Positions 1 through 64,000 of a stretch of DNA of 64,000 nucleotides are shown piece by piece. This stretch comes from Candidatus Latescibacterota bacterium (GTDB lineage Bacteria > Latescibacterota > UBA2968 > GCA-2709665): positions 1,152,001-1,216,000 of the forward strand of contig OZ252100.1 of assembly GCA_965248435.1 (NCBI GenBank), read 5' to 3'. A program made the position numbers and the translations under genes. The notes below the pieces were generated by a model, which worked only from the letters and a program-made list of their open reading frames with translations, was not told where the DNA came from and did no database searches. How positions within the stretch are numbered: the stretch's first letter is position 1; each line of letters opens with the position of its first letter.

Positions 1-463
1 CCGCGACACGCTGACACTCTCCCCCAGAAAGCTCTGAAGGGAGGTGATCCATGCGTGCTTCAAGGCCCACCCGCTCCAGCAACTCAGCCCCGGGCCTGCG
101 GGCCTCGGACACACCCTGTCCCCGAATCAGCAGGGGCATCATCACGTTTTCCAGGGCGGTGAAATCGCTCAACAAATGGTGGAACTGAAAAACAAACCCG
201 ACATCCCGATTTCGAAACTGCGCCCTTTCACTCTCCGAGAGGGCGAATACGTCTGTCGAATCGATCCAAACCGAGCCCTCATTCGGGTGATCTAATCCGC
301 CCAGAATATGGAGAAGCGTACTCTTGCCTACCCCTGAGGGACCCACGACCGCCGCGATCTCCCCTCGAGACACCTGGAAATCGATTCCCCTCAGCACATC
401 AAGCTCGGTCTCTCCCGCGCGATAGGTCTTTACGATTCCCTCTGCCTTTAGGAGGCTATCCAT
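1..463 (-). CDS. lolD: Lipoprotein-releasing ABC transporter ATP-binding subunit (3' end runs off the window)
   Basis: Not in the ORF track. Manual translation from ATG 463 gives MDSLLKAEGIVKTYRAGETELDVLRGIDF...GPSGVGKSTLLHILGGLD...FVFQFHHLL. Start overlaps the lysS stop (TGATG). Confidence 0.88.
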   Translation of the reverse strand, partial: MDSLLKAEGIVKTYRAGETELDVLRGIDFQVSRGEIAAVVGPSGVGKSTLLHILGGLDHPNEGSVWIDSTDVFALSESERAQFRNRDVGFVFQFHHLLSDFTALENVMMPLLIRGQGVSEARRPGAELLERVGLEARMDHLPSELSGGECQRVA

Positions 464-1956
464 CAAGCCCCTTCCCGTGCCTCCTCGGGACGCATATGAG
501 GGAAAAGAATGACATCCCGAATCGACGGGGCGTCCGTCAACAACATCGTCAGTCGATCGATCCCTACCCCGAGTCCCCCCGTTGGAGGCATGCCATATTC
601 CAGGGCCCGAATGTAATCCTCGTCCAGAACCTGGGCCTCCTCATCCCCACCCTCCCTCAAAGCCATTTGATCCTCAAACCGGGTTCGTTGATCGAGGGGA
701 TCGTTCAGTTCAGAAAATGCGTTTCCTACTTCCCAACCACAAATAAACGGCTCGAATCGTTCGGCCAGTTCCGGATCTTTGCGGTGGCGTTTTGCGAGCG
801 GGGATAGCGCGACGGGATAATCCACGATAAACGTGGGCTGAATCAGATTGGGTTTGACACGCCCGTCAAAAATCTCATCGATCATCTGGCCTGCGTTCGC
901 ACCGGCCTCCACTTCGATTCCCAACTTCTCGCAGACTTTCTTGAGATCACTGGCCGAGGCGCCTTCGATGCCTACACCTCCGAAGGTCTCGATGGCTTCT
1001 TGCATCGTCATCCGCTTCCACGGCGGCGTGAGGTCGACTTCTTCACCCTGGTAGGAGATTTGGGTTGACCCGACCACATTTTCAGCCACGTGAGCGAACA
1101 ACGCCTCGGTGAGGCGCATCATGTCATTATAATCGGCATACGCCTGATAAAGCTCCAGCAGCGTAAACTCTGGATTATGAGACCGGTCGATCCCTTCGTT
1201 CCGAAAGACCTTGCTGAACTCGTAAACGCGTTCGAACCCGCCCACAATCAGGCGTTTCAGGTAAAGTTCGTTTGAAATCCTGAGATAAAGCCGCATGTCG
1301 AGGGCGTTGTGGTGCGTCACGAACGGCCGCGCGGAAGCCCCCCCGTAGAGCGGCTGCAAAACCGGCGTATCCAGTTCCAGGAATCCTTTTGCATCCAGGA
1401 AACTACGAATCGCCGAGATGATCGCACTCCGTCTTCGAAAGACCTCTCGGGTCTCCGGATTCAGTGCGAGATCCAGATAGCGACGTCGATACCTCAGCTC
1501 TTTGTCGCTGAAGGCATCGTGAACCACGCGCTCCTCGCCTCTCACCTCTTCTTTGGGGACGGGTAGCGGCCGGATCGCCTTGGCCAGAAGCTCCACTTGT
1601 CGGGCCTCCACGGTCATTTCGCCTGTCCGCGTGCGAAACAACCGCCCGGTGACGCCTATAAAATCGCCAATGTCAAAGAGCTTCCAGAGTTGAAACCCTT
1701 CCTCGCCGATCAACTCTGATTTGGCGTAGAGCTGAATTCGCCCTTCGTCATCCCGGAGGTCTGCAAAACCGGCTTTTCCGTGACCGCGAAGGGCGATTAA
1801 ACGACCCGCTAAGACAACCTCAGACTCAGATGCCTGGATCGTTTCGAAGTCGTCCCTGATTTCTCTGCAACTGTGCGTTTTCTGAAAACGATATGGATAG
1901 GGCGCAATGCCCATCCCCTGGATCTCCTCCAGCTTCTTCAGTCGCTGTGAGATCAA
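463..1956 (-). CDS. lysS: Lysine--tRNA ligase (class II); true start may lie upstream
   Basis: Motifs YRRRYLDL, GGASARPFVTHHNAL, FRNEGIDRSHNPEFT, EYGMPPTGGLGVGIDRL. Confidence 0.98.
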   Translation of the reverse strand: MISQRLKKLEEIQGMGIAPYPYRFQKTHSCREIRDDFETIQASESEVVLAGRLIALRGHGKAGFADLRDDEGRIQLYAKSELIGEEGFQLWKLFDIGDFIGVTGRLFRTRTGEMTVEARQVELLAKAIRPLPVPKEEVRGEERVVHDAFSDKELRYRRRYLDLALNPETREVFRRRSAIISAIRSFLDAKGFLELDTPVLQPLYGGASARPFVTHHNALDMRLYLRISNELYLKRLIVGGFERVYEFSKVFRNEGIDRSHNPEFTLLELYQAYADYNDMMRLTEALFAHVAENVVGSTQISYQGEEVDLTPPWKRMTMQEAIETFGGVGIEGASASDLKKVCEKLGIEVEAGANAGQMIDEIFDGRVKPNLIQPTFIVDYPVALSPLAKRHRKDPELAERFEPFICGWEVGNAFSELNDPLDQRTRFEDQMALREGGDEEAQVLDEDYIRALEYGMPPTGGLGVGIDRLTMLLTDAPSIRDVILFPHMRPEEAREGA

Positions 1957-2073
1957 CTGATGCTCAGGAGTGGACCGCCCCTCCTCACCCGGGTGCGCAT
2001 CCTTTGTTCTGTTTTGGGGACCCTCTTTTGCTCGTAACTTGCTGATTTTTATCGGCTCCAGATAACTAAATGT

Positions 2074-2102
2074 AGTATAACCAATATGATTTTACATGTC
2101 AA
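2074..2102 (-). promoter_or_regulatory. Sigma70 promoter for lysS
   Basis: TTGACA (2102-2097), 17 bp spacer, TATACT (2079-2074). Confidence 0.8.
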
Positions 2103-3236
2103 GCGCTTTGCCCGGAACGGGTCTTTCCGCCACCCTCACTCAAAAAAGCGGTGATGAAGTCGTCGATGTTGCCGTCCAAAACGGCCTGCACATTAGAAGT
2201 CTCAACGCCGGTTCGAAGGTCCTTGACCATCTGATAGGGCTGGAACACGTAGCTTCGAATCTGACTTCCCCATTCGATCTTCTTCTTTCCACTTTCGAGG
2301 ACCGCGCGCTTCTCTTCCTCTTTTTCCTTGAGATGCTGGTAGAGGCGGGCCTTCAGGATTTTCATCGCGGAGCTTTTGTTCTTGTGCTGTGACCGTTCGT
2401 TCTGGCACTGGACAACGATTCCAGTAGGTTCGTGGGTGATTCGCACGGCCGAATCGGTCTTGTTCACGTGCTGCCCCCCTGCGCCGCCGGAGCGGTACGT
2501 ATCGACCCGTATTTCCTCTGGCTTGATCTCCACCTCGATGTCACCTACGGCCTCAGGGTAGACAAAAACAGACGCGAATGAGGTATGCCGTCGGCTGTTG
2601 GAGTCGAACGGGGAGATGCGGACCAACCGATGCACGCCAACCTCCGCTTTCAGATATCCAAACGCGTACTCACCCTTTACTTCTATCGTCGCGCTCTTGA
2701 TCCCCGCCGTCTCACCTGGCTGCATGTCCAACACCTCCGTCTGGAATCCGCGCCGCTCGGTCCAACGAAGGTACATGCGCACCAGAATCTGCGCCCAATC
2801 TGCCGATTCGGTCCCTCCCGCACCAGGATGGATCGTCAAGATGGCGTCGAGACGGTCCTCCTTCCGTCCCAGCATGTGACGGAGTTCGAGGTCCTCCAGG
2901 GAACCGTCAAGTTGTCCGAGTTCAGTCGCAACTTCACGGAGGGTCCCCTCGTCCTCTTCTTCTTCGGCCAGCAATTGAAGCTCGTGGAGGTCACTCAGTC
3001 GTTCGTCCAGGCCATTCCACCCGTCGACCCAATCCTTCTCGAGTTTCACTTCCTCCATAATCTTCCTGGCCTGCTCCTGATCGTTCCAGAAGTCCGGATG
3101 TTCCATCTTCTTCTCAAGTTCTGAAATCCGGACCGCTCTTGCTTTCAGGTCAAAGATGCCTCCCGAGCGTATCGAGCCGCTCCCTGCTTTCTTCCAGTCC
3201 GGATCTGACCTCAGCGCTTTGGAATTCCTGTGGCAT
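2099..3236 (-). CDS. prfB: Peptide chain release factor 2, expressed by programmed +1 frameshift
   Basis: GGQ and SPF motifs. Upstream frame runs from ATG 3236 (after AAGGAG) for 28 codons to CTT TGA C. Confidence 0.97.
3149..3164 (-). promoter_or_regulatory. prfB +1 frameshift site
   Basis: Minus strand reads GGGAGG CAT CTT TGA C: internal SD, slippery codon and stop. Confidence 0.95.
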
Positions 3237-3274
3237 GCTGGCTACTCCTTTCGGCTCTCACACAAAACCCGCTA

Positions 3275-3380
3275 TGCACGACCACGGACGGCGGACCACG
3301 GACCGCTCAAACCTGGTGGGTCCAGCGCGTTCAATCAGGCGGTCTGCCGTCCGTCCCCTCGGCTTCGCTCGGGGCAGGCA
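3275..3380. repeat. Heptamer-based/REP-like repeat overlapping the lolA 3' end
   Basis: TGCACGACCACGGACGGCGGACCACGGACCGCT (3275-3307) recurs at 15528-15560 with 2 mismatches. A CCCTCGGCTTCGCTCGGGG palindrome follows. Confidence 0.65.
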
Positions 3381-4053
3381 TCCGCGGTCTGCTTCTTAGA
3401 TCAACGACCTCCACACCTTTGGGCACCTCGAATGTGAACAGATCCACATCCAGATCCTCGTTCGTCTTCAGATCAGTCAGCGTGTGGCTGGTAATATCGT
3501 CATTTATGTTCCGATATTCAACCTTCCGTACCAGCCAGAGACTTCGATCCACCCAGATGCGAATGTGGGAGATGTAGGCCTCTTCCTCTTTGGCAACGAG
3601 CTCCACGAGGTGACACCGTTTTCTACTGATTCGCTCCTCTTTGATGTAATGAGGGTTGAATCTCTCGGTATATCCCCCCAATAAGATCAAGTCGAAGAGC
3701 AGCTTTTCGTAACTTCGATCCGACTGGGCGGCCTCGTAGCTGGTGATGATCACCTGACCATTGTCGGGGGCATAGTTCCAGGCCGTCTTACCGTCCGTAA
3801 CCACCGTCTGGATCGGCGTTTCTAAACGGAAACGGTGCTGCTTCTCTACGTAGAGACGCCCCTTGATTTCCTGCGTCTGCCCGACCAGCTTCCAGTAATG
3901 CCGCTTTTCGAAACGCGCGGTAATGCTTTCCAAATCGCCGAACCGATCCTGAAGTCGGCGGATGACGTCCCGGCCCTCGATACCCCACGCCATCCCTTGC
4001 GGAAAGAGTGTTGCGACGAGAATAGGAAGGAGGGCAGCGACTGTCTTCTTCAT
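3331..4053 (-). CDS. lolA: Outer membrane lipoprotein carrier protein LolA
   Basis: Signal peptide, VVTDGKTAWNY and FTFEVPKGVEVVD motifs; lies downstream of ftsK. Confidence 0.85.
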   Translation of the reverse strand: MKKTVAALLPILVATLFPQGMAWGIEGRDVIRRLQDRFGDLESITARFEKRHYWKLVGQTQEIKGRLYVEKQHRFRLETPIQTVVTDGKTAWNYAPDNGQVIITSYEAAQSDRSYEKLLFDLILLGGYTERFNPHYIKEERISRKRCHLVELVAKEEEAYISHIRIWVDRSLWLVRKVEYRNINDDITSHTLTDLKTNEDLDVDLFTFEVPKGVEVVDLRSRPRMPAPSEAEGTDGRPPD

Positions 4054-4085
4054 AAGTCAGCCTACAAATCAATAATCAACATCCC

Positions 4086-5134
4086 GAGTTCAATAAGGAA
4101 GTGCAACACTTAGGGTAGCAACTGTCCTATCCTAAGTGTATGGGAAACAATTACAAGCATCTTACGATAGACGAACGCGAGCTGATTGCGCTTTGTCGAG
4201 CCGCTGGTGCAAGCCTTAGAGATATTGCCAAGGCCCTTGACCGGAGCGCCAGCACGATTCCAAGAGAGTTGAAACGTAATCCGTCCCCGATAGCTGAGAG
4301 TTACTCGGGCCTCCAGGCTCACAGAAGGGCTGAGAAACGTAAGCGGGAGGCCGGCAAGCGGAAACGGCTGAAGAATCCGGTTATCCGGCGATATGTCGAG
4401 ACCAAACTCAAGCAAGGATGGTCTCCCGAGTTGATCGCTGGGAGGCTTCCCGAGGAGCGTCCGAGCGCGGGTATCAGCCACGAAGCCATCTATCAGTATA
4501 TCTACGATCCAAAGGTGCGCAAGCAGCGGGATCTGGTTGCTTGCTTATCCCGAGCTCACAAAAAACGAAAGCCGCGGTGGCATACCCGAAAACACCGGGA
4601 AAGCCACATTCCAGGCCGTATTTCGATCGATCGACGTCCCCGTTACATCGAAAAACGGAAACAACCTGGCCACTGGGAATCCGACACCATCATCTCTCGA
4701 GAGAGCAAACAGGCCGTTGGCGCTTGTCTTGAGCGATCGTCGAGATACCTACACCTGGCTAAGCTGGCAAAGAACGGACCCTCGGAGGTCGCCGAAGCGA
4801 TTAATCGACGCCTTGGGCGACATCCTCCCCACATGAGGAAGAGCATCACATATGACAACGGATCCGAAAACGGCCAACATCAACGGGTCAACGAGGCCCT
4901 TGGCACCAAATCCTATTTCTGCAAACCGTTTCACAGCTGGGAGCGAGGCGCTGTGGAAAACGCTATCGGTCTGGTCCGCAGATACCTCCTCAAGAAGACA
5001 GACTTCTCAAAGGTCAGCAAACACGAGTTAAAGAAAATTCAGAACCGGATCAACAACCGACCAAGAAAATGTCTTAACTTCAAAACACCAGCTGAAGTCT
5101 TCAAGTCCAAGTGTTGCACTTAGTCATTGAATCC
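4086..5134 (+). mobile_element. IS30-family insertion sequence
   Basis: Imperfect 26-bp terminal inverted repeats (4086-4111 and 5109-5134) with a perfect AAGTGCAACACTT core, flanking the transposase. Confidence 0.9.
4140..5123 (+). CDS. IS30-family DDE transposase
   Basis: N-terminal HTH, GHWESDT, ITYDNGSE, PFHSWERGAVEN, NNRPRKCLNFKTP. Confidence 0.95.
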   Translation: MGNNYKHLTIDERELIALCRAAGASLRDIAKALDRSASTIPRELKRNPSPIAESYSGLQAHRRAEKRKREAGKRKRLKNPVIRRYVETKLKQGWSPELIAGRLPEERPSAGISHEAIYQYIYDPKVRKQRDLVACLSRAHKKRKPRWHTRKHRESHIPGRISIDRRPRYIEKRKQPGHWESDTIISRESKQAVGACLERSSRYLHLAKLAKNGPSEVAEAINRRLGRHPPHMRKSITYDNGSENGQHQRVNEALGTKSYFCKPFHSWERGAVENAIGLVRRYLLKKTDFSKVSKHELKKIQNRINNRPRKCLNFKTPAEVFKSKCCT

Positions 5135-5138
5135 AGCC

Positions 5139-5247
5139 ATCCAATACACAATATCCAATAATCAAGGGCGAGGATAGTCGTGCCACAGCCGGCCGGAGCT
5201 TTTGCCCTTGGATGTTGGGTGTTGGATATTGGGTATCTTGGTTTCCA
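5139..5247. repeat. Inverted heptamer-repeat palindrome
   Basis: ATCCAATACACAATATCCAATAATCAAGG faces CCTTGGATGTTGGGTGTTGGATATTGG. Related units (AATAATCAACATCC) sit on the left of the IS. Confidence 0.55.
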
Positions 5248-5411
5248 CTTTTGTCAGGCGTCAAGCAGGTAGTTCTCGCTGTCCCTGACGCTTCGATACA
5301 CGGCGCGCTATTCATTAACCTCAGGACGCCACACTCAGGGATTCCAAAGGATCTGCCTTCGGCTCCGCAATCGTAAGCCCGCAATCCGAAATTGAACGGC
5401 GATCGACGGAT

Positions 5412-7781
5412 CTATTGCGTCTCCAACTTCTCCAGATAGTCTTCACTGACGAGGATGTCTCGTGACCGGCTGCTTCCATCGCCGGTGCTCACGATCCCCG
5501 CGGCTTCGAGTTCGTCTATCAGACGCGCAGCCCTGGCATAACCCACCTTCATCCTGCGCTGCAGCAGGGAGGCGGAGCCCTGCTGGTGTGTGACCACCAA
5601 GCGCAGCGCCTCATCAAACCGTTCATCTCGACTTACGTCCGGCTTGCCCAAGTCAGACATCTGAGTTCCGAAATCGATCGCCTCAACCTCGAAATCCTGA
5701 TCCTTCACACAGGCGACCAGACGCTCCGTTTCCTCCGTGGAAATGTAGGCCCCGTGAACCCTCAGGGGTTCGGGCCTTCCAGAAGGCAAAAAGAGCATAT
5801 CGCCCTGGCCGAGCAGCTTCTCGGCGCCGTTGACATCCAGTATCGTCCGGGAATCCACTTTGGTCGCCACCCGGAAGGCGATGCGGGAAGGAAAATTCGC
5901 TTTGATCGTCCCGGTAATCACATTTACGGATGGCCGCTGGGTCGCAAGAATGAGGTGGATGCCTACAGCCCTGGCCATCTGGGCGAGCCGCGCGAGTGAA
6001 TCCTCGATGTCCGCCGGGGCGGTCATCATCAGGTCAGCCAGCTCATCGATCACGATCACAATATAGGGGAGCAGCTCCGGCACCTCTTCCCGGTCTTCGT
6101 CCGTCTCTGCTTCGCGCCGAATCCTCTCCAGCTTCGCATTGAAGTCATCTATGTTCCGAACCCCGTATCGGGCGAGCATCCGGTAGCGAATCTCCATTTC
6201 GGTCACGGCCCACTTGAGGGCCTCGGCCGCGATCTTCGGCTCGGTCAGGACCGGGGCAAGGAGGTGGGGAATATCATCATAGACCGAGAGCTCCAACATT
6301 TTCGGATCGACCATGAGAAATCGGACCTCTTTCGGTGACCGCCGAAACAGGATGCTCGATACGAGCGCGTTCATGCAGACAGACTTCCCACTGCCCGTCG
6401 CGCCCGCGATCAGCAGGTGTGGCATCGCCGTCAAATCTGCGACAAACGGCTCACCCGTAGCCGTCTTTCCGAGAGCAATCGTCAACCCCTTGGTCGCTTC
6501 CTTGAACGCGCCGGTACTCAGAACCTCCTTCAGGTAGACCGTGGAAGGCCTCCGATTCGGCACCTCGACGCCTACCGCAGCCTTACCCGGAATGGGCGCC
6601 TGGATCCGAATGCGCCGCGCTTTCATCACGAGCGCAAGATCATCCGCCAGGTTGACGATCCGGTTGACCTTGACGCCCGCAGGCGGCTCCACCTCAAAGG
6701 TCGTGATCACCGGCCCCGGGTTGATCTGTAGGACCCTTCCTTCGATTCCGAAGCTGGCTAGACTGCGCTCCAAAATCTTACCCGATTCGATCAGGTGATC
6801 CCGGTCGACACGGTCGTCGGTGATCAGCGGATCGTCCAGCAGGCTTAGGTCGGGAAGCGAGTAGTCCCCGTCTTTCCCGAGCAGGCTCCTTGAAGCCACC
6901 TTCTTAACGGGCTGTTCAACCGCCGGGGTAAAGACCACAGGCTGTTCTCCGTTCTGCTTCACCGGGTCTGGGGGAATGTCGGTCTGCAAACCCGTTTCCA
7001 GGTCCCCATAGGAAGCTGGAGCCGGTGGATCATTCGCGAGTGCGGGCAGTTCAGGCTCCGCGACGACCTCCTTGACTTGCGCCTTTTTCGCGCGGCGTCT
7101 CCGCTTCAGGCTTTCCCAGCTTCTCCACAGATTAGCCGGGATATGCGCTGCCGACCGTCCCAGGGCGGCAAACGATCTTCCGAGACTTGTAGCCCAGGTC
7201 AGGAGCCTTCCCCCCGCCTCGAGCAGCAGATCGGGAATCCGGCTGAACGGGATATGGGTGGCCAGCATCATCACCACGACAGCGGCAGTCCCCAGGCAGA
7301 CGTAGGACCCGATCTTCCCCAAATAGGGCACCAGGACCGTGGAGGAAAGTGTAACCCCGAGCCACCCGCCCAACCGAAACGACTCGTAAGACTTTCCACG
7401 AGACGGAATCCCGGTCGCGCCGCAGTAGATCACCATCATGCTCAGCATGGCAGCGCTCTTTCCCGCGAGGGGCAGGACAGCCGCTTGCCTGAATCGATTC
7501 CATCCCCAGAGGAAGACAAGCAGGGTCAAGACGTAAGCCCCCTGCCCGATCAGGAAGAGGATGTAATACGAAAAATGGGCGCCCACCCACCCTGCCAGGT
7601 TAACGGCCAGTTCTGGCGGACGGCTCGAATTGGGCGGATCTTCCGGTGCTTGAGAAACGAGACTGACAACCATCAGCACCGCCAAACCAATCAGGAGCAC
7701 GCCCATAATCTGGGTGAACAGCTCCGATGTGTAGCGCTTCTCCTTCGGCACGAGTTTCGATCTTTTGTTCATCTCACCCAC
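5412..7781 (-). CDS. ftsK: DNA translocase FtsK
   Basis: 4TM N-terminus, PHLLIAGATGSGKS, IDELADLMM, ATQRPSV, gamma domain. Confidence 0.97.
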   Translation of the reverse strand: MGEMNKRSKLVPKEKRYTSELFTQIMGVLLIGLAVLMVVSLVSQAPEDPPNSSRPPELAVNLAGWVGAHFSYYILFLIGQGAYVLTLLVFLWGWNRFRQAAVLPLAGKSAAMLSMMVIYCGATGIPSRGKSYESFRLGGWLGVTLSSTVLVPYLGKIGSYVCLGTAAVVVMMLATHIPFSRIPDLLLEAGGRLLTWATSLGRSFAALGRSAAHIPANLWRSWESLKRRRRAKKAQVKEVVAEPELPALANDPPAPASYGDLETGLQTDIPPDPVKQNGEQPVVFTPAVEQPVKKVASRSLLGKDGDYSLPDLSLLDDPLITDDRVDRDHLIESGKILERSLASFGIEGRVLQINPGPVITTFEVEPPAGVKVNRIVNLADDLALVMKARRIRIQAPIPGKAAVGVEVPNRRPSTVYLKEVLSTGAFKEATKGLTIALGKTATGEPFVADLTAMPHLLIAGATGSGKSVCMNALVSSILFRRSPKEVRFLMVDPKMLELSVYDDIPHLLAPVLTEPKIAAEALKWAVTEMEIRYRMLARYGVRNIDDFNAKLERIRREAETDEDREEVPELLPYIVIVIDELADLMMTAPADIEDSLARLAQMARAVGIHLILATQRPSVNVITGTIKANFPSRIAFRVATKVDSRTILDVNGAEKLLGQGDMLFLPSGRPEPLRVHGAYISTEETERLVACVKDQDFEVEAIDFGTQMSDLGKPDVSRDERFDEALRLVVTHQQGSASLLQRRMKVGYARAARLIDELEAAGIVSTGDGSSRSRDILVSEDYLEKLETQ

Positions 7782-7981
7782 CTGTACAGATTCTCAAAGG
7801 GGAGAGCAATCAGGAGATCGTGAAGACCGGGTACCGGGAAAACAAAACACGGGGACCGGGTACCGTAAAGTCCGTGGATCGTGGATCGGAAAAACCCTTG
7901 CCAAATGCCTGGCGATGTGCACAGGCCTGGGGAAGCCTGAGCAACGCGCAGCGTCAACCAACGAGATACGAGATACGGGGT

Positions 7982-9685
7982 TTATAGGCCTTTCGCCATC
8001 ACAACAGGTGTTCGCGTCCGATGAATCCGTCCGTCCGGGTCAAGGGCTTCCATGTATAGAATGTATATACCCGGTTTGAGCTTCGATCCACGCTCCCCCA
8101 ACCCGTCCCAGACCACAAGACGCTGCGCGCCGCCCGGCTCTCCATTCAGCAGGGCCCTGACGCGTCGCCCGAGGCGGTCGTAGACCCAGAGATTCACGGA
8201 CGCCCTCGGTGTGGGAACCTGATAGGTAATCTCCACGCGGTCGCGAAAGGGATTGGGTGAGACCGAGAGCATCACCGCTTCGGAAAGCTCGCTCACGGAA
8301 ACGCTGTTGGGACGTCCCGGCGTCGCGCCGACCCCGTCCGTGCTGAAGAGCCAGTTTTCTGGCGCTCTGCTGGGTCCGTCCGGATCGATTCGCTCCAGAG
8401 ATCGGCCCTGCGTCTGGGACGCATCAGCTCCGTCATAAGTGGCACTGTCGACGACAGACCCGACGCCGTCCTTAATTACAACAGCATCTCCGCTGTCGTT
8501 CAACCGGGGCCACTTTTTAGGTTCCAGCAGGGTGGCCTCCAGCCCTGGATACACCTTTGACATCTCGTCGGCGTCTTCAGTGATCACAACATATTCAGCA
8601 GGTGCAAGCCTCAGCGAGGATTCGGCCGGCAGTTCGACGGGATCCGGACGGCGATCCTGAATCTGCCAGCCAAGGATATCCACAGAGGTTTCAGACCGGT
8701 TGAAAATCTCGATCCACTCCGGCTGGTCAGACTGCGGAGAAAACATCACTTCGTTCACGACGACCTGTCGTGGCTGCGCCCCGACGATCACGTACCTTGA
8801 ATACCGGTTGTTGGACCTGTCCTGGTCTGCGGGAAAGATCACCTCAGCCGATACCTCGTGGTGCCCCTGCTCGAGAGCTCCCACCTCAACGAACTTCGGG
8901 ATCGAGCCGCCCGCTTCGAGGAACTCGATCTCCTCTCCAAAAATCAGCCCCGGCCCCGATGCCGACACCTCTACGCTAAACGGCCCCGCGTCACGGACGC
9001 CCTCGTTGACGATCCTGAACTCGAACGTAAGGGTCTCACCTGAGACGACCTTCAAAGGGGTTCCAGAATCTCCTGCAACGGCGAGATCATTCGCTTTCTG
9101 ACTCACGCTGTTCGTTCGCCCCGGCGTGCCACCCACCCACCGTGAATCGGTCCAATTACCCGGGAGGTCGTCTCCCATCGGGTCGATCTTCTCCTCCGAG
9201 AACCCCGGAGCGTTTCCCAGTTCATACCGCATCGCGGCTATCGTGTCACCCGCAGAAGAGACCAGCACGATCTGTTCGGGTTTCGAATTACTCAACCCCC
9301 CTTTGCCCAGCGTCGCATCCGCTACGGTCAGGACCAAAGCGCCCTCCGGCAGCGGGTCGTAGGTGGATGAGTGCTCGAAGTGGCCCGAGTCCAGAATGAG
9401 TCCAAAGCTACCCGGCTCCAACACTGTCCCGCCTTCGTGGGCGAGGATCTCGTCTGCCTCTTCGGCATCCCCGATGCGCCAACCCCGGAGATCCAGGGAC
9501 TGATCGGAGAGATTCTGAATTTCGATAAACTCATCGTAGAATTCGCTTCCGGACGGGTCGAACATCACCTCGCTGATAATGATCTGTGCCGAAGCTTGAG
9601 CCGGCCACGAAACCGCTGCATAGATAAGCCAAGTAGCTATTCCCCTGGCCAGGCCCGCCCCCTCGATACACGGCGGCTGACGCAA
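7982..9685 (-). CDS. Secreted lamin-tail-domain protein with C-terminal FlgD/T9SS-like sorting domain
   Basis: Two ISEVMF/VNEVMF...E(F/W)IEI.N...GTPGR.NS domains and a C-terminal SPNPF...WDG...PGIYI. Confidence 0.8.
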   Translation of the reverse strand: MRQPPCIEGAGLARGIATWLIYAAVSWPAQASAQIIISEVMFDPSGSEFYDEFIEIQNLSDQSLDLRGWRIGDAEEADEILAHEGGTVLEPGSFGLILDSGHFEHSSTYDPLPEGALVLTVADATLGKGGLSNSKPEQIVLVSSAGDTIAAMRYELGNAPGFSEEKIDPMGDDLPGNWTDSRWVGGTPGRTNSVSQKANDLAVAGDSGTPLKVVSGETLTFEFRIVNEGVRDAGPFSVEVSASGPGLIFGEEIEFLEAGGSIPKFVEVGALEQGHHEVSAEVIFPADQDRSNNRYSRYVIVGAQPRQVVVNEVMFSPQSDQPEWIEIFNRSETSVDILGWQIQDRRPDPVELPAESSLRLAPAEYVVITEDADEMSKVYPGLEATLLEPKKWPRLNDSGDAVVIKDGVGSVVDSATYDGADASQTQGRSLERIDPDGPSRAPENWLFSTDGVGATPGRPNSVSVSELSEAVMLSVSPNPFRDRVEITYQVPTPRASVNLWVYDRLGRRVRALLNGEPGGAQRLVVWDGLGERGSKLKPGIYILYMEALDPDGRIHRTRTPVVMAKGL

Positions 9686-9908
9686 AGAGGCACCACGCGC
9701 CGCACTCGGGGATTCGGGGCTTGTAGATTTGGGGTGGTCTACCGGTTCATTCGATTCTGAAATCTAAAACTCCAATCCACAGTCTTCTACAGTAGCCAGG
9801 TTTCTTCGTGCCCTTCGTGCTTCTTCGTTCCGTTTCGTGATCAGCTTTTGCGAACGACGATCCTGTCGTGTCCTAAAGGACACGACGCACGATCGACGAT
9901 CGACGGCC

Positions 9909-12158
9909 TTAAATCATTCCGCGCCGCCGCCTTGTCGACCACTCCAGGGTAAGGAGCCCCAAAAGGACAAACAGGGGCCAGGATTCCCCCCATAGGCGGA
10001 ACTTGAACCGCTGGGTCGTCGGCTGCAGGGCAAGGGGTAATGCGTCAAGCGCTTCGGGCAGTCCTTCTGGAGTGACGAATTGACCCCCCGTCAGTTCCGA
10101 AATCTCCTCGAGCAGTTGGGCGTTCATGCGTGTATCTTCGTATTCAAGGCTGTAATGCCCGACCGCAAAACGGCCCGTCCCCTCGCCAAGGCTCACGCCG
10201 CCCTTCTCCGCGCGAACCCGAAAGGCGTGGTCCCCCTGAGACAGACCGCTGAACTTGCCTCGATACCTTCCCTCACCCAGTCCCTGCAGCAGGACCTCTC
10301 CGGCATCACCCTCTTCGATGACCGAGACCCGAACCGTTGCTCCATCTTCCGGGAGATCCAGCGCATTGAGCACCCTGGCGTAGAACGTGATCGGTTCACC
10401 CCCCCGGTAGATCTGTCTGTCGGTCGTTGCGCGCACACGTTCCATATCTTCCCGGGTCGTCAGCCATCGGATCGCGTTTCCCCAAAACTGCCGCGAGACC
10501 CGATCGCCTTGTCCGACCCCCCACATCATCAGCCCGAATCGCCAAAAACTACGAATGCTGACCATCATCGACTTGCCTGCGCCCGCCCGCGTAACCGCGA
10601 CGAGGGGCATCTTGCTCCCACCCACCCGCGCGACCGGATGCTGAAGAAGCACCGTCGCGTCGGGCCTCGCTCCACCATTCGGATTGAAGGCAAGCAATGG
10701 AGGCAGATCCGACCATTCTGCCTGAATGTCCAAAGGCTGGGCGGAGATCCGCATAATCGGATGACGCTTTCCGGTCTCTGCCACCTCAACGCTGAAATCT
10801 CCGGCCGCGTGGGCATCCGCGCCGTTCGAAAACTTCAGCGGCAGCACCTCGGTCAAAGCCGGCAGGGCATCCGCCCGCTTTGGGAAGAACAGGCCGCCCA
10901 CGAACAGCAGACCTCCTCCGTCGCGCACGAACTCGGCAAGCTTCCGCTCAGCGGCCCCGGCCAGGGCTGCGACCGGAAGGTCGAACAGGACGATCAGATC
11001 CCGATCCTCGACACCTCTCAGGACCTTTCCCAGATCCTGCTTCCGTTCTCCAGACCGGGTCGAGACGATCGCGTCCAGTTCAAGATTGGGGTCGGCCTCG
11101 AGCAAACGGCGAAGGTATGCGAAGTCGGCACTCGGACTTCCCCCGGCCAGGAGGACCTTGATTCGGCTTTCGAGCACCTCGGTCGTGAGGACCAGGACAT
11201 TGTTTGCTTCGGAACGTTCTCCGGGAAGAACATCGACAGAAACCGTGTAGACGTGCCTGCCCGCGTGGTCAGGCTGCAGTTTCAGGTTCAGTAGCTGATC
11301 TCCATCAGTAAGGGCCACCGGCTCGGCCGCAACCCGTCGCCCTTCCTCTTCGACCACAACGAGGCCTCGATCTCCGTCGTATCCGTTTGCGCGGATCCCG
11401 ATCTGAACCGAAACTTCGCTCCCGACATATCCGAGTGGATCGATCACGCCGGAGGTAAGGGCCAGATCCTTGGGCGGCCTGGGGTCACCCACACCCACGG
11501 TGATGATCGGGATACCCAAATTCAGGGCAGCTCGTTCGGGCTGTCCTCCCAGGTTGTGAGCTCCATCCGAAATCAGCACCGCGGCGACCGCACCCTTTTC
11601 ATCCACCTTTTCGCGGACCCGATCCAGCGCCCCCGCGATGTCCGTCGCACGGCCATCCCAGAAAAGGGAATCGATCTTTCCCTCCGAAAACGATACGATC
11701 TCCTCCGAGAACCCCACCCGCTCCAGCCTCGCTGCCGTCCCTAATTCTCGTAATGCATCTCCTCTCAACAATTCGAGCACGACATCCAGGCGCCGCCGCC
11801 CATCTTCCTCCAGCCGCATGCTCTGACTCTTATCCACCATCAGGGCCACGAGCGGCCTCCGATGCCTGTGCATCGTGAAGGCCAGGATCGGTTCCATAAG
11901 CAAGAGCACAAGGAGCAGGCAGACCAGACAGCGTAAGGATACCGCCCACCGAGCAAACCCGTTGCTTTTGAGGGACGGCCAATAGGCCTGCACCGCGAGG
12001 AAGCCGCCCGCCAGGAGCAGAAATCCCAGCAGGATCCCGTTCTTCACGTCCACATCAAAATCAAAGTGCATTCTGCGCCTGCTCGATCTCGTCCGATCCA
12101 CCCCCGGGCAGCGACAGCCTGGGCATGACATCCAGCCCCAATCCGGAACGCTCTCCAC
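9909..12158 (-). CDS. vWA-domain membrane protein with glutamine-amidotransferase-like domain (likely start about 12071)
   Basis: N-terminal TMs, DKSQSM, TDIAGAL, LISDG, and C-terminal TM ending LEW..RRRRG. Confidence 0.75.
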   Translation of the reverse strand: MESVPDWGWMSCPGCRCPGVDRTRSSRRRMHFDFDVDVKNGILLGFLLLAGGFLAVQAYWPSLKSNGFARWAVSLRCLVCLLLVLLLMEPILAFTMHRHRRPLVALMVDKSQSMRLEEDGRRRLDVVLELLRGDALRELGTAARLERVGFSEEIVSFSEGKIDSLFWDGRATDIAGALDRVREKVDEKGAVAAVLISDGAHNLGGQPERAALNLGIPIITVGVGDPRPPKDLALTSGVIDPLGYVGSEVSVQIGIRANGYDGDRGLVVVEEEGRRVAAEPVALTDGDQLLNLKLQPDHAGRHVYTVSVDVLPGERSEANNVLVLTTEVLESRIKVLLAGGSPSADFAYLRRLLEADPNLELDAIVSTRSGERKQDLGKVLRGVEDRDLIVLFDLPVAALAGAAERKLAEFVRDGGGLLFVGGLFFPKRADALPALTEVLPLKFSNGADAHAAGDFSVEVAETGKRHPIMRISAQPLDIQAEWSDLPPLLAFNPNGGARPDATVLLQHPVARVGGSKMPLVAVTRAGAGKSMMVSIRSFWRFGLMMWGVGQGDRVSRQFWGNAIRWLTTREDMERVRATTDRQIYRGGEPITFYARVLNALDLPEDGATVRVSVIEEGDAGEVLLQGLGEGRYRGKFSGLSQGDHAFRVRAEKGGVSLGEGTGRFAVGHYSLEYEDTRMNAQLLEEISELTGGQFVTPEGLPEALDALPLALQPTTQRFKFRLWGESWPLFVLLGLLTLEWSTRRRRGMI

Positions 12159-13215
12159 GGGCCAGACGAAACGCCCCCGCCGCAGCGATCATGGCGGCGT
12201 TGTCCGTGCACAGATGAGGAGAAGGCGCATAGACTCGAAAATCCCGATCGGGCGCGCCGCTCTTCATCTTCGCTCGCAGCGAGGTATTCGCCGCGACACC
12301 TCCGGTCATAAGCACGCGCGCCACACCGAGATGCCTCGCGGCCTTCAGCGTTTTGTGGACGAGCACATCGATCACTGCAGCCTGAAAACTTGCCGCTACG
12401 TCCGCGCGCTCTTTACTGTTCTGTGTATCCGAGCGATCTCGCAGATGATACAAGACGGCCGTCTTCAGTCCGCTGAAGCTGAAGTCGAACCCATCCGCAT
12501 CGCGAAGCCCTCTCGGGAAATCGAACGCCTCGGGGTCTCCAGACTCGGCCATAGCCGAGATCGGAGGTCCCCCCATCGTTACCTTCCCTTCTTCCAACAG
12601 CCCGAGCAGCTTCGCAACCTTGTCGAACGCCTCGCCTGCGGCGTCGTCTCGCGTCCTCCCCAGAACGCCGTATGTCCCCCACGCCGTCACGTGGATGAGT
12701 TCGGTGTGACCTCCGGAGGCCACGAGTGCAAGGAACGGGGGGTCCAGGTCGGGGTGCTCGAGGACGCCGGCGATCAAATGGCCCTCGATGTGATGGACCC
12801 CGATCAGGGGAAGCCCCGATCCCAGCGCGATCCCTTTTGCGACAGAAATGCCTACAAGGAGGCAGCCCGCCAGACCGGGCCCCTGGGTGACAGCAACCCC
12901 GCCAAGCTTCTCCAGCGAGAGGTCCGCAGCTTCAACCGCACTCAAGATCGTCGGAATGACTTTGCGGATGTGATTGCGCGAGGCGAGTTCCGGCACCACC
13001 CCACCAAACCGGCTGTGATCTGTCTGAGAGAAGACCACGTTCGAGACAATCCGCCCACCGGCCACCACAGAAGCAGCCGTTTCATCACACGACGTCTCGA
13101 TCCCGAGCACGGGCTTTTCCCACGCCCAACCGTTCGTAATTTTCCCTTGCTGTTTCATACCTGGACCTGCTCCACCCGGCCAAAGGACGCTCCCCTCCAC
13201 AGGTCCCGGCGGCAT
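12061..13215 (-). CDS. tsaD: tRNA t6A37 threonylcarbamoyltransferase TsaD (start possibly 13158)
   Basis: LGIETSCDETAA, GGVVPELASRNH, HHIEGH, DDAAGEAFDK, CTDNAAMIA. Confidence 0.97.
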   Translation of the reverse strand: MPPGPVEGSVLWPGGAGPGMKQQGKITNGWAWEKPVLGIETSCDETAASVVAGGRIVSNVVFSQTDHSRFGGVVPELASRNHIRKVIPTILSAVEAADLSLEKLGGVAVTQGPGLAGCLLVGISVAKGIALGSGLPLIGVHHIEGHLIAGVLEHPDLDPPFLALVASGGHTELIHVTAWGTYGVLGRTRDDAAGEAFDKVAKLLGLLEEGKVTMGGPPISAMAESGDPEAFDFPRGLRDADGFDFSFSGLKTAVLYHLRDRSDTQNSKERADVAASFQAAVIDVLVHKTLKAARHLGVARVLMTGGVAANTSLRAKMKSGAPDRDFRVYAPSPHLCTDNAAMIAAAGAFRLARGERSGLGLDVMPRLSLPGGGSDEIEQAQNAL

Positions 13216-13496
13216 ATCCCTTCGATAATGTTCAAATTATAGGAAGGAAGGCGAAAATAGGCGAGAGGAGAATCTGATCCTTCGACCAAGCAGGAGCGTC
13301 AGGAGGGCGCGCGGGCTTTCATCAAATTATCAGGCGGTGAAATGACCGGTTCCTGCCCGAAAAAGCGCCGGAAGGAAAGCCAAAAGCTGCATCTCGGTCG
13401 AAACCGAACCGAGCTGCAGCTTCTGTGCCGGGATTTCTCAGATGGCGCCCGACCAAATCGTGCAATGGCATCCATCCGCAGCGCTCGCTGGGAGCG

Positions 13497-13724
13497 CTAT
13501 TTGTAGGATTCGGCGATGTTTCTCCCCATACTGATTTCGCCGTTGTCGATTCGGAGGTTGAATCCACACTCCGGATTACTGCAGACCCAGGCCTTGTACC
13601 GGATCGAAGACCCCTCCCGACCGTAGTCGGAAAGCGGGAGCAGGGTCCCTGTCGAGCACCTGAGGCACGAGACAAATTGAGATTCCATTCTGTCCTCCCA
13701 TCCGCTATACAGCACCACCGACAT
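13497..13724 (-). CDS. Small zinc-ribbon protein
   Basis: CLRC...WVCSNPECGF. Probable start at MESQF after GGGAGG. Confidence 0.65.
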   Translation of the reverse strand: MSVVLYSGWEDRMESQFVSCLRCSTGTLLPLSDYGREGSSIRYKAWVCSNPECGFNLRIDNGEISMGRNIAESYK

Positions 13725-13896
13725 GCCGGAACAAGGCGCTTGCGCCGTCCGGCCTTGCAGAGCAGCCCATCCGCAGCGGGTTGCCCCCTAAAAAACGGCA
13801 AAATATGCCGTAACCTTATCAGGTGCATTAATTTAGACTAATTCACTGACAAAGTCAATTCCTTATTCCTTCGGGGCCGCATTCGGGTGAACCCAC

Positions 13897-13925
13897 TTGA
13901 CAAATCTCTTTTATTCACTTATACT
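13897..13925 (+). promoter_or_regulatory. Sigma70 promoter for the symporter
   Basis: TTGACA, 17 bp spacer, TATACT. Confidence 0.8.
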
Positions 13926-13989
13926 TCAGCTCGACATCGCCCAGGAATCGAGTCCATCTCGATAGCTATTAGCCCGCCTAAGGCAATAA

Positions 13990-15483
13990 ATGCGGACTCC
14001 TTCACAAAACAACCTTCTTTTCCTCATCCTGCTCGCCATCCTCCTCGGGGGGCTGTTCGGCGGCCTGTTCCCCCAGCAGGCGCTCCACACCAAGTTCCTC
14101 GGTGAAATCTTCCTCAACGCATTGAAAATGGTCGTCGTCCCGCTGGTCGTGGCCTCCATGATCGTCGGGGTGACCAATCTAGGTGACATCCGTCGGATCG
14201 GCGGCATCGGCCGGCGGACCGTCATCTACTACATGGCCACGACGGGAATGTCGGTCCTTTTGGGTCTTCTGTTGGTCAACATCATCCGCCCCGGGGTCGG
14301 TCTCCATCACGGTGAAAATCTCACATCGGAGCCGTATGCGGTTCACGATCAGACCGTCTCCCTGCGGGGTGAAGGGCTCGGAGATGCAGGTTATGACGGC
14401 AGATACCGGGTGGTCCTGAAGGACCAGGGCGTTTCGGGGATCATCGATCCGGGAGCGACGCGAACTCGAACCCAGCTTACCGTCTCGGAATGGCTCGACA
14501 TCGACACGGGACAGCGTGTGCGTCCCGACGCATCGGGAACGGGACTGAGCATCGATCTGGCGGTTGCCCAGCGCGTGAAAGGGAAGGACCGATCCATCAT
14601 CGATGTGCTCACCGATGTCCTCGTCGGCATGGTGCCCACGAACGTCTTCAAGGCCATGGTCGAGACCGACGTGCTCCCGCTAATCGTCTTTTCCCTGCTC
14701 TTCGGGGGGGTCCTCACCACGCTCGGCGAACGCGCCGACCCGTTGATCCAGGTGATCACATCGATCAACGAGGCGATTATGAAAGTGGTCCACATCGTCA
14801 TTACCTTTGCCCCGGTCGGCATTTTCGGTCTCATCGCAGCCCGGATGGGTGCGAGCGGCGGGTGGGCGGGGTTCTATCCTGAACTCGTGAAGCTGGGCTG
14901 GTATGCCACCACCGTGATCCTGGGACTGCTCGGCCACGGACTCGTGATCCTCCCGCTCGTCCTCCTGATCGTTGCCCGCAGGAATGTCCTGGAATACGGC
15001 CGCAATCTTCTCACCGCCCTGTCCACGGCCTTCTCTACCGCCTCCAGCTCCGCCACGCTCCCCCTCACGATCGAGTGCGTCCAGGAAAGGAACGGGATCT
15101 CGAACCGTACGGCCAGCTTCGTACTGCCGCTCGGTGCAACGATCAACATGGACGGGACGGCGCTCTACGAAGCCGTGGCCGCAATCTTCATCGCTCAGGT
15201 CTACGGCATCACGCTCGGACCGGTCGAACAGCTGATCATATTTCTCACCGCCACCCTCGCCGCCATCGGGGCGGCCGGGATTCCAGAAGCGGGCCTGGTC
15301 ACGATGGTCATCGTCTTGCGCGCGGTCGACCTCCCCATCGAGGGCATCTCGCTCCTCCTCATGATCGACTGGTTCCTGGACCGGTGCCGCACGACCGTGA
15401 ACGTCTGGGGAGACGCCGTCGGCGCGGCTGTGATCGCCCGTTATGAGGGAGAGTCCGAGGTGCACGACCTTCGTGCTGCCTGA
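13990..15483 (+). CDS. Dicarboxylate/amino acid:cation symporter (DAACS, GltP-like)
   Basis: FSTASSSATLP, LPLGATINMDGTALYE, AAIGAAGIP, DRCRTTVNVWGD. Confidence 0.95.
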   Translation: MRTPSQNNLLFLILLAILLGGLFGGLFPQQALHTKFLGEIFLNALKMVVVPLVVASMIVGVTNLGDIRRIGGIGRRTVIYYMATTGMSVLLGLLLVNIIRPGVGLHHGENLTSEPYAVHDQTVSLRGEGLGDAGYDGRYRVVLKDQGVSGIIDPGATRTRTQLTVSEWLDIDTGQRVRPDASGTGLSIDLAVAQRVKGKDRSIIDVLTDVLVGMVPTNVFKAMVETDVLPLIVFSLLFGGVLTTLGERADPLIQVITSINEAIMKVVHIVITFAPVGIFGLIAARMGASGGWAGFYPELVKLGWYATTVILGLLGHGLVILPLVLLIVARRNVLEYGRNLLTALSTAFSTASSSATLPLTIECVQERNGISNRTASFVLPLGATINMDGTALYEAVAAIFIAQVYGITLGPVEQLIIFLTATLAAIGAAGIPEAGLVTMVIVLRAVDLPIEGISLLLMIDWFLDRCRTTVNVWGDAVGAAVIARYEGESEVHDLRAA

Positions 15484-15643
15484 GTAGTCTCGCGGGGCGT
15501 TTCATCCATAAATCCAACCCGTTGAATTGCACGACCACGGACGACGGACCGCGGACCGCTTAGATCAGCCTATTCATCTCGTCATCTGTCGCCTGCCTTC
15601 TTTTTCCAATCCACGATCCACGGACTCACCTACCTGACGACGA

Positions 15644-17341
15644 ATGGTAACCACCCAAGATAACCCCCTCATCGTCCAAAGCGACCTGACCGTCCTGGTC
15701 GAGGTCGCGAGCCCCCGTTACGAAGAGGCGAGAGATCGCCTCGTCCGGTTCGCGGAACTGGAAAAAAGCCCCGAACACGTACACACTTACCGGATCAACC
15801 CGCTCTCGCTCTGGAACGCGGCGTCTGCAGGCCTTTCTTCCGATGACGTCCTGGACGTCCTGAACGAATACGGCAAATACGAACTCCCGCAGAACGTCGT
15901 CGTTGAAATCCCTGAACTCATCAGCCGCTACGGCCGGATTCAGATCGATCGATCCGGCGAGGCCCTGGTCCTCTCCGTGGACGACCCCCTCTTGATGACG
16001 GAGATCCGGGCGCACAAGAGGGTCGAACCCTATCTCGGAGACCGGGTCGACGACACGCGGGTGAAGATCGATCCCCTCTACCGCGGTCATCTCAAGCAGG
16101 TCCTCACGCGCATCGGGTTTCCGGTAAAGGACCTTGCGGGATACCTGCCCGGAGCGAAACTGAAGCTCCAGTGCGCGACCACCTTGCAAACAGGAGATGC
16201 CTTTCAACTGAGGGAGTACCAGAGGGAGGCCGCGGACATCTTCTATGCTGGAGGCGGACCCGAAGGCGGGAGCGGAATCGTCGTCCTCCCGTGCGGAGCC
16301 GGCAAGACGGTCGTCGGGATCGCGGCGATCGAGCGTCTGCAGTGTCAGACCTTGATCTTGACGACCAACATCACCGCGTCACGTCAGTGGAAGGACGAAC
16401 TTCTCGACAAGACAGATCTCACCGAGGACCAGATAGGAGAATATTCCGGAGCGAAGAAAGAGATTCGTCCCATTACGACGGCCACCTATCATATCCTGAC
16501 CTACCGCAAGAAGAAGACTGAGGGCTTCCCGCATTTCGGGATTTTCAACCAGGGGAACTGGGGACTCATCGTGTATGACGAGGTGCATCTCCTGCCCGCA
16601 CCGGTCTTCCGGTTCACGGCCGAACTGCAAGCCCGCAGGCGGTTGGGCCTCACCGCAACCCTGGTGAGGGAAGACGGCCTTGAAACGGATGTCTTCAGCC
16701 TCATCGGCCCGAAGTGCTACGATGTACCCTGGCGTGTGCTCGAGAAGCAGGGCTGGATCGCCGTGGCCCAATGCTGCGAGATCCGGATCCCCCTCTCTCA
16801 GGACCTCCGGCTCGAATATGCCGTTGCAGGCGGCCGGGCAAAGTTCAGGATCGCGTCGGAAAATCCGGAAAAGGACGCACTCGTCAAAAAGCTGTTGGAG
16901 AAGCACAAAGGGGACCAGGTTCTCGTGATCGGACAGTATCTGGACCAGCTGGAGAGCCTGGTGGAGCAGATCAAGGCCCCGATCATCCAGGGGAAGACGC
17001 CGGCGTCAGAACGCGGCGAGCTCTATAAGAAGTTTCGGCAAGGGGAAATCGGCGTCCTCGTCGTCTCCAAGGTCGCCAATTTCGCAGTCGATCTCCCGGA
17101 TGCGAACGTGGCCATCCAGCTCTCGGGCACCTTCGGCTCCCGCCAGGAGGAGGCACAGCGGCTGGGCAGGATCCTGCGTCCGAAACGCGACGGCGGCCCG
17201 GCGCATTTTTATACCCTCGTCACCCGTGACAGCCGAGAGCAGGAATTCGCGCGAAAGCGGCAGACCTTCCTCACCGAGCAGGGATATCACTACACGATTC
17301 GGGATGCCGGTGATGTCTTCTCTGAATCCAATGACGCATGA
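15644..17341 (+). CDS. XPB/Rad25-like SF2 DNA helicase
   Basis: LIVQSD N-terminus, VLPCGAGKT, YDEVH, GLTAT, QRLGRILR. Confidence 0.92.
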   Translation: MVTTQDNPLIVQSDLTVLVEVASPRYEEARDRLVRFAELEKSPEHVHTYRINPLSLWNAASAGLSSDDVLDVLNEYGKYELPQNVVVEIPELISRYGRIQIDRSGEALVLSVDDPLLMTEIRAHKRVEPYLGDRVDDTRVKIDPLYRGHLKQVLTRIGFPVKDLAGYLPGAKLKLQCATTLQTGDAFQLREYQREAADIFYAGGGPEGGSGIVVLPCGAGKTVVGIAAIERLQCQTLILTTNITASRQWKDELLDKTDLTEDQIGEYSGAKKEIRPITTATYHILTYRKKKTEGFPHFGIFNQGNWGLIVYDEVHLLPAPVFRFTAELQARRRLGLTATLVREDGLETDVFSLIGPKCYDVPWRVLEKQGWIAVAQCCEIRIPLSQDLRLEYAVAGGRAKFRIASENPEKDALVKKLLEKHKGDQVLVIGQYLDQLESLVEQIKAPIIQGKTPASERGELYKKFRQGEIGVLVVSKVANFAVDLPDANVAIQLSGTFGSRQEEAQRLGRILRPKRDGGPAHFYTLVTRDSREQEFARKRQTFLTEQGYHYTIRDAGDVFSESNDA

Positions 17342-18203
17342 TGCCGGCAAGGCATCGACCCCGCGCAGACTCACCGACGTCTTGTTTGCCGCGCTTGAAA
17401 TCACGCGCCCGCACAACTGCACCCTGGTCTTCGGGTCCGTGCTGCTCGGAGGCTGGCTCGGCGTCCATTCCCTCCCTCCACCGCTCCTTCTTGCCGCGCT
17501 TTCGGCCGGTCTGGTCGCTGCAGGTGGCTACGCCTTCAACGACCTGTGGGACATCGCGACAGACCGTCTGAATAAGCCGGGACGTCCCCTCCCATCCGTA
17601 CGGCTGCCCATCTGGCTCGCGAGGACCATCGCTTTCGGTCTGACCGGGCTGGGGATCGGCCTGGCACTCATACTCCCGGCGACCTGCCGGGGCATCGTTC
17701 TGGCCGCTGTGCTCGGGCTCCTCCTCTACAACCGATGGCTCAAGGGCGTTCCTCTTGCCGGAAACCTGCTCATCGGCGGACTCGGGGGACTGACCTTCCT
17801 CTACGGCGGGGCAGCTGTCGAATCCCTGATTGCATCCGCCGTGCCTGCCGCCTTTGCCGGCCTGTATCACACGGGCCGGGAGATCCTCAAGGATTTGGAA
17901 GACGTGAAGGGGGACCATCTCCGCGCCGGCGGAACCCTTCCCCTCAAATGGGGCGTCAGGCGAAGCCAGATCCTTATTACTTCCACCTACTTACTCGTTC
18001 TCCTCGCCACGCCACTCCCATTCCTATTCGGTCTCTACGGCCTCCGCTATCTGGCCGGTGTCCTGCTCCTCGACGCCCTTTTGGCCTACATCGTCGTCGC
18101 CCTCTGGAGGGACCCCGACCCGGGCGCCCTCTCCAGGCTGAATCGGCTCTTGAAGGTCGGAATGGTCATCGGGTTGAGTGCCATATTTCTAGGTAGTGTG
18201 TAG
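17331..18203 (+). CDS. UbiA-family prenyltransferase, DGGGP-synthase-like
   Basis: NDLWDIATDRLNKPGRPLPS and REILKDLEDVKGD, multiple TMs. Start moved to ATG 17331. Confidence 0.8.
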   Translation: MTHDAGKASTPRRLTDVLFAALEITRPHNCTLVFGSVLLGGWLGVHSLPPPLLLAALSAGLVAAGGYAFNDLWDIATDRLNKPGRPLPSVRLPIWLARTIAFGLTGLGIGLALILPATCRGIVLAAVLGLLLYNRWLKGVPLAGNLLIGGLGGLTFLYGGAAVESLIASAVPAAFAGLYHTGREILKDLEDVKGDHLRAGGTLPLKWGVRRSQILITSTYLLVLLATPLPFLFGLYGLRYLAGVLLLDALLAYIVVALWRDPDPGALSRLNRLLKVGMVIGLSAIFLGSV

Positions 18204-18463
18204 TTCTGCACCCTTAGCTGTGGGACTCCGGTCGGGGAAGGACTTGAGCCCATGATTGATGGTGTCGACCTGCCTTTTCAGAATACACCGGCCTTACATT
18301 CCGGCTCTATTCAGGGATGCGAGAGCCGTACCCGGTCTGGACCCTTCAACACATTCCACTCCCTGCGATCGCTCAGTGCAGGCAGACTCAGGGCGGGGAC
18401 CGGTCCCACAGCGATGCCCTGATATCTTCAGAATTTCACTTAACACAACCCCCAGATTTTCGC

Positions 18464-18492
18464 TTGACACAACCCATTGATTATGTTAATTT
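18464..18492 (+). promoter_or_regulatory. Sigma70 promoter for the HU gene
   Basis: TTGACA, 17 bp spacer, TAATTT with an extended TG. Confidence 0.6.
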
Positions 18493-18536
18493 AAGCGCAT
18501 CGTTCCCGGCTCCGTTCCTGTGTAAGGGGGTATGTT

Positions 18537-18911
18537 TTGGCGACGACGACCAAGAAAGACTTGGCCCTGAAGATCAGTCAAGAGACCGGATGCAAGAAGA
18601 ATCTGGCCTCTAAAATGGTCGATGTCGTGTTCGAGGCGATGCGCGAGAGCCTGATCGACGGCCGCCGAATCGAAATTCGCGGGTTCGGTGTCTTTCAGGT
18701 CAAGGAGACGCGTCCCAAGCTGGCCGCCAGAAACCCTCGAACCGGGCAGATCATCTACGTTCCTGCTCGCCGAAAGACCCATTTCAGACCCGGCAAGCTC
18801 CTCAAAGAGGAACTCCACAAGCCGATCGATGACCAACCTGCTCCTCCTCAGAACGTGGGTTACCAGCCTCCCCCACCCAGTCCGAATCCCTCAACTCCTC
18901 CTCAGACCTGA
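18537..18911 (+). CDS. HU/IHF-family DNA-binding protein with Pro-rich tail
   Basis: IEIRGFGVF and ARNPRTG. Confidence 0.92.
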   Translation: MATTTKKDLALKISQETGCKKNLASKMVDVVFEAMRESLIDGRRIEIRGFGVFQVKETRPKLAARNPRTGQIIYVPARRKTHFRPGKLLKEELHKPIDDQPAPPQNVGYQPPPPSPNPSTPPQT

Positions 18912-19047
18912 AGTTCAGTCCGTTTTTCGGGTTCTATAGCTCCTCCGCCAACGCAAATCCGCAAGGCGCTTGACAATCCTGCTGCACGTTTAAATTGGTT
19001 TTCGCCGACTCACGGGGACGATTTCTTCATTTGAGTCGAATCTTGCT

Positions 19048-19070
19048 GTAGTCGCAGGCTTCAGCCTGCG
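19048..19070. repeat. GTAG-type REP-like palindrome
   Basis: GTAGT-CGCAGGCT-TC-AGCCTGCG. Confidence 0.5.
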
Positions 19071-19133
19071 GCACCCCAAAGCAACGTGCCGCGCTAGCTT
19101 CCCCACCACGAGATACGAAATACGAGATACGCC

Positions 19134-19526
19134 GTGAAACGCGCGCTTGTTATCGAAGATCAAAAACCGGTCAGAGACTCCCTGGGCGAGCTCCTCGAAT
19201 TGGCCGGTCTGGAAGTCCGTCTGATCGGCGACGGACAGGCTGCGCTCGATGAGCTGCTGGCCACGCCCTACGATGTGATCACGCTCGACCTCAACATGCC
19301 CTCACTGGACGGCGTCAGCCTGATGGAATCGCTCTCCGTGCAGGAGGGCCCGAACAAGGACACGCCCGTGATCGTCGTCTCCGCCTATCTCTCGTCCGCA
19401 GTGGAGGAAAACCTCAGAGGATTCAACATCGAACATTTCCTCTCGAAGCCCGTGATTGCAGAAGATCTGCTCTGCCCGGTCAAACAGATGCTGGGAATTT
19501 CCTCCACTCAGGCGGATTCCGAGTAA
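19134..19526 (+). CDS. Single-domain response regulator (CheY-like)
   Basis: LVIED, LDLNMPSLDG, VSA, KP. Confidence 0.9.
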   Translation: MKRALVIEDQKPVRDSLGELLELAGLEVRLIGDGQAALDELLATPYDVITLDLNMPSLDGVSLMESLSVQEGPNKDTPVIVVSAYLSSAVEENLRGFNIEHFLSKPVIAEDLLCPVKQMLGISSTQADSE

Positions 19527-19804
19527 AAGACACTCGTGTTTCTTGGATCCTTAAAGCTATTCCCCCACCTCACAACCCCCTGCCTTCGACGAGCGCACCG
19601 ACCGACCCCTCCTGGGTCGAGGTGGGTCACAATAGGGTTTCTGCCCAATCAGACCCACCCCTAGATCGCCGAAGGAGGGCACTTTAGTATTCGCACCAGA
19701 TGCTTTCCGGCGTGCCCCGGAGGGGCGGGGTGGGTCATATTGCGAGCACAAAAAACCATGCCTCCGGCAGCCAACTTTTCTTGTTCGCCCAAGAAAAGTT
19801 GGAC

Positions 19805-19990
19805 AAAAGAAAGGCGCCGCTCAAACGCCGCGGAGGCTCGGGCCGCGGCACCTTACCCTCAGCGGAACAAACGATCACGGCAGGAGGGCCAAATCCTCAC
19901 CACGCGCTCACGATCACTGAGGAACCAAACCGCTGGGAGGAGAAAATTCACTCCTTGCAAGGTAAGTCGCACACCGCGGCCCTGATGGCA
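19805..19990 (-). ncRNA. Candidate structured ncRNA of unknown family
   Basis: Nested complementary blocks across 19840-19982, followed on the minus strand by a hairpin and a U-rich tract. Confidence 0.4.
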
Positions 19991-20090
19991 TTGATCGATG
20001 CGTCACGTGAGATCCAAGACGGCTGCCAAGATGGCGAGTTTCAAAATTAGAGCCTGGAACCTTAACATTCGGCGAGGAAGCGAAAAGTAA

Positions 20091-22094
<2,004 letters not shown>

Positions 22095-22283
22095 CGGGCT
22101 CACCACGAAGGTCGATCGTTTTACTAGCAGTAAAAGGGCACACAATTGTCATTGTTCGCGGCGCTGGGATGCGCCGCGAACGATCCAATGCACTAAGGCA
22201 CAAATGCGTACAAACTTGGAAACAGGACGTCCGCTGGGGGTGCCGTACGGGCCAGGCATGACAATTGTGTGCCGAGTTTTGCC

Positions 22284-22312
22284 TTGACACAAACATGTGT
22301 TCTGGTTACTCT
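22284..22312 (+). promoter_or_regulatory. tRNA promoter
   Basis: TTGACA, 17 bp spacer, TACTCT. Confidence 0.65.
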
Positions 22313-22326
22313 TGTGGCCGATCGGT

Positions 22327-22402
22327 GGGGCTGTAGCTCAGATGGGAGAGCGCATGAATGGCATTCATGAGGTCAGGGGTTCGATCCCCCTCAGCTCCAC
22401 CA
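22327..22402 (+). tRNA. tRNA-Ala(GGC)
   Basis: GGGGCTG/CAGCTCC acceptor stem with G3:U70, anticodon arm CATGA-ATGGCAT-TCATG, GGTTCGATCC T-loop, encoded CCA. Confidence 0.97.
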
Positions 22403-22537
22403 TTAAAAACAAAGGCTTATCTTTCTAGTGAGATAGGCCTCTCTTCTTTTTATCAGAAAAAGTGACGATCTCGTGACAAAATCCCCGAAATCAAGAAATC
22501 TTATGTGAGGATATGTCAGCTTTGATGCCCATATATA

Positions 22538-23284
22538 ATGTATGGCGAGCGGAGAGGTCTGAAATTCAGAAGTTTGGAGAAGTTAATGGCTTCCTTTAGC
22601 ACATACACAATTTATGCGCGTTTCTTTCCTGCCATCATTTCAGCTCTGCCGCTTGCTGTCTTATGGTTCTTTCTATCAGACCTCAAGGAGTTATCTAATC
22701 TGGTATCGTTCGTGCTGCAGTTTAAATTCCTCGGGGAATTATCCTTCTCCCTTGTCTTCCTTTACTTATATGCACAGATAATTAGAACAACATCAAAGTT
22801 CTTAGAAGAACGATACTTCACAAAAGCGAAAGGATTTCCAACAACATATCTGATGAGCTATGAGAATAGGGTCTTTTCTGAATCCTACAAAGACAAATAC
22901 AGAGAACGAATTGCTTCTTGTTTCAATCTTGAACTACTTGACGCAGATAAAGAAAAAGAGGAACCTGAAGAAGCGAAAAAACGATTAGATGAAGTAGTGA
23001 AGCATGTAATTCTCAAGGTTGGGGATGGGAAGCTTGTAGGAAAGCACAATATCTGGTACGGTTTCTTTAGAAATCTCATAGGTGGTTCTTTTTATTCCAC
23101 GACATTTTGTCTGCTGAACATCGGAGTAGGATATTTCCTGATAAATAATCCAATTCTTGTCATTCCATCAGGCGTAATCCTGATTCTCAATGCAACTATT
23201 CTCTTCTTCCGCAAAAAGATCCTCATTCAAAATGGGGAGGCCTATGCGAAGCAGCTAATTGCAGAGTTTATGTCCCAAGGTTAA
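22538..23284 (+). CDS. Multi-pass membrane protein, putative defence effector (probable start MASFST)
   Basis: Two TM pairs flank a soluble loop; motifs YARFFPA and HNIWYGFFRNL. Confidence 0.7.
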   Translation: MYGERRGLKFRSLEKLMASFSTYTIYARFFPAIISALPLAVLWFFLSDLKELSNLVSFVLQFKFLGELSFSLVFLYLYAQIIRTTSKFLEERYFTKAKGFPTTYLMSYENRVFSESYKDKYRERIASCFNLELLDADKEKEEPEEAKKRLDEVVKHVILKVGDGKLVGKHNIWYGFFRNLIGGSFYSTTFCLLNIGVGYFLINNPILVIPSGVILILNATILFFRKKILIQNGEAYAKQLIAEFMSQG

Positions 23285-24246
23285 ATGCTTATTAACTGCT
23301 TCGCTCTTCTTTGAGCAATCTTCTTTCGAGTAGCCCTTTGAAACGAAAGTATATTTGGCGGAATTGAAATCCTCTGCACGATCGCTTCATCTTCGACCTC
23401 TACGAAGATTGAAGTGTTCTTATCCTTTGTGGATACACTATGTGATTTCTCGTTGTCACCTTCAATCAGAAATCCGTTTGAGAATTCTGATTTGCTGTAG
23501 CTGCTGTCAACATCGTCATCTCCACTTCGTGCAGGAATAACAAAGAGATCCGGTTTGCCCAAGACATCTATAATTTTCTTAGTGAATCCGTTTTTATGGC
23601 CGTGATGTGATGTGATAAAGAAGTTGGTTCCTGAGGCGGCTTCCACAAACCTCTCATCCTCAAGAAGCTTTTCCCATCCACTGACTTGAAGATCCCCAGG
23701 AAAGAGAAACTTGACATCGTTGTGCTCGATGACAGTGACAATGCTGGTATTGTTAACATACTCGTTGTCTTCGGAAGATACTTCTTCAACTTGGCTTTTG
23801 GTTAAGCTTTTATGAAAGAGCTTAAACCCCCAATTTGGCTCCTCTGCATCTTGGCTATATCTTTCTTGCCATTTGAGGTATTTATTTAGATTCTCCAGAC
23901 TTTTCCTTTCCCTTGGGTTCTGAGTGCTTGTAGATGGCTGCGGTTGTATCTTGGTCAGAACGTGTTTGCATCTCTGCACTATTCCTGGTTCTTGCTCCCT
24001 CTTTCTGACCAGCTCTCCGATATCGTTAAGGTGGTCAGCGTGAGGATGGGTCAATACAAATTTCGCAATCTTCCTGGGCCATCGACCATTTTTACGCACG
24101 TAAGGCGTAATGATTCCTATTTGCCGAGTATATTTTACAGGAGAGAAGTCTTCTCTTGCTCCGCAGTCAATCATCAAACCATACCCATTAGGGCTTATGA
24201 TGAATGAGCAGAAACCATGTTGAACATTAAAAACAAGAACCTTCAC
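23281..24246 (-). CDS. MBL-fold metallo-hydrolase (ComEC/Rec2-like)
   Basis: NVQHG, IDCG, THPHADH, FPGD, SHHG. Confidence 0.88.
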   Translation of the reverse strand: MKVLVFNVQHGFCSFIISPNGYGLMIDCGAREDFSPVKYTRQIGIITPYVRKNGRWPRKIAKFVLTHPHADHLNDIGELVRKREQEPGIVQRCKHVLTKIQPQPSTSTQNPRERKSLENLNKYLKWQERYSQDAEEPNWGFKLFHKSLTKSQVEEVSSEDNEYVNNTSIVTVIEHNDVKFLFPGDLQVSGWEKLLEDERFVEAASGTNFFITSHHGHKNGFTKKIIDVLGKPDLFVIPARSGDDDVDSSYSKSEFSNGFLIEGDNEKSHSVSTKDKNTSIFVEVEDEAIVQRISIPPNILSFQRATRKKIAQRRAKQLISI

Positions 24247-24283
24247 GATACCTCCTATGACTCAAATGCCAAGCACCGTTAAC

Positions 24284-24313
24284 GAAAAAACCCCTCTCCT
24301 TGAGGGAGAGGGG
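24284..24313. terminator. Probable intrinsic terminator for minus-strand transcripts
   Basis: AAAAAA-CCCCTCTCC...GGAGAGGGG. Confidence 0.5.
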
Positions 24314-24507
24314 AGCGAGTTATCTCGTTGATTTTACTGATTATGTATGACGATGTCAAGTAAAATACTGAACATTTGGTCATTACTTTATTTGTAACGT
24401 ATTGATTTAATGTATATTAAGTCTAAAAATTGCCAGAATTCTTCCCTATATTCCCCTCTATTAGGGCTCATTTCAGCCCTCCCGTCGAGTGATGGGCATC
24501 CAATGCT

Positions 24508-25686
24508 CTATTCTATATCCTCTATCCCAATGTCCATCAGCTCAGCGAACTTCCGCATATCTAACGCATTGGAATGATCATAGACGTCCATTACCATCCT
24601 GGGACTAGTGTGGCTTAGCAGGGCTGCTATGGCCTGAGCAGGAGCTCCTTTGGAACTTAGATATGATGAGTAAGTGTGACGAAGAGAATGGAGGGTATAC
24701 TTCTCAGGCAACTCAGCTTTGTTGCGATATCTTCTAAAGGCCTGTGTGACAGAATTCGGTCTTAAAGGCCTGGAAGAATCAGTTTCTGACTTGAACACAT
24801 ACTCCCCAGGCTTTATATCCATCCTTTGGAATACCTTGGCAAGCGGCGGAATAATAGGAATGTCAACAATAACAGGATGATCTTTTCTCTTGGTGATTTT
24901 GACCTTCATCGCCATCTGCTCAAGGTCTATGTCTTCGGATTTTAGCCCGAGTATTTCATTCCTCCTTCCGCCAGTATACAAAACGCCTAGAACGTAATTC
25001 TCAAATGTCCTATTTCCTGCCTTTCTAACTTCTTCCAGCAATTTACTTACTTCATCAGCGCTCATATCATTGTCTTGCCTCTTGATCTGGTTTGGCGTAG
25101 GAACTGAAACTAGCAAGAATGGATTATGTAGTAGGTATCCTGACTTCACAGCCCTGTTCAAAGCTGCATTGACTGAATTATGGTAAATCGCCTGAGTTGC
25201 CCTACTCCTTCCTTCCCTATCCAAAGACTCTCGCCATCGCCTTACATCATCTTCCACAAGATCTTCTAAATAAGCGTCCCCAATCTTGCTGATTACGCTC
25301 TTGAAGGCATTCCTAGTCCCAATCTTTGTATTTTCAGAGTGATTGAATTCATAATCCTGTCTGCGCTGATACTCATCCAAGAATTCTGATAGCCTTTTCC
25401 TCCTCCTTGTTGCTTCTGCCCTCTTATGCAGCATATCAATTGAAAGCCTGCCAACTCTTTCAATCTCACCTCTTTTCGCCTGGGAGAATCTCTTTCGGAA
25501 TAATCGCATCCACTCATCTGCCTCGTCCTTGTCGTCAGTCCCAGTGTCAATTCTGTAGCGCCTGTTGTCCACATCAGTGTAATCCAAAGTATATTTCCCA
25601 TCCAGATCCTTTCGTTTTCTAAGGCTTGCCATTTTTGTTGTGCTAATCCTTCTTTGGGTTTTGATGCCCACTTGCCATCCATTCAT
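24508..25686 (-). CDS. Tyrosine integrase of element A (likely start MASLRK)
   Basis: Catalytic set TGGRRNE, HSLRH, LSH, VY; N-terminal arm-binding-like domain. Confidence 0.92.
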   Translation of the reverse strand: MNGWQVGIKTQRRISTTKMASLRKRKDLDGKYTLDYTDVDNRRYRIDTGTDDKDEADEWMRLFRKRFSQAKRGEIERVGRLSIDMLHKRAEATRRRKRLSEFLDEYQRRQDYEFNHSENTKIGTRNAFKSVISKIGDAYLEDLVEDDVRRWRESLDREGRSRATQAIYHNSVNAALNRAVKSGYLLHNPFLLVSVPTPNQIKRQDNDMSADEVSKLLEEVRKAGNRTFENYVLGVLYTGGRRNEILGLKSEDIDLEQMAMKVKITKRKDHPVIVDIPIIPPLAKVFQRMDIKPGEYVFKSETDSSRPLRPNSVTQAFRRYRNKAELPEKYTLHSLRHTYSSYLSSKGAPAQAIAALLSHTSPRMVMDVYDHSNALDMRKFAELMDIGIEDIE

Positions 25687-25858
25687 CTATCAATACGCGT
25701 GAAAATCTTGTAAGGTTTGAGCCAGGCAGTTTTATGTAAGGAATTCTCTTTTTAGAGACATATTGGCGTACAGTGTTCGGAGAGATCTTTATGTATCTCG
25801 CGACACCATCTACATCCATATAGGTCTGGTCCTCATCCATTCCTCCAGAACCTTTCAT
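25643..25858 (-). CDS. Excisionase-like HTH protein
   Basis: YMDVDGVARYIKISPNTVRQYV...IPYIK...RF...IDEW, overlapping the integrase start. Confidence 0.85.
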   Translation of the reverse strand: MKGSGGMDEDQTYMDVDGVARYIKISPNTVRQYVSKKRIPYIKLPGSNLTRFSRVLIDEWMASGHQNPKKD

Positions 25859-26003
25859 AGCCTGTTCCTGATTAAGGTTTGTGCGGGTATTAGTGTAGGA
25901 CCATCTGCAAACTGAAAAGAGAAAACCACACTACTCTAGAAGTGAAGCTGAGCGGTGTGGTTTTTCCTACGACCGTCTAACTTAGTTAGCTAAGGCTTAG
26001 AGA

Positions 26004-26228
26004 TTAGGGCTTTCTCTCATTCCTATCTATAGGTTCCAGCTTTCTGGTCCTATGCTCTTCAATAATCTTTGGAATTCCGCTCTGGAATTTTATGGAAATG
26101 GAGCCCCAAAAGTCTTTGCCAACGTTTTCCTGGAGATACTGAATCACTGGATTGAAGCGGCTAGTCATATTCCCTCCTAGTTTGAGTTCATTGAGTAGCT
26201 TATTCATACGCCACCATTTAAGGATCAA
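26004..26228 (-). CDS. Small YezD/DUF2292-like protein (likely start MTSRF)
   Basis: FWGSISIKFQSGIPKIIEEHRTRK pattern; GGAGG RBS before MTSRF. Confidence 0.5.
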   Translation of the reverse strand: MILKWWRMNKLLNELKLGGNMTSRFNPVIQYLQENVGKDFWGSISIKFQSGIPKIIEEHRTRKLEPIDRNERKP

Positions 26229-28188
26229 ATTTCTTCTTGAAGAATTCTGCTATGGCAAAGAACTTAACTTTAGCTAGACGATCTCCGAGTTGTTTTGCTG
26301 CCTTCTTCTCAACCTTGGTTTTCTCTGCTGGGTCTGGAAAGACAAACCAGGTGAAATCGTGATAAGCTGAAACTTGCTCAAAGCTGAGGTGTGAGATTAC
26401 ATACTCCAGGCAATAAGTTTTCCCATCCAGAACCGCGGTTAAATCCCGCTCAGCTCCTGTAAGGGTATCGTGCCTTTTTGTTTTTGCTCCGCGCTGCTTT
26501 AGCCATCTTTCCATTACTCTAATACCTGCTTCGTGCTCTACTTTCCCTCTACCCATATCTAAATCATAGCCAGCTCCGAAAGCCTCTGCTCGCTTCACGC
26601 CTCTTGGGGTTAGAGCGAGTAGCTTGGGCGAGCCAGGCGCTTTATAGCCGATTTCCGTGATTAGGCCCTTGGCTTTGAGGCCATCCTTGGCTCGGGTGAA
26701 GGTAGGAGCAGAGGAGATTCGTGGTTTACATCTCTCTCGATAAATTCCAACTTGTCGAAAACCTTCCTCAGCAATCTTCGTATGCACATAGGCTTCATTC
26801 TCGGTCAGTTCACCTTCTCTCGATTTTGGTGCTTCTGAAGGAGCTGAGAGTGAGACTTTTTCCTGCATATAGATTACATCTTCATACAGCTCCTCGACGT
26901 TCTCGTTCCTAGCTTCAGCCTCGATGTTGTGGGCAGGTATCTGGATGGGAAACGCCGGTATTGGACCTGTTATCTTGACAATCGCCTGCCCTGTTTCCAA
27001 GGACATCAAGGAGGTGGTATCTGGAGATGAAATTTGCTTTTCGTTGAGAGTCATAACACCCCCAAGAAAATGTCCTTCTGTTCCATCCCCAGGATTAAGC
27101 GCAAACTTCACTCTAGCGTCTGAGCAAACTTCGCTAACTACTTCGCTCGCTCTCTGAGACACTACAACTAAACCTATCTCCGCTTCTCTGATTTGAGATA
27201 CAAGTGTGCTTATGACAGGAGCGGATTCGAGTTTCTTTTCTTTATTCTTGCTGAAAACAGCCGCTTGAGCTTCCTCAACTATGACGAGATTCTGTAGGCT
27301 GTCCAATTTTTTGTTAAAAAGTCGGTATGCAAAAAGCCAGATAAGCAGAATTTCTGTCAGGAAGCTCGCGAACTCCGCAATCATTCCTCGTGTATCTATG
27401 ATAATGTTCTTGTTGAGGAGCTGGGCTTCACAGCCTCGTCTTACTGAGGCATTGGGGAAACCGTGATTCAGGTGTAGAATTCTATTTCGAAGAGTGCTCC
27501 AGTAGCCAAAATCCTTGCTGTATGTTTTAGGGCGGGAGGATTCTATCTGCTGAACCAGCTCCGGCAGCGTGGGGCAAGTCTCAGGCTTTCCATTCCATTT
27601 CTTGTAAAGAGTGCGGAGGTTGTCGAGAAATCCCGTTTTGAAAACCACAAGTCCACCCATACGGTCCGTGAAGCTTTCTGCTATGTAGTTGGCGTAATCT
27701 TCCCAGCTAACTCTAGGCGGAGGGTTAAGTGGGTTGAAGAGAAATTTTCGCCAGTGAATGTGTATGAATTGCCTTCCCCACTTTCCGCCTTTGGGGTCGA
27801 ATCCTGTGACTTTGACATCATCCTGGACTGCTCCTTGGGCTATGATCTTGGCTAAGTGAGTTTTACCCAGTCCGGTGGCTCCGAATATTCCGATGTGCTG
27901 GTTGGCATAGCTTTTCTTGAGATTGAATATCAAGTCCGGTCTGTGAATCAGCGGCGCAATTTCCCAATCTCCTGCAAGCTGCTCCTTTGTAGGGTAGGTG
28001 AAGGGAGAATCCAGAAGGAATTCAAACGGTAAAGATGACTGAAGACTGGTTCTGAGATGAGATGCCAGACCTTCGTCCCAGGAATAGCTCAATGAACGCA
28101 GCACGGCCTGGGTATCGGACCGGTTTACTCTGCCCGCCAGCTTCGCCAAGTTGTAAAGTTCAATCAGAGGGTGGTCTAAGGGGCTCAT
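26218..28188 (-). CDS. HerA/VirB4-like ATPase fused to wHTH and a PD-(D/E)xK-like domain
   Basis: Walker A GATGLGKT, Walker B VIVEEAQ, IRE..IGLVVVSQ; C-terminal LTPRG, EH, RDL...CLEY. Confidence 0.8.
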   Translation of the reverse strand: MSPLDHPLIELYNLAKLAGRVNRSDTQAVLRSLSYSWDEGLASHLRTSLQSSLPFEFLLDSPFTYPTKEQLAGDWEIAPLIHRPDLIFNLKKSYANQHIGIFGATGLGKTHLAKIIAQGAVQDDVKVTGFDPKGGKWGRQFIHIHWRKFLFNPLNPPPRVSWEDYANYIAESFTDRMGGLVVFKTGFLDNLRTLYKKWNGKPETCPTLPELVQQIESSRPKTYSKDFGYWSTLRNRILHLNHGFPNASVRRGCEAQLLNKNIIIDTRGMIAEFASFLTEILLIWLFAYRLFNKKLDSLQNLVIVEEAQAAVFSKNKEKKLESAPVISTLVSQIREAEIGLVVVSQRASEVVSEVCSDARVKFALNPGDGTEGHFLGGVMTLNEKQISSPDTTSLMSLETGQAIVKITGPIPAFPIQIPAHNIEAEARNENVEELYEDVIYMQEKVSLSAPSEAPKSREGELTENEAYVHTKIAEEGFRQVGIYRERCKPRISSAPTFTRAKDGLKAKGLITEIGYKAPGSPKLLALTPRGVKRAEAFGAGYDLDMGRGKVEHEAGIRVMERWLKQRGAKTKRHDTLTGAERDLTAVLDGKTYCLEYVISHLSFEQVSAYHDFTWFVFPDPAEKTKVEKKAAKQLGDRLAKVKFFAIAEFFKKKFDP

Positions 28189-28636
28189 TCTTTGGCAATC
28201 CCACGAGGGCCTTTAGAAGATTCAGAACCGCTGAAACAAGACAAGTAACCACTAACAAAACCCTGGCTCTGCGGCCATGAGATTTGCAGTAGAATTCTTC
28301 ACCTATCTGAATGGAGTTATGCGAGGCAACAGGGGATCTACACTTCAGACAGAATTTGAGATGAGTCTCGCATACGCTTGCACCATACTTATCCACCGCC
28401 ACGAAACTTTCAAGGTCTGTCTTGACGCACCCGCACCCAAGCCAAAAGTGGCCTCTGCTATTCACAGTGACGGGAACATCATCGACAATGGCTGTCTCCT
28501 CAGACTCCGTGAATAATTCAGCGGTAGAGCTGCCCACGCGAACTGGTCGTGAGATGGTTTTTTTCGCACCTATGGGTCGGTCCGTGTCTTGCTGAAGAAT
28601 CCCATTCTTAAGTTCAGCCAAAAGTTCATCATCCAT
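28160..28636 (-). CDS. Cys/His-rich zinc-binding protein with C-terminal hydrophobic helix
   Basis: GCGC, CETH, CLKC, CKSH; overlaps its neighbours. Confidence 0.65.
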   Translation of the reverse strand: MDDELLAELKNGILQQDTDRPIGAKKTISRPVRVGSSTAELFTESEETAIVDDVPVTVNSRGHFWLGCGCVKTDLESFVAVDKYGASVCETHLKFCLKCRSPVASHNSIQIGEEFYCKSHGRRARVLLVVTCLVSAVLNLLKALVGLPKNEPLRPPSD

Positions 28637-29001
28637 TAAAGTGCTCCTCTGAAAAATCTTTCTGCATAGTACCCTATAGCGACGCCAAGAAGGACTCCAA
28701 GAACTCGGTTAATTTGGTCTGGTATATTCTCGGTGGCTCTGACCACGAGTTTTCCCAGGAAGAACAGCGCAACACCAAGGATCGAGATTGTGAGCGCTAT
28801 GACAGTGAGATTGGCCTGCTTAACTGTAAGCGAGCTGAACAGGAACGGAGCCAAGACAGGATAAATTTGCATTGGAAATTGTAGAAAGGCGACGAGGCTT
28901 ATGGCGCCAAAGGCCAGAAAAATCCACCCTCCCAAATGGATGGCCACTCCAATCAGAGCCCCTACACCCATAGACAATGCGGTCCATACTTCAAATCCCA
29001 T
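28636..29001 (-). CDS. Small membrane protein, CvpA-like
   Basis: About 4 TMs; NRVLGVLLG resembles the CvpA DRxLG motif. Confidence 0.6.
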   Translation of the reverse strand: MGFEVWTALSMGVGALIGVAIHLGGWIFLAFGAISLVAFLQFPMQIYPVLAPFLFSSLTVKQANLTVIALTISILGVALFFLGKLVVRATENIPDQINRVLGVLLGVAIGYYAERFFRGAL

Positions 29002-29002
29002 T

Positions 29003-29755
29003 TTAGTCCTTACTTGGTTTGAAGGGAGGCAGTGTTCTCGGAATGCCGGATTGAGTTGTCAGATCGGTCGCCAGTTTTGAACTAATGGGGTCGAGCATTG
29101 AGAACGAAGCAACACTTGACCAGAAGTGGCTCCAAGAGCTCTTCATCTTAGTCCAATTGGTAGCTGCCCAAGGAATGAACAAGAATTTCACTTCAAGATT
29201 CTGGCTAAATGTGATTAGCTCACGAGGTGCCAAAAACGTTGTCCTGCCATCTCCTGTCGTCTGCAAATCCGAATACAGGAATAGAGATTGGTGCTCGTAG
29301 CTTGAGTTCGCCATCAGAACCGATATGAAGGCGAGAAGGGTATGAAGTTGGGTGGTGCCTCCGGCTCTCTGCACTTGGTTCTGTTCAAGCCAGGCAATAC
29401 ACTCGGCTTTAATTTTCTCTGTCTGCTCCCAGATCTGTAGCAGCAGGTGTTGGCTACGCTTCCACTCGGAAAATGATTCATAGTCTTTTTGCCATAGTTC
29501 TGGGTTAGGACTGGGGCAAATCTTATCGACCTTCACCAGGTCCAGACTGAATGAACCCAGATTCAAAATCGTAATCCTGTCACCCGGTGAGAGCTGGGGC
29601 AGCAGCTCCCGCATCATCAGCTCATCACCAAGCTTGAGATAAACAAGTGAGTAGGACTCTGTGAGATCCCGCACAATGACATAGTGCGTTTGAGCTAGTG
29701 CTATGCGAGGCGTCAGCACGGTTAAGACCGCAAGGGTAAAGATTCGGCATTTCAT
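29003..29755 (-). CDS. Secreted vWA-like protein
   Basis: Signal peptide; MIDAS-like DLTES, GTTQL and LYSD. Confidence 0.6.
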   Translation of the reverse strand: MKCRIFTLAVLTVLTPRIALAQTHYVIVRDLTESYSLVYLKLGDELMMRELLPQLSPGDRITILNLGSFSLDLVKVDKICPSPNPELWQKDYESFSEWKRSQHLLLQIWEQTEKIKAECIAWLEQNQVQRAGGTTQLHTLLAFISVLMANSSYEHQSLFLYSDLQTTGDGRTTFLAPRELITFSQNLEVKFLFIPWAATNWTKMKSSWSHFWSSVASFSMLDPISSKLATDLTTQSGIPRTLPPFKPSKD

Positions 29756-30910
29756 CTAATCATCCTTGTGAGAAGGTCTGTTTGAGAACAAGTCCACTAA
29801 GCCTTGGTAACTGCCGTTTGAGAAAGGGTTGGAATTGTCTTTGAATTTCTGTTTTGTCTTCTTTCTCACGAGCTGAATGAGGTCAATGGCGATGCGCTTA
29901 ATCTCCCTGCGTGTGTCGCTCATCCATCTAAGCTGACGCACCACTTTCCGCTGGATTACGCCCAGTCCTTTATTTACGGTTTTGTATTGGTGGGAACGTT
30001 TGATCTTGAGGAGTTTGGCCTCAGCTTGATGGTGTAGTGTCTGGAGGTATTCTCGCTGTTGGCGCTGCGTTTCCACGATTATCCTAGTGTGTTTTAGCTG
30101 GTCCATCTTTTGTTTAATATCCAACTGCACTAAGATTCGCTTCCAGTTCTCGTAGCGGTAAGTTTTAAATCGTCGCGGCAGCTCAGGCAACTTGGCGCAT
30201 ATTGTGATGAACTGGTCTGCTATGTTTTTGAAGAGAAGCGCGATTCTCGCTGATTTGAGAAGCCATACAAGTGCGTAGACCAGATAGAGAGGTGAGAAGA
30301 GAACCAACCAGAGGCGGGCAAGACCGCCACGTCCCAAAAGATGCAGACTCACGTAGCTACAGAAAAACTCTGTTCCAGAAATCATAGCTACCCACATTGC
30401 AGCCGCTATCGCCTGCGTCGAGGCCGTGTCTGATGTGCTGAACGAAAGCTGCTCGTTTGTGGCGTGATAAGTGAGCATAATAATGGTAGAAGTTAGAACG
30501 ATATAGAGGCTACAAGCGATCACTCTGATGTATTGTTTTTCAACAGAATGAAGCGAGAGCGCGAGGAAAAAGCCCAACATCGCGGTTGAGAGGATTATCT
30601 CAGGGCCGAATATTTCAGTAGAGAACAAGTAGGGGATTTGATCTTTAATTAGATTGAAGATGGCTCTGACCGCGCTGATGCTGATGTAAAAGCCGAGCAA
30701 ACCCAGAAGTGCGTTGGCTGGGGATGGTAAGGAGTCCTGCCGAGTCCAGTTGAGGAAAGGCTCTGAGATGTGCTTGAGGCCTCGGAGCAGTGTCTCCAGG
30801 AGGAGTTCCCAGTTCGTGTAGGTGATCTCCACGCAGTTCTTCACATTCCTGGGATAGAAGATGCTGATGAAGACAGCGGCTGTGAAAGTGATGAGTAAGG
30901 CGAAGACCAT
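29756..30910 (-). CDS. Multi-pass membrane protein with C-terminal coiled coil
   Basis: Several hydrophobic segments followed by a basic helical tail. Confidence 0.65.
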   Translation of the reverse strand: MVFALLITFTAAVFISIFYPRNVKNCVEITYTNWELLLETLLRGLKHISEPFLNWTRQDSLPSPANALLGLLGFYISISAVRAIFNLIKDQIPYLFSTEIFGPEIILSTAMLGFFLALSLHSVEKQYIRVIACSLYIVLTSTIIMLTYHATNEQLSFSTSDTASTQAIAAAMWVAMISGTEFFCSYVSLHLLGRGGLARLWLVLFSPLYLVYALVWLLKSARIALLFKNIADQFITICAKLPELPRRFKTYRYENWKRILVQLDIKQKMDQLKHTRIIVETQRQQREYLQTLHHQAEAKLLKIKRSHQYKTVNKGLGVIQRKVVRQLRWMSDTRREIKRIAIDLIQLVRKKTKQKFKDNSNPFSNGSYQGLVDLFSNRPSHKDD

Positions 30911-30928
30911 TTGGTTACTCCTTTCTGT

Positions 30929-31426
30929 CTATTCGGGCAAAAGAGTTAGCTGGATTCCCTGTGACCAACACCAAGCCCCAAAGCCAGCGAAGATTGCTAT
31001 TGAAACAACACAGAGCACAAAGATGTAGTCTTCGGCATTTGGAATATTCAGCACTTCCTGTCTGATTTTGTATCGGATGCTTTCCGAAAGACAGGCGAGA
31101 CCTAACAAAATGGTGATAGTGAGATGGAGTGATGCGGTGATGAGCATAATGAGTGGCGGTCCGATTTGATGAAGGCTCCAGGTGATGTTTCTCCACTCCT
31201 CCAGTATTTCCTCAGCCTCTTTCCCAGGAGCAGAATCTACGGCCTTGAAGAAGAGCATCGCGAAGATGAACAAGGCGCTGCTAATTCCGAAGTTTCTTCC
31301 CAGCCATTTAAGCCAGATCATTTTCCACATCTCCTTCCTTTTAATAATTCCGATACTCTCTATACTCCCAGCCGTCGCTGTCGCACGTGCGGCACTCGTA
31401 ACCTTTGTAGTTCCCAGAGCCGCCAC
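30929..31426 (-). CDS. Small membrane protein (probable start MWKMIW, about 31330)
   Basis: Three hydrophobic segments; AAGGAG upstream of the internal ATG. Confidence 0.5.
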   Translation of the reverse strand: MAALGTTKVTSAARATATAGSIESIGIIKRKEMWKMIWLKWLGRNFGISSALFIFAMLFFKAVDSAPGKEAEEILEEWRNITWSLHQIGPPLIMLITASLHLTITILLGLACLSESIRYKIRQEVLNIPNAEDYIFVLCVVSIAIFAGFGAWCWSQGIQLTLLPE

Positions 31427-31775
31427 ACCGCCTACAGCTTATTCTCATCCGCTTGGGGAAACTGGACCTGATCTCGAACGACTCTCTGCTGTTTGGTCCA
31501 GTGTTTACAAGCATGTTCATTCGATCGATCGTGTCCTGTATGTCTTCGTCCTGCCACCCATTTTTCTTCCCGTCGATTTTCCACTGATCGAGGCGAGTAG
31601 CACCCCTGCCTGGATTGGTTTTCTCGTAACACTCTTCGCACAATTCAGCTTTGCAGTAGGGCTCTGGTTCGCCGTGAACTTCCCAAAACTTCCTGTTATC
31701 AACCCAATCCACGATTGCTCCGCACTGGAGACAATTGTATTGGCGCGACATTTTGATTTCTCCTTCCTGAGCCAA
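31341..31775 (-). CDS. Cys-rich protein with DnaJ-like zinc finger
   Basis: CLQCG, CEEC, CRRCGGSG...CRTCDSDG. Confidence 0.55.
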   Translation of the reverse strand: MAQEGEIKMSRQYNCLQCGAIVDWVDNRKFWEVHGEPEPYCKAELCEECYEKTNPGRGATRLDQWKIDGKKNGWQDEDIQDTIDRMNMLVNTGPNSRESFEIRSSFPKRMRISCRRCGGSGNYKGYECRTCDSDGWEYREYRNY

Positions 31776-31808
31776 CCACCGCGTGGTATATTTTGGGGCC
31801 GGAATGTG

Positions 31809-32159
31809 TCACGCCCTTTCTTGGTTGATGTAGAATCTTCTGTAGTATTCGAGAACCAGCTTATGGCATTTCTCCCCATCGGAGAATCTGGCATCGAAAA
31901 AGTCTCGAAGTCTGCATCGAAGGGAATCTATCTCCTCCGCTTCCGGCTCGGACTCTGCATCGAGGTATAAGCTGGTGAAGTGAATCAGAACAGCGGTGCG
32001 AAACATCCAGCCGAGTTCCTTTTCTGCCATTGCTCCAAAGATGTGACCGATCATTTGTGCTTCATCGCCTTCAAACTCAGCTACGCCATCCAGCGCATCC
32101 TTCTCTAGGAGAAGCAGGAAGGTTTTCCCGTCTGGTATCTTGATAGTCTTCATTTCCAA
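31809..32159 (-). CDS. Hypothetical protein
   Basis: ORF with GGAGG RBS, co-oriented with the cluster. Confidence 0.5.
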   Translation of the reverse strand: MEMKTIKIPDGKTFLLLLEKDALDGVAEFEGDEAQMIGHIFGAMAEKELGWMFRTAVLIHFTSLYLDAESEPEAEEIDSLRCRLRDFFDARFSDGEKCHKLVLEYYRRFYINQERA

Positions 32160-32218
32160 TCCCCTCCATTTCGAAGTGGGGTGCCCTGGCCGATTAGGTA
32201 TGTTGAATCCCCAGCTTG

Positions 32219-32455
32219 CTATGGGATGAAAGTCGAGTTGTCCGTGAACGTGTATTCAGTCATAGGTTCTAACGCGTCCTTTCGAATTTTGCCGTGAAAC
32301 TCCACCACGGCATCTTCCAGAGCCTGCCTCAACACATCTGTGATAGCGCCTACTTCACCCTTAGCCTCGTACCAAACTCTCTTGCCGTCCCACGTGCCGC
32401 TAACTACGATCGTGAAGTCCATCTCGTTAATGCCCTTCTGTTTCTCCGTTGGCAT
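32219..32455 (-). CDS. Hypothetical protein
   Basis: Co-oriented ORF with RBS. Confidence 0.45.
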   Translation of the reverse strand: MPTEKQKGINEMDFTIVVSGTWDGKRVWYEAKGEVGAITDVLRQALEDAVVEFHGKIRKDALEPMTEYTFTDNSTFIP

Positions 32456-32735
32456 CCTCGGCCTCCGTGGAAAGTGTAGTTGTTGGGGAGAATTTTAAGG
32501 GGCTGGAGAACCTCTCCCTCAGATCGTGTTATTCTGAAATCCTCCAGCCCCTTGGGTTTGTCAGCTCGCAGGCATCAACCCCTTTCTCCTCTTGCCTTAA
32601 ACCGAGGATGGTCTCATATTAAGAGACCCCTCGGGTGTGCTCCACCACAGTGGCTTTGACGGGTTCTTGGTTGTCAGGCCTGACCCGTTTCAGCTACGGA
32701 CACATTCGGGGGTTTGCTACGTCTAGAAGCCTTTC

Positions 32736-32934
32736 TAAGTCGTAGTGCTTTGCCTAGCTTTGAGTTTCTTTACCGTTTCGTGAATCCCTTGGCTGGCCCT
32801 TTCTTTGAGATGCTGCTTCAACTCCTCTACGTATTCTTCTGCCTTTCTCGGAAATTCTAACCCTCCCAGTGAATGAACAAAGCAATGCTTTCTTTATCTC
32901 CATTTCTAAAGGATATACTTATTCTATCTCCCAT
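32736..32934 (-). pseudogene. Frameshifted phage/MGE-type gene fragment
   Basis: MGDRISISFRNGDKESIALFIHW continues as GGLEFPRKAEEYVEELKQHLKER if one G is restored. Confidence 0.5.
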
Positions 32935-33046
32935 CTTCACATCACCCTTTAAAGAATCCATTATCCTTTAGAAGAATCTCCCCAGTGCTTTCGGAAGTAG
33001 CTGTATGCCGTCCTAATTCTGCTCCCACTTACTTTGCTTGCACCTT

Positions 33047-33703
33047 CTATTCGAGAATCATATCAAAGAGGTTATTTATTTCCTGCATTACTTGCGTATC
33101 TCCACCTCTATCAGGATGGAGGTGAAATGAGACTTTCTTCTTTAACTTCTTAACAGTCGCAATCTTTTCCTCTAGCCTTCTGAGTCGAGCTCTCAAATCA
33201 GAGACAGTTTCTCTTAGTGCATCTAGGGATTCTGCCTTTTTTTGCTTTGGTGGAAGGAGCGAATTTATCTTTGTACGAAGCGTGTCACGAGTGATCTTTT
33301 TTTTGAAAAGCTCTTCCTTGAGCATTTCGAACTCTGGCTGAGGAAGCTGTTTCTGAACTCGACGTAGCATTGCGATCTGGTTGTATGAGGGGACGAACGC
33401 GCTGTGATTTTTCCGTCTGACGGAAATCAGATGTGGAAAATGCTGTTCGATGAACTCTCGCCCTCTGATAATGTCGCTTGCTGCGGATCTCCCGAACCAT
33501 AGCTCTCCTGCAACATATGAATTGAAGCTTTCGAAGTTCCCAAACAGACGCCAAAGATTGTCCTTCTTTACCTCCATAAAAAGCTCACCTAGCTCCATCC
33601 AACATTGATGGTCTGGACGGAGTTGCTTCGCAAGCTGAAAGATCTCGGTTCGAACCCGGTTTGCGTGTCTCTGGCTACTTCCAGCTTTCTTTTTAGACGC
33701 CAT
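33047..33703 (-). CDS. Hypothetical protein with coiled coil and C-terminal J-domain-like HPD motif
   Basis: W..LG...F.SF..Y N-terminus; HPDRGGD..MQEIN C-terminus. Confidence 0.65.
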   Translation of the reverse strand: MASKKKAGSSQRHANRVRTEIFQLAKQLRPDHQCWMELGELFMEVKKDNLWRLFGNFESFNSYVAGELWFGRSAASDIIRGREFIEQHFPHLISVRRKNHSAFVPSYNQIAMLRRVQKQLPQPEFEMLKEELFKKKITRDTLRTKINSLLPPKQKKAESLDALRETVSDLRARLRRLEEKIATVKKLKKKVSFHLHPDRGGDTQVMQEINNLFDMILE

Positions 33704-33788
33704 AACGTTTTATCTCAACTTTCGAGCCGAGCCCCGTGGGATTCTAAAGATTTCGGGCGTGTGACGCGTGTGCGATACGACCTTGCTG

Positions 33789-34010
33789 TTATATATAAAG
33801 GTTGGTAGATGTCCCAGCTCCTTGAGTTTGTTGCTCCAGATGAACGCGAAGGCAATCGAGGACGAAAACCTGAACGCCTCTGTTCGCAAGCTCTTCGCGA
33901 ATTGATGCAAGTCGCGTATATGGTCCGGGATTACCGCGCTGCTGTTCCGCCTCAGTCCAATACGCGAAAATCAGATCCGGCGTTGACGTTGATGATTCCA
34001 TCCTGAACAC
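33789..34010 (-). CDS. Hypothetical protein
   Basis: Co-oriented short ORF. Confidence 0.35.
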   Translation of the reverse strand: MFRMESSTSTPDLIFAYWTEAEQQRGNPGPYTRLASIREELANRGVQVFVLDCLRVHLEQQTQGAGTSTNLYI

Positions 34011-34019
34011 CCCTTATTC

Positions 34020-34214
34020 TTAAGCAGTTTGATCTGTGCCGCTTGTGCGCTTCAGCTTTGCGATTGCTTGCTGACCGCAGTGCAACTGGTTTACTAAGAT
34101 TCGCTCTGCTTCAGGTGAACCGTAGGGATGGTACTTTATTGCGCCTGTGGCCTTGTCATATTCAAGGATGTAGGCGGCGCTAACTCCGCCGTCCAGAATC
34201 TCCGGAAGGCTCAT
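34020..34214 (-). CDS. Hypothetical protein
   Basis: Co-oriented short ORF. Confidence 0.4.
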   Translation of the reverse strand: MSLPEILDGGVSAAYILEYDKATGAIKYHPYGSPEAERILVNQLHCGQQAIAKLKRTSGTDQTA

Positions 34215-34535
34215 TCGGTCGTCTGTCGTTGTTATCTTCCTTCTCCTCGTCGATCGGGTGGTTTCGCCGAACGCGGAAAAGTTGTGTCTTCGATAGACCC
34301 TCCTTGACTTACCTGCTTGAAAAGGACTAGATTCTCTAGCCCTGACTCCGGTCGGCTAAGAGCATTTGCGGATATTCCGTCGCCAAACGAATCCTCCGCA
34401 TTTGCCCTGGCTAGAGTTGGGGTTTGTTTACCCCACTCCGATATCTTCACTTCTCCGCTGCTGTCTCGAATCTACCGACGGATCAAATATACGACTCTTA
34501 ATGAGCATGTGCACATTATTGTTTTTACAGTAGTT

Positions 34536-34572
34536 AGTCCAACATTATGGATAAAGAGTCCAACATTCTGGA
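34536..34572. promoter_or_regulatory. Tandem palindromic operator-like repeats
   Basis: AGTCCAACATT(A/C)TGGA twice, 21 bp apart, at the divergence point. Confidence 0.55.
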
Positions 34573-34799
34573 CTACTGCCGTTTTCGACGCTATGAGATC
34601 CGAAACCTTTATATAGGTCGAGTATTGTTGCATGCTGCAATAATGCAAGACAATCGCAAGCGAACGACCAAGGTCGGCACTGTATGCGTATTTATCTGAG
34701 GTTGGGATTAAGTCGACACAGCCAGGGAGGATTGATTACAACGAAGTTGATGTAGACAGGGCCCTTGAAGCGATTGTTCAGGACGGCGACAATTTTCTC

Positions 34800-35327
34800 T
34801 TGGAAGGATTGTATTCCTATGCGTTGGACAATAATTCACGCATTGGCATAGACCTCGAGCGGCAAGACAGGATACCTGAGGACGAAAATGCCTTGGTTGG
34901 CAGAGGGAAGGAGCAATGGGTTGAATACTGCGAAGCTACTTATTCTTGTGGCGAATGGATTGGCATTGAACAAGATGAAAGGGTAGCACTTGGTCCCAGC
35001 GTCCCCATTTACAATCGTGATACTGGCCAACTAGAGCCATTTGATCCTGTTACATTCCACCCTCTTCCTTTTGAAATTGGGACAAGTGATCACGTTCAGA
35101 ACTATCGCACGCTCTACAATATTTACCAAAAAGCAAGGCAGCTTGGTTACGATTTGGTTAATGTACGGTTGCACAGTGGTGAATGGGCCACGAGTGACAA
35201 TACTGGATTTCAACTTGGGAGATGCGGAGGATATTTAGATGACCTCCCACCCGACTTCTCTCTCGATTATGAGGATATCTCTATTGCCCGGGAACGATAC
35301 AAAGAATTGCTTCCAGGCTTAGAATAA
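34800..35327 (+). CDS. Hypothetical acidic protein; 5' end unclear
   Basis: Frame is open back to about 34644 but has no canonical start there. Confidence 0.55.
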   Translation: MEGLYSYALDNNSRIGIDLERQDRIPEDENALVGRGKEQWVEYCEATYSCGEWIGIEQDERVALGPSVPIYNRDTGQLEPFDPVTFHPLPFEIGTSDHVQNYRTLYNIYQKARQLGYDLVNVRLHSGEWATSDNTGFQLGRCGGYLDDLPPDFSLDYEDISIARERYKELLPGLE

Positions 35328-35347
35328 CTTGCTTCTTCTCAGAGATT

Positions 35348-38300
35348 ATGAAACCTATCCAGAGTAAAGAAGAGTTCGATGAGCTTGCGTGCGAGCACGG
35401 TTTCAAGACTCGCCGGGAACTGCTGGCTGCCTGCAAAAAAGTCGAGGGAATCAAAAAATCAACTCTGGAGAAAATCCGCAGCCAAAATTATAGAAATTTC
35501 GGACGAGTTACGCTCAGGGCCTTGGCAGAACTTCTTAGTCTAGTAGGCAAGGAGATTACTCCCTCAGAGCTCGATATCAAATTGGGATGGATCGAGCCGG
35601 TCACTGGCGAGAATACCCTCAGAGCTGGGCAGGACACCGGGCGAGACACCGTCGCAGAGAAGTTGGCAACGTTATCGGAGTCCCTACGAGCCAAACTTAG
35701 CGCCATTCACTATGAAGACAGGAACTTGAAACGCCTCACCGTGGGTCATAAAGGGGCTAATTCGAGTGAAGATGACGAGGTAATCACTGTCGCGCAGCTG
35801 TCGCGCAAGAAGTGTGCTCTTGTAATAGGTGAAGCCGGATTAGGGAAAAGCACCTTGTTGGATGATATTGCTCGGTATTCAGCCCTAAACAACCGAATCC
35901 CAGTCTATGTTGATCTTAGTATCCGAATCGTAGAAGAACTTGAGCATTTCGAGAGTCACGTCTGGGCATGTGCACAATCCTACAGGGGTGTAGACAACGT
36001 AGCATTCTCACCCTTAGACTCGAAGAGCACGGACGTCGTTTTTCTGTTTGACCACTTGGATTTGTCTCCTCGCCCCAGTGCGAATGAGATTCCTGAGGTA
36101 GTTCGCCTTGTTAATTCATTCCTTAACAAACAGGGGCGTCTGAAAGAGCGCGCCCAATTCATCGTGTGTTGCCGGACTAACTTCGATTCGTATTATCGAA
36201 AACTACATCCCAGTTTCGACTGTTTCGAACTGCTTAATCTCAATTCTGAAGACAACATACCCAGATTGTTGGAAGCCCATGGAGTCCCTTCTTTACTTTC
36301 TGATTCTTTGAGGGAGAGGGAGTTACTTGACTTTGCAAAAAACCCTCTACGACTTGTCCTATTAGCTGAGATTTACAAGGCTAATACCGAAGACGGCAAA
36401 GAGATCAGAATTCTGAAGGAGTCGGATATATATGACCAACATGTTGATCTGCATATTGAGAGGGAAATCAGAGAACGAGAGTTGAAGGCACCAAAGAGAT
36501 TAGTGAAAAGACTGCTAGCTCGTCTTGCATTTGAATCATTCACATCCGCGATCCCTGGAGCACAGGAGTTCAGAAGGGGTTGGGCAGTGGACTTTCTCCA
36601 AGAGATCTTGCCGAAAGCCGTTGGGACAAGCCAAATCAACGGGAGTCTAGTAATAGAAGGACTCATCAGCGGAGGCTTGATCACTCTCTCTTCAGATGGT
36701 AGACGGTTCGAATTCTATCATCCATTGCTTAGAGATTTCTTTTGTGCTCTGCATCTAGCAAGGAATAACTCTCAGGCCAATGCTTTAGAAATCTTACTCG
36801 CAAAAGCCGGCGACCCAGAGAAGAGATTAGGTCCCGAGTGGGAGAAAGTATTCTTGCTCTATGCGGGACTGGTAAAGGACGTCACCCCCCTTGTTGCAGC
36901 ACTAGCAGATAAGGAAGAAGTCCAAGACGACATTTTCCGAACAAACCTTCTCCTTGCCGGAAAGTGTCTTGCTTCTTCCACCCTAAGCCACGACAATCCC
37001 ACATACACGCAGGTCATGGATGAGGTCTGGGAGATGTTCTTACAAGCTGAGGATCCGAATTTCTTGGGGGAGGCCCCAGAGGTCCTTGGCAGTTACACCA
37101 GTCCGAGCTTCATCGACGATCTATTTACGAAGCTCAGAAGTCGAGATAAGGGAACTCAGTGTCGCAGCCTGATTGTGTTATCACTTTTGGCGACTAGAAG
37201 CGGAACAGTCACCCAGCAGCTATTGTCCTTGTTGGACGTAAGCCATAGGAGGATTCGCTCAATTAGGACGGAGCTAGTTGAGATACTAGCAGATCTTCAT
37301 TGCAATGATGCAGTTCAACCACTAGTCAAACTGCTGGGTGATAGCAGTGGTGATCTGAAAGGAACAGTCGCACGCAGTCTTGCGAGATTGGGAACCAGGA
37401 ATGCGATCGAAGCTCTGGTAGGACTTCTCAGGCAGAATCTGGAAGACGACTCTTGGCGCTTCGTTGAATTTGCCCTAGTCCACAGCAAATCGGAGATTGC
37501 GGTCGAACTTCTCGGTGAACTGTTGCTTGATGAAGACGTACCGTGGGAGGCCAGACTGAGAGCCATGACCCCTTTGGCATTGATTGGCTCAAAAAAGGCC
37601 ATTGAAGTGATATCGTGGGGTCTTGAAACCGAACTTAAGGGTCTGATCATTGCGGTATTGGCTTTGACGAGGTCAAATAGAGTTGTCGAGCTACTCAAGA
37701 GACTGCTGGAAGATGAAGATGTTCGGACGCAGACAATTTGGACTCTTGCGTGGATCGGAACGCCAGAAGCTCTTGAACCATTGATATCTCTGCTGAATGA
37801 CAAGACTCACGACTTAGCCCTCTGTGAAACCATCGTGCGGAGACTCAGGTATTGCGAAGCGGTGCGGAACACTACTTTCGATCTATCGGGGGCCCTTGAA
37901 GCTTTGCTGCAGTTGCTGAATAATCCAGATGTTGAGTTCAAGGCAGATGTCATTACCATATTGCGGGCGCCTGAAGCATGCGGGCTACTTGTGAATCTTC
38001 TCGAAACGAGCGACCCAGAAATACAGCGAGCGGCCGTTCGCGCTCTTGGCAGGAATGGCTGTGAAGAAGCCGTCAACAATCTAGTTAAGCTCTTTAGTCA
38101 TAGGATCTGGGATGCTGAGGAACCTTGGCCCTTGGGGCGTGTAATACTCCATTCAATAGAGTCTATTGGGACCCCGGAAGTCGTTTCTGTGCTACAGGGT
38201 ATAGCCTCTGATGGATCTGTCGAGGAGGTCTACCGGATGGACGCTCTGGAATCTCTTGATAAGATCGATTCGGGGGGTGGACATCTTCAAGACCAGGATG

Positions 38301-38728
38301 TTGAACCCGACTTCCTAGAGGCCCGAATCAAGGGACGCCCCTCACTCGCTTTGGAATTGAGTGACCCTGGCTTCGCCAGCAGTATCCTGATCAGCGAGTT
38401 AGTTCGAATCTGTGAAGAGAAAGACGAGTATGCCTATGGTGAGCATTGCGTCGAAGTCGCCAAGGTCCTTTTGCAGATTGGAGCTGGTGAGGGAATAGAC
38501 AAGCTAGTTTGCCTTCTTGGAAATGAAAACACCCCTGACACACTTCGAAGTGGGGTGGCAAGAGCGATGAAGGAAGTTCAACCATTCAGGGCTATCGAGG
38601 CTTTGTCTTGTTTGATCGGTGTGAAATCATTGAGGCCAGAAATCCTGGGTTTACTACACAACATTTCGGTTGAGACAGGAATAAGAATCACCGAGGACTT
38701 AATCCAGACATCTCCTGTTGGGGAGTAG
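35348..38728 (+). CDS. HTH-NACHT NTPase-HEAT repeat protein (NLR/STAND-like)
   Basis: Walker A GEAGLGKST, Walker B FLFDHLD, NPL.L, FYHPLLRDFF, long HEAT array. Confidence 0.88.
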   Translation: MKPIQSKEEFDELACEHGFKTRRELLAACKKVEGIKKSTLEKIRSQNYRNFGRVTLRALAELLSLVGKEITPSELDIKLGWIEPVTGENTLRAGQDTGRDTVAEKLATLSESLRAKLSAIHYEDRNLKRLTVGHKGANSSEDDEVITVAQLSRKKCALVIGEAGLGKSTLLDDIARYSALNNRIPVYVDLSIRIVEELEHFESHVWACAQSYRGVDNVAFSPLDSKSTDVVFLFDHLDLSPRPSANEIPEVVRLVNSFLNKQGRLKERAQFIVCCRTNFDSYYRKLHPSFDCFELLNLNSEDNIPRLLEAHGVPSLLSDSLRERELLDFAKNPLRLVLLAEIYKANTEDGKEIRILKESDIYDQHVDLHIEREIRERELKAPKRLVKRLLARLAFESFTSAIPGAQEFRRGWAVDFLQEILPKAVGTSQINGSLVIEGLISGGLITLSSDGRRFEFYHPLLRDFFCALHLARNNSQANALEILLAKAGDPEKRLGPEWEKVFLLYAGLVKDVTPLVAALADKEEVQDDIFRTNLLLAGKCLASSTLSHDNPTYTQVMDEVWEMFLQAEDPNFLGEAPEVLGSYTSPSFIDDLFTKLRSRDKGTQCRSLIVLSLLATRSGTVTQQLLSLLDVSHRRIRSIRTELVEILADLHCNDAVQPLVKLLGDSSGDLKGTVARSLARLGTRNAIEALVGLLRQNLEDDSWRFVEFALVHSKSEIAVELLGELLLDEDVPWEARLRAMTPLALIGSKKAIEVISWGLETELKGLIIAVLALTRSNRVVELLKRLLEDEDVRTQTIWTLAWIGTPEALEPLISLLNDKTHDLALCETIVRRLRYCEAVRNTTFDLSGALEALLQLLNNPDVEFKADVITILRAPEACGLLVNLLETSDPEIQRAAVRALGRNGCEEAVNNLVKLFSHRIWDAEEPWPLGRVILHSIESIGTPEVVSVLQGIASDGSVEEVYRMDALESLDKIDSGGGHLQDQDVEPDFLEARIKGRPSLALELSDPGFASSILISELVRICEEKDEYAYGEHCVEVAKVLLQIGAGEGIDKLVCLLGNENTPDTLRSGVARAMKEVQPFRAIEALSCLIGVKSLRPEILGLLHNISVETGIRITEDLIQTSPVGE

Positions 38729-39150
38729 GAATGCGTACGTGCCCTTCGGTGGTAGGTGGTATGTGACGCGTATACTAGAACTGACCAAGACTTTTGTAGA
38801 TTGTCTAGACGCCAGTGAAGTAGCTCAGGTAGTTATGAGAGTAGGGCTCTCAAACAGGCTATGAAATCGAAGATGAGGAAGGTTGGCAGAGACACCTCCT
38901 TGTTCAGGCAATTTTGTGGGAGAATTTCGCAGAACCTGTTAAGGAAGGTGTGACCACTCGCCTCATTTACCTGCTGCTGACACCCATATCACTAAGGTCC
39001 TAGCAAGTTCTTGATTTTCTTAAGACTCTCTTGCCTGCAAACAAAGTCACAGTCTCTTGTATATCTAGAAATATCTAGAAAACCTCTCAAAGCATACCCG
39101 CCGATTAGAATTAGTTTTGGCTGTTGGAAATTCTTAGTGGCCTTGCTTAG

Positions 39151-39909
39151 TCTTTCAAGAAGAGACCCAATAACCTCTTCGCGGAGCTCTCTGGATATGC
39201 AAGGGACCTCTTTGAAAATGGACGCACAGCAGTAATTAGAAGTGACAACAGAGATCAGATTCTTAATTCCTTTGAAATCCCCAAGACTGTTTTGCAGAAA
39301 GTTGACAAGCTCACCCTCTACTTTGGTAGAAAATCTGAGTATCCTGGTTCAAGCATACCCGTAAATGGAGCAACGCATTATCCAATTGCTTATGCGAAGA
39401 ACGCAAAGGAGTTCTCATATCTACTGCAGCATATAGAGGGTGCAGAATTATACGGTCCAGGAGATGCGCTGACAATGAAGGGTTGGGAACGATTTCAAGA
39501 AATTGAGGAAAGGCGCCCATCCAGCAGGAATTGCTTTGTTGCGATGTGGCTTGACAAGAGCCAGGATGAGATATATGAGAACGGCATTGAGAAGGCTGTT
39601 AAGAAAGCGGGCTATCAACCGGTTAGAATCGACGAGGTCGAACACCTAAATAAGATTGATGACCTTATCATCGCTGAGATTCGCAGGAGCAAGTTTGTGG
39701 TGGCTGAGTTTACAGGACATAGATAGAATGTGTATTTCGAATCTGGATTTGCGATGGCGCTTGGCTTACAGGTGATACGTCTCTGCAAGGAAGATGAAAT
39801 CAACGATGCACATTTCGACACCAGGCAATACAACCACATTACCTGGAGAGATGCTGGCGATCTTTATGCAAAACTGCTAAACAGCATTAGAGCCAACATA
39901 GTTGACTGA
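39151..39909 (+). pseudogene. Disrupted TIR/nucleoside-2-deoxyribosyltransferase-like gene
   Basis: CFVAMW...IRRSKFVVAEFTGHR*NVYFESGFAMALG...HFDTRQYNHI with an in-frame TAG at 39724-39726; 5' region also broken. Confidence 0.75.
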
Positions 39910-39962
39910 CTCGGTTCGAGGAAGCCGCCTTTACTATTTTCCAATTTGAAAGAGCCTGGACT

Positions 39963-41252
39963 ATGCAAGAACCGACTTCTACACTTGCCGACATCGCTGC
40001 CTATTGCGCCATCATTGGAGTGCTATTCTCCGTTGTTTACGCCGTCTGGAGAAGGAGGTCAGTGGCTTTCGTCTCTATAGGTCTAATTGTGATTGGCGCT
40101 TCAGTGATTGCCTACAAGAGCGCTTGGCTTCGTGCGTTGGAGATTGTTGGAGGCCTTCCAGGTCTGTTCTTTTCTGCTTTCAAGTATGTAGCTTGGGATC
40201 ACCCCATCATTCTTGCATCTGGAATCATCGTGCTGCTTGTGGCCAAGAATCGGAGGCTTGCAAAGGTGGTTACTGGTTTAAGAGAAAGGCTGAAGAGCAC
40301 TGGATTGGATAAGCCTTCTGGTCCCTTAGAACTGTTCGAGACTGAAATAAATCAACAGATGGATCGCCTAATTTCCCACCTGCCAAGAGAATGGACTCCC
40401 AAAGAAGCATTCCAGAAAGGATGGGCGGGCTGCGACACGTTAGAAGTTCCGGCAGAAGAGCTCCTCAGACCCTTCGTGCTCACCCTTAGATTGCATCCCC
40501 AAAAAAACAACGATTGGAGAGCTGGAGTTTTCTTCTTTAAGGATATGAAAAGAGATTCCCCCAGAGTCATCTTCCACGCCTCTCGGGACACTAATCATAT
40601 GGGGGAGATTGGATATTCTGCTTATCTCTATTGGGACCAGGACAAACTCACGCTTCGAGATGCAGAAGATGCTCTGAAGCCACCAAAAGCAATCTGCGGC
40701 TTGTCTCTTGGTTCTGGATTGATGAGGCTGGTCTTCCTTAAGCACTGCTTGATTCTCTCTCTCGACGACGTAGCCTGGGTGTTGACCAACGACCATTTGG
40801 AGATTGAGAACCTTGGAAATCCGTATCTAGCTCACTGGTGGGAAGGTGGGTTCTCGCAAGTCTTCTTTAAGGATGTTAGTGTTCAAAGAACCGTATCGAA
40901 TGCAGAGATACTGCTGTTAGAGCATCTCGCCAAAACTACCGGAAGGTTGGTTAGCACTATCAAGATGAACCCTAAAGTGCTCGAAGCTTTTGAGAAGCTT
41001 CGATTTCTTCGCTCCATCTTGAACAAGAACAAGTGGGACACGACCGTGTTGTATAGAGAGCTCAGAGATTTCCTTATGGAGAACAAGATGAAGCATCCTC
41101 AAGTAGACGTGGATGCTCTCCCAACCTTTGATTCTGACGCGGCTGAACAGGCCATATTGCTTGCTTGGTCCAGAGGATTTCTGACTCCACTTAAGCTTGG
41201 AACGGATGATCTCGGGAACGTCTTCCTGAAGTTCAATCCTGAAAGCCAGTAG
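39963..41252 (+). CDS. Membrane-anchored hypothetical protein
   Basis: N-terminal TMs followed by a soluble domain. Confidence 0.65.
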   Translation: MQEPTSTLADIAAYCAIIGVLFSVVYAVWRRRSVAFVSIGLIVIGASVIAYKSAWLRALEIVGGLPGLFFSAFKYVAWDHPIILASGIIVLLVAKNRRLAKVVTGLRERLKSTGLDKPSGPLELFETEINQQMDRLISHLPREWTPKEAFQKGWAGCDTLEVPAEELLRPFVLTLRLHPQKNNDWRAGVFFFKDMKRDSPRVIFHASRDTNHMGEIGYSAYLYWDQDKLTLRDAEDALKPPKAICGLSLGSGLMRLVFLKHCLILSLDDVAWVLTNDHLEIENLGNPYLAHWWEGGFSQVFFKDVSVQRTVSNAEILLLEHLAKTTGRLVSTIKMNPKVLEAFEKLRFLRSILNKNKWDTTVLYRELRDFLMENKMKHPQVDVDALPTFDSDAAEQAILLAWSRGFLTPLKLGTDDLGNVFLKFNPESQ

Positions 41253-41627
41253 CTTTTCTACAGAGAAACTCCTCTTTTCCTCTCCCTTCCAAAGTTAGCT
41301 ACCCAACTACAGCAGAAACCCATAAAAGGCACTCTCCAGAGCCAGCTAACCCTTTAAGGCTCTCTGCTGGACCTCCCGCGGGTTCCCGCACCCTCCTGCA
41401 GCCACTTCCTCCGAAGAAAACATCTCATCCTGAAATCATAAAAGCCACTCTTCTGAGAGGAGCTAGGCATTTAAGGTTTCGGATGAAAGCGGTTTCTCAA
41501 GCTCAACCACTTGAGAGCCAGAAAACCATTCCTGAAGTCATTCTCCTTTTCTGTCTCCTTCTATTGGAATTGAAACAGTGGGGTTCATTGAGAAAAATGA
41601 GCTACTAAAACTGTGAGGTGATGTGGA

Positions 41628-41987
41628 ATGACATCAAACAAGAACGATTGGGTTTCAATGGAACCTGAAATTTGGAAGTATGAAAACAAAGGAGACGAGC
41701 TCGAAGGCGTGTTAGTTGCCAAGATTCCTAATGGTGGGAAGTTTGGGAATGAGAGCTATCTCATAGAAAACAAGGCTGGGAGATTTACTGTGTTTGGAAC
41801 AACAATCTTGGAGAGGTTGATGAAGACAGTAGATGTAGGAGCTGAAGTGAGAGTCGTCTACAACGGCATTGGAAAGAACAAGAAGGATGAAGATATGAAG
41901 CTGTTCTCCGTGTTCCAGAAAAAAGCAAGTGTGGAAGAAAAGAGTGAAGGAGAGGGTGGAATTCTCTCTTCATCTGGTGGTGATTGA
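41628..41987 (+). CDS. Viral-type OB-fold ssDNA-binding-like protein
   Basis: W..E..GDELEG...TVFGTTIL...VRVVYNG...K.F.V pattern, acidic tail, GAGGTGA RBS. Confidence 0.6.
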   Translation: MTSNKNDWVSMEPEIWKYENKGDELEGVLVAKIPNGGKFGNESYLIENKAGRFTVFGTTILERLMKTVDVGAEVRVVYNGIGKNKKDEDMKLFSVFQKKASVEEKSEGEGGILSSSGGD

Positions 41988-42141
41988 GATGGGCAAGATG
42001 AAAAAATACAGAACAAAGTGCTGGATTGAAGTTGAGCAAGAAGAGGATGTGTTAATGAACAAGAAAGAAGCAGAAGAAGAGCTGGAACATCTCCAAACTC
42101 TACATCCAGACAATAGGTATGAAATTGAAGAGGTGGACTGA
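41929..42141 (+). CDS. Small acidic hypothetical protein (start about 41989)
   Basis: GGTGA RBS; operon position. Confidence 0.5.
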   Translation: MWKKRVKERVEFSLHLVVIEMGKMKKYRTKCWIEVEQEEDVLMNKKEAEEELEHLQTLHPDNRYEIEEVD

Positions 42142-42144
42142 AAA

Positions 42145-42993
42145 ATGCAACAGACACTATTCCAACGCGGACTGAGCCAGAGTAGAGGAGAAGCAGCCGA
42201 AGTAGAACTGGAAAAGAAGCAAGAGCAACAACCAGCAGTAAAGGACTCGAAAGGAACAGACGAGCAAACTAAAGCCTATTCAGATTTCATTGATGAATGC
42301 GAGGCAAATAACACTCCATTCAGAGCTGTGTTAATTGAGGCTATAGTGAATACAACCTTGAGCGGAACAACCAGAATTCTATCTACATCGATTTCGGAAT
42401 TGGCTATGTGGGGATGTGGTGGAGACTACCAGAGCGAAGATGAGATTCTTGGAGAGAAGCAGACAGTATGTAAGGACTGCTACTTTGAGGATGATGAGAT
42501 GTTCTTCACTACTCAAATCAGAGCAGAAAACATAAGGCTTTTCGTAACAGACCAAGCAAGAGTGTGTCTTGAGCAAAGGGGCATTGACATTGATGGTGTT
42601 ATAGAAAAATGGACAGCAATTCAAAACACACTACCGAGCGAAGAACAGATAAGAGACTTTGCAAGGTTTACTGAAATCAGAAATGCACTTCATTCATTAG
42701 GCTGTCACATTACATCATCCGAAGACATTGGAGTGAAGAAAGAAATAGACATCTTGAATCAAGCCATCAGAGCTAAACTTGGAATGCGAGAGAAATATGG
42801 CAATAAACTTGAGCAGTGTCCTCTTGGTTTTTCTGAGAATTCAATACAAGAACTGCTGGATAGAAAAGCTGAGATTGTTGCTAAAGGGAAAGAGCTGGAA
42901 AGGGAGGGCAACGTAATTGTCGAGAAATATAGACCTGGATGGTATGAAGATGGGTATTTCAATGATGTGAAGTCCCAATCAAGGTTGGACTAA
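42145..42993 (+). CDS. Hypothetical protein
   Basis: 282-aa ORF with GAGGTGG RBS. Confidence 0.65.
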   Translation: MQQTLFQRGLSQSRGEAAEVELEKKQEQQPAVKDSKGTDEQTKAYSDFIDECEANNTPFRAVLIEAIVNTTLSGTTRILSTSISELAMWGCGGDYQSEDEILGEKQTVCKDCYFEDDEMFFTTQIRAENIRLFVTDQARVCLEQRGIDIDGVIEKWTAIQNTLPSEEQIRDFARFTEIRNALHSLGCHITSSEDIGVKKEIDILNQAIRAKLGMREKYGNKLEQCPLGFSENSIQELLDRKAEIVAKGKELEREGNVIVEKYRPGWYEDGYFNDVKSQSRLD

Positions 42994-43099
42994 CATACCA
43001 ATACCCCCATTAACATTCATAAGCTTGAACTACGAAAAGGAGTAAAGAGGTGTATGAGAAATCACAACAAAGACAAAAGAACCAAGTGATGAGCAGATT

Positions 43100-43903
43100 T
43101 TGGATAGAACCAAGAGCGGCTGGCTACGTCCGTATCTCCTGGCTTTGGACGATATGTTCAGCAAACGCTGGAACTATTGGCTGAGAACTCTGGATGAAGG
43201 GAAAGTCTTGGAGGAGAGGATTCCGCAGATTGAATGGTTGGGGCAAGGAGAAAAGGAAACGAGGAAAAACCTACAGGATTGTTTGGACTATGTTCACCAC
43301 CAGCGTAGAGATGATACGTTCAGCCAATTTACAGACTGGTTGCTCTATGGATTTGGAGACTCTGCACAGAGAGAGTTTCCGAAGAAAGTTGATGATAATG
43401 TCAATGCCCATTGGTATAAGACATTTAATATGGGTCTGATGCTGAAGCATCCCTACGATTACCTTGGAGAAATCGCCGCAGAGCTCTATGGCAAAGGAAA
43501 ATGGAATTCAACTGGCTATTTCCCAACACCATTGGATGTGTGTGTTATGATGGCGAAGATGACAATGAATGGAGCAAGAGAGGAGATGAAGACAGCTTCT
43601 GTGTGCGACCCTTGTGTTGGCTCTGGCAGGATGTTGATGGTTGCTTCAAACTCCTCGCTAAATCTTTACGGGATGGACATTGACTACAACGTCCTAAAGG
43701 TCTGCAAGGTGAATATGTGGATGTATGTCCCCTGGGCTATTCACCGTCCTAAGATTGAGGGGTTGGAATCAGCAGTGGGGATTGGGGGAGGAGATAGTCT
43801 CGCTCCTTCTTACACAGAACCAATCCAGAAAGTAACGCCTGAAGTCCAGCAGCAGCTTTTGAGTCAAAGGGGAGAGAAGCAGACGGATTTGTTCGGTAGC
43901 TAA
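43100..43903 (+). CDS. N6-DNA-methyltransferase-like protein lacking an evident catalytic NPP(Y/F)
   Basis: GYFPTP, VCDPCVGSGRML, YGMDID, GDSL. Confidence 0.72.
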   Translation: MDRTKSGWLRPYLLALDDMFSKRWNYWLRTLDEGKVLEERIPQIEWLGQGEKETRKNLQDCLDYVHHQRRDDTFSQFTDWLLYGFGDSAQREFPKKVDDNVNAHWYKTFNMGLMLKHPYDYLGEIAAELYGKGKWNSTGYFPTPLDVCVMMAKMTMNGAREEMKTASVCDPCVGSGRMLMVASNSSLNLYGMDIDYNVLKVCKVNMWMYVPWAIHRPKIEGLESAVGIGGGDSLAPSYTEPIQKVTPEVQQQLLSQRGEKQTDLFGS

Positions 43904-43912
43904 CTAAGGAAG

Positions 43913-44215
43913 CTAGCGGAAGAAACTCTCAACATCTTTTTTTCTTCTCTTTGCGAGAATCCTCTCAGCATACTTTTTTACTTTCTCTTTCGGATAATCC
44001 TTGTGCTCCTTGCAGAAAGAGAATTCTAACCCCTTTACAACCTCTTCTTTTGCACAACACTTAGGGCAAACCTGCCTCTCTTTGCCAGGTTCTTCGTTCC
44101 AACATCCTAAACACGGTTCCTGCCAGAATTCACCTACTATTGATTCGCTTTTGCAAGAAGAACATATCCTGAATTGAAGTCTGATTCCTTGATTCATCTG
44201 TATTTCTAACTTCAC
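43913..44215 (-). CDS. Cys-rich small protein
   Basis: CSSC, CLGC, CPKC, CKEH. Confidence 0.5.
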   Translation of the reverse strand: MKLEIQMNQGIRLQFRICSSCKSESIVGEFWQEPCLGCWNEEPGKERQVCPKCCAKEEVVKGLEFSFCKEHKDYPKEKVKKYAERILAKRRKKDVESFFR

Positions 44216-44340
44216 AAGTAGTTATATGTCTTCCCCTCCAAGTAACCTCCAGCCTTAATGAATTCTATCTCACACCAGAAAGAGTGAGCCGAAAGGTTTA
44301 TATACTCCGAATGCTTCATTCCTGAATGGGGTAATGTAGA

Positions 44341-44586
44341 ATGCTAACAAAAATGACAAAGGGAAGGCAGGTCTCAATCCCTGCCGAGCTTCGGAAGAAA
44401 TTGGAAATCGAAGATGGCACTCTCTTGGTGTGGGATGTAAATGCGAAAAAGGATGCATTGATACTGAAGCCTGTGAAGACTGGAACTCTCTCGGAACTGT
44501 TCAAAGAAGCGGATGGTATCAAGAACAAGACTAAGAAATCGGTCAAGGGAATTCTGAAGGAATATGATGAACAAATGCTTCATTGA
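44341..44586 (+). CDS. AbrB/MazE-family antitoxin
   Basis: KMTKGRQVSIPAELRKKLEIEDG; overlaps the PIN gene. Confidence 0.88.
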   Translation: MLTKMTKGRQVSIPAELRKKLEIEDGTLLVWDVNAKKDALILKPVKTGTLSELFKEADGIKNKTKKSVKGILKEYDEQMLH

Positions 44587-44971
44587 CGCTGACGTGCTGA
44601 TAACAGCGATCGTCGGGAAAGGAGAGAAGGCGAAAAGGTCAAGATCCTTACTTAGAAAGATTGAGAAAGGTGAGCAAAGTTTCTTAACAGACGCTCTCGT
44701 CTTGAGCGAAGTTTGGTATGGAATTGAACGACAGAAAGGAAGAGACTTCGCTGCGAAAGTGATCAAGGATTTCTTGAGCTTTGGCGAGCTGGAGGTAATT
44801 CCAGTTGACAGGAATGTTCTGTTTGAAGCGCTCAGACGAGCTGAAAAGAAAAGAAAACTGGTCGGCAATGATCTGATTCATTTGACTATTGCTCTTCTGG
44901 AAGGTGCTTCTGGAATTTACTCTTATGATAAAGACTTCGATGGATTAGAGGTGAAGAGAATTGAGCCGTAG
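44564..44971 (+). CDS. vapC: PIN-domain toxin (VapC)
   Basis: FIDADV, VLSE, NDLIH, SYDKDFD. Confidence 0.88.
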   Translation: MMNKCFIDADVLITAIVGKGEKAKRSRSLLRKIEKGEQSFLTDALVLSEVWYGIERQKGRDFAAKVIKDFLSFGELEVIPVDRNVLFEALRRAEKKRKLVGNDLIHLTIALLEGASGIYSYDKDFDGLEVKRIEP

Positions 44972-45475
44972 GAAGAGATTGAGTAAGCTGTTTGGTCTAT
45001 GCCCGAAACTAGAGCCAGGGCAGAAAGTAAAAGACAGACTGAGGAATAGGGAATTTCAGGACTTAGGAAATGTGGAGTTTGTCAAGGGGTAGAAAGTCTA
45101 ATGGCAAATGTTGGGAAAGTGCGGAAAAGAAGAACTGACAAGGATATTGAAATAGATATGGACTTGCACTTTGACCACTTGGATCGAGGGAGAAAAGAGA
45201 ATTGTCCTTGTGGTGTGTGCAGGGCAAAGGAAGAGTAATGAATTCTAAGTTGATTTAGATTTGGCAGAAGCCCTTCCCTTGAATAGAGTATCCGGCTCAA
45301 GCTTGCATTCCAACTTAAGCCAGTCCCTTTACTCAGGCAGATGAGGTAAAGGCTTAAGAGAATGCCAGCGTTGCGAGCACGGGAGATAGGCAACTGGGTT
45401 GCGGTAGGGAAGATTTCTGCGAATGTATGGATTGAAGACTCCACTCCTTGGTCTTGAAAGGCAGAAACCAGGGAG

Positions 45476-45718
45476 GTGGTTGAGATGAATGAATTAACAG
45501 CACAGCAAGAGGATTACTTGCTGGAGTCTGGAATGGAAAAGTTTAGAGAATGGAAGGAACGTCTCGATAGAGAAGATGAGGAAGACAGCGATGACGGATT
45601 TGAGTTTGATAACTCGAAAGCGATGGAGATAGCTCAGGAGGTGCTGAAGGCACGTAGAAGGAAGAAGGAGAATGAAGAGTTGGCGAGGCAGATGTTAGAG
45701 AAGGAACGAATAGCTTAG
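45476..45718 (+). CDS. Small charged hypothetical protein
   Basis: GGAGGTGG RBS. Confidence 0.5.
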   Translation: MVEMNELTAQQEDYLLESGMEKFREWKERLDREDEEDSDDGFEFDNSKAMEIAQEVLKARRRKKENEELARQMLEKERIA

Positions 45719-46247
45719 TTCCTTGTTTTTTTTCTATTCGAAAAAGAGGGCATCCAAGGTTGGATAGAGGGATGTTGGATACAGAATGATGGGAGAGGTT
45801 TAACCCTAATGGGCATTGGGGGATGAAACTCGTTTCATCCCAGGGAAGAAGCCGGAGGGTTTGATGAGGGGAATGATAGCCTTCGGTATGCTCAGGTTTT
45901 TGGGGGTGCTAATGGTGTGTAAAAAAGGAAAGTTGAAGGTGGGAAGGGAGATGATGAGGATAGGAAAGAATGGATGGGAATGGAGGGAGTAGGACCCCTG
46001 GCGGGGGAATGGATGGGCCCCCTTCGGGGGGAGGGAAAAGGAGGATGGAATGGAGGCGGGAGAATGAGGGAAAAGGTTTAGTTATAGAGATGAGGGAAGA
46101 GAAACAACGCCTATAACTATAACAAATAAAACAAATCTAACTGATTGTAGTTCAACCACATATACGCGAATTCAATTTAGCGGTATTTTTCCCCCTAAAC
46201 AAATACCTGCCATACTATTTAAGGCTCCCAGATGCTAAATATGCAAA

Positions 46248-46607
46248 ATGGTGAGGAAGGAAATACCGAGGCTGTATGACACTGAGAATATTCCTGTTGA
46301 AGAGAAAGTAATATTCGAACACTACTTCCTGCCAGGCACAGCTTGGGAGTGGTATATAGCTGAGTTAGATGATACAGGCAGGACCGCTTTTGGCTATGTG
46401 TGTTCTGGCCTAGATCCCAATTTTTCTGAGTGGGGCTATATTGATATGAAGGAGCTGAGAGAAGTCAAAGCCAGAATTGATGTAAGGCAAGCCAGATCTG
46501 GTACTAGTGTTGGAAGTTTTGAACAGGCTGTGGAAAAGGATATAGAGTGGTTTCCAAAGAAAGTTAAGGAGGTTGACAGCTTAATCCAGAGATTAGGACT
46601 TGGGTAA
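46248..46607 (+). CDS. DUF2958-like protein
   Basis: IPRLYDTE, YF.PG.AWEWYIAE, AFGYV, EWGYI...EL. Confidence 0.75.
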   Translation: MVRKEIPRLYDTENIPVEEKVIFEHYFLPGTAWEWYIAELDDTGRTAFGYVCSGLDPNFSEWGYIDMKELREVKARIDVRQARSGTSVGSFEQAVEKDIEWFPKKVKEVDSLIQRLGLG

Positions 46608-46635
46608 AAAGAGAATCTTAATTTCTAGTTCCTTA

Positions 46636-47166
46636 TCAAAGCATCCCGGTTTCTTTAAAACTTAACAAACTACTAGGGGGAGAGAAGATCAAATGGTCTA
46701 GCAAACTAATCCCAACAATTTCTCCTGCTTCCTCCAATCTCTTTGTTAACCCAATATCCTCCTGGCTAGGAGTAGAATCTCCAGATGGATGATTGTGGCT
46801 ACAGATAATAGCAGCAGCACTAAGGAGGATGGCGGGTTTGAAAACTTCTCTTGGATGCACAAGAGAGGCGTTCAAAGAGCCAACCGAAACTAAGTCTATT
46901 CCCATAAGTTGATTACGGGCATTAAGAATCAGAGAGTAGAAATATTCCTTCTCTGATCCATTATAGAGATGGTTGAGGATAGATAAACTATCAGACGGAT
47001 TGCAGATGCTTACTCTCGGCTTATAGGCCTGCTCCCGCACAACCTTTACCCCCAAACCTCTAAAGTCATACAAACTCTCATAATGCCTTCCTCTGAAGAC
47101 TGGAACTTTGATCGAGCTGCTAGGGGAGGGGAAGAGCTCTAGCTGCTCTCCCTTTCTATAGCTCAT
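46636..47166 (-). CDS. RadC-like JAB-domain protein
   Basis: VHPREVFK, HNHPSGD.TPS.ED, LLDHLI. Confidence 0.92.
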   Translation of the reverse strand: MSYRKGEQLELFPSPSSSIKVPVFRGRHYESLYDFRGLGVKVVREQAYKPRVSICNPSDSLSILNHLYNGSEKEYFYSLILNARNQLMGIDLVSVGSLNASLVHPREVFKPAILLSAAAIICSHNHPSGDSTPSQEDIGLTKRLEEAGEIVGISLLDHLIFSPPSSLLSFKETGML

Positions 47167-47597
47167 TCCTCACCCAATACTTTTTGAGTTTCAAGCTTCT
47201 CTAGAGACAATCCTTCTCCAATTTGCTTGATTTCATCTACTGAGAAATACCGATAGGTCTTTCCGTTCTTGCTGAAAGTCCGAAAGTTAGCCTTGATCCT
47301 GCATACCCCTTCTTCCGAAACTCTGTGGCTCAAGTCAAGAATCACTGGGTCTAACTCATCAACTTTTACACTCTGCTTGTTTGTCAACACCACTTTCTTC
47401 CCGCCAATTTCCTGAGTAATCTCTCTTTGCGTAAATGGTCTATGCACGATACTCCCATAGTTTGTCTCAAACACAACTCTGGTAGCTCTCCACACTCTAT
47501 TTATCCTGTCATGAAATCTCTCCACTGAAACTTTATGGATATCAATTAGTTTTTTCTCGCTCATTCTTCTCACCTCCCTTTTCCCTTGGTTTCCCAT
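47163..47597 (-). CDS. Hypothetical protein (start likely MSEKK)
   Basis: GGAGGTGA RBS; operon with radC. Confidence 0.55.
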   Translation of the reverse strand: MGNQGKREVRRMSEKKLIDIHKVSVERFHDRINRVWRATRVVFETNYGSIVHRPFTQREITQEIGGKKVVLTNKQSVKVDELDPVILDLSHRVSEEGVCRIKANFRTFSKNGKTYRYFSVDEIKQIGEGLSLEKLETQKVLGEE

Positions 47598-47997
47598 CTA
47601 GGTAAATCCTAACAATGGGTGCGTCATTCTCGTCCTGCTCACGATAGCAGTAGAGTTCTTGGCTTCTCTTTAGATTGGCCTGAAGAGCGATTGACTTCAA
47701 AATCCTCATCCTATGCACGCCTCTTGCTATATCCACACTCGGTGCCCAGGAAGTTGCGTTGATCCACTTTCTGCTCACCTTCCGTGGCTCTCCACTTAGG
47801 TAGACCGCGATAGTCGGTCTCTTGCCTTTGTATTCGTAGTAGTTGTGCATAATCCTGCCCTGCTCCAGACATAAGCCTCTGGCTAGCTCATTCGGAAAAG
47901 TCCAACGATACGTCACCCCTTTGTTCACTTGACAAGATGTCACCCAGGAAAATCGCTCTGGATGCGCATCAAGTATTTTTTGTCTCATAGCTTCCAC
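47542..47997 (-). CDS. Protein with two tandem AbrB-like repeats
   Basis: Internal duplication SW..S.....Y/HR......A...L......Y...P.(I/V)..YL.G.PR. Confidence 0.55.
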   Translation of the reverse strand: MEAMRQKILDAHPERFSWVTSCQVNKGVTYRWTFPNELARGLCLEQGRIMHNYYEYKGKRPTIAVYLSGEPRKVSRKWINATSWAPSVDIARGVHRMRILKSIALQANLKRSQELYCYREQDENDAPIVRIYLDGKPREKGGEKNEREKTN

Positions 47998-48929
47998 CCC
48001 CTAATTTCAGCTCAGTCACAAACGAGATTCCAGAACTCCCCATAAGACGCTAACGCTTTTTAATCGCTGCGGCTATGTGGCGGGTTTGTCGGGTGAAATT
48101 GGTTTCACATTCCAACCAAATCCTAACATCCAACTTCGCTTTGGAGATTGTTTGTTCTTTTAGGTAAATGGGCAACAGAACTTATGAGTCTTCACACCAG
48201 AACAGGTGTCAGTCTGATTCTCACGTATTCCTTCACGAACACTCTTAAACTGAAGACCTCTCTCTTGAGCTATGACAGAAAGAAAATCATTGGAACGGAG
48301 AAACCACGCGCTCTTGAAGGACTTGAACGCTAAGGTGGATTATCTGATTGAGAGTAGAAGGGAGTATGTCTTTGGCAGGAGATTCAGCGGAGAGTATGAG
48401 CCTGAAGGTCGGGTAGGATGAGCAGTCCAGATATTGAATCTGCAAGAAGTGAAATTCTTGCTATCCGGAGCAGACTCCTGGCTCGGGTTCAGAAGCTGTG
48501 CAAGGAAGCTGAAGGTGAGCTCGAAACTCTCTTGAAGAAGTGAGAGTATGGAATTTCACATCTATATTCTCTACTACAGAAATGTTTATATCCTTCGAGT
48601 GATTAGTGCAGGTAGACAGAATGAATGGAGTGAGGGATTTAGAATTCTTCAAGTGTGCCCGGCTAGGGCGTTCTGCTCCTATTCCAAATCCTCAATAAGT
48701 TAAGAGGGAATGGGATTAGGTGTGATCTGCTCGGCCAGAGCGTTCTCTTTGAATTCTAAATCCCCCCCACGTCTCAGACCTTTGTATTTGGCAAGTAGGG
48801 GTCAATCTGGGTGGGAACCCGTGTAGGAGTCACTCGCCCTAGCTGGGCGTATAAGCCCCTGGACTGAATCCCTCCCTACTGCTAAAAAGGACAGAACCAT
48901 TTGGTATCAAAGGAGGTGCTATGTAAGAA

Positions 48930-50195
48930 ATGGCAGAAAACGACATCTACAACAACCAAGGGAAATATGAGCGCTACAAAAAGAACTTGGAGAGTTTCCT
49001 TTTGCCGCCAGAGCAAAGGCCGAGGAGGGAGTCTTGGACATCAAGATATTACTGTAAGAATCCCGACAATTTGAAACACTTCAGAAGGCTTTTCATCGTC
49101 GTAGAGGCCCAGGATATAAGCTATATCAGGAGATGCAGGTTAATTGAAATCCTGAGAGTCATTACTTACTATGCAGAGAAAGAGCTAAGTCTGTTGGATC
49201 GAGAGGATGTGGATGTGATTATCGCTGGGATGCACAAGACACACAAATCCCCTGAGTCAAAGAAGTTCTTCATCCGAGTGATTAAATGGCTCTGGAGGAA
49301 GCTGTTTCCTGAGTTAGACGAAAGAGGAAGGATAGATGAGACAATCACGCCTTATGCGGTTCGACATCTCAAGGCAGAGATAGATCGAAGCAAACTGACA
49401 ACCACGAAAGACAGACTCTATTGGACTGAGTATGTTGCATATTTGAGGGGACTAACGAATGACCCGATGATGCAATGTTACCTGGGAATGCACTTTGAGT
49501 GTTATGGCAGACCTCAAGAACTCTGTTATCTCAAACGTTCAAACTTTCAGATTTTTGATGATTATGCCATTGGAGATGTGAGAGAGCACGGAAAGGAAGG
49601 GCCAAGGCGTCTCCTGATTATCGACTCCTTTCCCTACTTCATCCGCTGGTATAATCTCCATCCTTCTAAAGACACAGATGCCTACTTCTTTCTCAACGAA
49701 CACGGGAAGCAGTTCACGCCTGGAGCTGCGAATAAGAGAATTCGGAGCGTGACCAAGCTTCTTGGCTTGAAAAAGCACATCACCAACTACACTTTCAAGC
49801 GCAGTGGTGTAACCATTTCGGCGGAGCAGGGAGAACCTTCAGTATTGACACAGCATAAGGCTGGATGGACCTCTGACAAGCAGCGTAAGACCTACATACT
49901 TACCAGTCAATCAGATGCTTTCAACACAGAGCTTGCCAGGCGCGACCTTCTGAAAGACTCAAACTACAAGCCCTACTCCCCCAAAAACAGAACTTGCCAA
50001 TTCTGTGATACATTGAATGGATTTGCCGAGGAGGTTTGTGTAACCTGCAAGAGGCCATTGGATAGGACGAAAGTAAAGGAGCAGATTAGGAAGCAGAAGG
50101 AAGAGGCTGTGGCGGAACATCTCAAAAGCCCTGAAATGGAATGGCTGATGAAGACTGTGAAGAAATTTGATGTGGCCTTAGCCCAGAAGAAGTGA
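48930..50195 (+). CDS. Tyrosine integrase with C-terminal zinc ribbon, archaeal type (element B)
   Basis: GRPQEL, GK, YTFKRS, AGW...Y, CQFC...CVTCKRPL; AAGGAGG upstream. Confidence 0.85.
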   Translation: MAENDIYNNQGKYERYKKNLESFLLPPEQRPRRESWTSRYYCKNPDNLKHFRRLFIVVEAQDISYIRRCRLIEILRVITYYAEKELSLLDREDVDVIIAGMHKTHKSPESKKFFIRVIKWLWRKLFPELDERGRIDETITPYAVRHLKAEIDRSKLTTTKDRLYWTEYVAYLRGLTNDPMMQCYLGMHFECYGRPQELCYLKRSNFQIFDDYAIGDVREHGKEGPRRLLIIDSFPYFIRWYNLHPSKDTDAYFFLNEHGKQFTPGAANKRIRSVTKLLGLKKHITNYTFKRSGVTISAEQGEPSVLTQHKAGWTSDKQRKTYILTSQSDAFNTELARRDLLKDSNYKPYSPKNRTCQFCDTLNGFAEEVCVTCKRPLDRTKVKEQIRKQKEEAVAEHLKSPEMEWLMKTVKKFDVALAQKK

Positions 50196-50254
50196 CCTTC
50201 CTGCATTACCTCCCGCCATAGAATTCTTAGTATCCCATCTGCTCCAAAGTAGGG

Positions 50255-52450
50255 ATGAACTCTTACACTCTGATTCCAAATGCAAAGATTCTAAGGAAAG
50301 CAGTTCCTGTTACTTCATCTCTAGAACAAAGAGTGAAGGCCACGCAGGTTGAGAAGCTGTCTGACCTTAAAGGGATTGTGAAGTCACTCGGCCAGGACCT
50401 TCAGCAGAGAACAATTCTCTACGGTCGCATTCTTTCAAAGCTGGAAGAATCGATTGTGAGGATTGATAACGAAATCCTACAAGGAGAAAAAGGTAGGGAA
50501 GGTGACCTGACGAGGGTAGCGATTGAGAAATTGAAGGAGCGGCAGAGAGCTTTCAAAGACATCATCCATATCAAAGGACAGATACGGCACTACGCTTTGG
50601 CCTATAAGGATTTGGGCAGGGCTGTTTCTCTTCTTCCAAGTTCTTATCTAAATCGACAACTCATCGAAGATTTGAAGCCAGTGATCGGTTTGCCGGCCGA
50701 TTTGCTGAAGCTGAACTACGATTTCAAAACTCAAGAAACCATCCTTCTCCAACCGCCAACGCCGGAGCAGTGCGAGGGAGAGTTTTCCTTGGGTCAGGTG
50801 ATGTATGATGACAAGGAACTGGGGAGAGAGTTCGGGTTAAGCAGAGAGGATTTTACGAAACATCTCTTAGTCTGTGGCGAGAGCGGAAGTGGTAAGACCA
50901 CATTCATCCGTCATATGCTGAAGCAGCTCATTGACAAGGTCCCATTTTGCGTGTTTGACTTCAAAAGAGACTACAGAGGACTTGCGCAACATCCTGAAGT
51001 TGAGGTTATCAGATGGGAGCAGCTTACCTTTAATCCCCTCCGTCCACCTGGGCCTCTGATTGAATGGCTCCAGAATTTCAGTGATGCCCTATCCCAAGAC
51101 AGTGCCTTGATGATTGGTTCCAGAGGCTTCTTGCTAGAACAGTTGGTCTCTGTTGTGAGGCAATTCAAGGAGGGACTTCCGAGCTTGAGGGATCTACTGA
51201 CACTCCTGAATACTCTCAAAATTTCCGGCTTCTATAGGGAGGCGTCCTACCTGTCCGTGGTCAAGAATCGTCTAAGGACTCTCTGGATTCAGCTACCCAA
51301 GACAGTTGGTTGTAGAGAAGGTTTTCAACTAGAATCTTTGCTTGGCAAGAATGTCATTTTGGAACTGGACGGACTTGGCATTGAGGCCCAGAACTTCCTC
51401 GTCACCACCATACTTTCCTGGATTTACCTGTATAGGATGGCTCGACACCAGAGAGGTAAGTTGAGGCACGTCTTGGTTTTGGATGAGGCCAAGAGAATCT
51501 TCGATCGCAACAAGGAGCTGAGGCCTGCCGAGGGTGTTCCTCAGATAGATATTCTAACTTCCAGAGTAAGAGAGTTTGGAGAAGCCTTGCTGGTGAGCGA
51601 CCAGGAGCCAGTGGCCCTGACGAATTCCATCAAAGCAAACTCTTATACGAAAGTGTGTTTGAGGCTGGGCAACGGCAAGGACATTGAAGACTTTGCAAAA
51701 GCAATGAGCCTGAACAGAAGGGACTTCATCTCTAAGCTTAAGACCGGGCAAGCCATTGTCAGAGTAGACGGACTCAATCCTTTTCTTGTCAATATTCCAT
51801 TTGTGAAAGCCGAAGCCGATTTCACCCCAAACAACCGTTTTCAGCCTGTTTCTAAACCGATTTCTCCGATTTCACCTCCAGATAAATTATCTCTTGTTGA
51901 TAGGACCTTTCTATTAGACATCGTCAGTTCTCCACTTGCAAGCGTGACTCAACGATACCAACGACTCAAAACTAACCCAAGAGAAGGCAACCAGAGGAAA
52001 AGAAAACTCATTGAACAAGAATTCATCAAGGAGGTGAGTATTGTTGATGGCAGGAAAATTCTGTTTTTGGAGCTAACTCCGAAAGGAGCTTTATCCCTTG
52101 GCAGAAATCCGAGAAGGGGCTGGAGAGAAGGCGGGATTGAGCATCAGTATTGGAGAGGAAAAGCAGCTCAACATTATCTCAAGGAAAGCTATAAAGTAGA
52201 GGAAGAAGTGTCTGTTGGCGAAGGAAAGAAACTGGATGTCGTAGTTGAGAAACAGGGGAAGAAAGTAGCCATTCAGGTTGAAACAGGAAAGTCTGACATC
52301 AAGCAAAATATAGAGAACGCTCTTAATGCTGGCTGCTCTTCTGTCATCTGCATTCCAACAAATCCGGAGGCAAGAAAAATCATTACAGGAATTGTTAAAG
52401 CATTCTATCCTGCTCCTGTTTTTCTCAAACTTCCACAAACTCTGAGATAG
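50255..52450 (+). CDS. HerA/VirB4-like ATPase fused to wHTH and a PD-(D/E)xK-like domain
   Basis: GESGSGKT, FDFKRDY, VLDEA, VREFGE...DQ; C-terminal LTPKG, GGIEHQYW, LDVV...VAIQVETGK. Confidence 0.85.
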   Translation: MNSYTLIPNAKILRKAVPVTSSLEQRVKATQVEKLSDLKGIVKSLGQDLQQRTILYGRILSKLEESIVRIDNEILQGEKGREGDLTRVAIEKLKERQRAFKDIIHIKGQIRHYALAYKDLGRAVSLLPSSYLNRQLIEDLKPVIGLPADLLKLNYDFKTQETILLQPPTPEQCEGEFSLGQVMYDDKELGREFGLSREDFTKHLLVCGESGSGKTTFIRHMLKQLIDKVPFCVFDFKRDYRGLAQHPEVEVIRWEQLTFNPLRPPGPLIEWLQNFSDALSQDSALMIGSRGFLLEQLVSVVRQFKEGLPSLRDLLTLLNTLKISGFYREASYLSVVKNRLRTLWIQLPKTVGCREGFQLESLLGKNVILELDGLGIEAQNFLVTTILSWIYLYRMARHQRGKLRHVLVLDEAKRIFDRNKELRPAEGVPQIDILTSRVREFGEALLVSDQEPVALTNSIKANSYTKVCLRLGNGKDIEDFAKAMSLNRRDFISKLKTGQAIVRVDGLNPFLVNIPFVKAEADFTPNNRFQPVSKPISPISPPDKLSLVDRTFLLDIVSSPLASVTQRYQRLKTNPREGNQRKRKLIEQEFIKEVSIVDGRKILFLELTPKGALSLGRNPRRGWREGGIEHQYWRGKAAQHYLKESYKVEEEVSVGEGKKLDVVVEKQGKKVAIQVETGKSDIKQNIENALNAGCSSVICIPTNPEARKIITGIVKAFYPAPVFLKLPQTLR

Positions 52451-52919
52451 CTCTCACAAATCTAACAATTTCTATCCTATTGAATTAGTGTTAACGCTTG
52501 GGCTTTCCAGACCTTTTCTTCTCTTCTTCTAAATCAATACACTCCTGAAACATACGGAGGAGTTTTTTGCAAGATCCACATACTCACAATCAAATGGCAC
52601 CTGCATTGAAATTATGCCCTACCTTCACTTGTAGCATTTCCTTGCTTTAGGGAGAACTGCTATGGAGGACTCCCGCCGGTGGGTAGGGTAGGTCAATCCC
52701 CATTGACTCTCCCTTTTGGTAGGTGTTGGGGAAACACTAAATGTGATACAAAGGAGTCCGCGCTCGAATGCCTTTGTATCATAAACGCAAAAATCAATGT
52801 CCAGGCTATGGTAATACCTGACAGTGCCATCAGTAGCTCATTCGCTCAGGATTGTGTGACCATTTAGAACCTTGATTATTGCTACACTTGCTGAAAGCCA
52901 GGCCAGATAGGTCTCCAAA

Positions 52920-54212
52920 CTATCCCAATACTCCCCTAAGCCACAAAAGAAATCTTTGTAACAAAACTGGTTCTACGCATTGATCGTCTACACATAAATT
53001 GCTGCTACATTCATAACTGTTATTACAAGGTATGTCCGCACCGAACTGCTGCTTGAATTGTTTATCAATATCGCAAAACTCATTTTCAATCCTTACCCCG
53101 ATTGGGATGCAATCATTATAACCGCAACATCCCTCACAGATAGGCTCTGCCATACAAGCACCATCTTTGCACCCATAGGGACACTCATAAGGTTCGCCCT
53201 TAAGCCTATCATCATCACCGCACCAATGCTCAGTTAATGTTATGCCATCCTCCTGGCAAGAATCTGTGAATGGATTTACAGCGCTCACGTCGTAAGTAAA
53301 GCCTTTGACATAATAATCTTTTCCCCCATCTGAATCGCTACATTTATCTGTTTCCTGAATGCAAGCACCCTCTTTACACCCATAGGGACACTCATAAGGT
53401 TCGCCCTTAAGCCTATCATCATCACCGCACCAATGCTCCATAACTCTCTTATCACTTAGATTTCCCTCAGGATAATCTCTTAAGCATCTATCAATAAAGG
53501 GTTTCGTACCCCCCTTGTCATATGTGGAGCCTTTCATGTAGTAACTCCTTCCTCCATCATCATCTCTACAACTCAAGACGTATTTATCCATAACCTCCCC
53601 GATTATCAATGCTTGTTCTTCAGGGTCCGCAAATTGCAATTTTCCAGAATTCAAGTCAGTATAAAAAATGGCCGTATTTGATCCATCTTGAAACAGAAAG
53701 ATGTGTTTTGTTTTTACGATGTCTTGTCGTAATCCTGTAGACTCATCTATAGAATAGATGCTAACTTCTCCTTCCAAGGATTGAAGACTGAATCCCTTAA
53801 TCGATGTATAAGCCTCCCATCCAGCAACATCGCTTAAATCGATAGAAGGATGAAAGCTCAATAAATACGGCGCAGCATATCCATCATCTTTGAACTTCAG
53901 TGTTTGTTGAGCAGAATCTGCAAATTTGAATCTATTGGTATCGACATCCTTATAGAAGATTCCTAGATCCTTTTCATCTTCATATACCAAAACACTACGT
54001 GTTCTTACACCTTCTTCTACAAGCTGTATTGCATTTGCTTCATTGGTTTGAACAATGAACGAGCTAGATGATGAATGATCTTCCCATCCTGGCGAATCGC
54101 TTAAATCGGCAGAAGGATCATACTTCATTCTATAAGAGATTGCCTCCACCAAGCTAGGTACATTTAGAACGAATATAAATACCACAAGTAGGGATAAACG
54201 TGTCAGTTTCAC
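52920..54212 (-). CDS. Secreted Cys-repeat surface protein resembling DPANN archaeal proteins
   Basis: Signal peptide; two C.D.DGG..YY.KG.T...EHWC...CPYGC..GAC repeats; C.NSYECSSN.C tail. Confidence 0.75.
   Translation of the reverse strand: MKLTRLSLLVVFIFVLNVPSLVEAISYRMKYDPSADLSDSPGWEDHSSSSSFIVQTNEANAIQLVEEGVRTRSVLVYEDEKDLGIFYKDVDTNRFKFADSAQQTLKFKDDGYAAPYLLSFHPSIDLSDVAGWEAYTSIKGFSLQSLEGEVSIYSIDESTGLRQDIVKTKHIFLFQDGSNTAIFYTDLNSGKLQFADPEEQALIIGEVMDKYVLSCRDDDGGRSYYMKGSTYDKGGTKPFIDRCLRDYPEGNLSDKRVMEHWCGDDDRLKGEPYECPYGCKEGACIQETDKCSDSDGGKDYYVKGFTYDVSAVNPFTDSCQEDGITLTEHWCGDDDRLKGEPYECPYGCKDGACMAEPICEGCCGYNDCIPIGVRIENEFCDIDKQFKQQFGADIPCNNSYECSSNLCVDDQCVEPVLLQRFLLWLRGVLG
53170..53438. repeat. Perfect 62-bp intragenic direct repeat
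   Basis: 53170-53231 equals 53377-53438 (period 207 bp, 69 aa). Confidence 0.9.
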
Positions 54213-54364
54213 TACTTGAGGAGAGAGGGTAGTATTTATACATCTTTTGGTGTGAATCTTTGATAGGAGAACTCATAACAGATCCGGAGTGAAGGGAATG
54301 GTTTAGGTTAAGGCCCTGTCAATTTTGAGCAAAAATCACGAGTCGTCTCGAGTTAGTCATTAGG

Positions 54365-55339
54365 TTAGTTCTGTATTAGGCATCGAATACCGAATTCAGG
54401 CGCGAATATGAGAAAGTCCTGAAAATCTATCTTGCAGTCTCCGGTGCTTTTGGCCGGGTATATATCGTACCTTTGGTCGTAGTTAGCGTCTCCACAAGCT
54501 GAATCGTAGGCATCCACAAACTCGAGAAAATCCCAAAAATCGACATAGTGATCTCCATTAAAATCAGACACTGGACATGATTCAAGTTTTAGTGACTCCT
54601 CTTCTGAGATGGCATCTTGTTCAAATGGAAATGGACCTACCCAAACCACCTCGACAAGTTTGATATCGGTGCTAACATCCGAAAAGCTATTCTCGTCCGC
54701 ATTGGGAAATCGATCGGATGCCACAAATGTTACTACTCCAAGCAATCCACTTGTATCTGATGGGGATTTCTCTTGTGCTAATACCTCTCCGGAAATTTCA
54801 ACCGTACCTGTATCTGTTTTTTGGGATAAGAAGCTCATATTATCACCAAAGTAATTTGGCTCCGAACCAAAATTTGGTTGACCATCTTGATAACTCATTG
54901 CTACTGGATCGTACACGAGTCTTACGACATATTTCGTAAGGTAATCTGGAGTGCAATGGTCTGCATACACAGCAATATTGATGGAATCTTCTGCCTTAAT
55001 GCTTTTGAGCGAGCCTAGATTTTGATTATTATTGTGAGCTACGTCTGCATCAAACACAGTCCGACCTTGAGAATTTCTGGTTTGTTGAACCTGGAATCCA
55101 GAAGATAGTATGACCGTATTATTAGGATCAAAGGCAGATCCGCCAGGAGGTGACGGCTGCCCAACGCAATCTTGTATCTTGTAATTGTCAGAGCTGCCCG
55201 TATTACTCCCGGCTTGAGACAGAACATCAAGAATGAGTTTGTAGGAATTATTCTGTGCGTGGACCATCCTGGTAGACATAAGGAAGGCAAACAGGCCGGT
55301 CAGAATGAAAAACGCATAGGTGATTGGTCGCACTTTCAT
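54365..55339 (-). CDS. Secreted cohesin-like protein with EF-hand/dockerin-like C-terminus
   Basis: Signal peptide; DFNGDHYVDFWDFLEF...YD...IDFQDFLIF. Confidence 0.75.
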   Translation of the reverse strand: MKVRPITYAFFILTGLFAFLMSTRMVHAQNNSYKLILDVLSQAGSNTGSSDNYKIQDCVGQPSPPGGSAFDPNNTVILSSGFQVQQTRNSQGRTVFDADVAHNNNQNLGSLKSIKAEDSINIAVYADHCTPDYLTKYVVRLVYDPVAMSYQDGQPNFGSEPNYFGDNMSFLSQKTDTGTVEISGEVLAQEKSPSDTSGLLGVVTFVASDRFPNADENSFSDVSTDIKLVEVVWVGPFPFEQDAISEEESLKLESCPVSDFNGDHYVDFWDFLEFVDAYDSACGDANYDQRYDIYPAKSTGDCKIDFQDFLIFAPEFGIRCLIQN

Positions 55340-55372
55340 CTTTTTCTCTCTTTGTCTTAGATATTATGGATA

Positions 55373-56770
55373 TCATTTCCGAACTGCTCGATGCTCCTCT
55401 TCTATTGAATACTCCAGTCTTCGGGTTTCATATCCTTTTCGCTTAGCTGCTACCTCCCAGTTCAAGGTTGCATCCGAAGTTCCTTTTACAAGTTCTTTAA
55501 CCGTAAAGCTACTTTGGGTGGTTTCAGAAACAAAAATACCATTACAATCCGCAGTAAGAGTAACTTGTACTAAGATTGGATAATCTTCATCAATAGTGAC
55601 TGTCTCTAGGAATATAGGATCCAGATTGACAGTTATCTGGCCATTCACAAGTCGAGCTTGACCTCTGTCAAAGAAAAAGACTTCGGTAGATTCATCGGCA
55701 TAAGTTATGCGCTTACCAAAAGATTTGGTTTCCACAACTGCATTTTTCGTTCCAGTTGCTGTAAAATAACCATCAACATACAGACCAGGCATAGTTGAAG
55801 TAGTGTTGCCAATTCGGACAGTGTAGTTAGTGCTGCTGGAGTTGTCAAATCTGCCAGCTACACCATCTGCTTCATTAACGCCTCTGATGCCTGGATTATT
55901 TCCATCCGCATAAGAACGTCCAAGTATTGCTGTGGCATTTTCACTTCTTCCATAAAACGCATTTCCGGACCCATCATTACGCACTATCAATATATATCCA
56001 TCCAAGCTGCCACTGATCGTACTCCCTGGCGCAATTTCTGCAGGGTCACCTTTGTCACCTTTATCTCCAGGGTCACCCTTGTTCCCTTTAGGTATGCCGA
56101 ATGCAAAACTTAACATACTGTCGGCCAAATCTACAGAGACTGTAGCTGAGTCACTAGCCCCAAGATTATTGGTCGCAGTAACCCTAGCTGATGTAACTCC
56201 TGGTGGGCCAGGGTCACCCTTAATACCTGGCGATCCGGCAATTCCTGCATCTCCTTTTAGCCCTTGAGGTATTCCGAAACTAAAGACCAGAACACTATCT
56301 ACGAAAGCCACTGAGGCCGTAGCTGAATCTCCAGGCGAAAGAGTTTCAGTCTCTGTCACCTTTGCTGTATTAATACCCCCAGCTGCTCCCCCAGGTGTGC
56401 GAAAGGCGTACGCAACAGTAGCAAGCATACGGCGAGGGCGAATCTCCGGTTCAGATCCTATCTGTATGCCAAGGTAGCGATTTGGATCCCTGAAGAGACT
56501 GCTATCTAGAGGATTCTTGATTCCCAACAACACACCGAACAATCCATTTACTACTGATACTTCTTGAGTTTCGGTCCAAAGTTCCTGTCCCTCTTCCGCA
56601 TTATCATATATCCGGAAATTCATACTGAACAATCCATTCAATGGCTTGTCATTAGTGTCAGTCAAGCGCCCTTGATAGTTCATTACAGAGGGAACATCCG
56701 AATTCGCGGTAGAGCTAATCCCTAAAAGAATAAAGGGAAGCATCCAAGAGATTTTGCACCCGATTTTCAT
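55373..56770 (-). CDS. Secreted collagen-like/fibre protein
   Basis: MNYQGRLTD N-terminal domain, G-X-Y repeats, C-terminal chaperone-like domain. Confidence 0.75.
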   Translation of the reverse strand: MKIGCKISWMLPFILLGISSTANSDVPSVMNYQGRLTDTNDKPLNGLFSMNFRIYDNAEEGQELWTETQEVSVVNGLFGVLLGIKNPLDSSLFRDPNRYLGIQIGSEPEIRPRRMLATVAYAFRTPGGAAGGINTAKVTETETLSPGDSATASVAFVDSVLVFSFGIPQGLKGDAGIAGSPGIKGDPGPPGVTSARVTATNNLGASDSATVSVDLADSMLSFAFGIPKGNKGDPGDKGDKGDPAEIAPGSTISGSLDGYILIVRNDGSGNAFYGRSENATAILGRSYADGNNPGIRGVNEADGVAGRFDNSSSTNYTVRIGNTTSTMPGLYVDGYFTATGTKNAVVETKSFGKRITYADESTEVFFFDRGQARLVNGQITVNLDPIFLETVTIDEDYPILVQVTLTADCNGIFVSETTQSSFTVKELVKGTSDATLNWEVAAKRKGYETRRLEYSIEEEHRAVRK

Positions 56771-56920
56771 CGTTACCTCCTTGTTATGACCGCGTGTCGC
56801 AAGTCAGAGAAACAGTACGATTTGAAAACGCCTGTTTTTCATCTTCCAGTCCTCCTGCTATTCCGCGAATATCCAAATTCTTCTTCCGACACAAACCACC
56901 AAAATTTTCGCCACTAAACA

Positions 56921-57241
56921 TTACCCTGGATTCACTCTAAACTTTGTTTGTGTGCGACCTTCCTGCGCTTGTTTCTTCTCCTTCAAATTCGAAGCTAGGT
57001 CCTTTTCTTCCAGCTCTAGATCTTGAACTACTTTTCGCAAGCTCTGCACTTCCTGCTCTGATCCCTGCACTTCACTTTCCAACTCGAGGGTTTTAGCCTC
57101 AAAATCTATTGTTCTAGCTCTGCAATCTATAATCTTCAGTTTTAGCTCACTTACTTCCTGTAATCCATCCCGTATTACTTTCACGGCAAGCCCAATCCCA
57201 ATAACAATCAAGCCAACCAGAAATAGTTCCATCTCTGCCAT
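56921..57241 (-). CDS. Membrane-anchored coiled-coil protein
   Basis: N-terminal TM followed by heptad repeats. Confidence 0.6.
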   Translation of the reverse strand: MAEMELFLVGLIVIGIGLAVKVIRDGLQEVSELKLKIIDCRARTIDFEAKTLELESEVQGSEQEVQSLRKVVQDLELEEKDLASNLKEKKQAQEGRTQTKFRVNPG

Positions 57242-57244
57242 TCT

Positions 57245-57572
57245 CTATACCTTGCCTTTGAGTTCCTTTGCCTCTTTCAGTAGTTCTTGCTGTTCAGCAG
57301 CTTTAGCCTTCTCCTTCTTTTCTTGAGCAGAATAACCACCAAGCATTTTGTCAAAGCGACCGATATGTTTTTCAATCGTTGACTTCTTTGCACTAAGCTG
57401 TCTTTTCTCCGCTTGGAGAAGTTTCTGTTTGCCTTCTATTCATTTCCATCTTGGCTGCTTCCAACAGTGTTTTTTCTTGCTTTAGTTTTCTCTCCGAACT
57501 CTTCGTTTTTAGGGCAAGAACGAACTTTCCGATTAAGCATGCTAGAATTGCACCAAATGCAAGAATCTCCAT
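57245..57572 (-). pseudogene. Disrupted membrane-anchored coiled-coil gene
   Basis: MEILAFGAILACLIGKFVLAL...QKLLQAEKRQL...KGKV is interrupted by two in-frame stops, consistent with compensating frameshifts. Confidence 0.45.
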
Positions 57573-58820
57573 ACTTCATCTCCATTACATCAGTTCTACA
57601 AAAGTTTAGGATTGCTCTTTAGGTCTTTTCCTTAAACTAGAAATAGGCAGTGATGTCATCGTTTTGTCCTGCATTACCAAAGTTGCACTATCACCTTTAA
57701 TAGAAACCACTTACCAAGGCCCCCAATGAGTGTCATCCTCATCAACGAATTCAACAAAGTGCCCAGGTTTCAGCTCAGTTGTCATAGTTGCTTTATTCCT
57801 TCTCTAGCAGCTCCCCTGTGACACCAGCCTGATTTCACCAGCACAAATTCTCCGCCATCCATATCCACACAGAGCCTCTACAAACTAGAAGACCAGAGGC
57901 ATCGCCATCCTCACAGAAACGCCCCCGGCGTTTGCAACCCGGCAAAGGGATCTCTGTTCCAGACTGCTTAAAGGAAGGGACTGAAAATGTACAATCAGCA
58001 GGTTGCAAAGCGCAACTCCAAAGACGAATTACAGAAGAAGAATTGATTAACGAATGTTCAGGAATCCGCACCTTTGTACTGCAATGTGCACAAGCCCAGT
58101 GGATTGAACCTCCTGAGGACGGATGTCAACTTCAGACACAAATTAGAAGTCAGCTCAAACCGCAATAAATGCCAACCTAGAGGCTCAGAGTTTGCGGATG
58201 GCTATATTCTTTGGCTTTGCGGAAAGCTGCTCGATATAGGTCTCTAATACATTTCGGCATCCCAACTTAGTTCCCTCCTCTCCCCCGAACTCTCGTCTAT
58301 TCTCCTGGCCATCTTATCAACCCATATACAACAACGATGATGCCAACAACTACCAGCACGATAAAAACTGTGTATCATCCATTCTTGAACGCCTAAAAAA
58401 CTGAAACCGGAGACGCCGCCATCCTATAAATAGAAACGCCTCCGGCCACCCCCGACCCGCCCAATGGCAAGCAAGCAAGGCTGTTTCAAAAGTGAAACAA
58501 AAAAGCTCAGCTTAGTGCTCGATCTTCGCAAATCAATCATCAGTTCAATATTAGCAACAACTTACCAAGTGTTCGAGTATCTGCACTCTTGTTCTAAAAT
58601 CTGCACAAAGAAAAAGGCGCCAGCTCTCCGAAAGCCAGCGCCTCAGACCTGACCAAGGGTCTCTTGCCACTGCACTATTCTTATCGTCTGTAGTTCTTGA
58701 GTATTGAATGCTAATCTCCTAAGCAACTTCTGATGATTGGAGTAATAAGGAAATCTGAAATTGCATCGATTCTCATAAGCAAGCTCGAACATCTACCTTT
58801 TCTGTATAGTTCATATTGAA

Positions 58821-59336
58821 CTATCCGAGAGATCCCTCTAGTGTGTATACGAATTCAGTTTCCTTTTTTGAGAGCTTAGATCCCTCGATCTTTTCTGACA
58901 ATTGCTTGTCCACATTTCCAAGGCGTTCACATAGCAGCTCAACAATGTTCCTCAGCGCCTTGACTTCCAGACTTTGATTTTCACTGAATAAAGCGCTCAA
59001 CTTTGCCCTGGAAATAACAAGGCCGCTGGATTTCTCCGACGCTAGCACGTTAGCAGTTCTTGGCTGACCTGTCAGCACTCCCATCTCTCCAGTAGAAGTC
59101 CCAGGAACAATCTCGCCAAGAATAGAACCCGAGTTTGATGTTACCCTTAATTTTCCTTGAAGGAGTATCAACATCTCATCACTCTCCGCTCCTTCTTTGT
59201 ATATCATTTCTCCTGATTGAAGAGATTTGTAATCGCTTATGGTCACAATGAACTCTACCTCTTTGGGTGTGAAATTTCTAAAGACTCTGATTTTTTTGAT
59301 AATTGGCAGTAGACGTCTGTGCAATTCTGGATCCAT
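58821..59336 (-). CDS. Cyclic-nucleotide-binding domain protein
   Basis: IYKEG, GEMGVL, PRTANV. Confidence 0.88.
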   Translation of the reverse strand: MDPELHRRLLPIIKKIRVFRNFTPKEVEFIVTISDYKSLQSGEMIYKEGAESDEMLILLQGKLRVTSNSGSILGEIVPGTSTGEMGVLTGQPRTANVLASEKSSGLVISRAKLSALFSENQSLEVKALRNIVELLCERLGNVDKQLSEKIEGSKLSKKETEFVYTLEGSLG

Positions 59337-59362
59337 TCAGGGTCTATGTTCTTTTTTAAGGC

Positions 59363-62080
59363 CTACGTGAACTCCTGAGCAACTTTATCTTCATCATTGT
59401 TTAGACGAAAAATCACTGAACTTAATTCTTCATTAAGTTGCCTATATAAATCTCCGATCTGCACCGTGACTTTCGGATACGCGATTCCCAAGACCCGGAT
59501 CTTTGCACGTTTACTCTGCTCCAGTCCTTTTCCCTTCAGTTCTCTTATATGGTGTTCGAGGCTTTCCTTCAGCCGAGTGAGCTGTTGCATGTCCTTCAAA
59601 CGGTCAAGCAGGAACTTCTTTTTTTCTTCTGAAGATTCCTTAATTATCTGAAGAAGACGTTGTGTATTATAGCGGCCTCCGCAGACTGACATCAGCGTTC
59701 TCATTATCTGGCGGGAACGCAAGCTATCAAAATCAAGGCCTTCCATATAGCGCTTTATCTTTGACTCTATCTCTAGGTTAAGACCAGAAATCACCTTTGT
59801 CTCTCTCTCGGTTTGAGAGCCGATAGAGTTTGCTTCTACTCCAGAGGTTCCAAGCAAGGTTCCGCCTAAAAGGCATAAGTTCTTAGAGCCCCCCTCGTTA
59901 CCCTGAATAGTAGCCCTTCCGACAACCGCTATTTCAGAATCTTGAGCATAGTTCCTCACTATCATATCCTTACCGACATCCACTTTGGAATCCTGTATAA
60001 ACTTAGCATAAAGGCCGCCTCCAGCCTTCACTCTAGACCCTATGATCCCACCTTGGACAGAGACATCTCCATCTGCTGTAACTATCGCACGCCTCTCAAG
60101 AGTACCGCCTACATAAACGTCTCCTGTAGCCTCAACCTTGAATTTACTCTTAACACTGCCCTGTATTTCCACATCACCTTCGAACTTGATGTTGCCCACT
60201 TCGTAATCCACATCTCCTCGAACTATGAACTTCTGTGTGACTGAAAGGGTGTCTCTACTTAATTTTGCAAATCCTCCAGACGTGGCATAGAACCTCTGCT
60301 CCACTCCTTCTTTCTTCTGAATGACATTTGCCCCTGGAAGCAAAAGATCTTGCTCGGGTTTTGGTGGCTCAAGTGTTTTGCCCCTTACATCTGCCCCAGC
60401 AGTTCCGGGCTCTGCAAATGTTCTTTTTGCAAGAAGCTGTCCGGCCTGGGCTGCAGAAACTCCATCCCTCTCTCTGAAGTCTATCTTCTCACCTTCTAGT
60501 ATTCTGCCTGGATCAGGACCTTGCTTGAACAAGAGCTCTGCCTTACCTTCCTTTCCCAAACCCGGTTTTGTGCCAGTGGCTAAAAGCACTGATATTTCAG
60601 AGTCTTCTCCTCGTGGTAATTCTCTGGATATACCTGCTATCGCATTCTTGTTGATGCCATATTTGATATGAGCTACTTCAAGAAGCTGCTCAACTTCCTC
60701 TTGACGAGGAGGAACAAATCTGTCTTTCTGGGGTAGAGATATGAAGTAGGCTTCTAACTTGTCAGGAGATATCCATATTGGTGAAAGAACTGTGATCTTA
60801 TTTTCAATTATTCCAGGATAACCATAAATTTCTGATATGTAGCGAATCCTGCCTTCATAAGCTTCCCGCCTGACATTAATTCCAGCTTTGTAAGTCTTTT
60901 GTTCTTGCTCTTCTTCTGTTATCGCAACAGGTTCGCCAAAGACGTCAATTCCAGGACCTGAATCCTCGCCTTCTGCTTGTTCTGCCAGCAAAGCACCTGA
61001 ATGAGCGATCGGAACCCTAAGGTCAAAAGTTTCTAAATCATCCTTCCTGGGCAGCTTCAACTTATTTTGTAAATCCTCAAACCTGATCTCGGGAAGAGGC
61101 TCAAATGTGAAACCTATCTTTCCCTTCGATACTTGTGGTTTTTTCCCACGAGCAACTAGAACACAAGACTCCCTCAGATTGCCTGCCGAAAGGTCCTGAC
61201 ACATCTCAGCGATTGTCTTTTCTTCAATTCCCAGGCATACGCCACTTGCTTTGAGATCATCCTGAACCTGCTGAGGAGTGGGATATGCGGGAGTTCCAAG
61301 CTGAGGAGGGTTTACGAAATAGACTTCCATTTTGTCAGAAGAAATCCAAATAGGAGAAATGACAGAAATATGCCTTTCATCAACAGACACATACCCAAAC
61401 CTTGATGCAATTAATAAATTGTCCTTTTCAGTAACACCATCGGCTGGCCTTAGAGAACTCGGGGTTGCCTCAGGGATTGTGTGTATTTTCTTGCCAAAGA
61501 TGTCGATTCCCGGCTCAATCACGTCTTCCCCTTGAACTTCCATCAGAGTCTGCCCGGGAGATACTGCAACTCCTGGCTTTCCATAGCCTCGGATCTTCTC
61601 GATACTTTCCAGCAACATGATTTCGGAAATTTCTCTAAAGATGTGTGAAGCGAGATGAAGTGGCTCGCCTGATTCAGGATCTTTGAGGTCTTTTAAGAAG
61701 GGAAAGCTTGTTTGCATCCTTTTGATATATACCGCAGCCTTTCCCAAAGCCACGAGCACGTCTTTCTGTCTCCTGCCTGTTTCATCTGCTTTAGCCACAG
61801 CCTTTATTAGTGACTCTTCCTGGACCCCTTGTGAGATTCCTTCTATTCTTAGAAGTTCTTGGATTTCCTCAAAGCTAGTAGCAGGAAACACTACTTCAAG
61901 CTTCGCCTCTAGTCTATCAGGAGAAACCAACAGATTGAGTTTGCGATGAGATGGCGGGGCAGACTGCTTTTCCCAGCCAGCGTCTTGATCCTTTTCTCTC
62001 ATCTCCTTTGAGGCTTGGTCCAAAAACTCTTCCAAGGCCTCCTCGGATACTGCATCTGGTTTTTGCTTCTCTTCTGGCAT
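59363..62080 (-). CDS. FapA/DUF342-family protein with repeated N-terminal modules
   Basis: IDFRE, G.DV.G repeats, GDVDYEVGNIKFEGDVEI.G.V, YPKVTVQIG. Confidence 0.85.
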   Translation of the reverse strand: MPEEKQKPDAVSEEALEEFLDQASKEMREKDQDAGWEKQSAPPSHRKLNLLVSPDRLEAKLEVVFPATSFEEIQELLRIEGISQGVQEESLIKAVAKADETGRRQKDVLVALGKAAVYIKRMQTSFPFLKDLKDPESGEPLHLASHIFREISEIMLLESIEKIRGYGKPGVAVSPGQTLMEVQGEDVIEPGIDIFGKKIHTIPEATPSSLRPADGVTEKDNLLIASRFGYVSVDERHISVISPIWISSDKMEVYFVNPPQLGTPAYPTPQQVQDDLKASGVCLGIEEKTIAEMCQDLSAGNLRESCVLVARGKKPQVSKGKIGFTFEPLPEIRFEDLQNKLKLPRKDDLETFDLRVPIAHSGALLAEQAEGEDSGPGIDVFGEPVAITEEEQEQKTYKAGINVRREAYEGRIRYISEIYGYPGIIENKITVLSPIWISPDKLEAYFISLPQKDRFVPPRQEEVEQLLEVAHIKYGINKNAIAGISRELPRGEDSEISVLLATGTKPGLGKEGKAELLFKQGPDPGRILEGEKIDFRERDGVSAAQAGQLLAKRTFAEPGTAGADVRGKTLEPPKPEQDLLLPGANVIQKKEGVEQRFYATSGGFAKLSRDTLSVTQKFIVRGDVDYEVGNIKFEGDVEIQGSVKSKFKVEATGDVYVGGTLERRAIVTADGDVSVQGGIIGSRVKAGGGLYAKFIQDSKVDVGKDMIVRNYAQDSEIAVVGRATIQGNEGGSKNLCLLGGTLLGTSGVEANSIGSQTERETKVISGLNLEIESKIKRYMEGLDFDSLRSRQIMRTLMSVCGGRYNTQRLLQIIKESSEEKKKFLLDRLKDMQQLTRLKESLEHHIRELKGKGLEQSKRAKIRVLGIAYPKVTVQIGDLYRQLNEELSSVIFRLNNDEDKVAQEFT

Positions 62081-63048
62081 TACTCAGTCCACATCGAAGA
62101 CATTTTCAATACATCTTCTATGTTGCCCTGCCATTCAGGCAATTCCTTTTGAAGCTTGAAATCCACCACGGCAAAGCCCATATAGGGAAGAAATTCTTCC
62201 AATTCCTCAAGTTCTTGATAGCTTAGCAAAACGTTCTGGCTTTTCCTGTCAACTTCAAGAATCGCGATAATTTCGTCGACTCTGGCTATAGGAAACATTC
62301 CAAAACAGAATATCCCATTACTACGCCTAAAATCACCTGGGTCATCGACCGTAAATCCCCTCCGTTGCTGGCATATTTTTGCAATACTCTCTTTCGTTTT
62401 CGCTTCCTTGTCCAGACCTGTGGAGTTTGAGAACCCTGTTGCCTCACTTAGTTCAGCACAGCCCTTCTCATCTACCATATAGAGAGCTCCTGCCTCACAC
62501 TCAGCCAAGCTACAGGCTAACCCCAGGGCCAAACGCAGATTATCGCCTGGAGGATTAATTGAAAGTAACGACCTCAATAGCTCGTCTCTTGCTTTCAATT
62601 GCCTAACAAGTTTCTTTAACTCTTCAGTTCTTTCCTCTACTTTAATCTCTAAGTCTCTTTGATATTCTTTGTTTCCCAGCGAAAATTGTCTGTGCTGCAG
62701 TGCACGTTTCACAGATGCCATAACATCACTTATGTCAAACGGCTTAACGAAATATTCGTAAATGCCAATTGAGATTGCTTTTCTAGCGCTCTCTAATTCA
62801 GCATACGCCGTCATCATCAACACAGGTCTATCAGCGTCCTGTTCTAAGAGTTTCTGAGAGAGGGAGAGGCCATCCATTTCTTTCATTCTAAAATCTGTGA
62901 TGATAAGGTCAAACCTATCTCCTCCTACGACCTCAAGAGCCTCTTCAGCACTTTCAGCTTCCTCTACTGAATATCCTACCTGCCTTAGCAATCTGCTCAA
63001 CATCTCTCTCACAGTCTCTTCATCGTCAACCACAAGGATTTTAGACAT
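62080..63048 (-). CDS. Response regulator with C-terminal GAF-like domain
   Basis: ILVVDDE, TDFRM, MTAY, KPF. Confidence 0.85.
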   Translation of the reverse strand: MSKILVVDDEETVREMLSRLLRQVGYSVEEAESAEEALEVVGGDRFDLIITDFRMKEMDGLSLSQKLLEQDADRPVLMMTAYAELESARKAISIGIYEYFVKPFDISDVMASVKRALQHRQFSLGNKEYQRDLEIKVEERTEELKKLVRQLKARDELLRSLLSINPPGDNLRLALGLACSLAECEAGALYMVDEKGCAELSEATGFSNSTGLDKEAKTKESIAKICQQRRGFTVDDPGDFRRSNGIFCFGMFPIARVDEIIAILEVDRKSQNVLLSYQELEELEEFLPYMGFAVVDFKLQKELPEWQGNIEDVLKMSSMWTE

Positions 63049-63085
63049 ATCAGCGCTCCGAATTTCATAATGAGAGGATGAGAAA

Positions 63086-64000
63086 CTATGAACTTCTCTT
63101 AGATGGTTCTAGAGCTTCCTCAATGGTCTTTGCAATCTTTTCCATTCTAAGTGGTTTTTCTATGAAGCCCACGATGTCAGTTGGAAGTTCAAAATCAAGC
63201 TCCACCCCAGTGATGTAGCCACTCATAGCAGCGATAGGCACATCTTTGTCAATCTCACGAACAAACTTGATAAAATTAAAACCGCTAACCTCGGGCAAAA
63301 CTAGATCTGTAAGCACAAGTGCAATCTCGTTTCTTAACTCTTTAAACAATTCCGTTCCCTCCTGTCCATCTTTGGCGGCAACGACTTCGTATCCGAGACT
63401 CTCCAGCATGGCCTGCGCAACCCTAAGCACTTCTGGTTCGTCTTCTACAACTAAGATTTTTCCTCCTCGTCCTTTCTCCAAATCCTCTGTCTTTTCTCCC
63501 TCTAGGACTTGCTCCCTCTCTGCTTTTGGAAGATATATTGTGAAGATGGTTCCAGATCCTTCCGCACTCTCAGCATCGATAAATCCTTTATGTTGCTTGA
63601 TAATGCCATAGACCTGTGCCATTCCTAGACCAGTCCCATTTTGCCTAGCTTTTGTCGTAAAGAACGGCTCGTAGATATTTGCAAGAACTTCCTTGGACAT
63701 ACCACAACCTGTATCCTTAACAGCCAGCACAACCCACTCTCCTTCTCCAATCCTTATTCTTCTTCCTGACTTTACATCACGAACCCATCTCCTCTCTTCC
63801 TTTTCGATTTTAGATGAAGACAGCTCAATTCCCAACTCTCCTCCGTCCGGCATCGCATCCTTGGCATTTAAAGCTAGGTTAGTTATGACTTGTTGAAGTT
63901 GCGTTAGGTTTGTATTAACCAAACACCTTTCATCATCAAATCCTGTTACAAGCTGAATATCCGCCGGCAAAGTTCTCTGCAAGAGCTTTGTGGTTTCCCT
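63086..64000 (-). CDS. Hybrid sensor histidine kinase (5' end outside the window)
   Basis: NLALNAKDAM, DTGCGM, FFTTK, GTGLG, and a receiver domain. Confidence 0.9.
   Translation of the reverse strand, partial: RETTKLLQRTLPADIQLVTGFDDERCLVNTNLTQLQQVITNLALNAKDAMPDGGELGIELSSSKIEKEERRWVRDVKSGRRIRIGEGEWVVLAVKDTGCGMSKEVLANIYEPFFTTKARQNGTGLGMAQVYGIIKQHKGFIDAESAEGSGTIFTIYLPKAEREQVLEGEKTEDLEKGRGGKILVVEDEPEVLRVAQAMLESLGYEVVAAKDGQEGTELFKELRNEIALVLTDLVLPEVSGFNFIKFVREIDKDVPIAAMSGYITGVELDFELPTDIVGFIEKPLRMEKIAKTIEEALEPSKRSS

Follow-up and report, generated by a model that had tools for sequence, protein, structure and literature searches.

A DPANN-related tyrosine integrase and its neighbours in a bacterial genomic island: a candidate small integrated element with relatives in both domains

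It is generally held that mobile elements stay within one domain of life, even though single genes often cross. A stretch of 64,000 nucleotides (the window) from a 5.66 Mb bacterial chromosome, whose host is probably a member of the Latescibacterota, raises the question of whether a whole element has done so, since a sequence-only reading had described 41.3–54.2 kb of it as a DPANN-like archaeal integrative element, transferred across domains possibly from an episymbiont. The DPANN relatives of the integrase and of a Cys-repeat protein were borne out by our searches, but a wholly archaeal 13 kb and a recent transfer from an episymbiont were not. In the reading that we prefer, with a probability of roughly 55%, the right part (~46.2–54.2 kb) represents a small, cryptic integrated element lying within a bacterial island of ~104 kb; it is old, and its family occurs in both domains. 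The account is built on what could be observed directly, namely which genes are present, their domain architecture, how they are distributed among taxa, where they lie in the chromosome, and a diverged second copy.

From the chromosomal context, it is clear that the distal left flank (1–22.3 kb) is bacterial core DNA of ~60% GC, with lysS, prfB, lolA, ftsK, tsaD and ligA. At the tRNA-Ala(GGC) gene, the sole tRNA of the window and the only match in an Rfam scan, the GC fraction falls from ~0.60 to ~0.45 and a composite island begins (Table 1). Its genes are otherwise ordinary bacterial accessory ones, including a classical integrase (24508–25686), DUF87 ATPases and a STAND/HEAT NTPase and, farther along, two-component genes, HU, AcrB, an NRPS and an IS. 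STAND/HEAT NTPase and SIR2 genes also lie near the 41.3–54.2 kb segment. When the genome holding the window (G000, with C1 as its chromosome contig) is compared with a sister genome of the same genus, ligA and the tRNA-Ala are conserved, and synteny restarts only at C1:1,278,745. The flanks had been called clearly bacterial, with sigma70 promoters; this is right for the distal left and its core genes, including ligA and prfB, but the immediate flanks of the segment are low-GC island, not host core, and sigma70-like sites are not enriched (15, against 22.1 ± 5.7 expected from shuffles).

An assembly or binning chimera, with archaeal reads joined into a contig of bacterial origin, had been named as the alternative. 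The sharp GC drop at 22.3 kb, a CheckM-type contamination of 7%, and unitig breaks with loose ends at 41422–41451, 48895 and 50197, whose continuations are missing from the genome, would fit such an error. Against it, synteny with the sister genome holds to the left and to the right of the island at one tRNA-adjoining locus, the low-GC DNA bears bacterial genes throughout, and a diverged paralogous module lies 4.4 Mb away in a second island (island B), where the integrase, ATPase and RadC are 40%, 55% and 53% identical to the window copies. The coverage check also went against it, since word depth is flat across 38.5–58.4 kb in four runs (for example 11.5 / 12.8 / 9–11 in X1), these being Logan contigs from one sample of one study, maybe the assembly's own and so not independent. 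No single Logan contig covers the whole of 38.5–58.4 kb; one contig bridges 53409–57159, and overlapping unitigs link 38500–41451, 41422–41641 and 41612–50197. A chimera is very unlikely, close to negligible.

Table 1. Features of the window around the candidate element (window coordinates, except those marked C1)
Feature	Position	Strand	Remarks
tRNA-Ala(GGC)	22327..22402	+	ARAGORN and Rfam; left edge of ~104 kb low-GC island
Low-GC composite genomic island	22403..64000	.	extends past the window to about C1:1,278,745
119-aa ORF, no family	41628..41987	+	78%-identical DNA remnant at C1:1,237,597-1,237,744, same island
282-aa ORF, no family	42145..42993	+	not DPANN-like
267-aa N6-adenine-methyltransferase-like protein	43100..43903	+	only the SAM-binding half matches
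100-aa Cys-rich (zinc-ribbon-like) ORF, no family	43913..44215	-	
VapB(AbrB/MazE)-VapC(PIN) pair, predicted	44341..44971	+	23-nt gene overlap
Purine-rich, mostly non-coding stretch	45000..46100	+	GC skew +0.43; no Rfam match
DUF2958 protein	46248..46607	+	PF11171 2.8e-4; common to bacterial relatives of the element
RadC-like JAB protein	46636..47166	-	PF04002 7.4e-39
Two conserved ORFs, no assigned function (144 and 151 aa)	47163..47997	-	one operon with radC
Tyrosine integrase, N-terminal MAENDIY motif, C-terminal C4 zinc ribbon	48930..50195	+	421 aa
Fusion ATPase-nuclease, 731 aa	50255..52450	+	coiled coil, HerA/FtsK-type P-loop ATPase, winged helix, PD-(D/E)xK nuclease-like domain
430-aa secreted protein (predicted)	52920..54212	-	two Cys-repeat modules

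The limits proposed for the element, 41300 and 54240, were not recovered. A repeat search of 38.5–57.5 kb gave no direct repeats of ≥16 nt bracketing the segment, k-mers gave no second copy of the tRNA-Ala within 150 kb, and blastn-short with all 48 host tRNAs gave matches of 11–13 nt only, apart from a single one of 16 nt that contains a mismatch. Since neither att sites nor element ends were found, the mobility and the extent of the element are unproven. The tetranucleotide profile of the segment equals that of both flanks (r 0.92–0.93), and r is 0.96 with island B but 0.63 with the pooled DPANN loci; there is no separate insert signature, and the archaeal-like genes thus carry none of their own. 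The supposed archaeal expression signals fared no better. The TATA consensus TTTAWATA occurs four times in the window where 1.69 are expected, a count attained in 8 of 100 shuffles, and of the four sites just one (44297) falls inside the segment, while the GGAGGTGA-type RBSs are present but are used by both domains and hence uninformative. Archaeal promoters judged by eye are, as a caution, not real here.

The left 7 kb, with its ORFans and its MTase-like, VapBC, DUF2958 and RadC genes, is not DPANN-like. The 282-aa ORF has no match in Pfam, NCBIfam, PHROG or PADLOC, no usable match in the Protein Atlas, and none in 131 DPANN genomes. For the methyltransferase-like ORF, PF02384 (1.8e-7, aa 131–208), phrog_5696 (4.9e-13) and PADLOC MTase_I and mad2 were matched, with weak generic matches in 8 of the 131 DPANN genomes. 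The AbrB-PIN pair had been recognized correctly: the AbrB/MazE antitoxin gene (44341–44586; PF04014 5.3e-8, 33.1 bits, cut-off 24.7) overlaps the PIN gene (44564–44971; PF01850 5.3e-14, 53.3 bits, cut-off 23.6), and the pair fits the criteria of a predicted VapBC type II toxin-antitoxin system. The 5′ region of vapB is 82% identical to C1:1,237,353-1,237,554.

Part of the left 7 kb is common to bacterial elements with the same integrase family. DUF2958 homologues adjoin the integrase in five loci (L055, L066, L078, L047 and L156), and RadC homologues are found in L055, L052, L037 and L077. The two ORFs of the radC operon have a 43% identical paralogue in island B, and weak homologues of them adjoin a 403-aa Zn-ribbon integrase in another genome of the host phylum (G010, locus L128).

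The 48.9–54.2 kb block, comprising the integrase, the ATPase-nuclease and the Cys-repeat protein, is the portion with archaeal relatives. The Zn-ribbon integrase beginning MAENDIYNN is present as had been described, and ends in a CxxC...CxxC ribbon. In an alignment of 31 sequences, M1, D5, I6, Y7 and C356/C359/C370/C373 are invariant, and so are R194, K222, Y287, R291 and Y322, with W313 nearly so; these last residues would make up the catalytic set, of the Arg-Lys-(His/Tyr)xxArg-(His/Trp)-Tyr type. PF00589 scores the window integrase at 23.6 bits (cut-off 27.1) and is precomputed on 117 of 120 homologues among the matches listed. The closest solved structure to the family profile is archaeal XerA (5hxy, 5.3e-7), whose catalytic domain is homologous; the window protein is ~120 aa longer, has a further conserved domain at its N-terminus as well as the C-terminal zinc ribbon, and reaches only 25.2 bits against the XerA equivalog cut-off of 220.

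The family comprises 159 clusters (E ≤ 1e-30, 50% identity) among 1.84 billion representatives. The closest relative in the protein search, on an ENA contig, is 57% identical, and the genome and JGI metagenome scans gave none above 47%; among 43 integrase loci from the JGI scan, L156 alone also has the ATPase and DUF2958. The best reading of these sequences is that the integrase element would be old and not a recent archaeal insert. A scan of 2.9 million IMG/VR contigs with the family profile came back empty, two archaeal viruses were the only matches among 50,697 phage records, and one haloarchaeal plasmid was the only match among 72,556 plasmid records. The ThalV2 and Haladaptatus plasmid integrases are 21–28% identical to the window integrase. 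A full-text literature search brought up no paper that deals with the MAENDIY/C4-ribbon integrases or with integrative elements common to DPANN and bacteria.

For the integrase, the DPANN affinity that had been put forward is confirmed by search. Of the 80 species-representative integrase loci kept, 62 have archaeal titles, for the most part Woesearchaeota or Nanoarchaeia, these labels being record titles of MAGs, among which some short contigs (such as L065, 4.2 kb) may be mis-binned and about 15 carry the unconfirmed title 'uncultured Methanosarcinales'. With Pfam run on the DNA flanking L025, L065 and L014, the archaeal origin of L025 and L065 stays uncertain. By genome, the integrase was matched in 19 of 201 DPANN genomes, in 1 of 168 of the host phylum (the window's own, with two copies) and in 1 of 151 of a second bacterial phylum, namely its pre-chosen centre genome G172. 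The DPANN contigs are up to 542 kb long and have archaeal neighbours, with ribosomal protein S8e adjoining the integrase in four loci and ZPR1 in four. A same-strand tRNA ends ≤300 nt upstream of the integrase in 14 of 37 archaeal loci versus 0 of 14 bacterial ones, which is the arrangement expected of a tRNA-targeting integrase; this junction is missing at both copies in the present genome, and the window integrase lies 26 kb from the nearest tRNA of the window. The lineage is concentrated in DPANN and rare in bacteria, where it occurs in several separate lineages.

In the integrase tree, the bacterial rows need eight label changes, at least four of them forced by the starred branches, and a single bacterial clade was rejected (AU p = 1.6e-5, delta lnL 326). 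In both trees, the rows closest to the window integrase and to its paralogue are archaeal; the two trees place the window integrase differently, and its branch is long (0.92–1.27). In the outgroup-rooted LG+G4 tree, the bacterial rows L055/L066, L057 and L078 are basal, so the integrase family as a whole could be bacterial in origin. Among 20 bacterial sources of the integrase, a related ATPase was found in 10, RadC in 6 and DUF2958 in 4.

The architecture of the ATPase-nuclease, with the ATPase domain at aa ~160–520 and the nuclease-like domain at aa ~545–720, is also obtained from motif alignment, an AF2 model and Foldseek. The protein matches DUF87 (4.5e-9), CedD (8.8e-10), PADLOC mad8 (1.1e-21) and HerA-like PDB chains. 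Among 201 DPANN genomes, 16 have fused homologues (E < 1e-27), as do 5 of the 167 other host-phylum genomes, and one adjoins a related 403-aa Zn-ribbon integrase in the DPANN locus L121 and in the bacterial L128. In the window and in DPANN the two halves form one protein, but in most bacterial loci they are split into 445 and 294 aa. The gene is present in both domains. The 450-aa and 294-aa ORFs of one DPANN locus, L036, showed no similarity to the window ATPase by BLASTP.

The Cys-repeat protein described earlier by its C.DSDGG...CPYGC..GAC pattern was confirmed, with two C.D.DGG...CPYGCK.GAC repeats. Two N-terminal repeats of ~95 aa precede the Cys-repeat modules (aa ~212–358), which are followed by a C-terminal domain that is rich in Cys and has a hydrophobic tail; in the gene, two 80-nt repeats that are 96% alike lie 207 nt apart. 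The modules and the C-terminal domain are DPANN-type domains, being found in 97 of 201 DPANN genomes, 0 of 167 other genomes of the host phylum and 0 of 201 of the second phylum; here, too, the proposed DPANN affinity is confirmed. No Cys-repeat homologue lies ≤8 kb from the integrase in any of 80 loci, so the adjacency of the three genes only hints at a joint transfer.

Several known systems were compared with the segment. Cryptic integrated elements (CIE) of Thaumarchaeota are mostly <20 kb, and integrate into tRNA genes or ride inside other mobile elements (Krupovic et al. 2019, PMC6563490). The 41.3–54.2 kb segment is similar in being small, integrase-bearing and nested, without viral or conjugative hallmarks, and differs in that the window copy is in a bacterium and att sites were not found; the MAENDIY/C4-ribbon integrase family is not named in the passages of that paper that we consulted. 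In the same segment, structural PHROGs (capsid, portal, terminase) are missing, which rejects a provirus, and an integrative conjugative element was rejected with sub-threshold P-loop matches only (TraG 20.4 versus 25.8 bits, TrwB 16.8 versus 20.5, VirB4 far below). Bacterial tRNA-linked islands and integrative mobilisable elements share the tRNA, the integrase and the toxin-antitoxin, RadC, DUF2958 and MTase-type genes; in contrast to them, nothing in the segment reaches the cut-offs for a relaxase, a coupling protein or VirB4, and its DPANN-type integrase is 26 kb from the tRNA.

HerA-NurA, the anti-phage HerA systems and mad8 of MADS likewise join a HerA/FtsK-superfamily P-loop ATPase to a nuclease-type partner, but the partner in the window consists of a winged helix and a PD-(D/E)xK-like domain, there is a link to an integrase, and the scores fall far short of the cut-off for every curated model. 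The anti-phage HerA systems were rejected at 32.7 versus 800 bits (NF042943) and 15 versus 970 bits (NF040819). MADS was rejected too, since apart from the mad8 match the only other MADS-like gene is the weak mad2-like ORF 6 kb away. The AICEs of actinomycetes have a single FtsK-like transfer ATPase, compared with which the window ATPase is without a membrane domain. In principle, one FtsK/HerA-type ATPase that carries a DNA-binding winged helix might by itself move double-stranded DNA.

How, then, did an archaeal-looking block come to lie in a bacterial island? That the whole of 41.3–54.2 kb is an intact DPANN integrative element, recently received and perhaps from an episymbiont, would agree with the mostly DPANN relatives of the integrase and the Cys-repeat protein, with the fused ATPase-nuclease also seen in DPANN and with the adjacency of the three genes. 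We consider it distinctly improbable: the relatives reach 47% identity at most in the genome and JGI scans and 57% anywhere, the left 7 kb is without DPANN affinity, RadC, DUF2958 and the ATPase are common to bacterial loci, the composition equals that of the surrounding island, att repeats are missing, and the 40%-identical second copy implies a long history in the bacterial mobile pool. It is unlikely, too, that the integrase-ATPase-nuclease block is a domesticated defence module of HerA-type ATPase, nuclease, VapBC and MTase-like protein, no longer mobile and residing in a defence island. The mad8 and several anti-phage HerA matches, the mad2 match of the MTase-like ORF (6e-7), the nearby STAND/HEAT NTPase and SIR2 genes and the missing att sites speak for it, but all scores fall far under the HerA defence equivalog cut-offs, the ATPase is paired with the integrase in many loci of both domains, and the integrase retains all of its invariant residues.

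The reverse direction, in which the family and its integrase are bacterial in origin, DPANN acquired them (repeatedly) and the window holds an ordinary bacterial element, seems to us rather unlikely, with evidence on both sides. The basal bacterial rows of the rooted tree, the bacterial-type accessory genes and the one backbone common to bacterial loci of different integrase clades would favour it, whereas DPANN hold far more, and more diverse, members of the integrase family (0 in 167 + 150 other bacterial genomes), every distant relative from the virus and plasmid collections is archaeal, and the window copies fall among archaeal rows. Moreover, the basal rows are long branches on a long outgroup, and the adjoining Cys-repeat gene is DPANN-specific in the sampled genomes. 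With its relatives mostly in DPANN archaea, the three-gene block points to old gene traffic between the domains.

If the right part is indeed a nested cryptic element, its window copies would have passed from archaea to bacteria. The integrase would insert and excise the element by site-specific recombination, and the ATPase-nuclease may process or translocate element DNA or exclude competing DNA. VapBC may stabilise the element, and RadC, DUF2958 and the MTase-like protein may aid its establishment against restriction. The integrase and ATPase-nuclease would form the backbone, the bacterial copies travelling with RadC, DUF2958 and small ORFs.

An integrase family with its centre of diversity in DPANN and members in at least four separate bacterial lineages, the same HerA-type ATPase-nuclease linked to it in both domains, and an adjoining surface-protein gene whose domains are DPANN-only among the 570 genomes sampled together provide a concrete, testable system for DNA movement between ultra-small archaea and bacteria, including whether an integrase of archaeal type can function inside bacteria. 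A note of caution is that this archaeal-looking block is old, does not differ in composition from its surroundings and lies inside an ordinary bacterial island. In four DPANN loci (L036, L027, L044 and L028), a T4SS pilin and a VirB4/TraG-like ATPase of 958 aa adjoin the integrase. As a speculation that we hold doubtful, the backbone family might still be moving between DPANN and bacteria, with the T4SS-like genes as the vehicle, the surface-protein genes gained by contact with a DPANN cell, and the two copies and loose contig ends marking repeated acquisitions. Next to the block lie genes for two further secreted proteins, which were not counted as DPANN-type since each had few matches through one domain only: 3 of 131 DPANN genomes for 54365–55339, and 6 of 131 for 55373–56770.

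From the gene-by-gene counts in DPANN and bacterial genomes, it is clear that the archaeal-like part of the 41.3–54.2 kb segment is a contiguous block at 48.9–54.2 kb and not the whole 13 kb. The sequence-only reading had taken the entire segment for an archaeal element. The ORFs that it listed (integrase, AbrB-PIN pair and Cys-repeat protein) are real, and the DPANN affinity of the integrase and the Cys-repeat protein is confirmed by their frequency in DPANN genomes versus their near-absence in the bacterial samples, including 168 species genomes of the host phylum (probably Latescibacterota); but the 282-aa ORF has no DPANN counterpart, and the methyltransferase-like ORF only weak ones. The distribution of the ATPase-nuclease does not tell the two domains apart. 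The modules of the Cys-repeat protein are mirrored in the DNA by an 80-nt repeat pair (96% alike, 207 nt apart), and a 418-aa DPANN ORF has the same repeats, C-terminal domain and tail, with 40% identity over 77 aa.

Features of the segment, its surroundings and two comparison loci, with the genomes holding a match (window positions unless contig C1 or a locus is named; G000, the window's own genome; G172, a genome of a second bacterial phylum)
Feature	Position	Strand	Details	DPANN	Host phylum	Second bacterial phylum
IS30-like transposase	4140-5123		HTH_38 + rve; between lolA and ftsK, in host core region			
tRNA-Ala(GGC)	22327-22402		sole tRNA of the window			
STAND-type NTPase	35348-38728		1126 aa, C-terminal HEAT/Arm repeats; PADLOC HEAT-ARM_XIII 1.1e-11; just left of segment; likely defence gene			
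AbrB/MazE-PIN pair (VapBC)	44341-44586, 44564-44971		overlapping genes			
Purine-rich stretch	45000-46100		1.1 kb, mostly non-coding, between vapBC and DUF2958 gene; GC skew +0.43, AT skew +0.17; no Rfam match			
Tyrosine recombinase (integrase)	48930-50195	+	421 aa; starts MAENDIYNN, ends with two CxxC pairs	19/201 at E ≤ 1e-20 (17 at identity of at least 36%)	1/168 (G000 only)	1/151 (G172 only, the centre, picked for having the gene)
Cys-repeat protein	52920-54212	-	secreted, 430 aa; two C.D.DGG...CPYGCK.GAC modules	97/201	0/167 others	0/201
ATPase-nuclease (HerA/DUF87-type ATPase)			731 aa; counts are strong, fused matches	16/201	5/167 others	
282-aa ORF			between named genes, without any family	0/131		
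119-aa and 70-aa ORFs			between named genes, without any family			
Methyltransferase-like ORF			267 aa; only SAM-binding half of N6-adenine methyltransferases matched	8/131, weak, generic		
Cys-rich ORF			100 aa			
DUF2958 protein						
RadC-like protein			one operon with two unknown ORFs			
ORF right of segment	54365-55339			3/131, one domain		
Secreted protein right of segment	55373-56770		465 aa, collagen-like G-x-x stretch; C-terminal domain matches tail-fibre PHROGs (phrog_6616, 1.4e-16)	6/131, one domain (N-terminal ~110 aa)		
DNA remnant	C1:1,237,353-1,237,744		same island, outside window; 78–82% identical to two segment pieces			
Conjugation-type genes	L036:5659-12073		DPANN locus			
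Restriction locus	L014:7864-11676		Woesearchaeota			

In the remnant, the 3′ part of the ORF at 41628-41987 is directly joined to the vapB 5′ region, without the 2.3 kb which parts these two pieces in the window.

A protein search with the integrase gave 159 relatives, the named ones all being Woesearchaeota, Nanoarchaeota or 'archaeon', and the closest (57% identity) lying on an ENA contig. The family is compact: a scan of 1.84 billion representatives gave 159 clusters at E ≤ 1e-30. In 50,697 phage and 72,556 plasmid records, its sole matches were in two archaeal viruses and a haloarchaeal plasmid (21–28% identity). A genome scan (one genome per species, 31-sequence profile) kept 80 loci, and by the titles of their MAG records, which supply the taxon labels, 62 are archaeal (Woesearchaeota, Nanoarchaeia/Nanoarchaeota, Aenigmatarchaeota, 'archaeon' and about 15 'uncultured Methanosarcinales') and 18 bacterial, from many phyla. 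The 31-sequence alignment has an invariant N-terminal motif, R194, K222, Y287, R291, Y322 and four ribbon cysteines; the five numbered residues probably form the catalytic set.

A tRNA-integrase junction is a classical signature of tRNA-targeting elements. A same-strand tRNA ending at most 300 nt upstream of the integrase was found at 14 of 37 archaeal loci, at none of 14 bacterial loci and at neither G000 copy, these being the window integrase and a paralogue in a second low-GC island of the same chromosome (island B, C1:5.589–5.629 Mb). The archaeal loci are chromosomal, since ribosomal protein S8e adjoins the integrase in four of them and ZPR1 in four, and their contigs reach 542 kb. In both trees, which were quick searches, the window integrase and its paralogue fall among archaeal rows, on long branches. 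The PMSF tree (78 rows, 4 short rows dropped) needs 8 label changes for the bacterial rows, of which starred branches force 4 or more, and a single bacterial clade is rejected (AU test, p = 1.6e-5). When two Zn-ribbon integrases of 403 aa serve as the root, as in the LG+G4 tree, some bacterial rows are basal, so that for the whole family the transfer may have run in either direction.

The accessory genes are domain-specific. Among 20 bacterial sources (the window, island B and 18 bacterial loci), a HerA-like ATPase related to the window's accompanies the integrase in 10, RadC in 6 and DUF2958 in 4, as do several small unknown families. At the 62 archaeal loci, none of these companions was found up to 8 kb from the integrase. 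The bacterial ATPase is usually a 445-aa protein with a separate 294-aa partner, which matches the C-terminus of the window protein. Locus L128 of G010, another host-phylum genome, has a different Zn-ribbon integrase of 403 aa, surrounded by the ATPase C-part and by ORFs resembling the two unknown ones (144 aa and 151 aa) of the radC operon. This integrase is 30% identical to one adjoining a fused ATPase-nuclease in the DPANN locus L121; the pairing of integrase and ATPase-nuclease is thus old and present in both domains. Residues ~160–520 of the window protein match DUF87/HerA, CedD, mad8 and solved HerA-like chains, and residues 520–731 can be aligned to the 294-aa proteins of the split form, with an EHxYW...D...IExETGK pattern whose H, E, D and E are invariant. 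The AlphaFold model (pLDDT 84) has a winged helix and then an alpha/beta domain, and Foldseek gave weak matches only (E 4e-4 to 1e-2, TM about 0.3), consistently to restriction-endonuclease-like folds (AF1548, VC1899, Cdn1, EcoT38I, the R2 endonuclease domain, MspJI, Bax1 and NucS) and also to MarR-type winged helices.

The contig C1 (5.66 Mb, 56.6% GC) drops from ~0.60 to ~0.45 GC exactly at the tRNA-Ala(GGC) and stays low for about 100 kb. The same-genus sister genome G040 shares ligA and this tRNA, after which it has about 16 kb of unrelated DNA, and synteny with G000 is back at C1:1,278,745. The whole region from 22.4 kb to ~126.7 kb is thus an island of variable content at a tRNA hotspot. 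Its remaining genes are ordinary bacterial accessory genes: a classical integrase adjoining the tRNA, DUF87 ATPases, the STAND/HEAT NTPase, FapA, a PAS histidine kinase, about eight response regulators, AraC, HU, MerR, OMP, AcrB, penicillin amidase, NRPS modules, a DDE transposase, ankyrin, SIR2 and patatin. The best named relatives of LysS are from Latescibacterota (63–67%), Gemmatimonadota (65%) and Calditrichota (62%). An assembly chimera, by which archaeal DNA would have been misjoined into a bacterial contig, had been offered as the alternative. Four public runs contain the stretch, as Logan contigs only; all come from one sample of one study, possibly the one from which the assembly was made, and are probably not independent of it. 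Word depth in them is flat over 38.5–58.4 kb, a contig spans 53409-57159, and unitigs that overlap join 38500-41451, 41422-41641 and 41612-50197. The integrase (40% identical), the ATPase (55%, there in two parts), RadC (53%) and a 144-aa ORF (43%) each have a diverged paralogue in island B. Together with the G040 synteny and the bacterial island genes, these results make a chimera very unlikely.

The tetranucleotide profile does not set the segment apart: its correlation (r) is 0.93 with the left island flank, 0.92 with the right one and 0.96 with island B, versus −0.07 to 0.26 for host core DNA and 0.63 for the DPANN loci pooled. Between DPANN and the right flank, which bears bacterial genes, r is 0.79. 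Thus, the profile marks the whole island as foreign to the host and not this segment alone. Nor were the expression signals that had been read as archaeal borne out: the 64 kb contain 4 TTTAWATA sites versus 1.69 expected (4 being reached in 8 of 100 shuffles), with one site only in the segment, sigma70-like sites number 15 versus 22.1 ± 5.7 in shuffles, no depletion beyond noise, and ribosome sites of the GGAGGTGA type are common in bacteria and archaea alike.

Taken together, the segment most likely holds a cryptic integrated element riding inside a larger bacterial island. Judging from its predicted proteins, the integrase would serve insertion and excision, the ATPase-nuclease may translocate or process the DNA of the element or else exclude rivals, VapBC would stabilize the element, RadC, DUF2958 and the methyltransferase-like protein could counter restriction on entry, and the Cys-repeat protein may be surface cargo of DPANN type. 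The ICE and provirus tests assigned the segment to neither class, and neither a direct-repeat search of the segment and its surroundings nor host tRNA matches gave element ends. The closest described class is that of archaeal cryptic integrated elements, which have a habit of nesting within other elements (PMC6563490), as the one here would. Among the listings and abstract openings covered by our literature search, no paper dealt with this integrase family or with integrative elements common to DPANN archaea and bacteria.

Island B, of about 40 kb, and the larger low-GC island, of about 104 kb, have in common a block of response-regulator/signalling and other genes with 75–97% protein identity, lying in the distal part of the larger one. 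The Logan unitigs break at 41422-41451, 48895 and 50197, where single contigs run on into sequence absent from G000, and two of these breaks bracket the integrase gene almost exactly, a hint that the same community has a nearly identical integrase gene in a different context.

In four DPANN loci (L036, L027, L044 and L028), the tRNA-linked integrase has as immediate neighbours a T4SS pilin of TrbC/VirB2 type, another pilin-like protein and a PrgI-VirB4/TraG-like ATPase of 958 aa that ends in a nuclease tail of CoiA type. These loci look like integrative conjugative elements. In L014, a tRNA-Ala(TGC) and the integrase are followed by a 750-aa GmrSD-type restriction enzyme and then several zinc-ribbon proteins; this integrase groups with that of the window in the PMSF tree.
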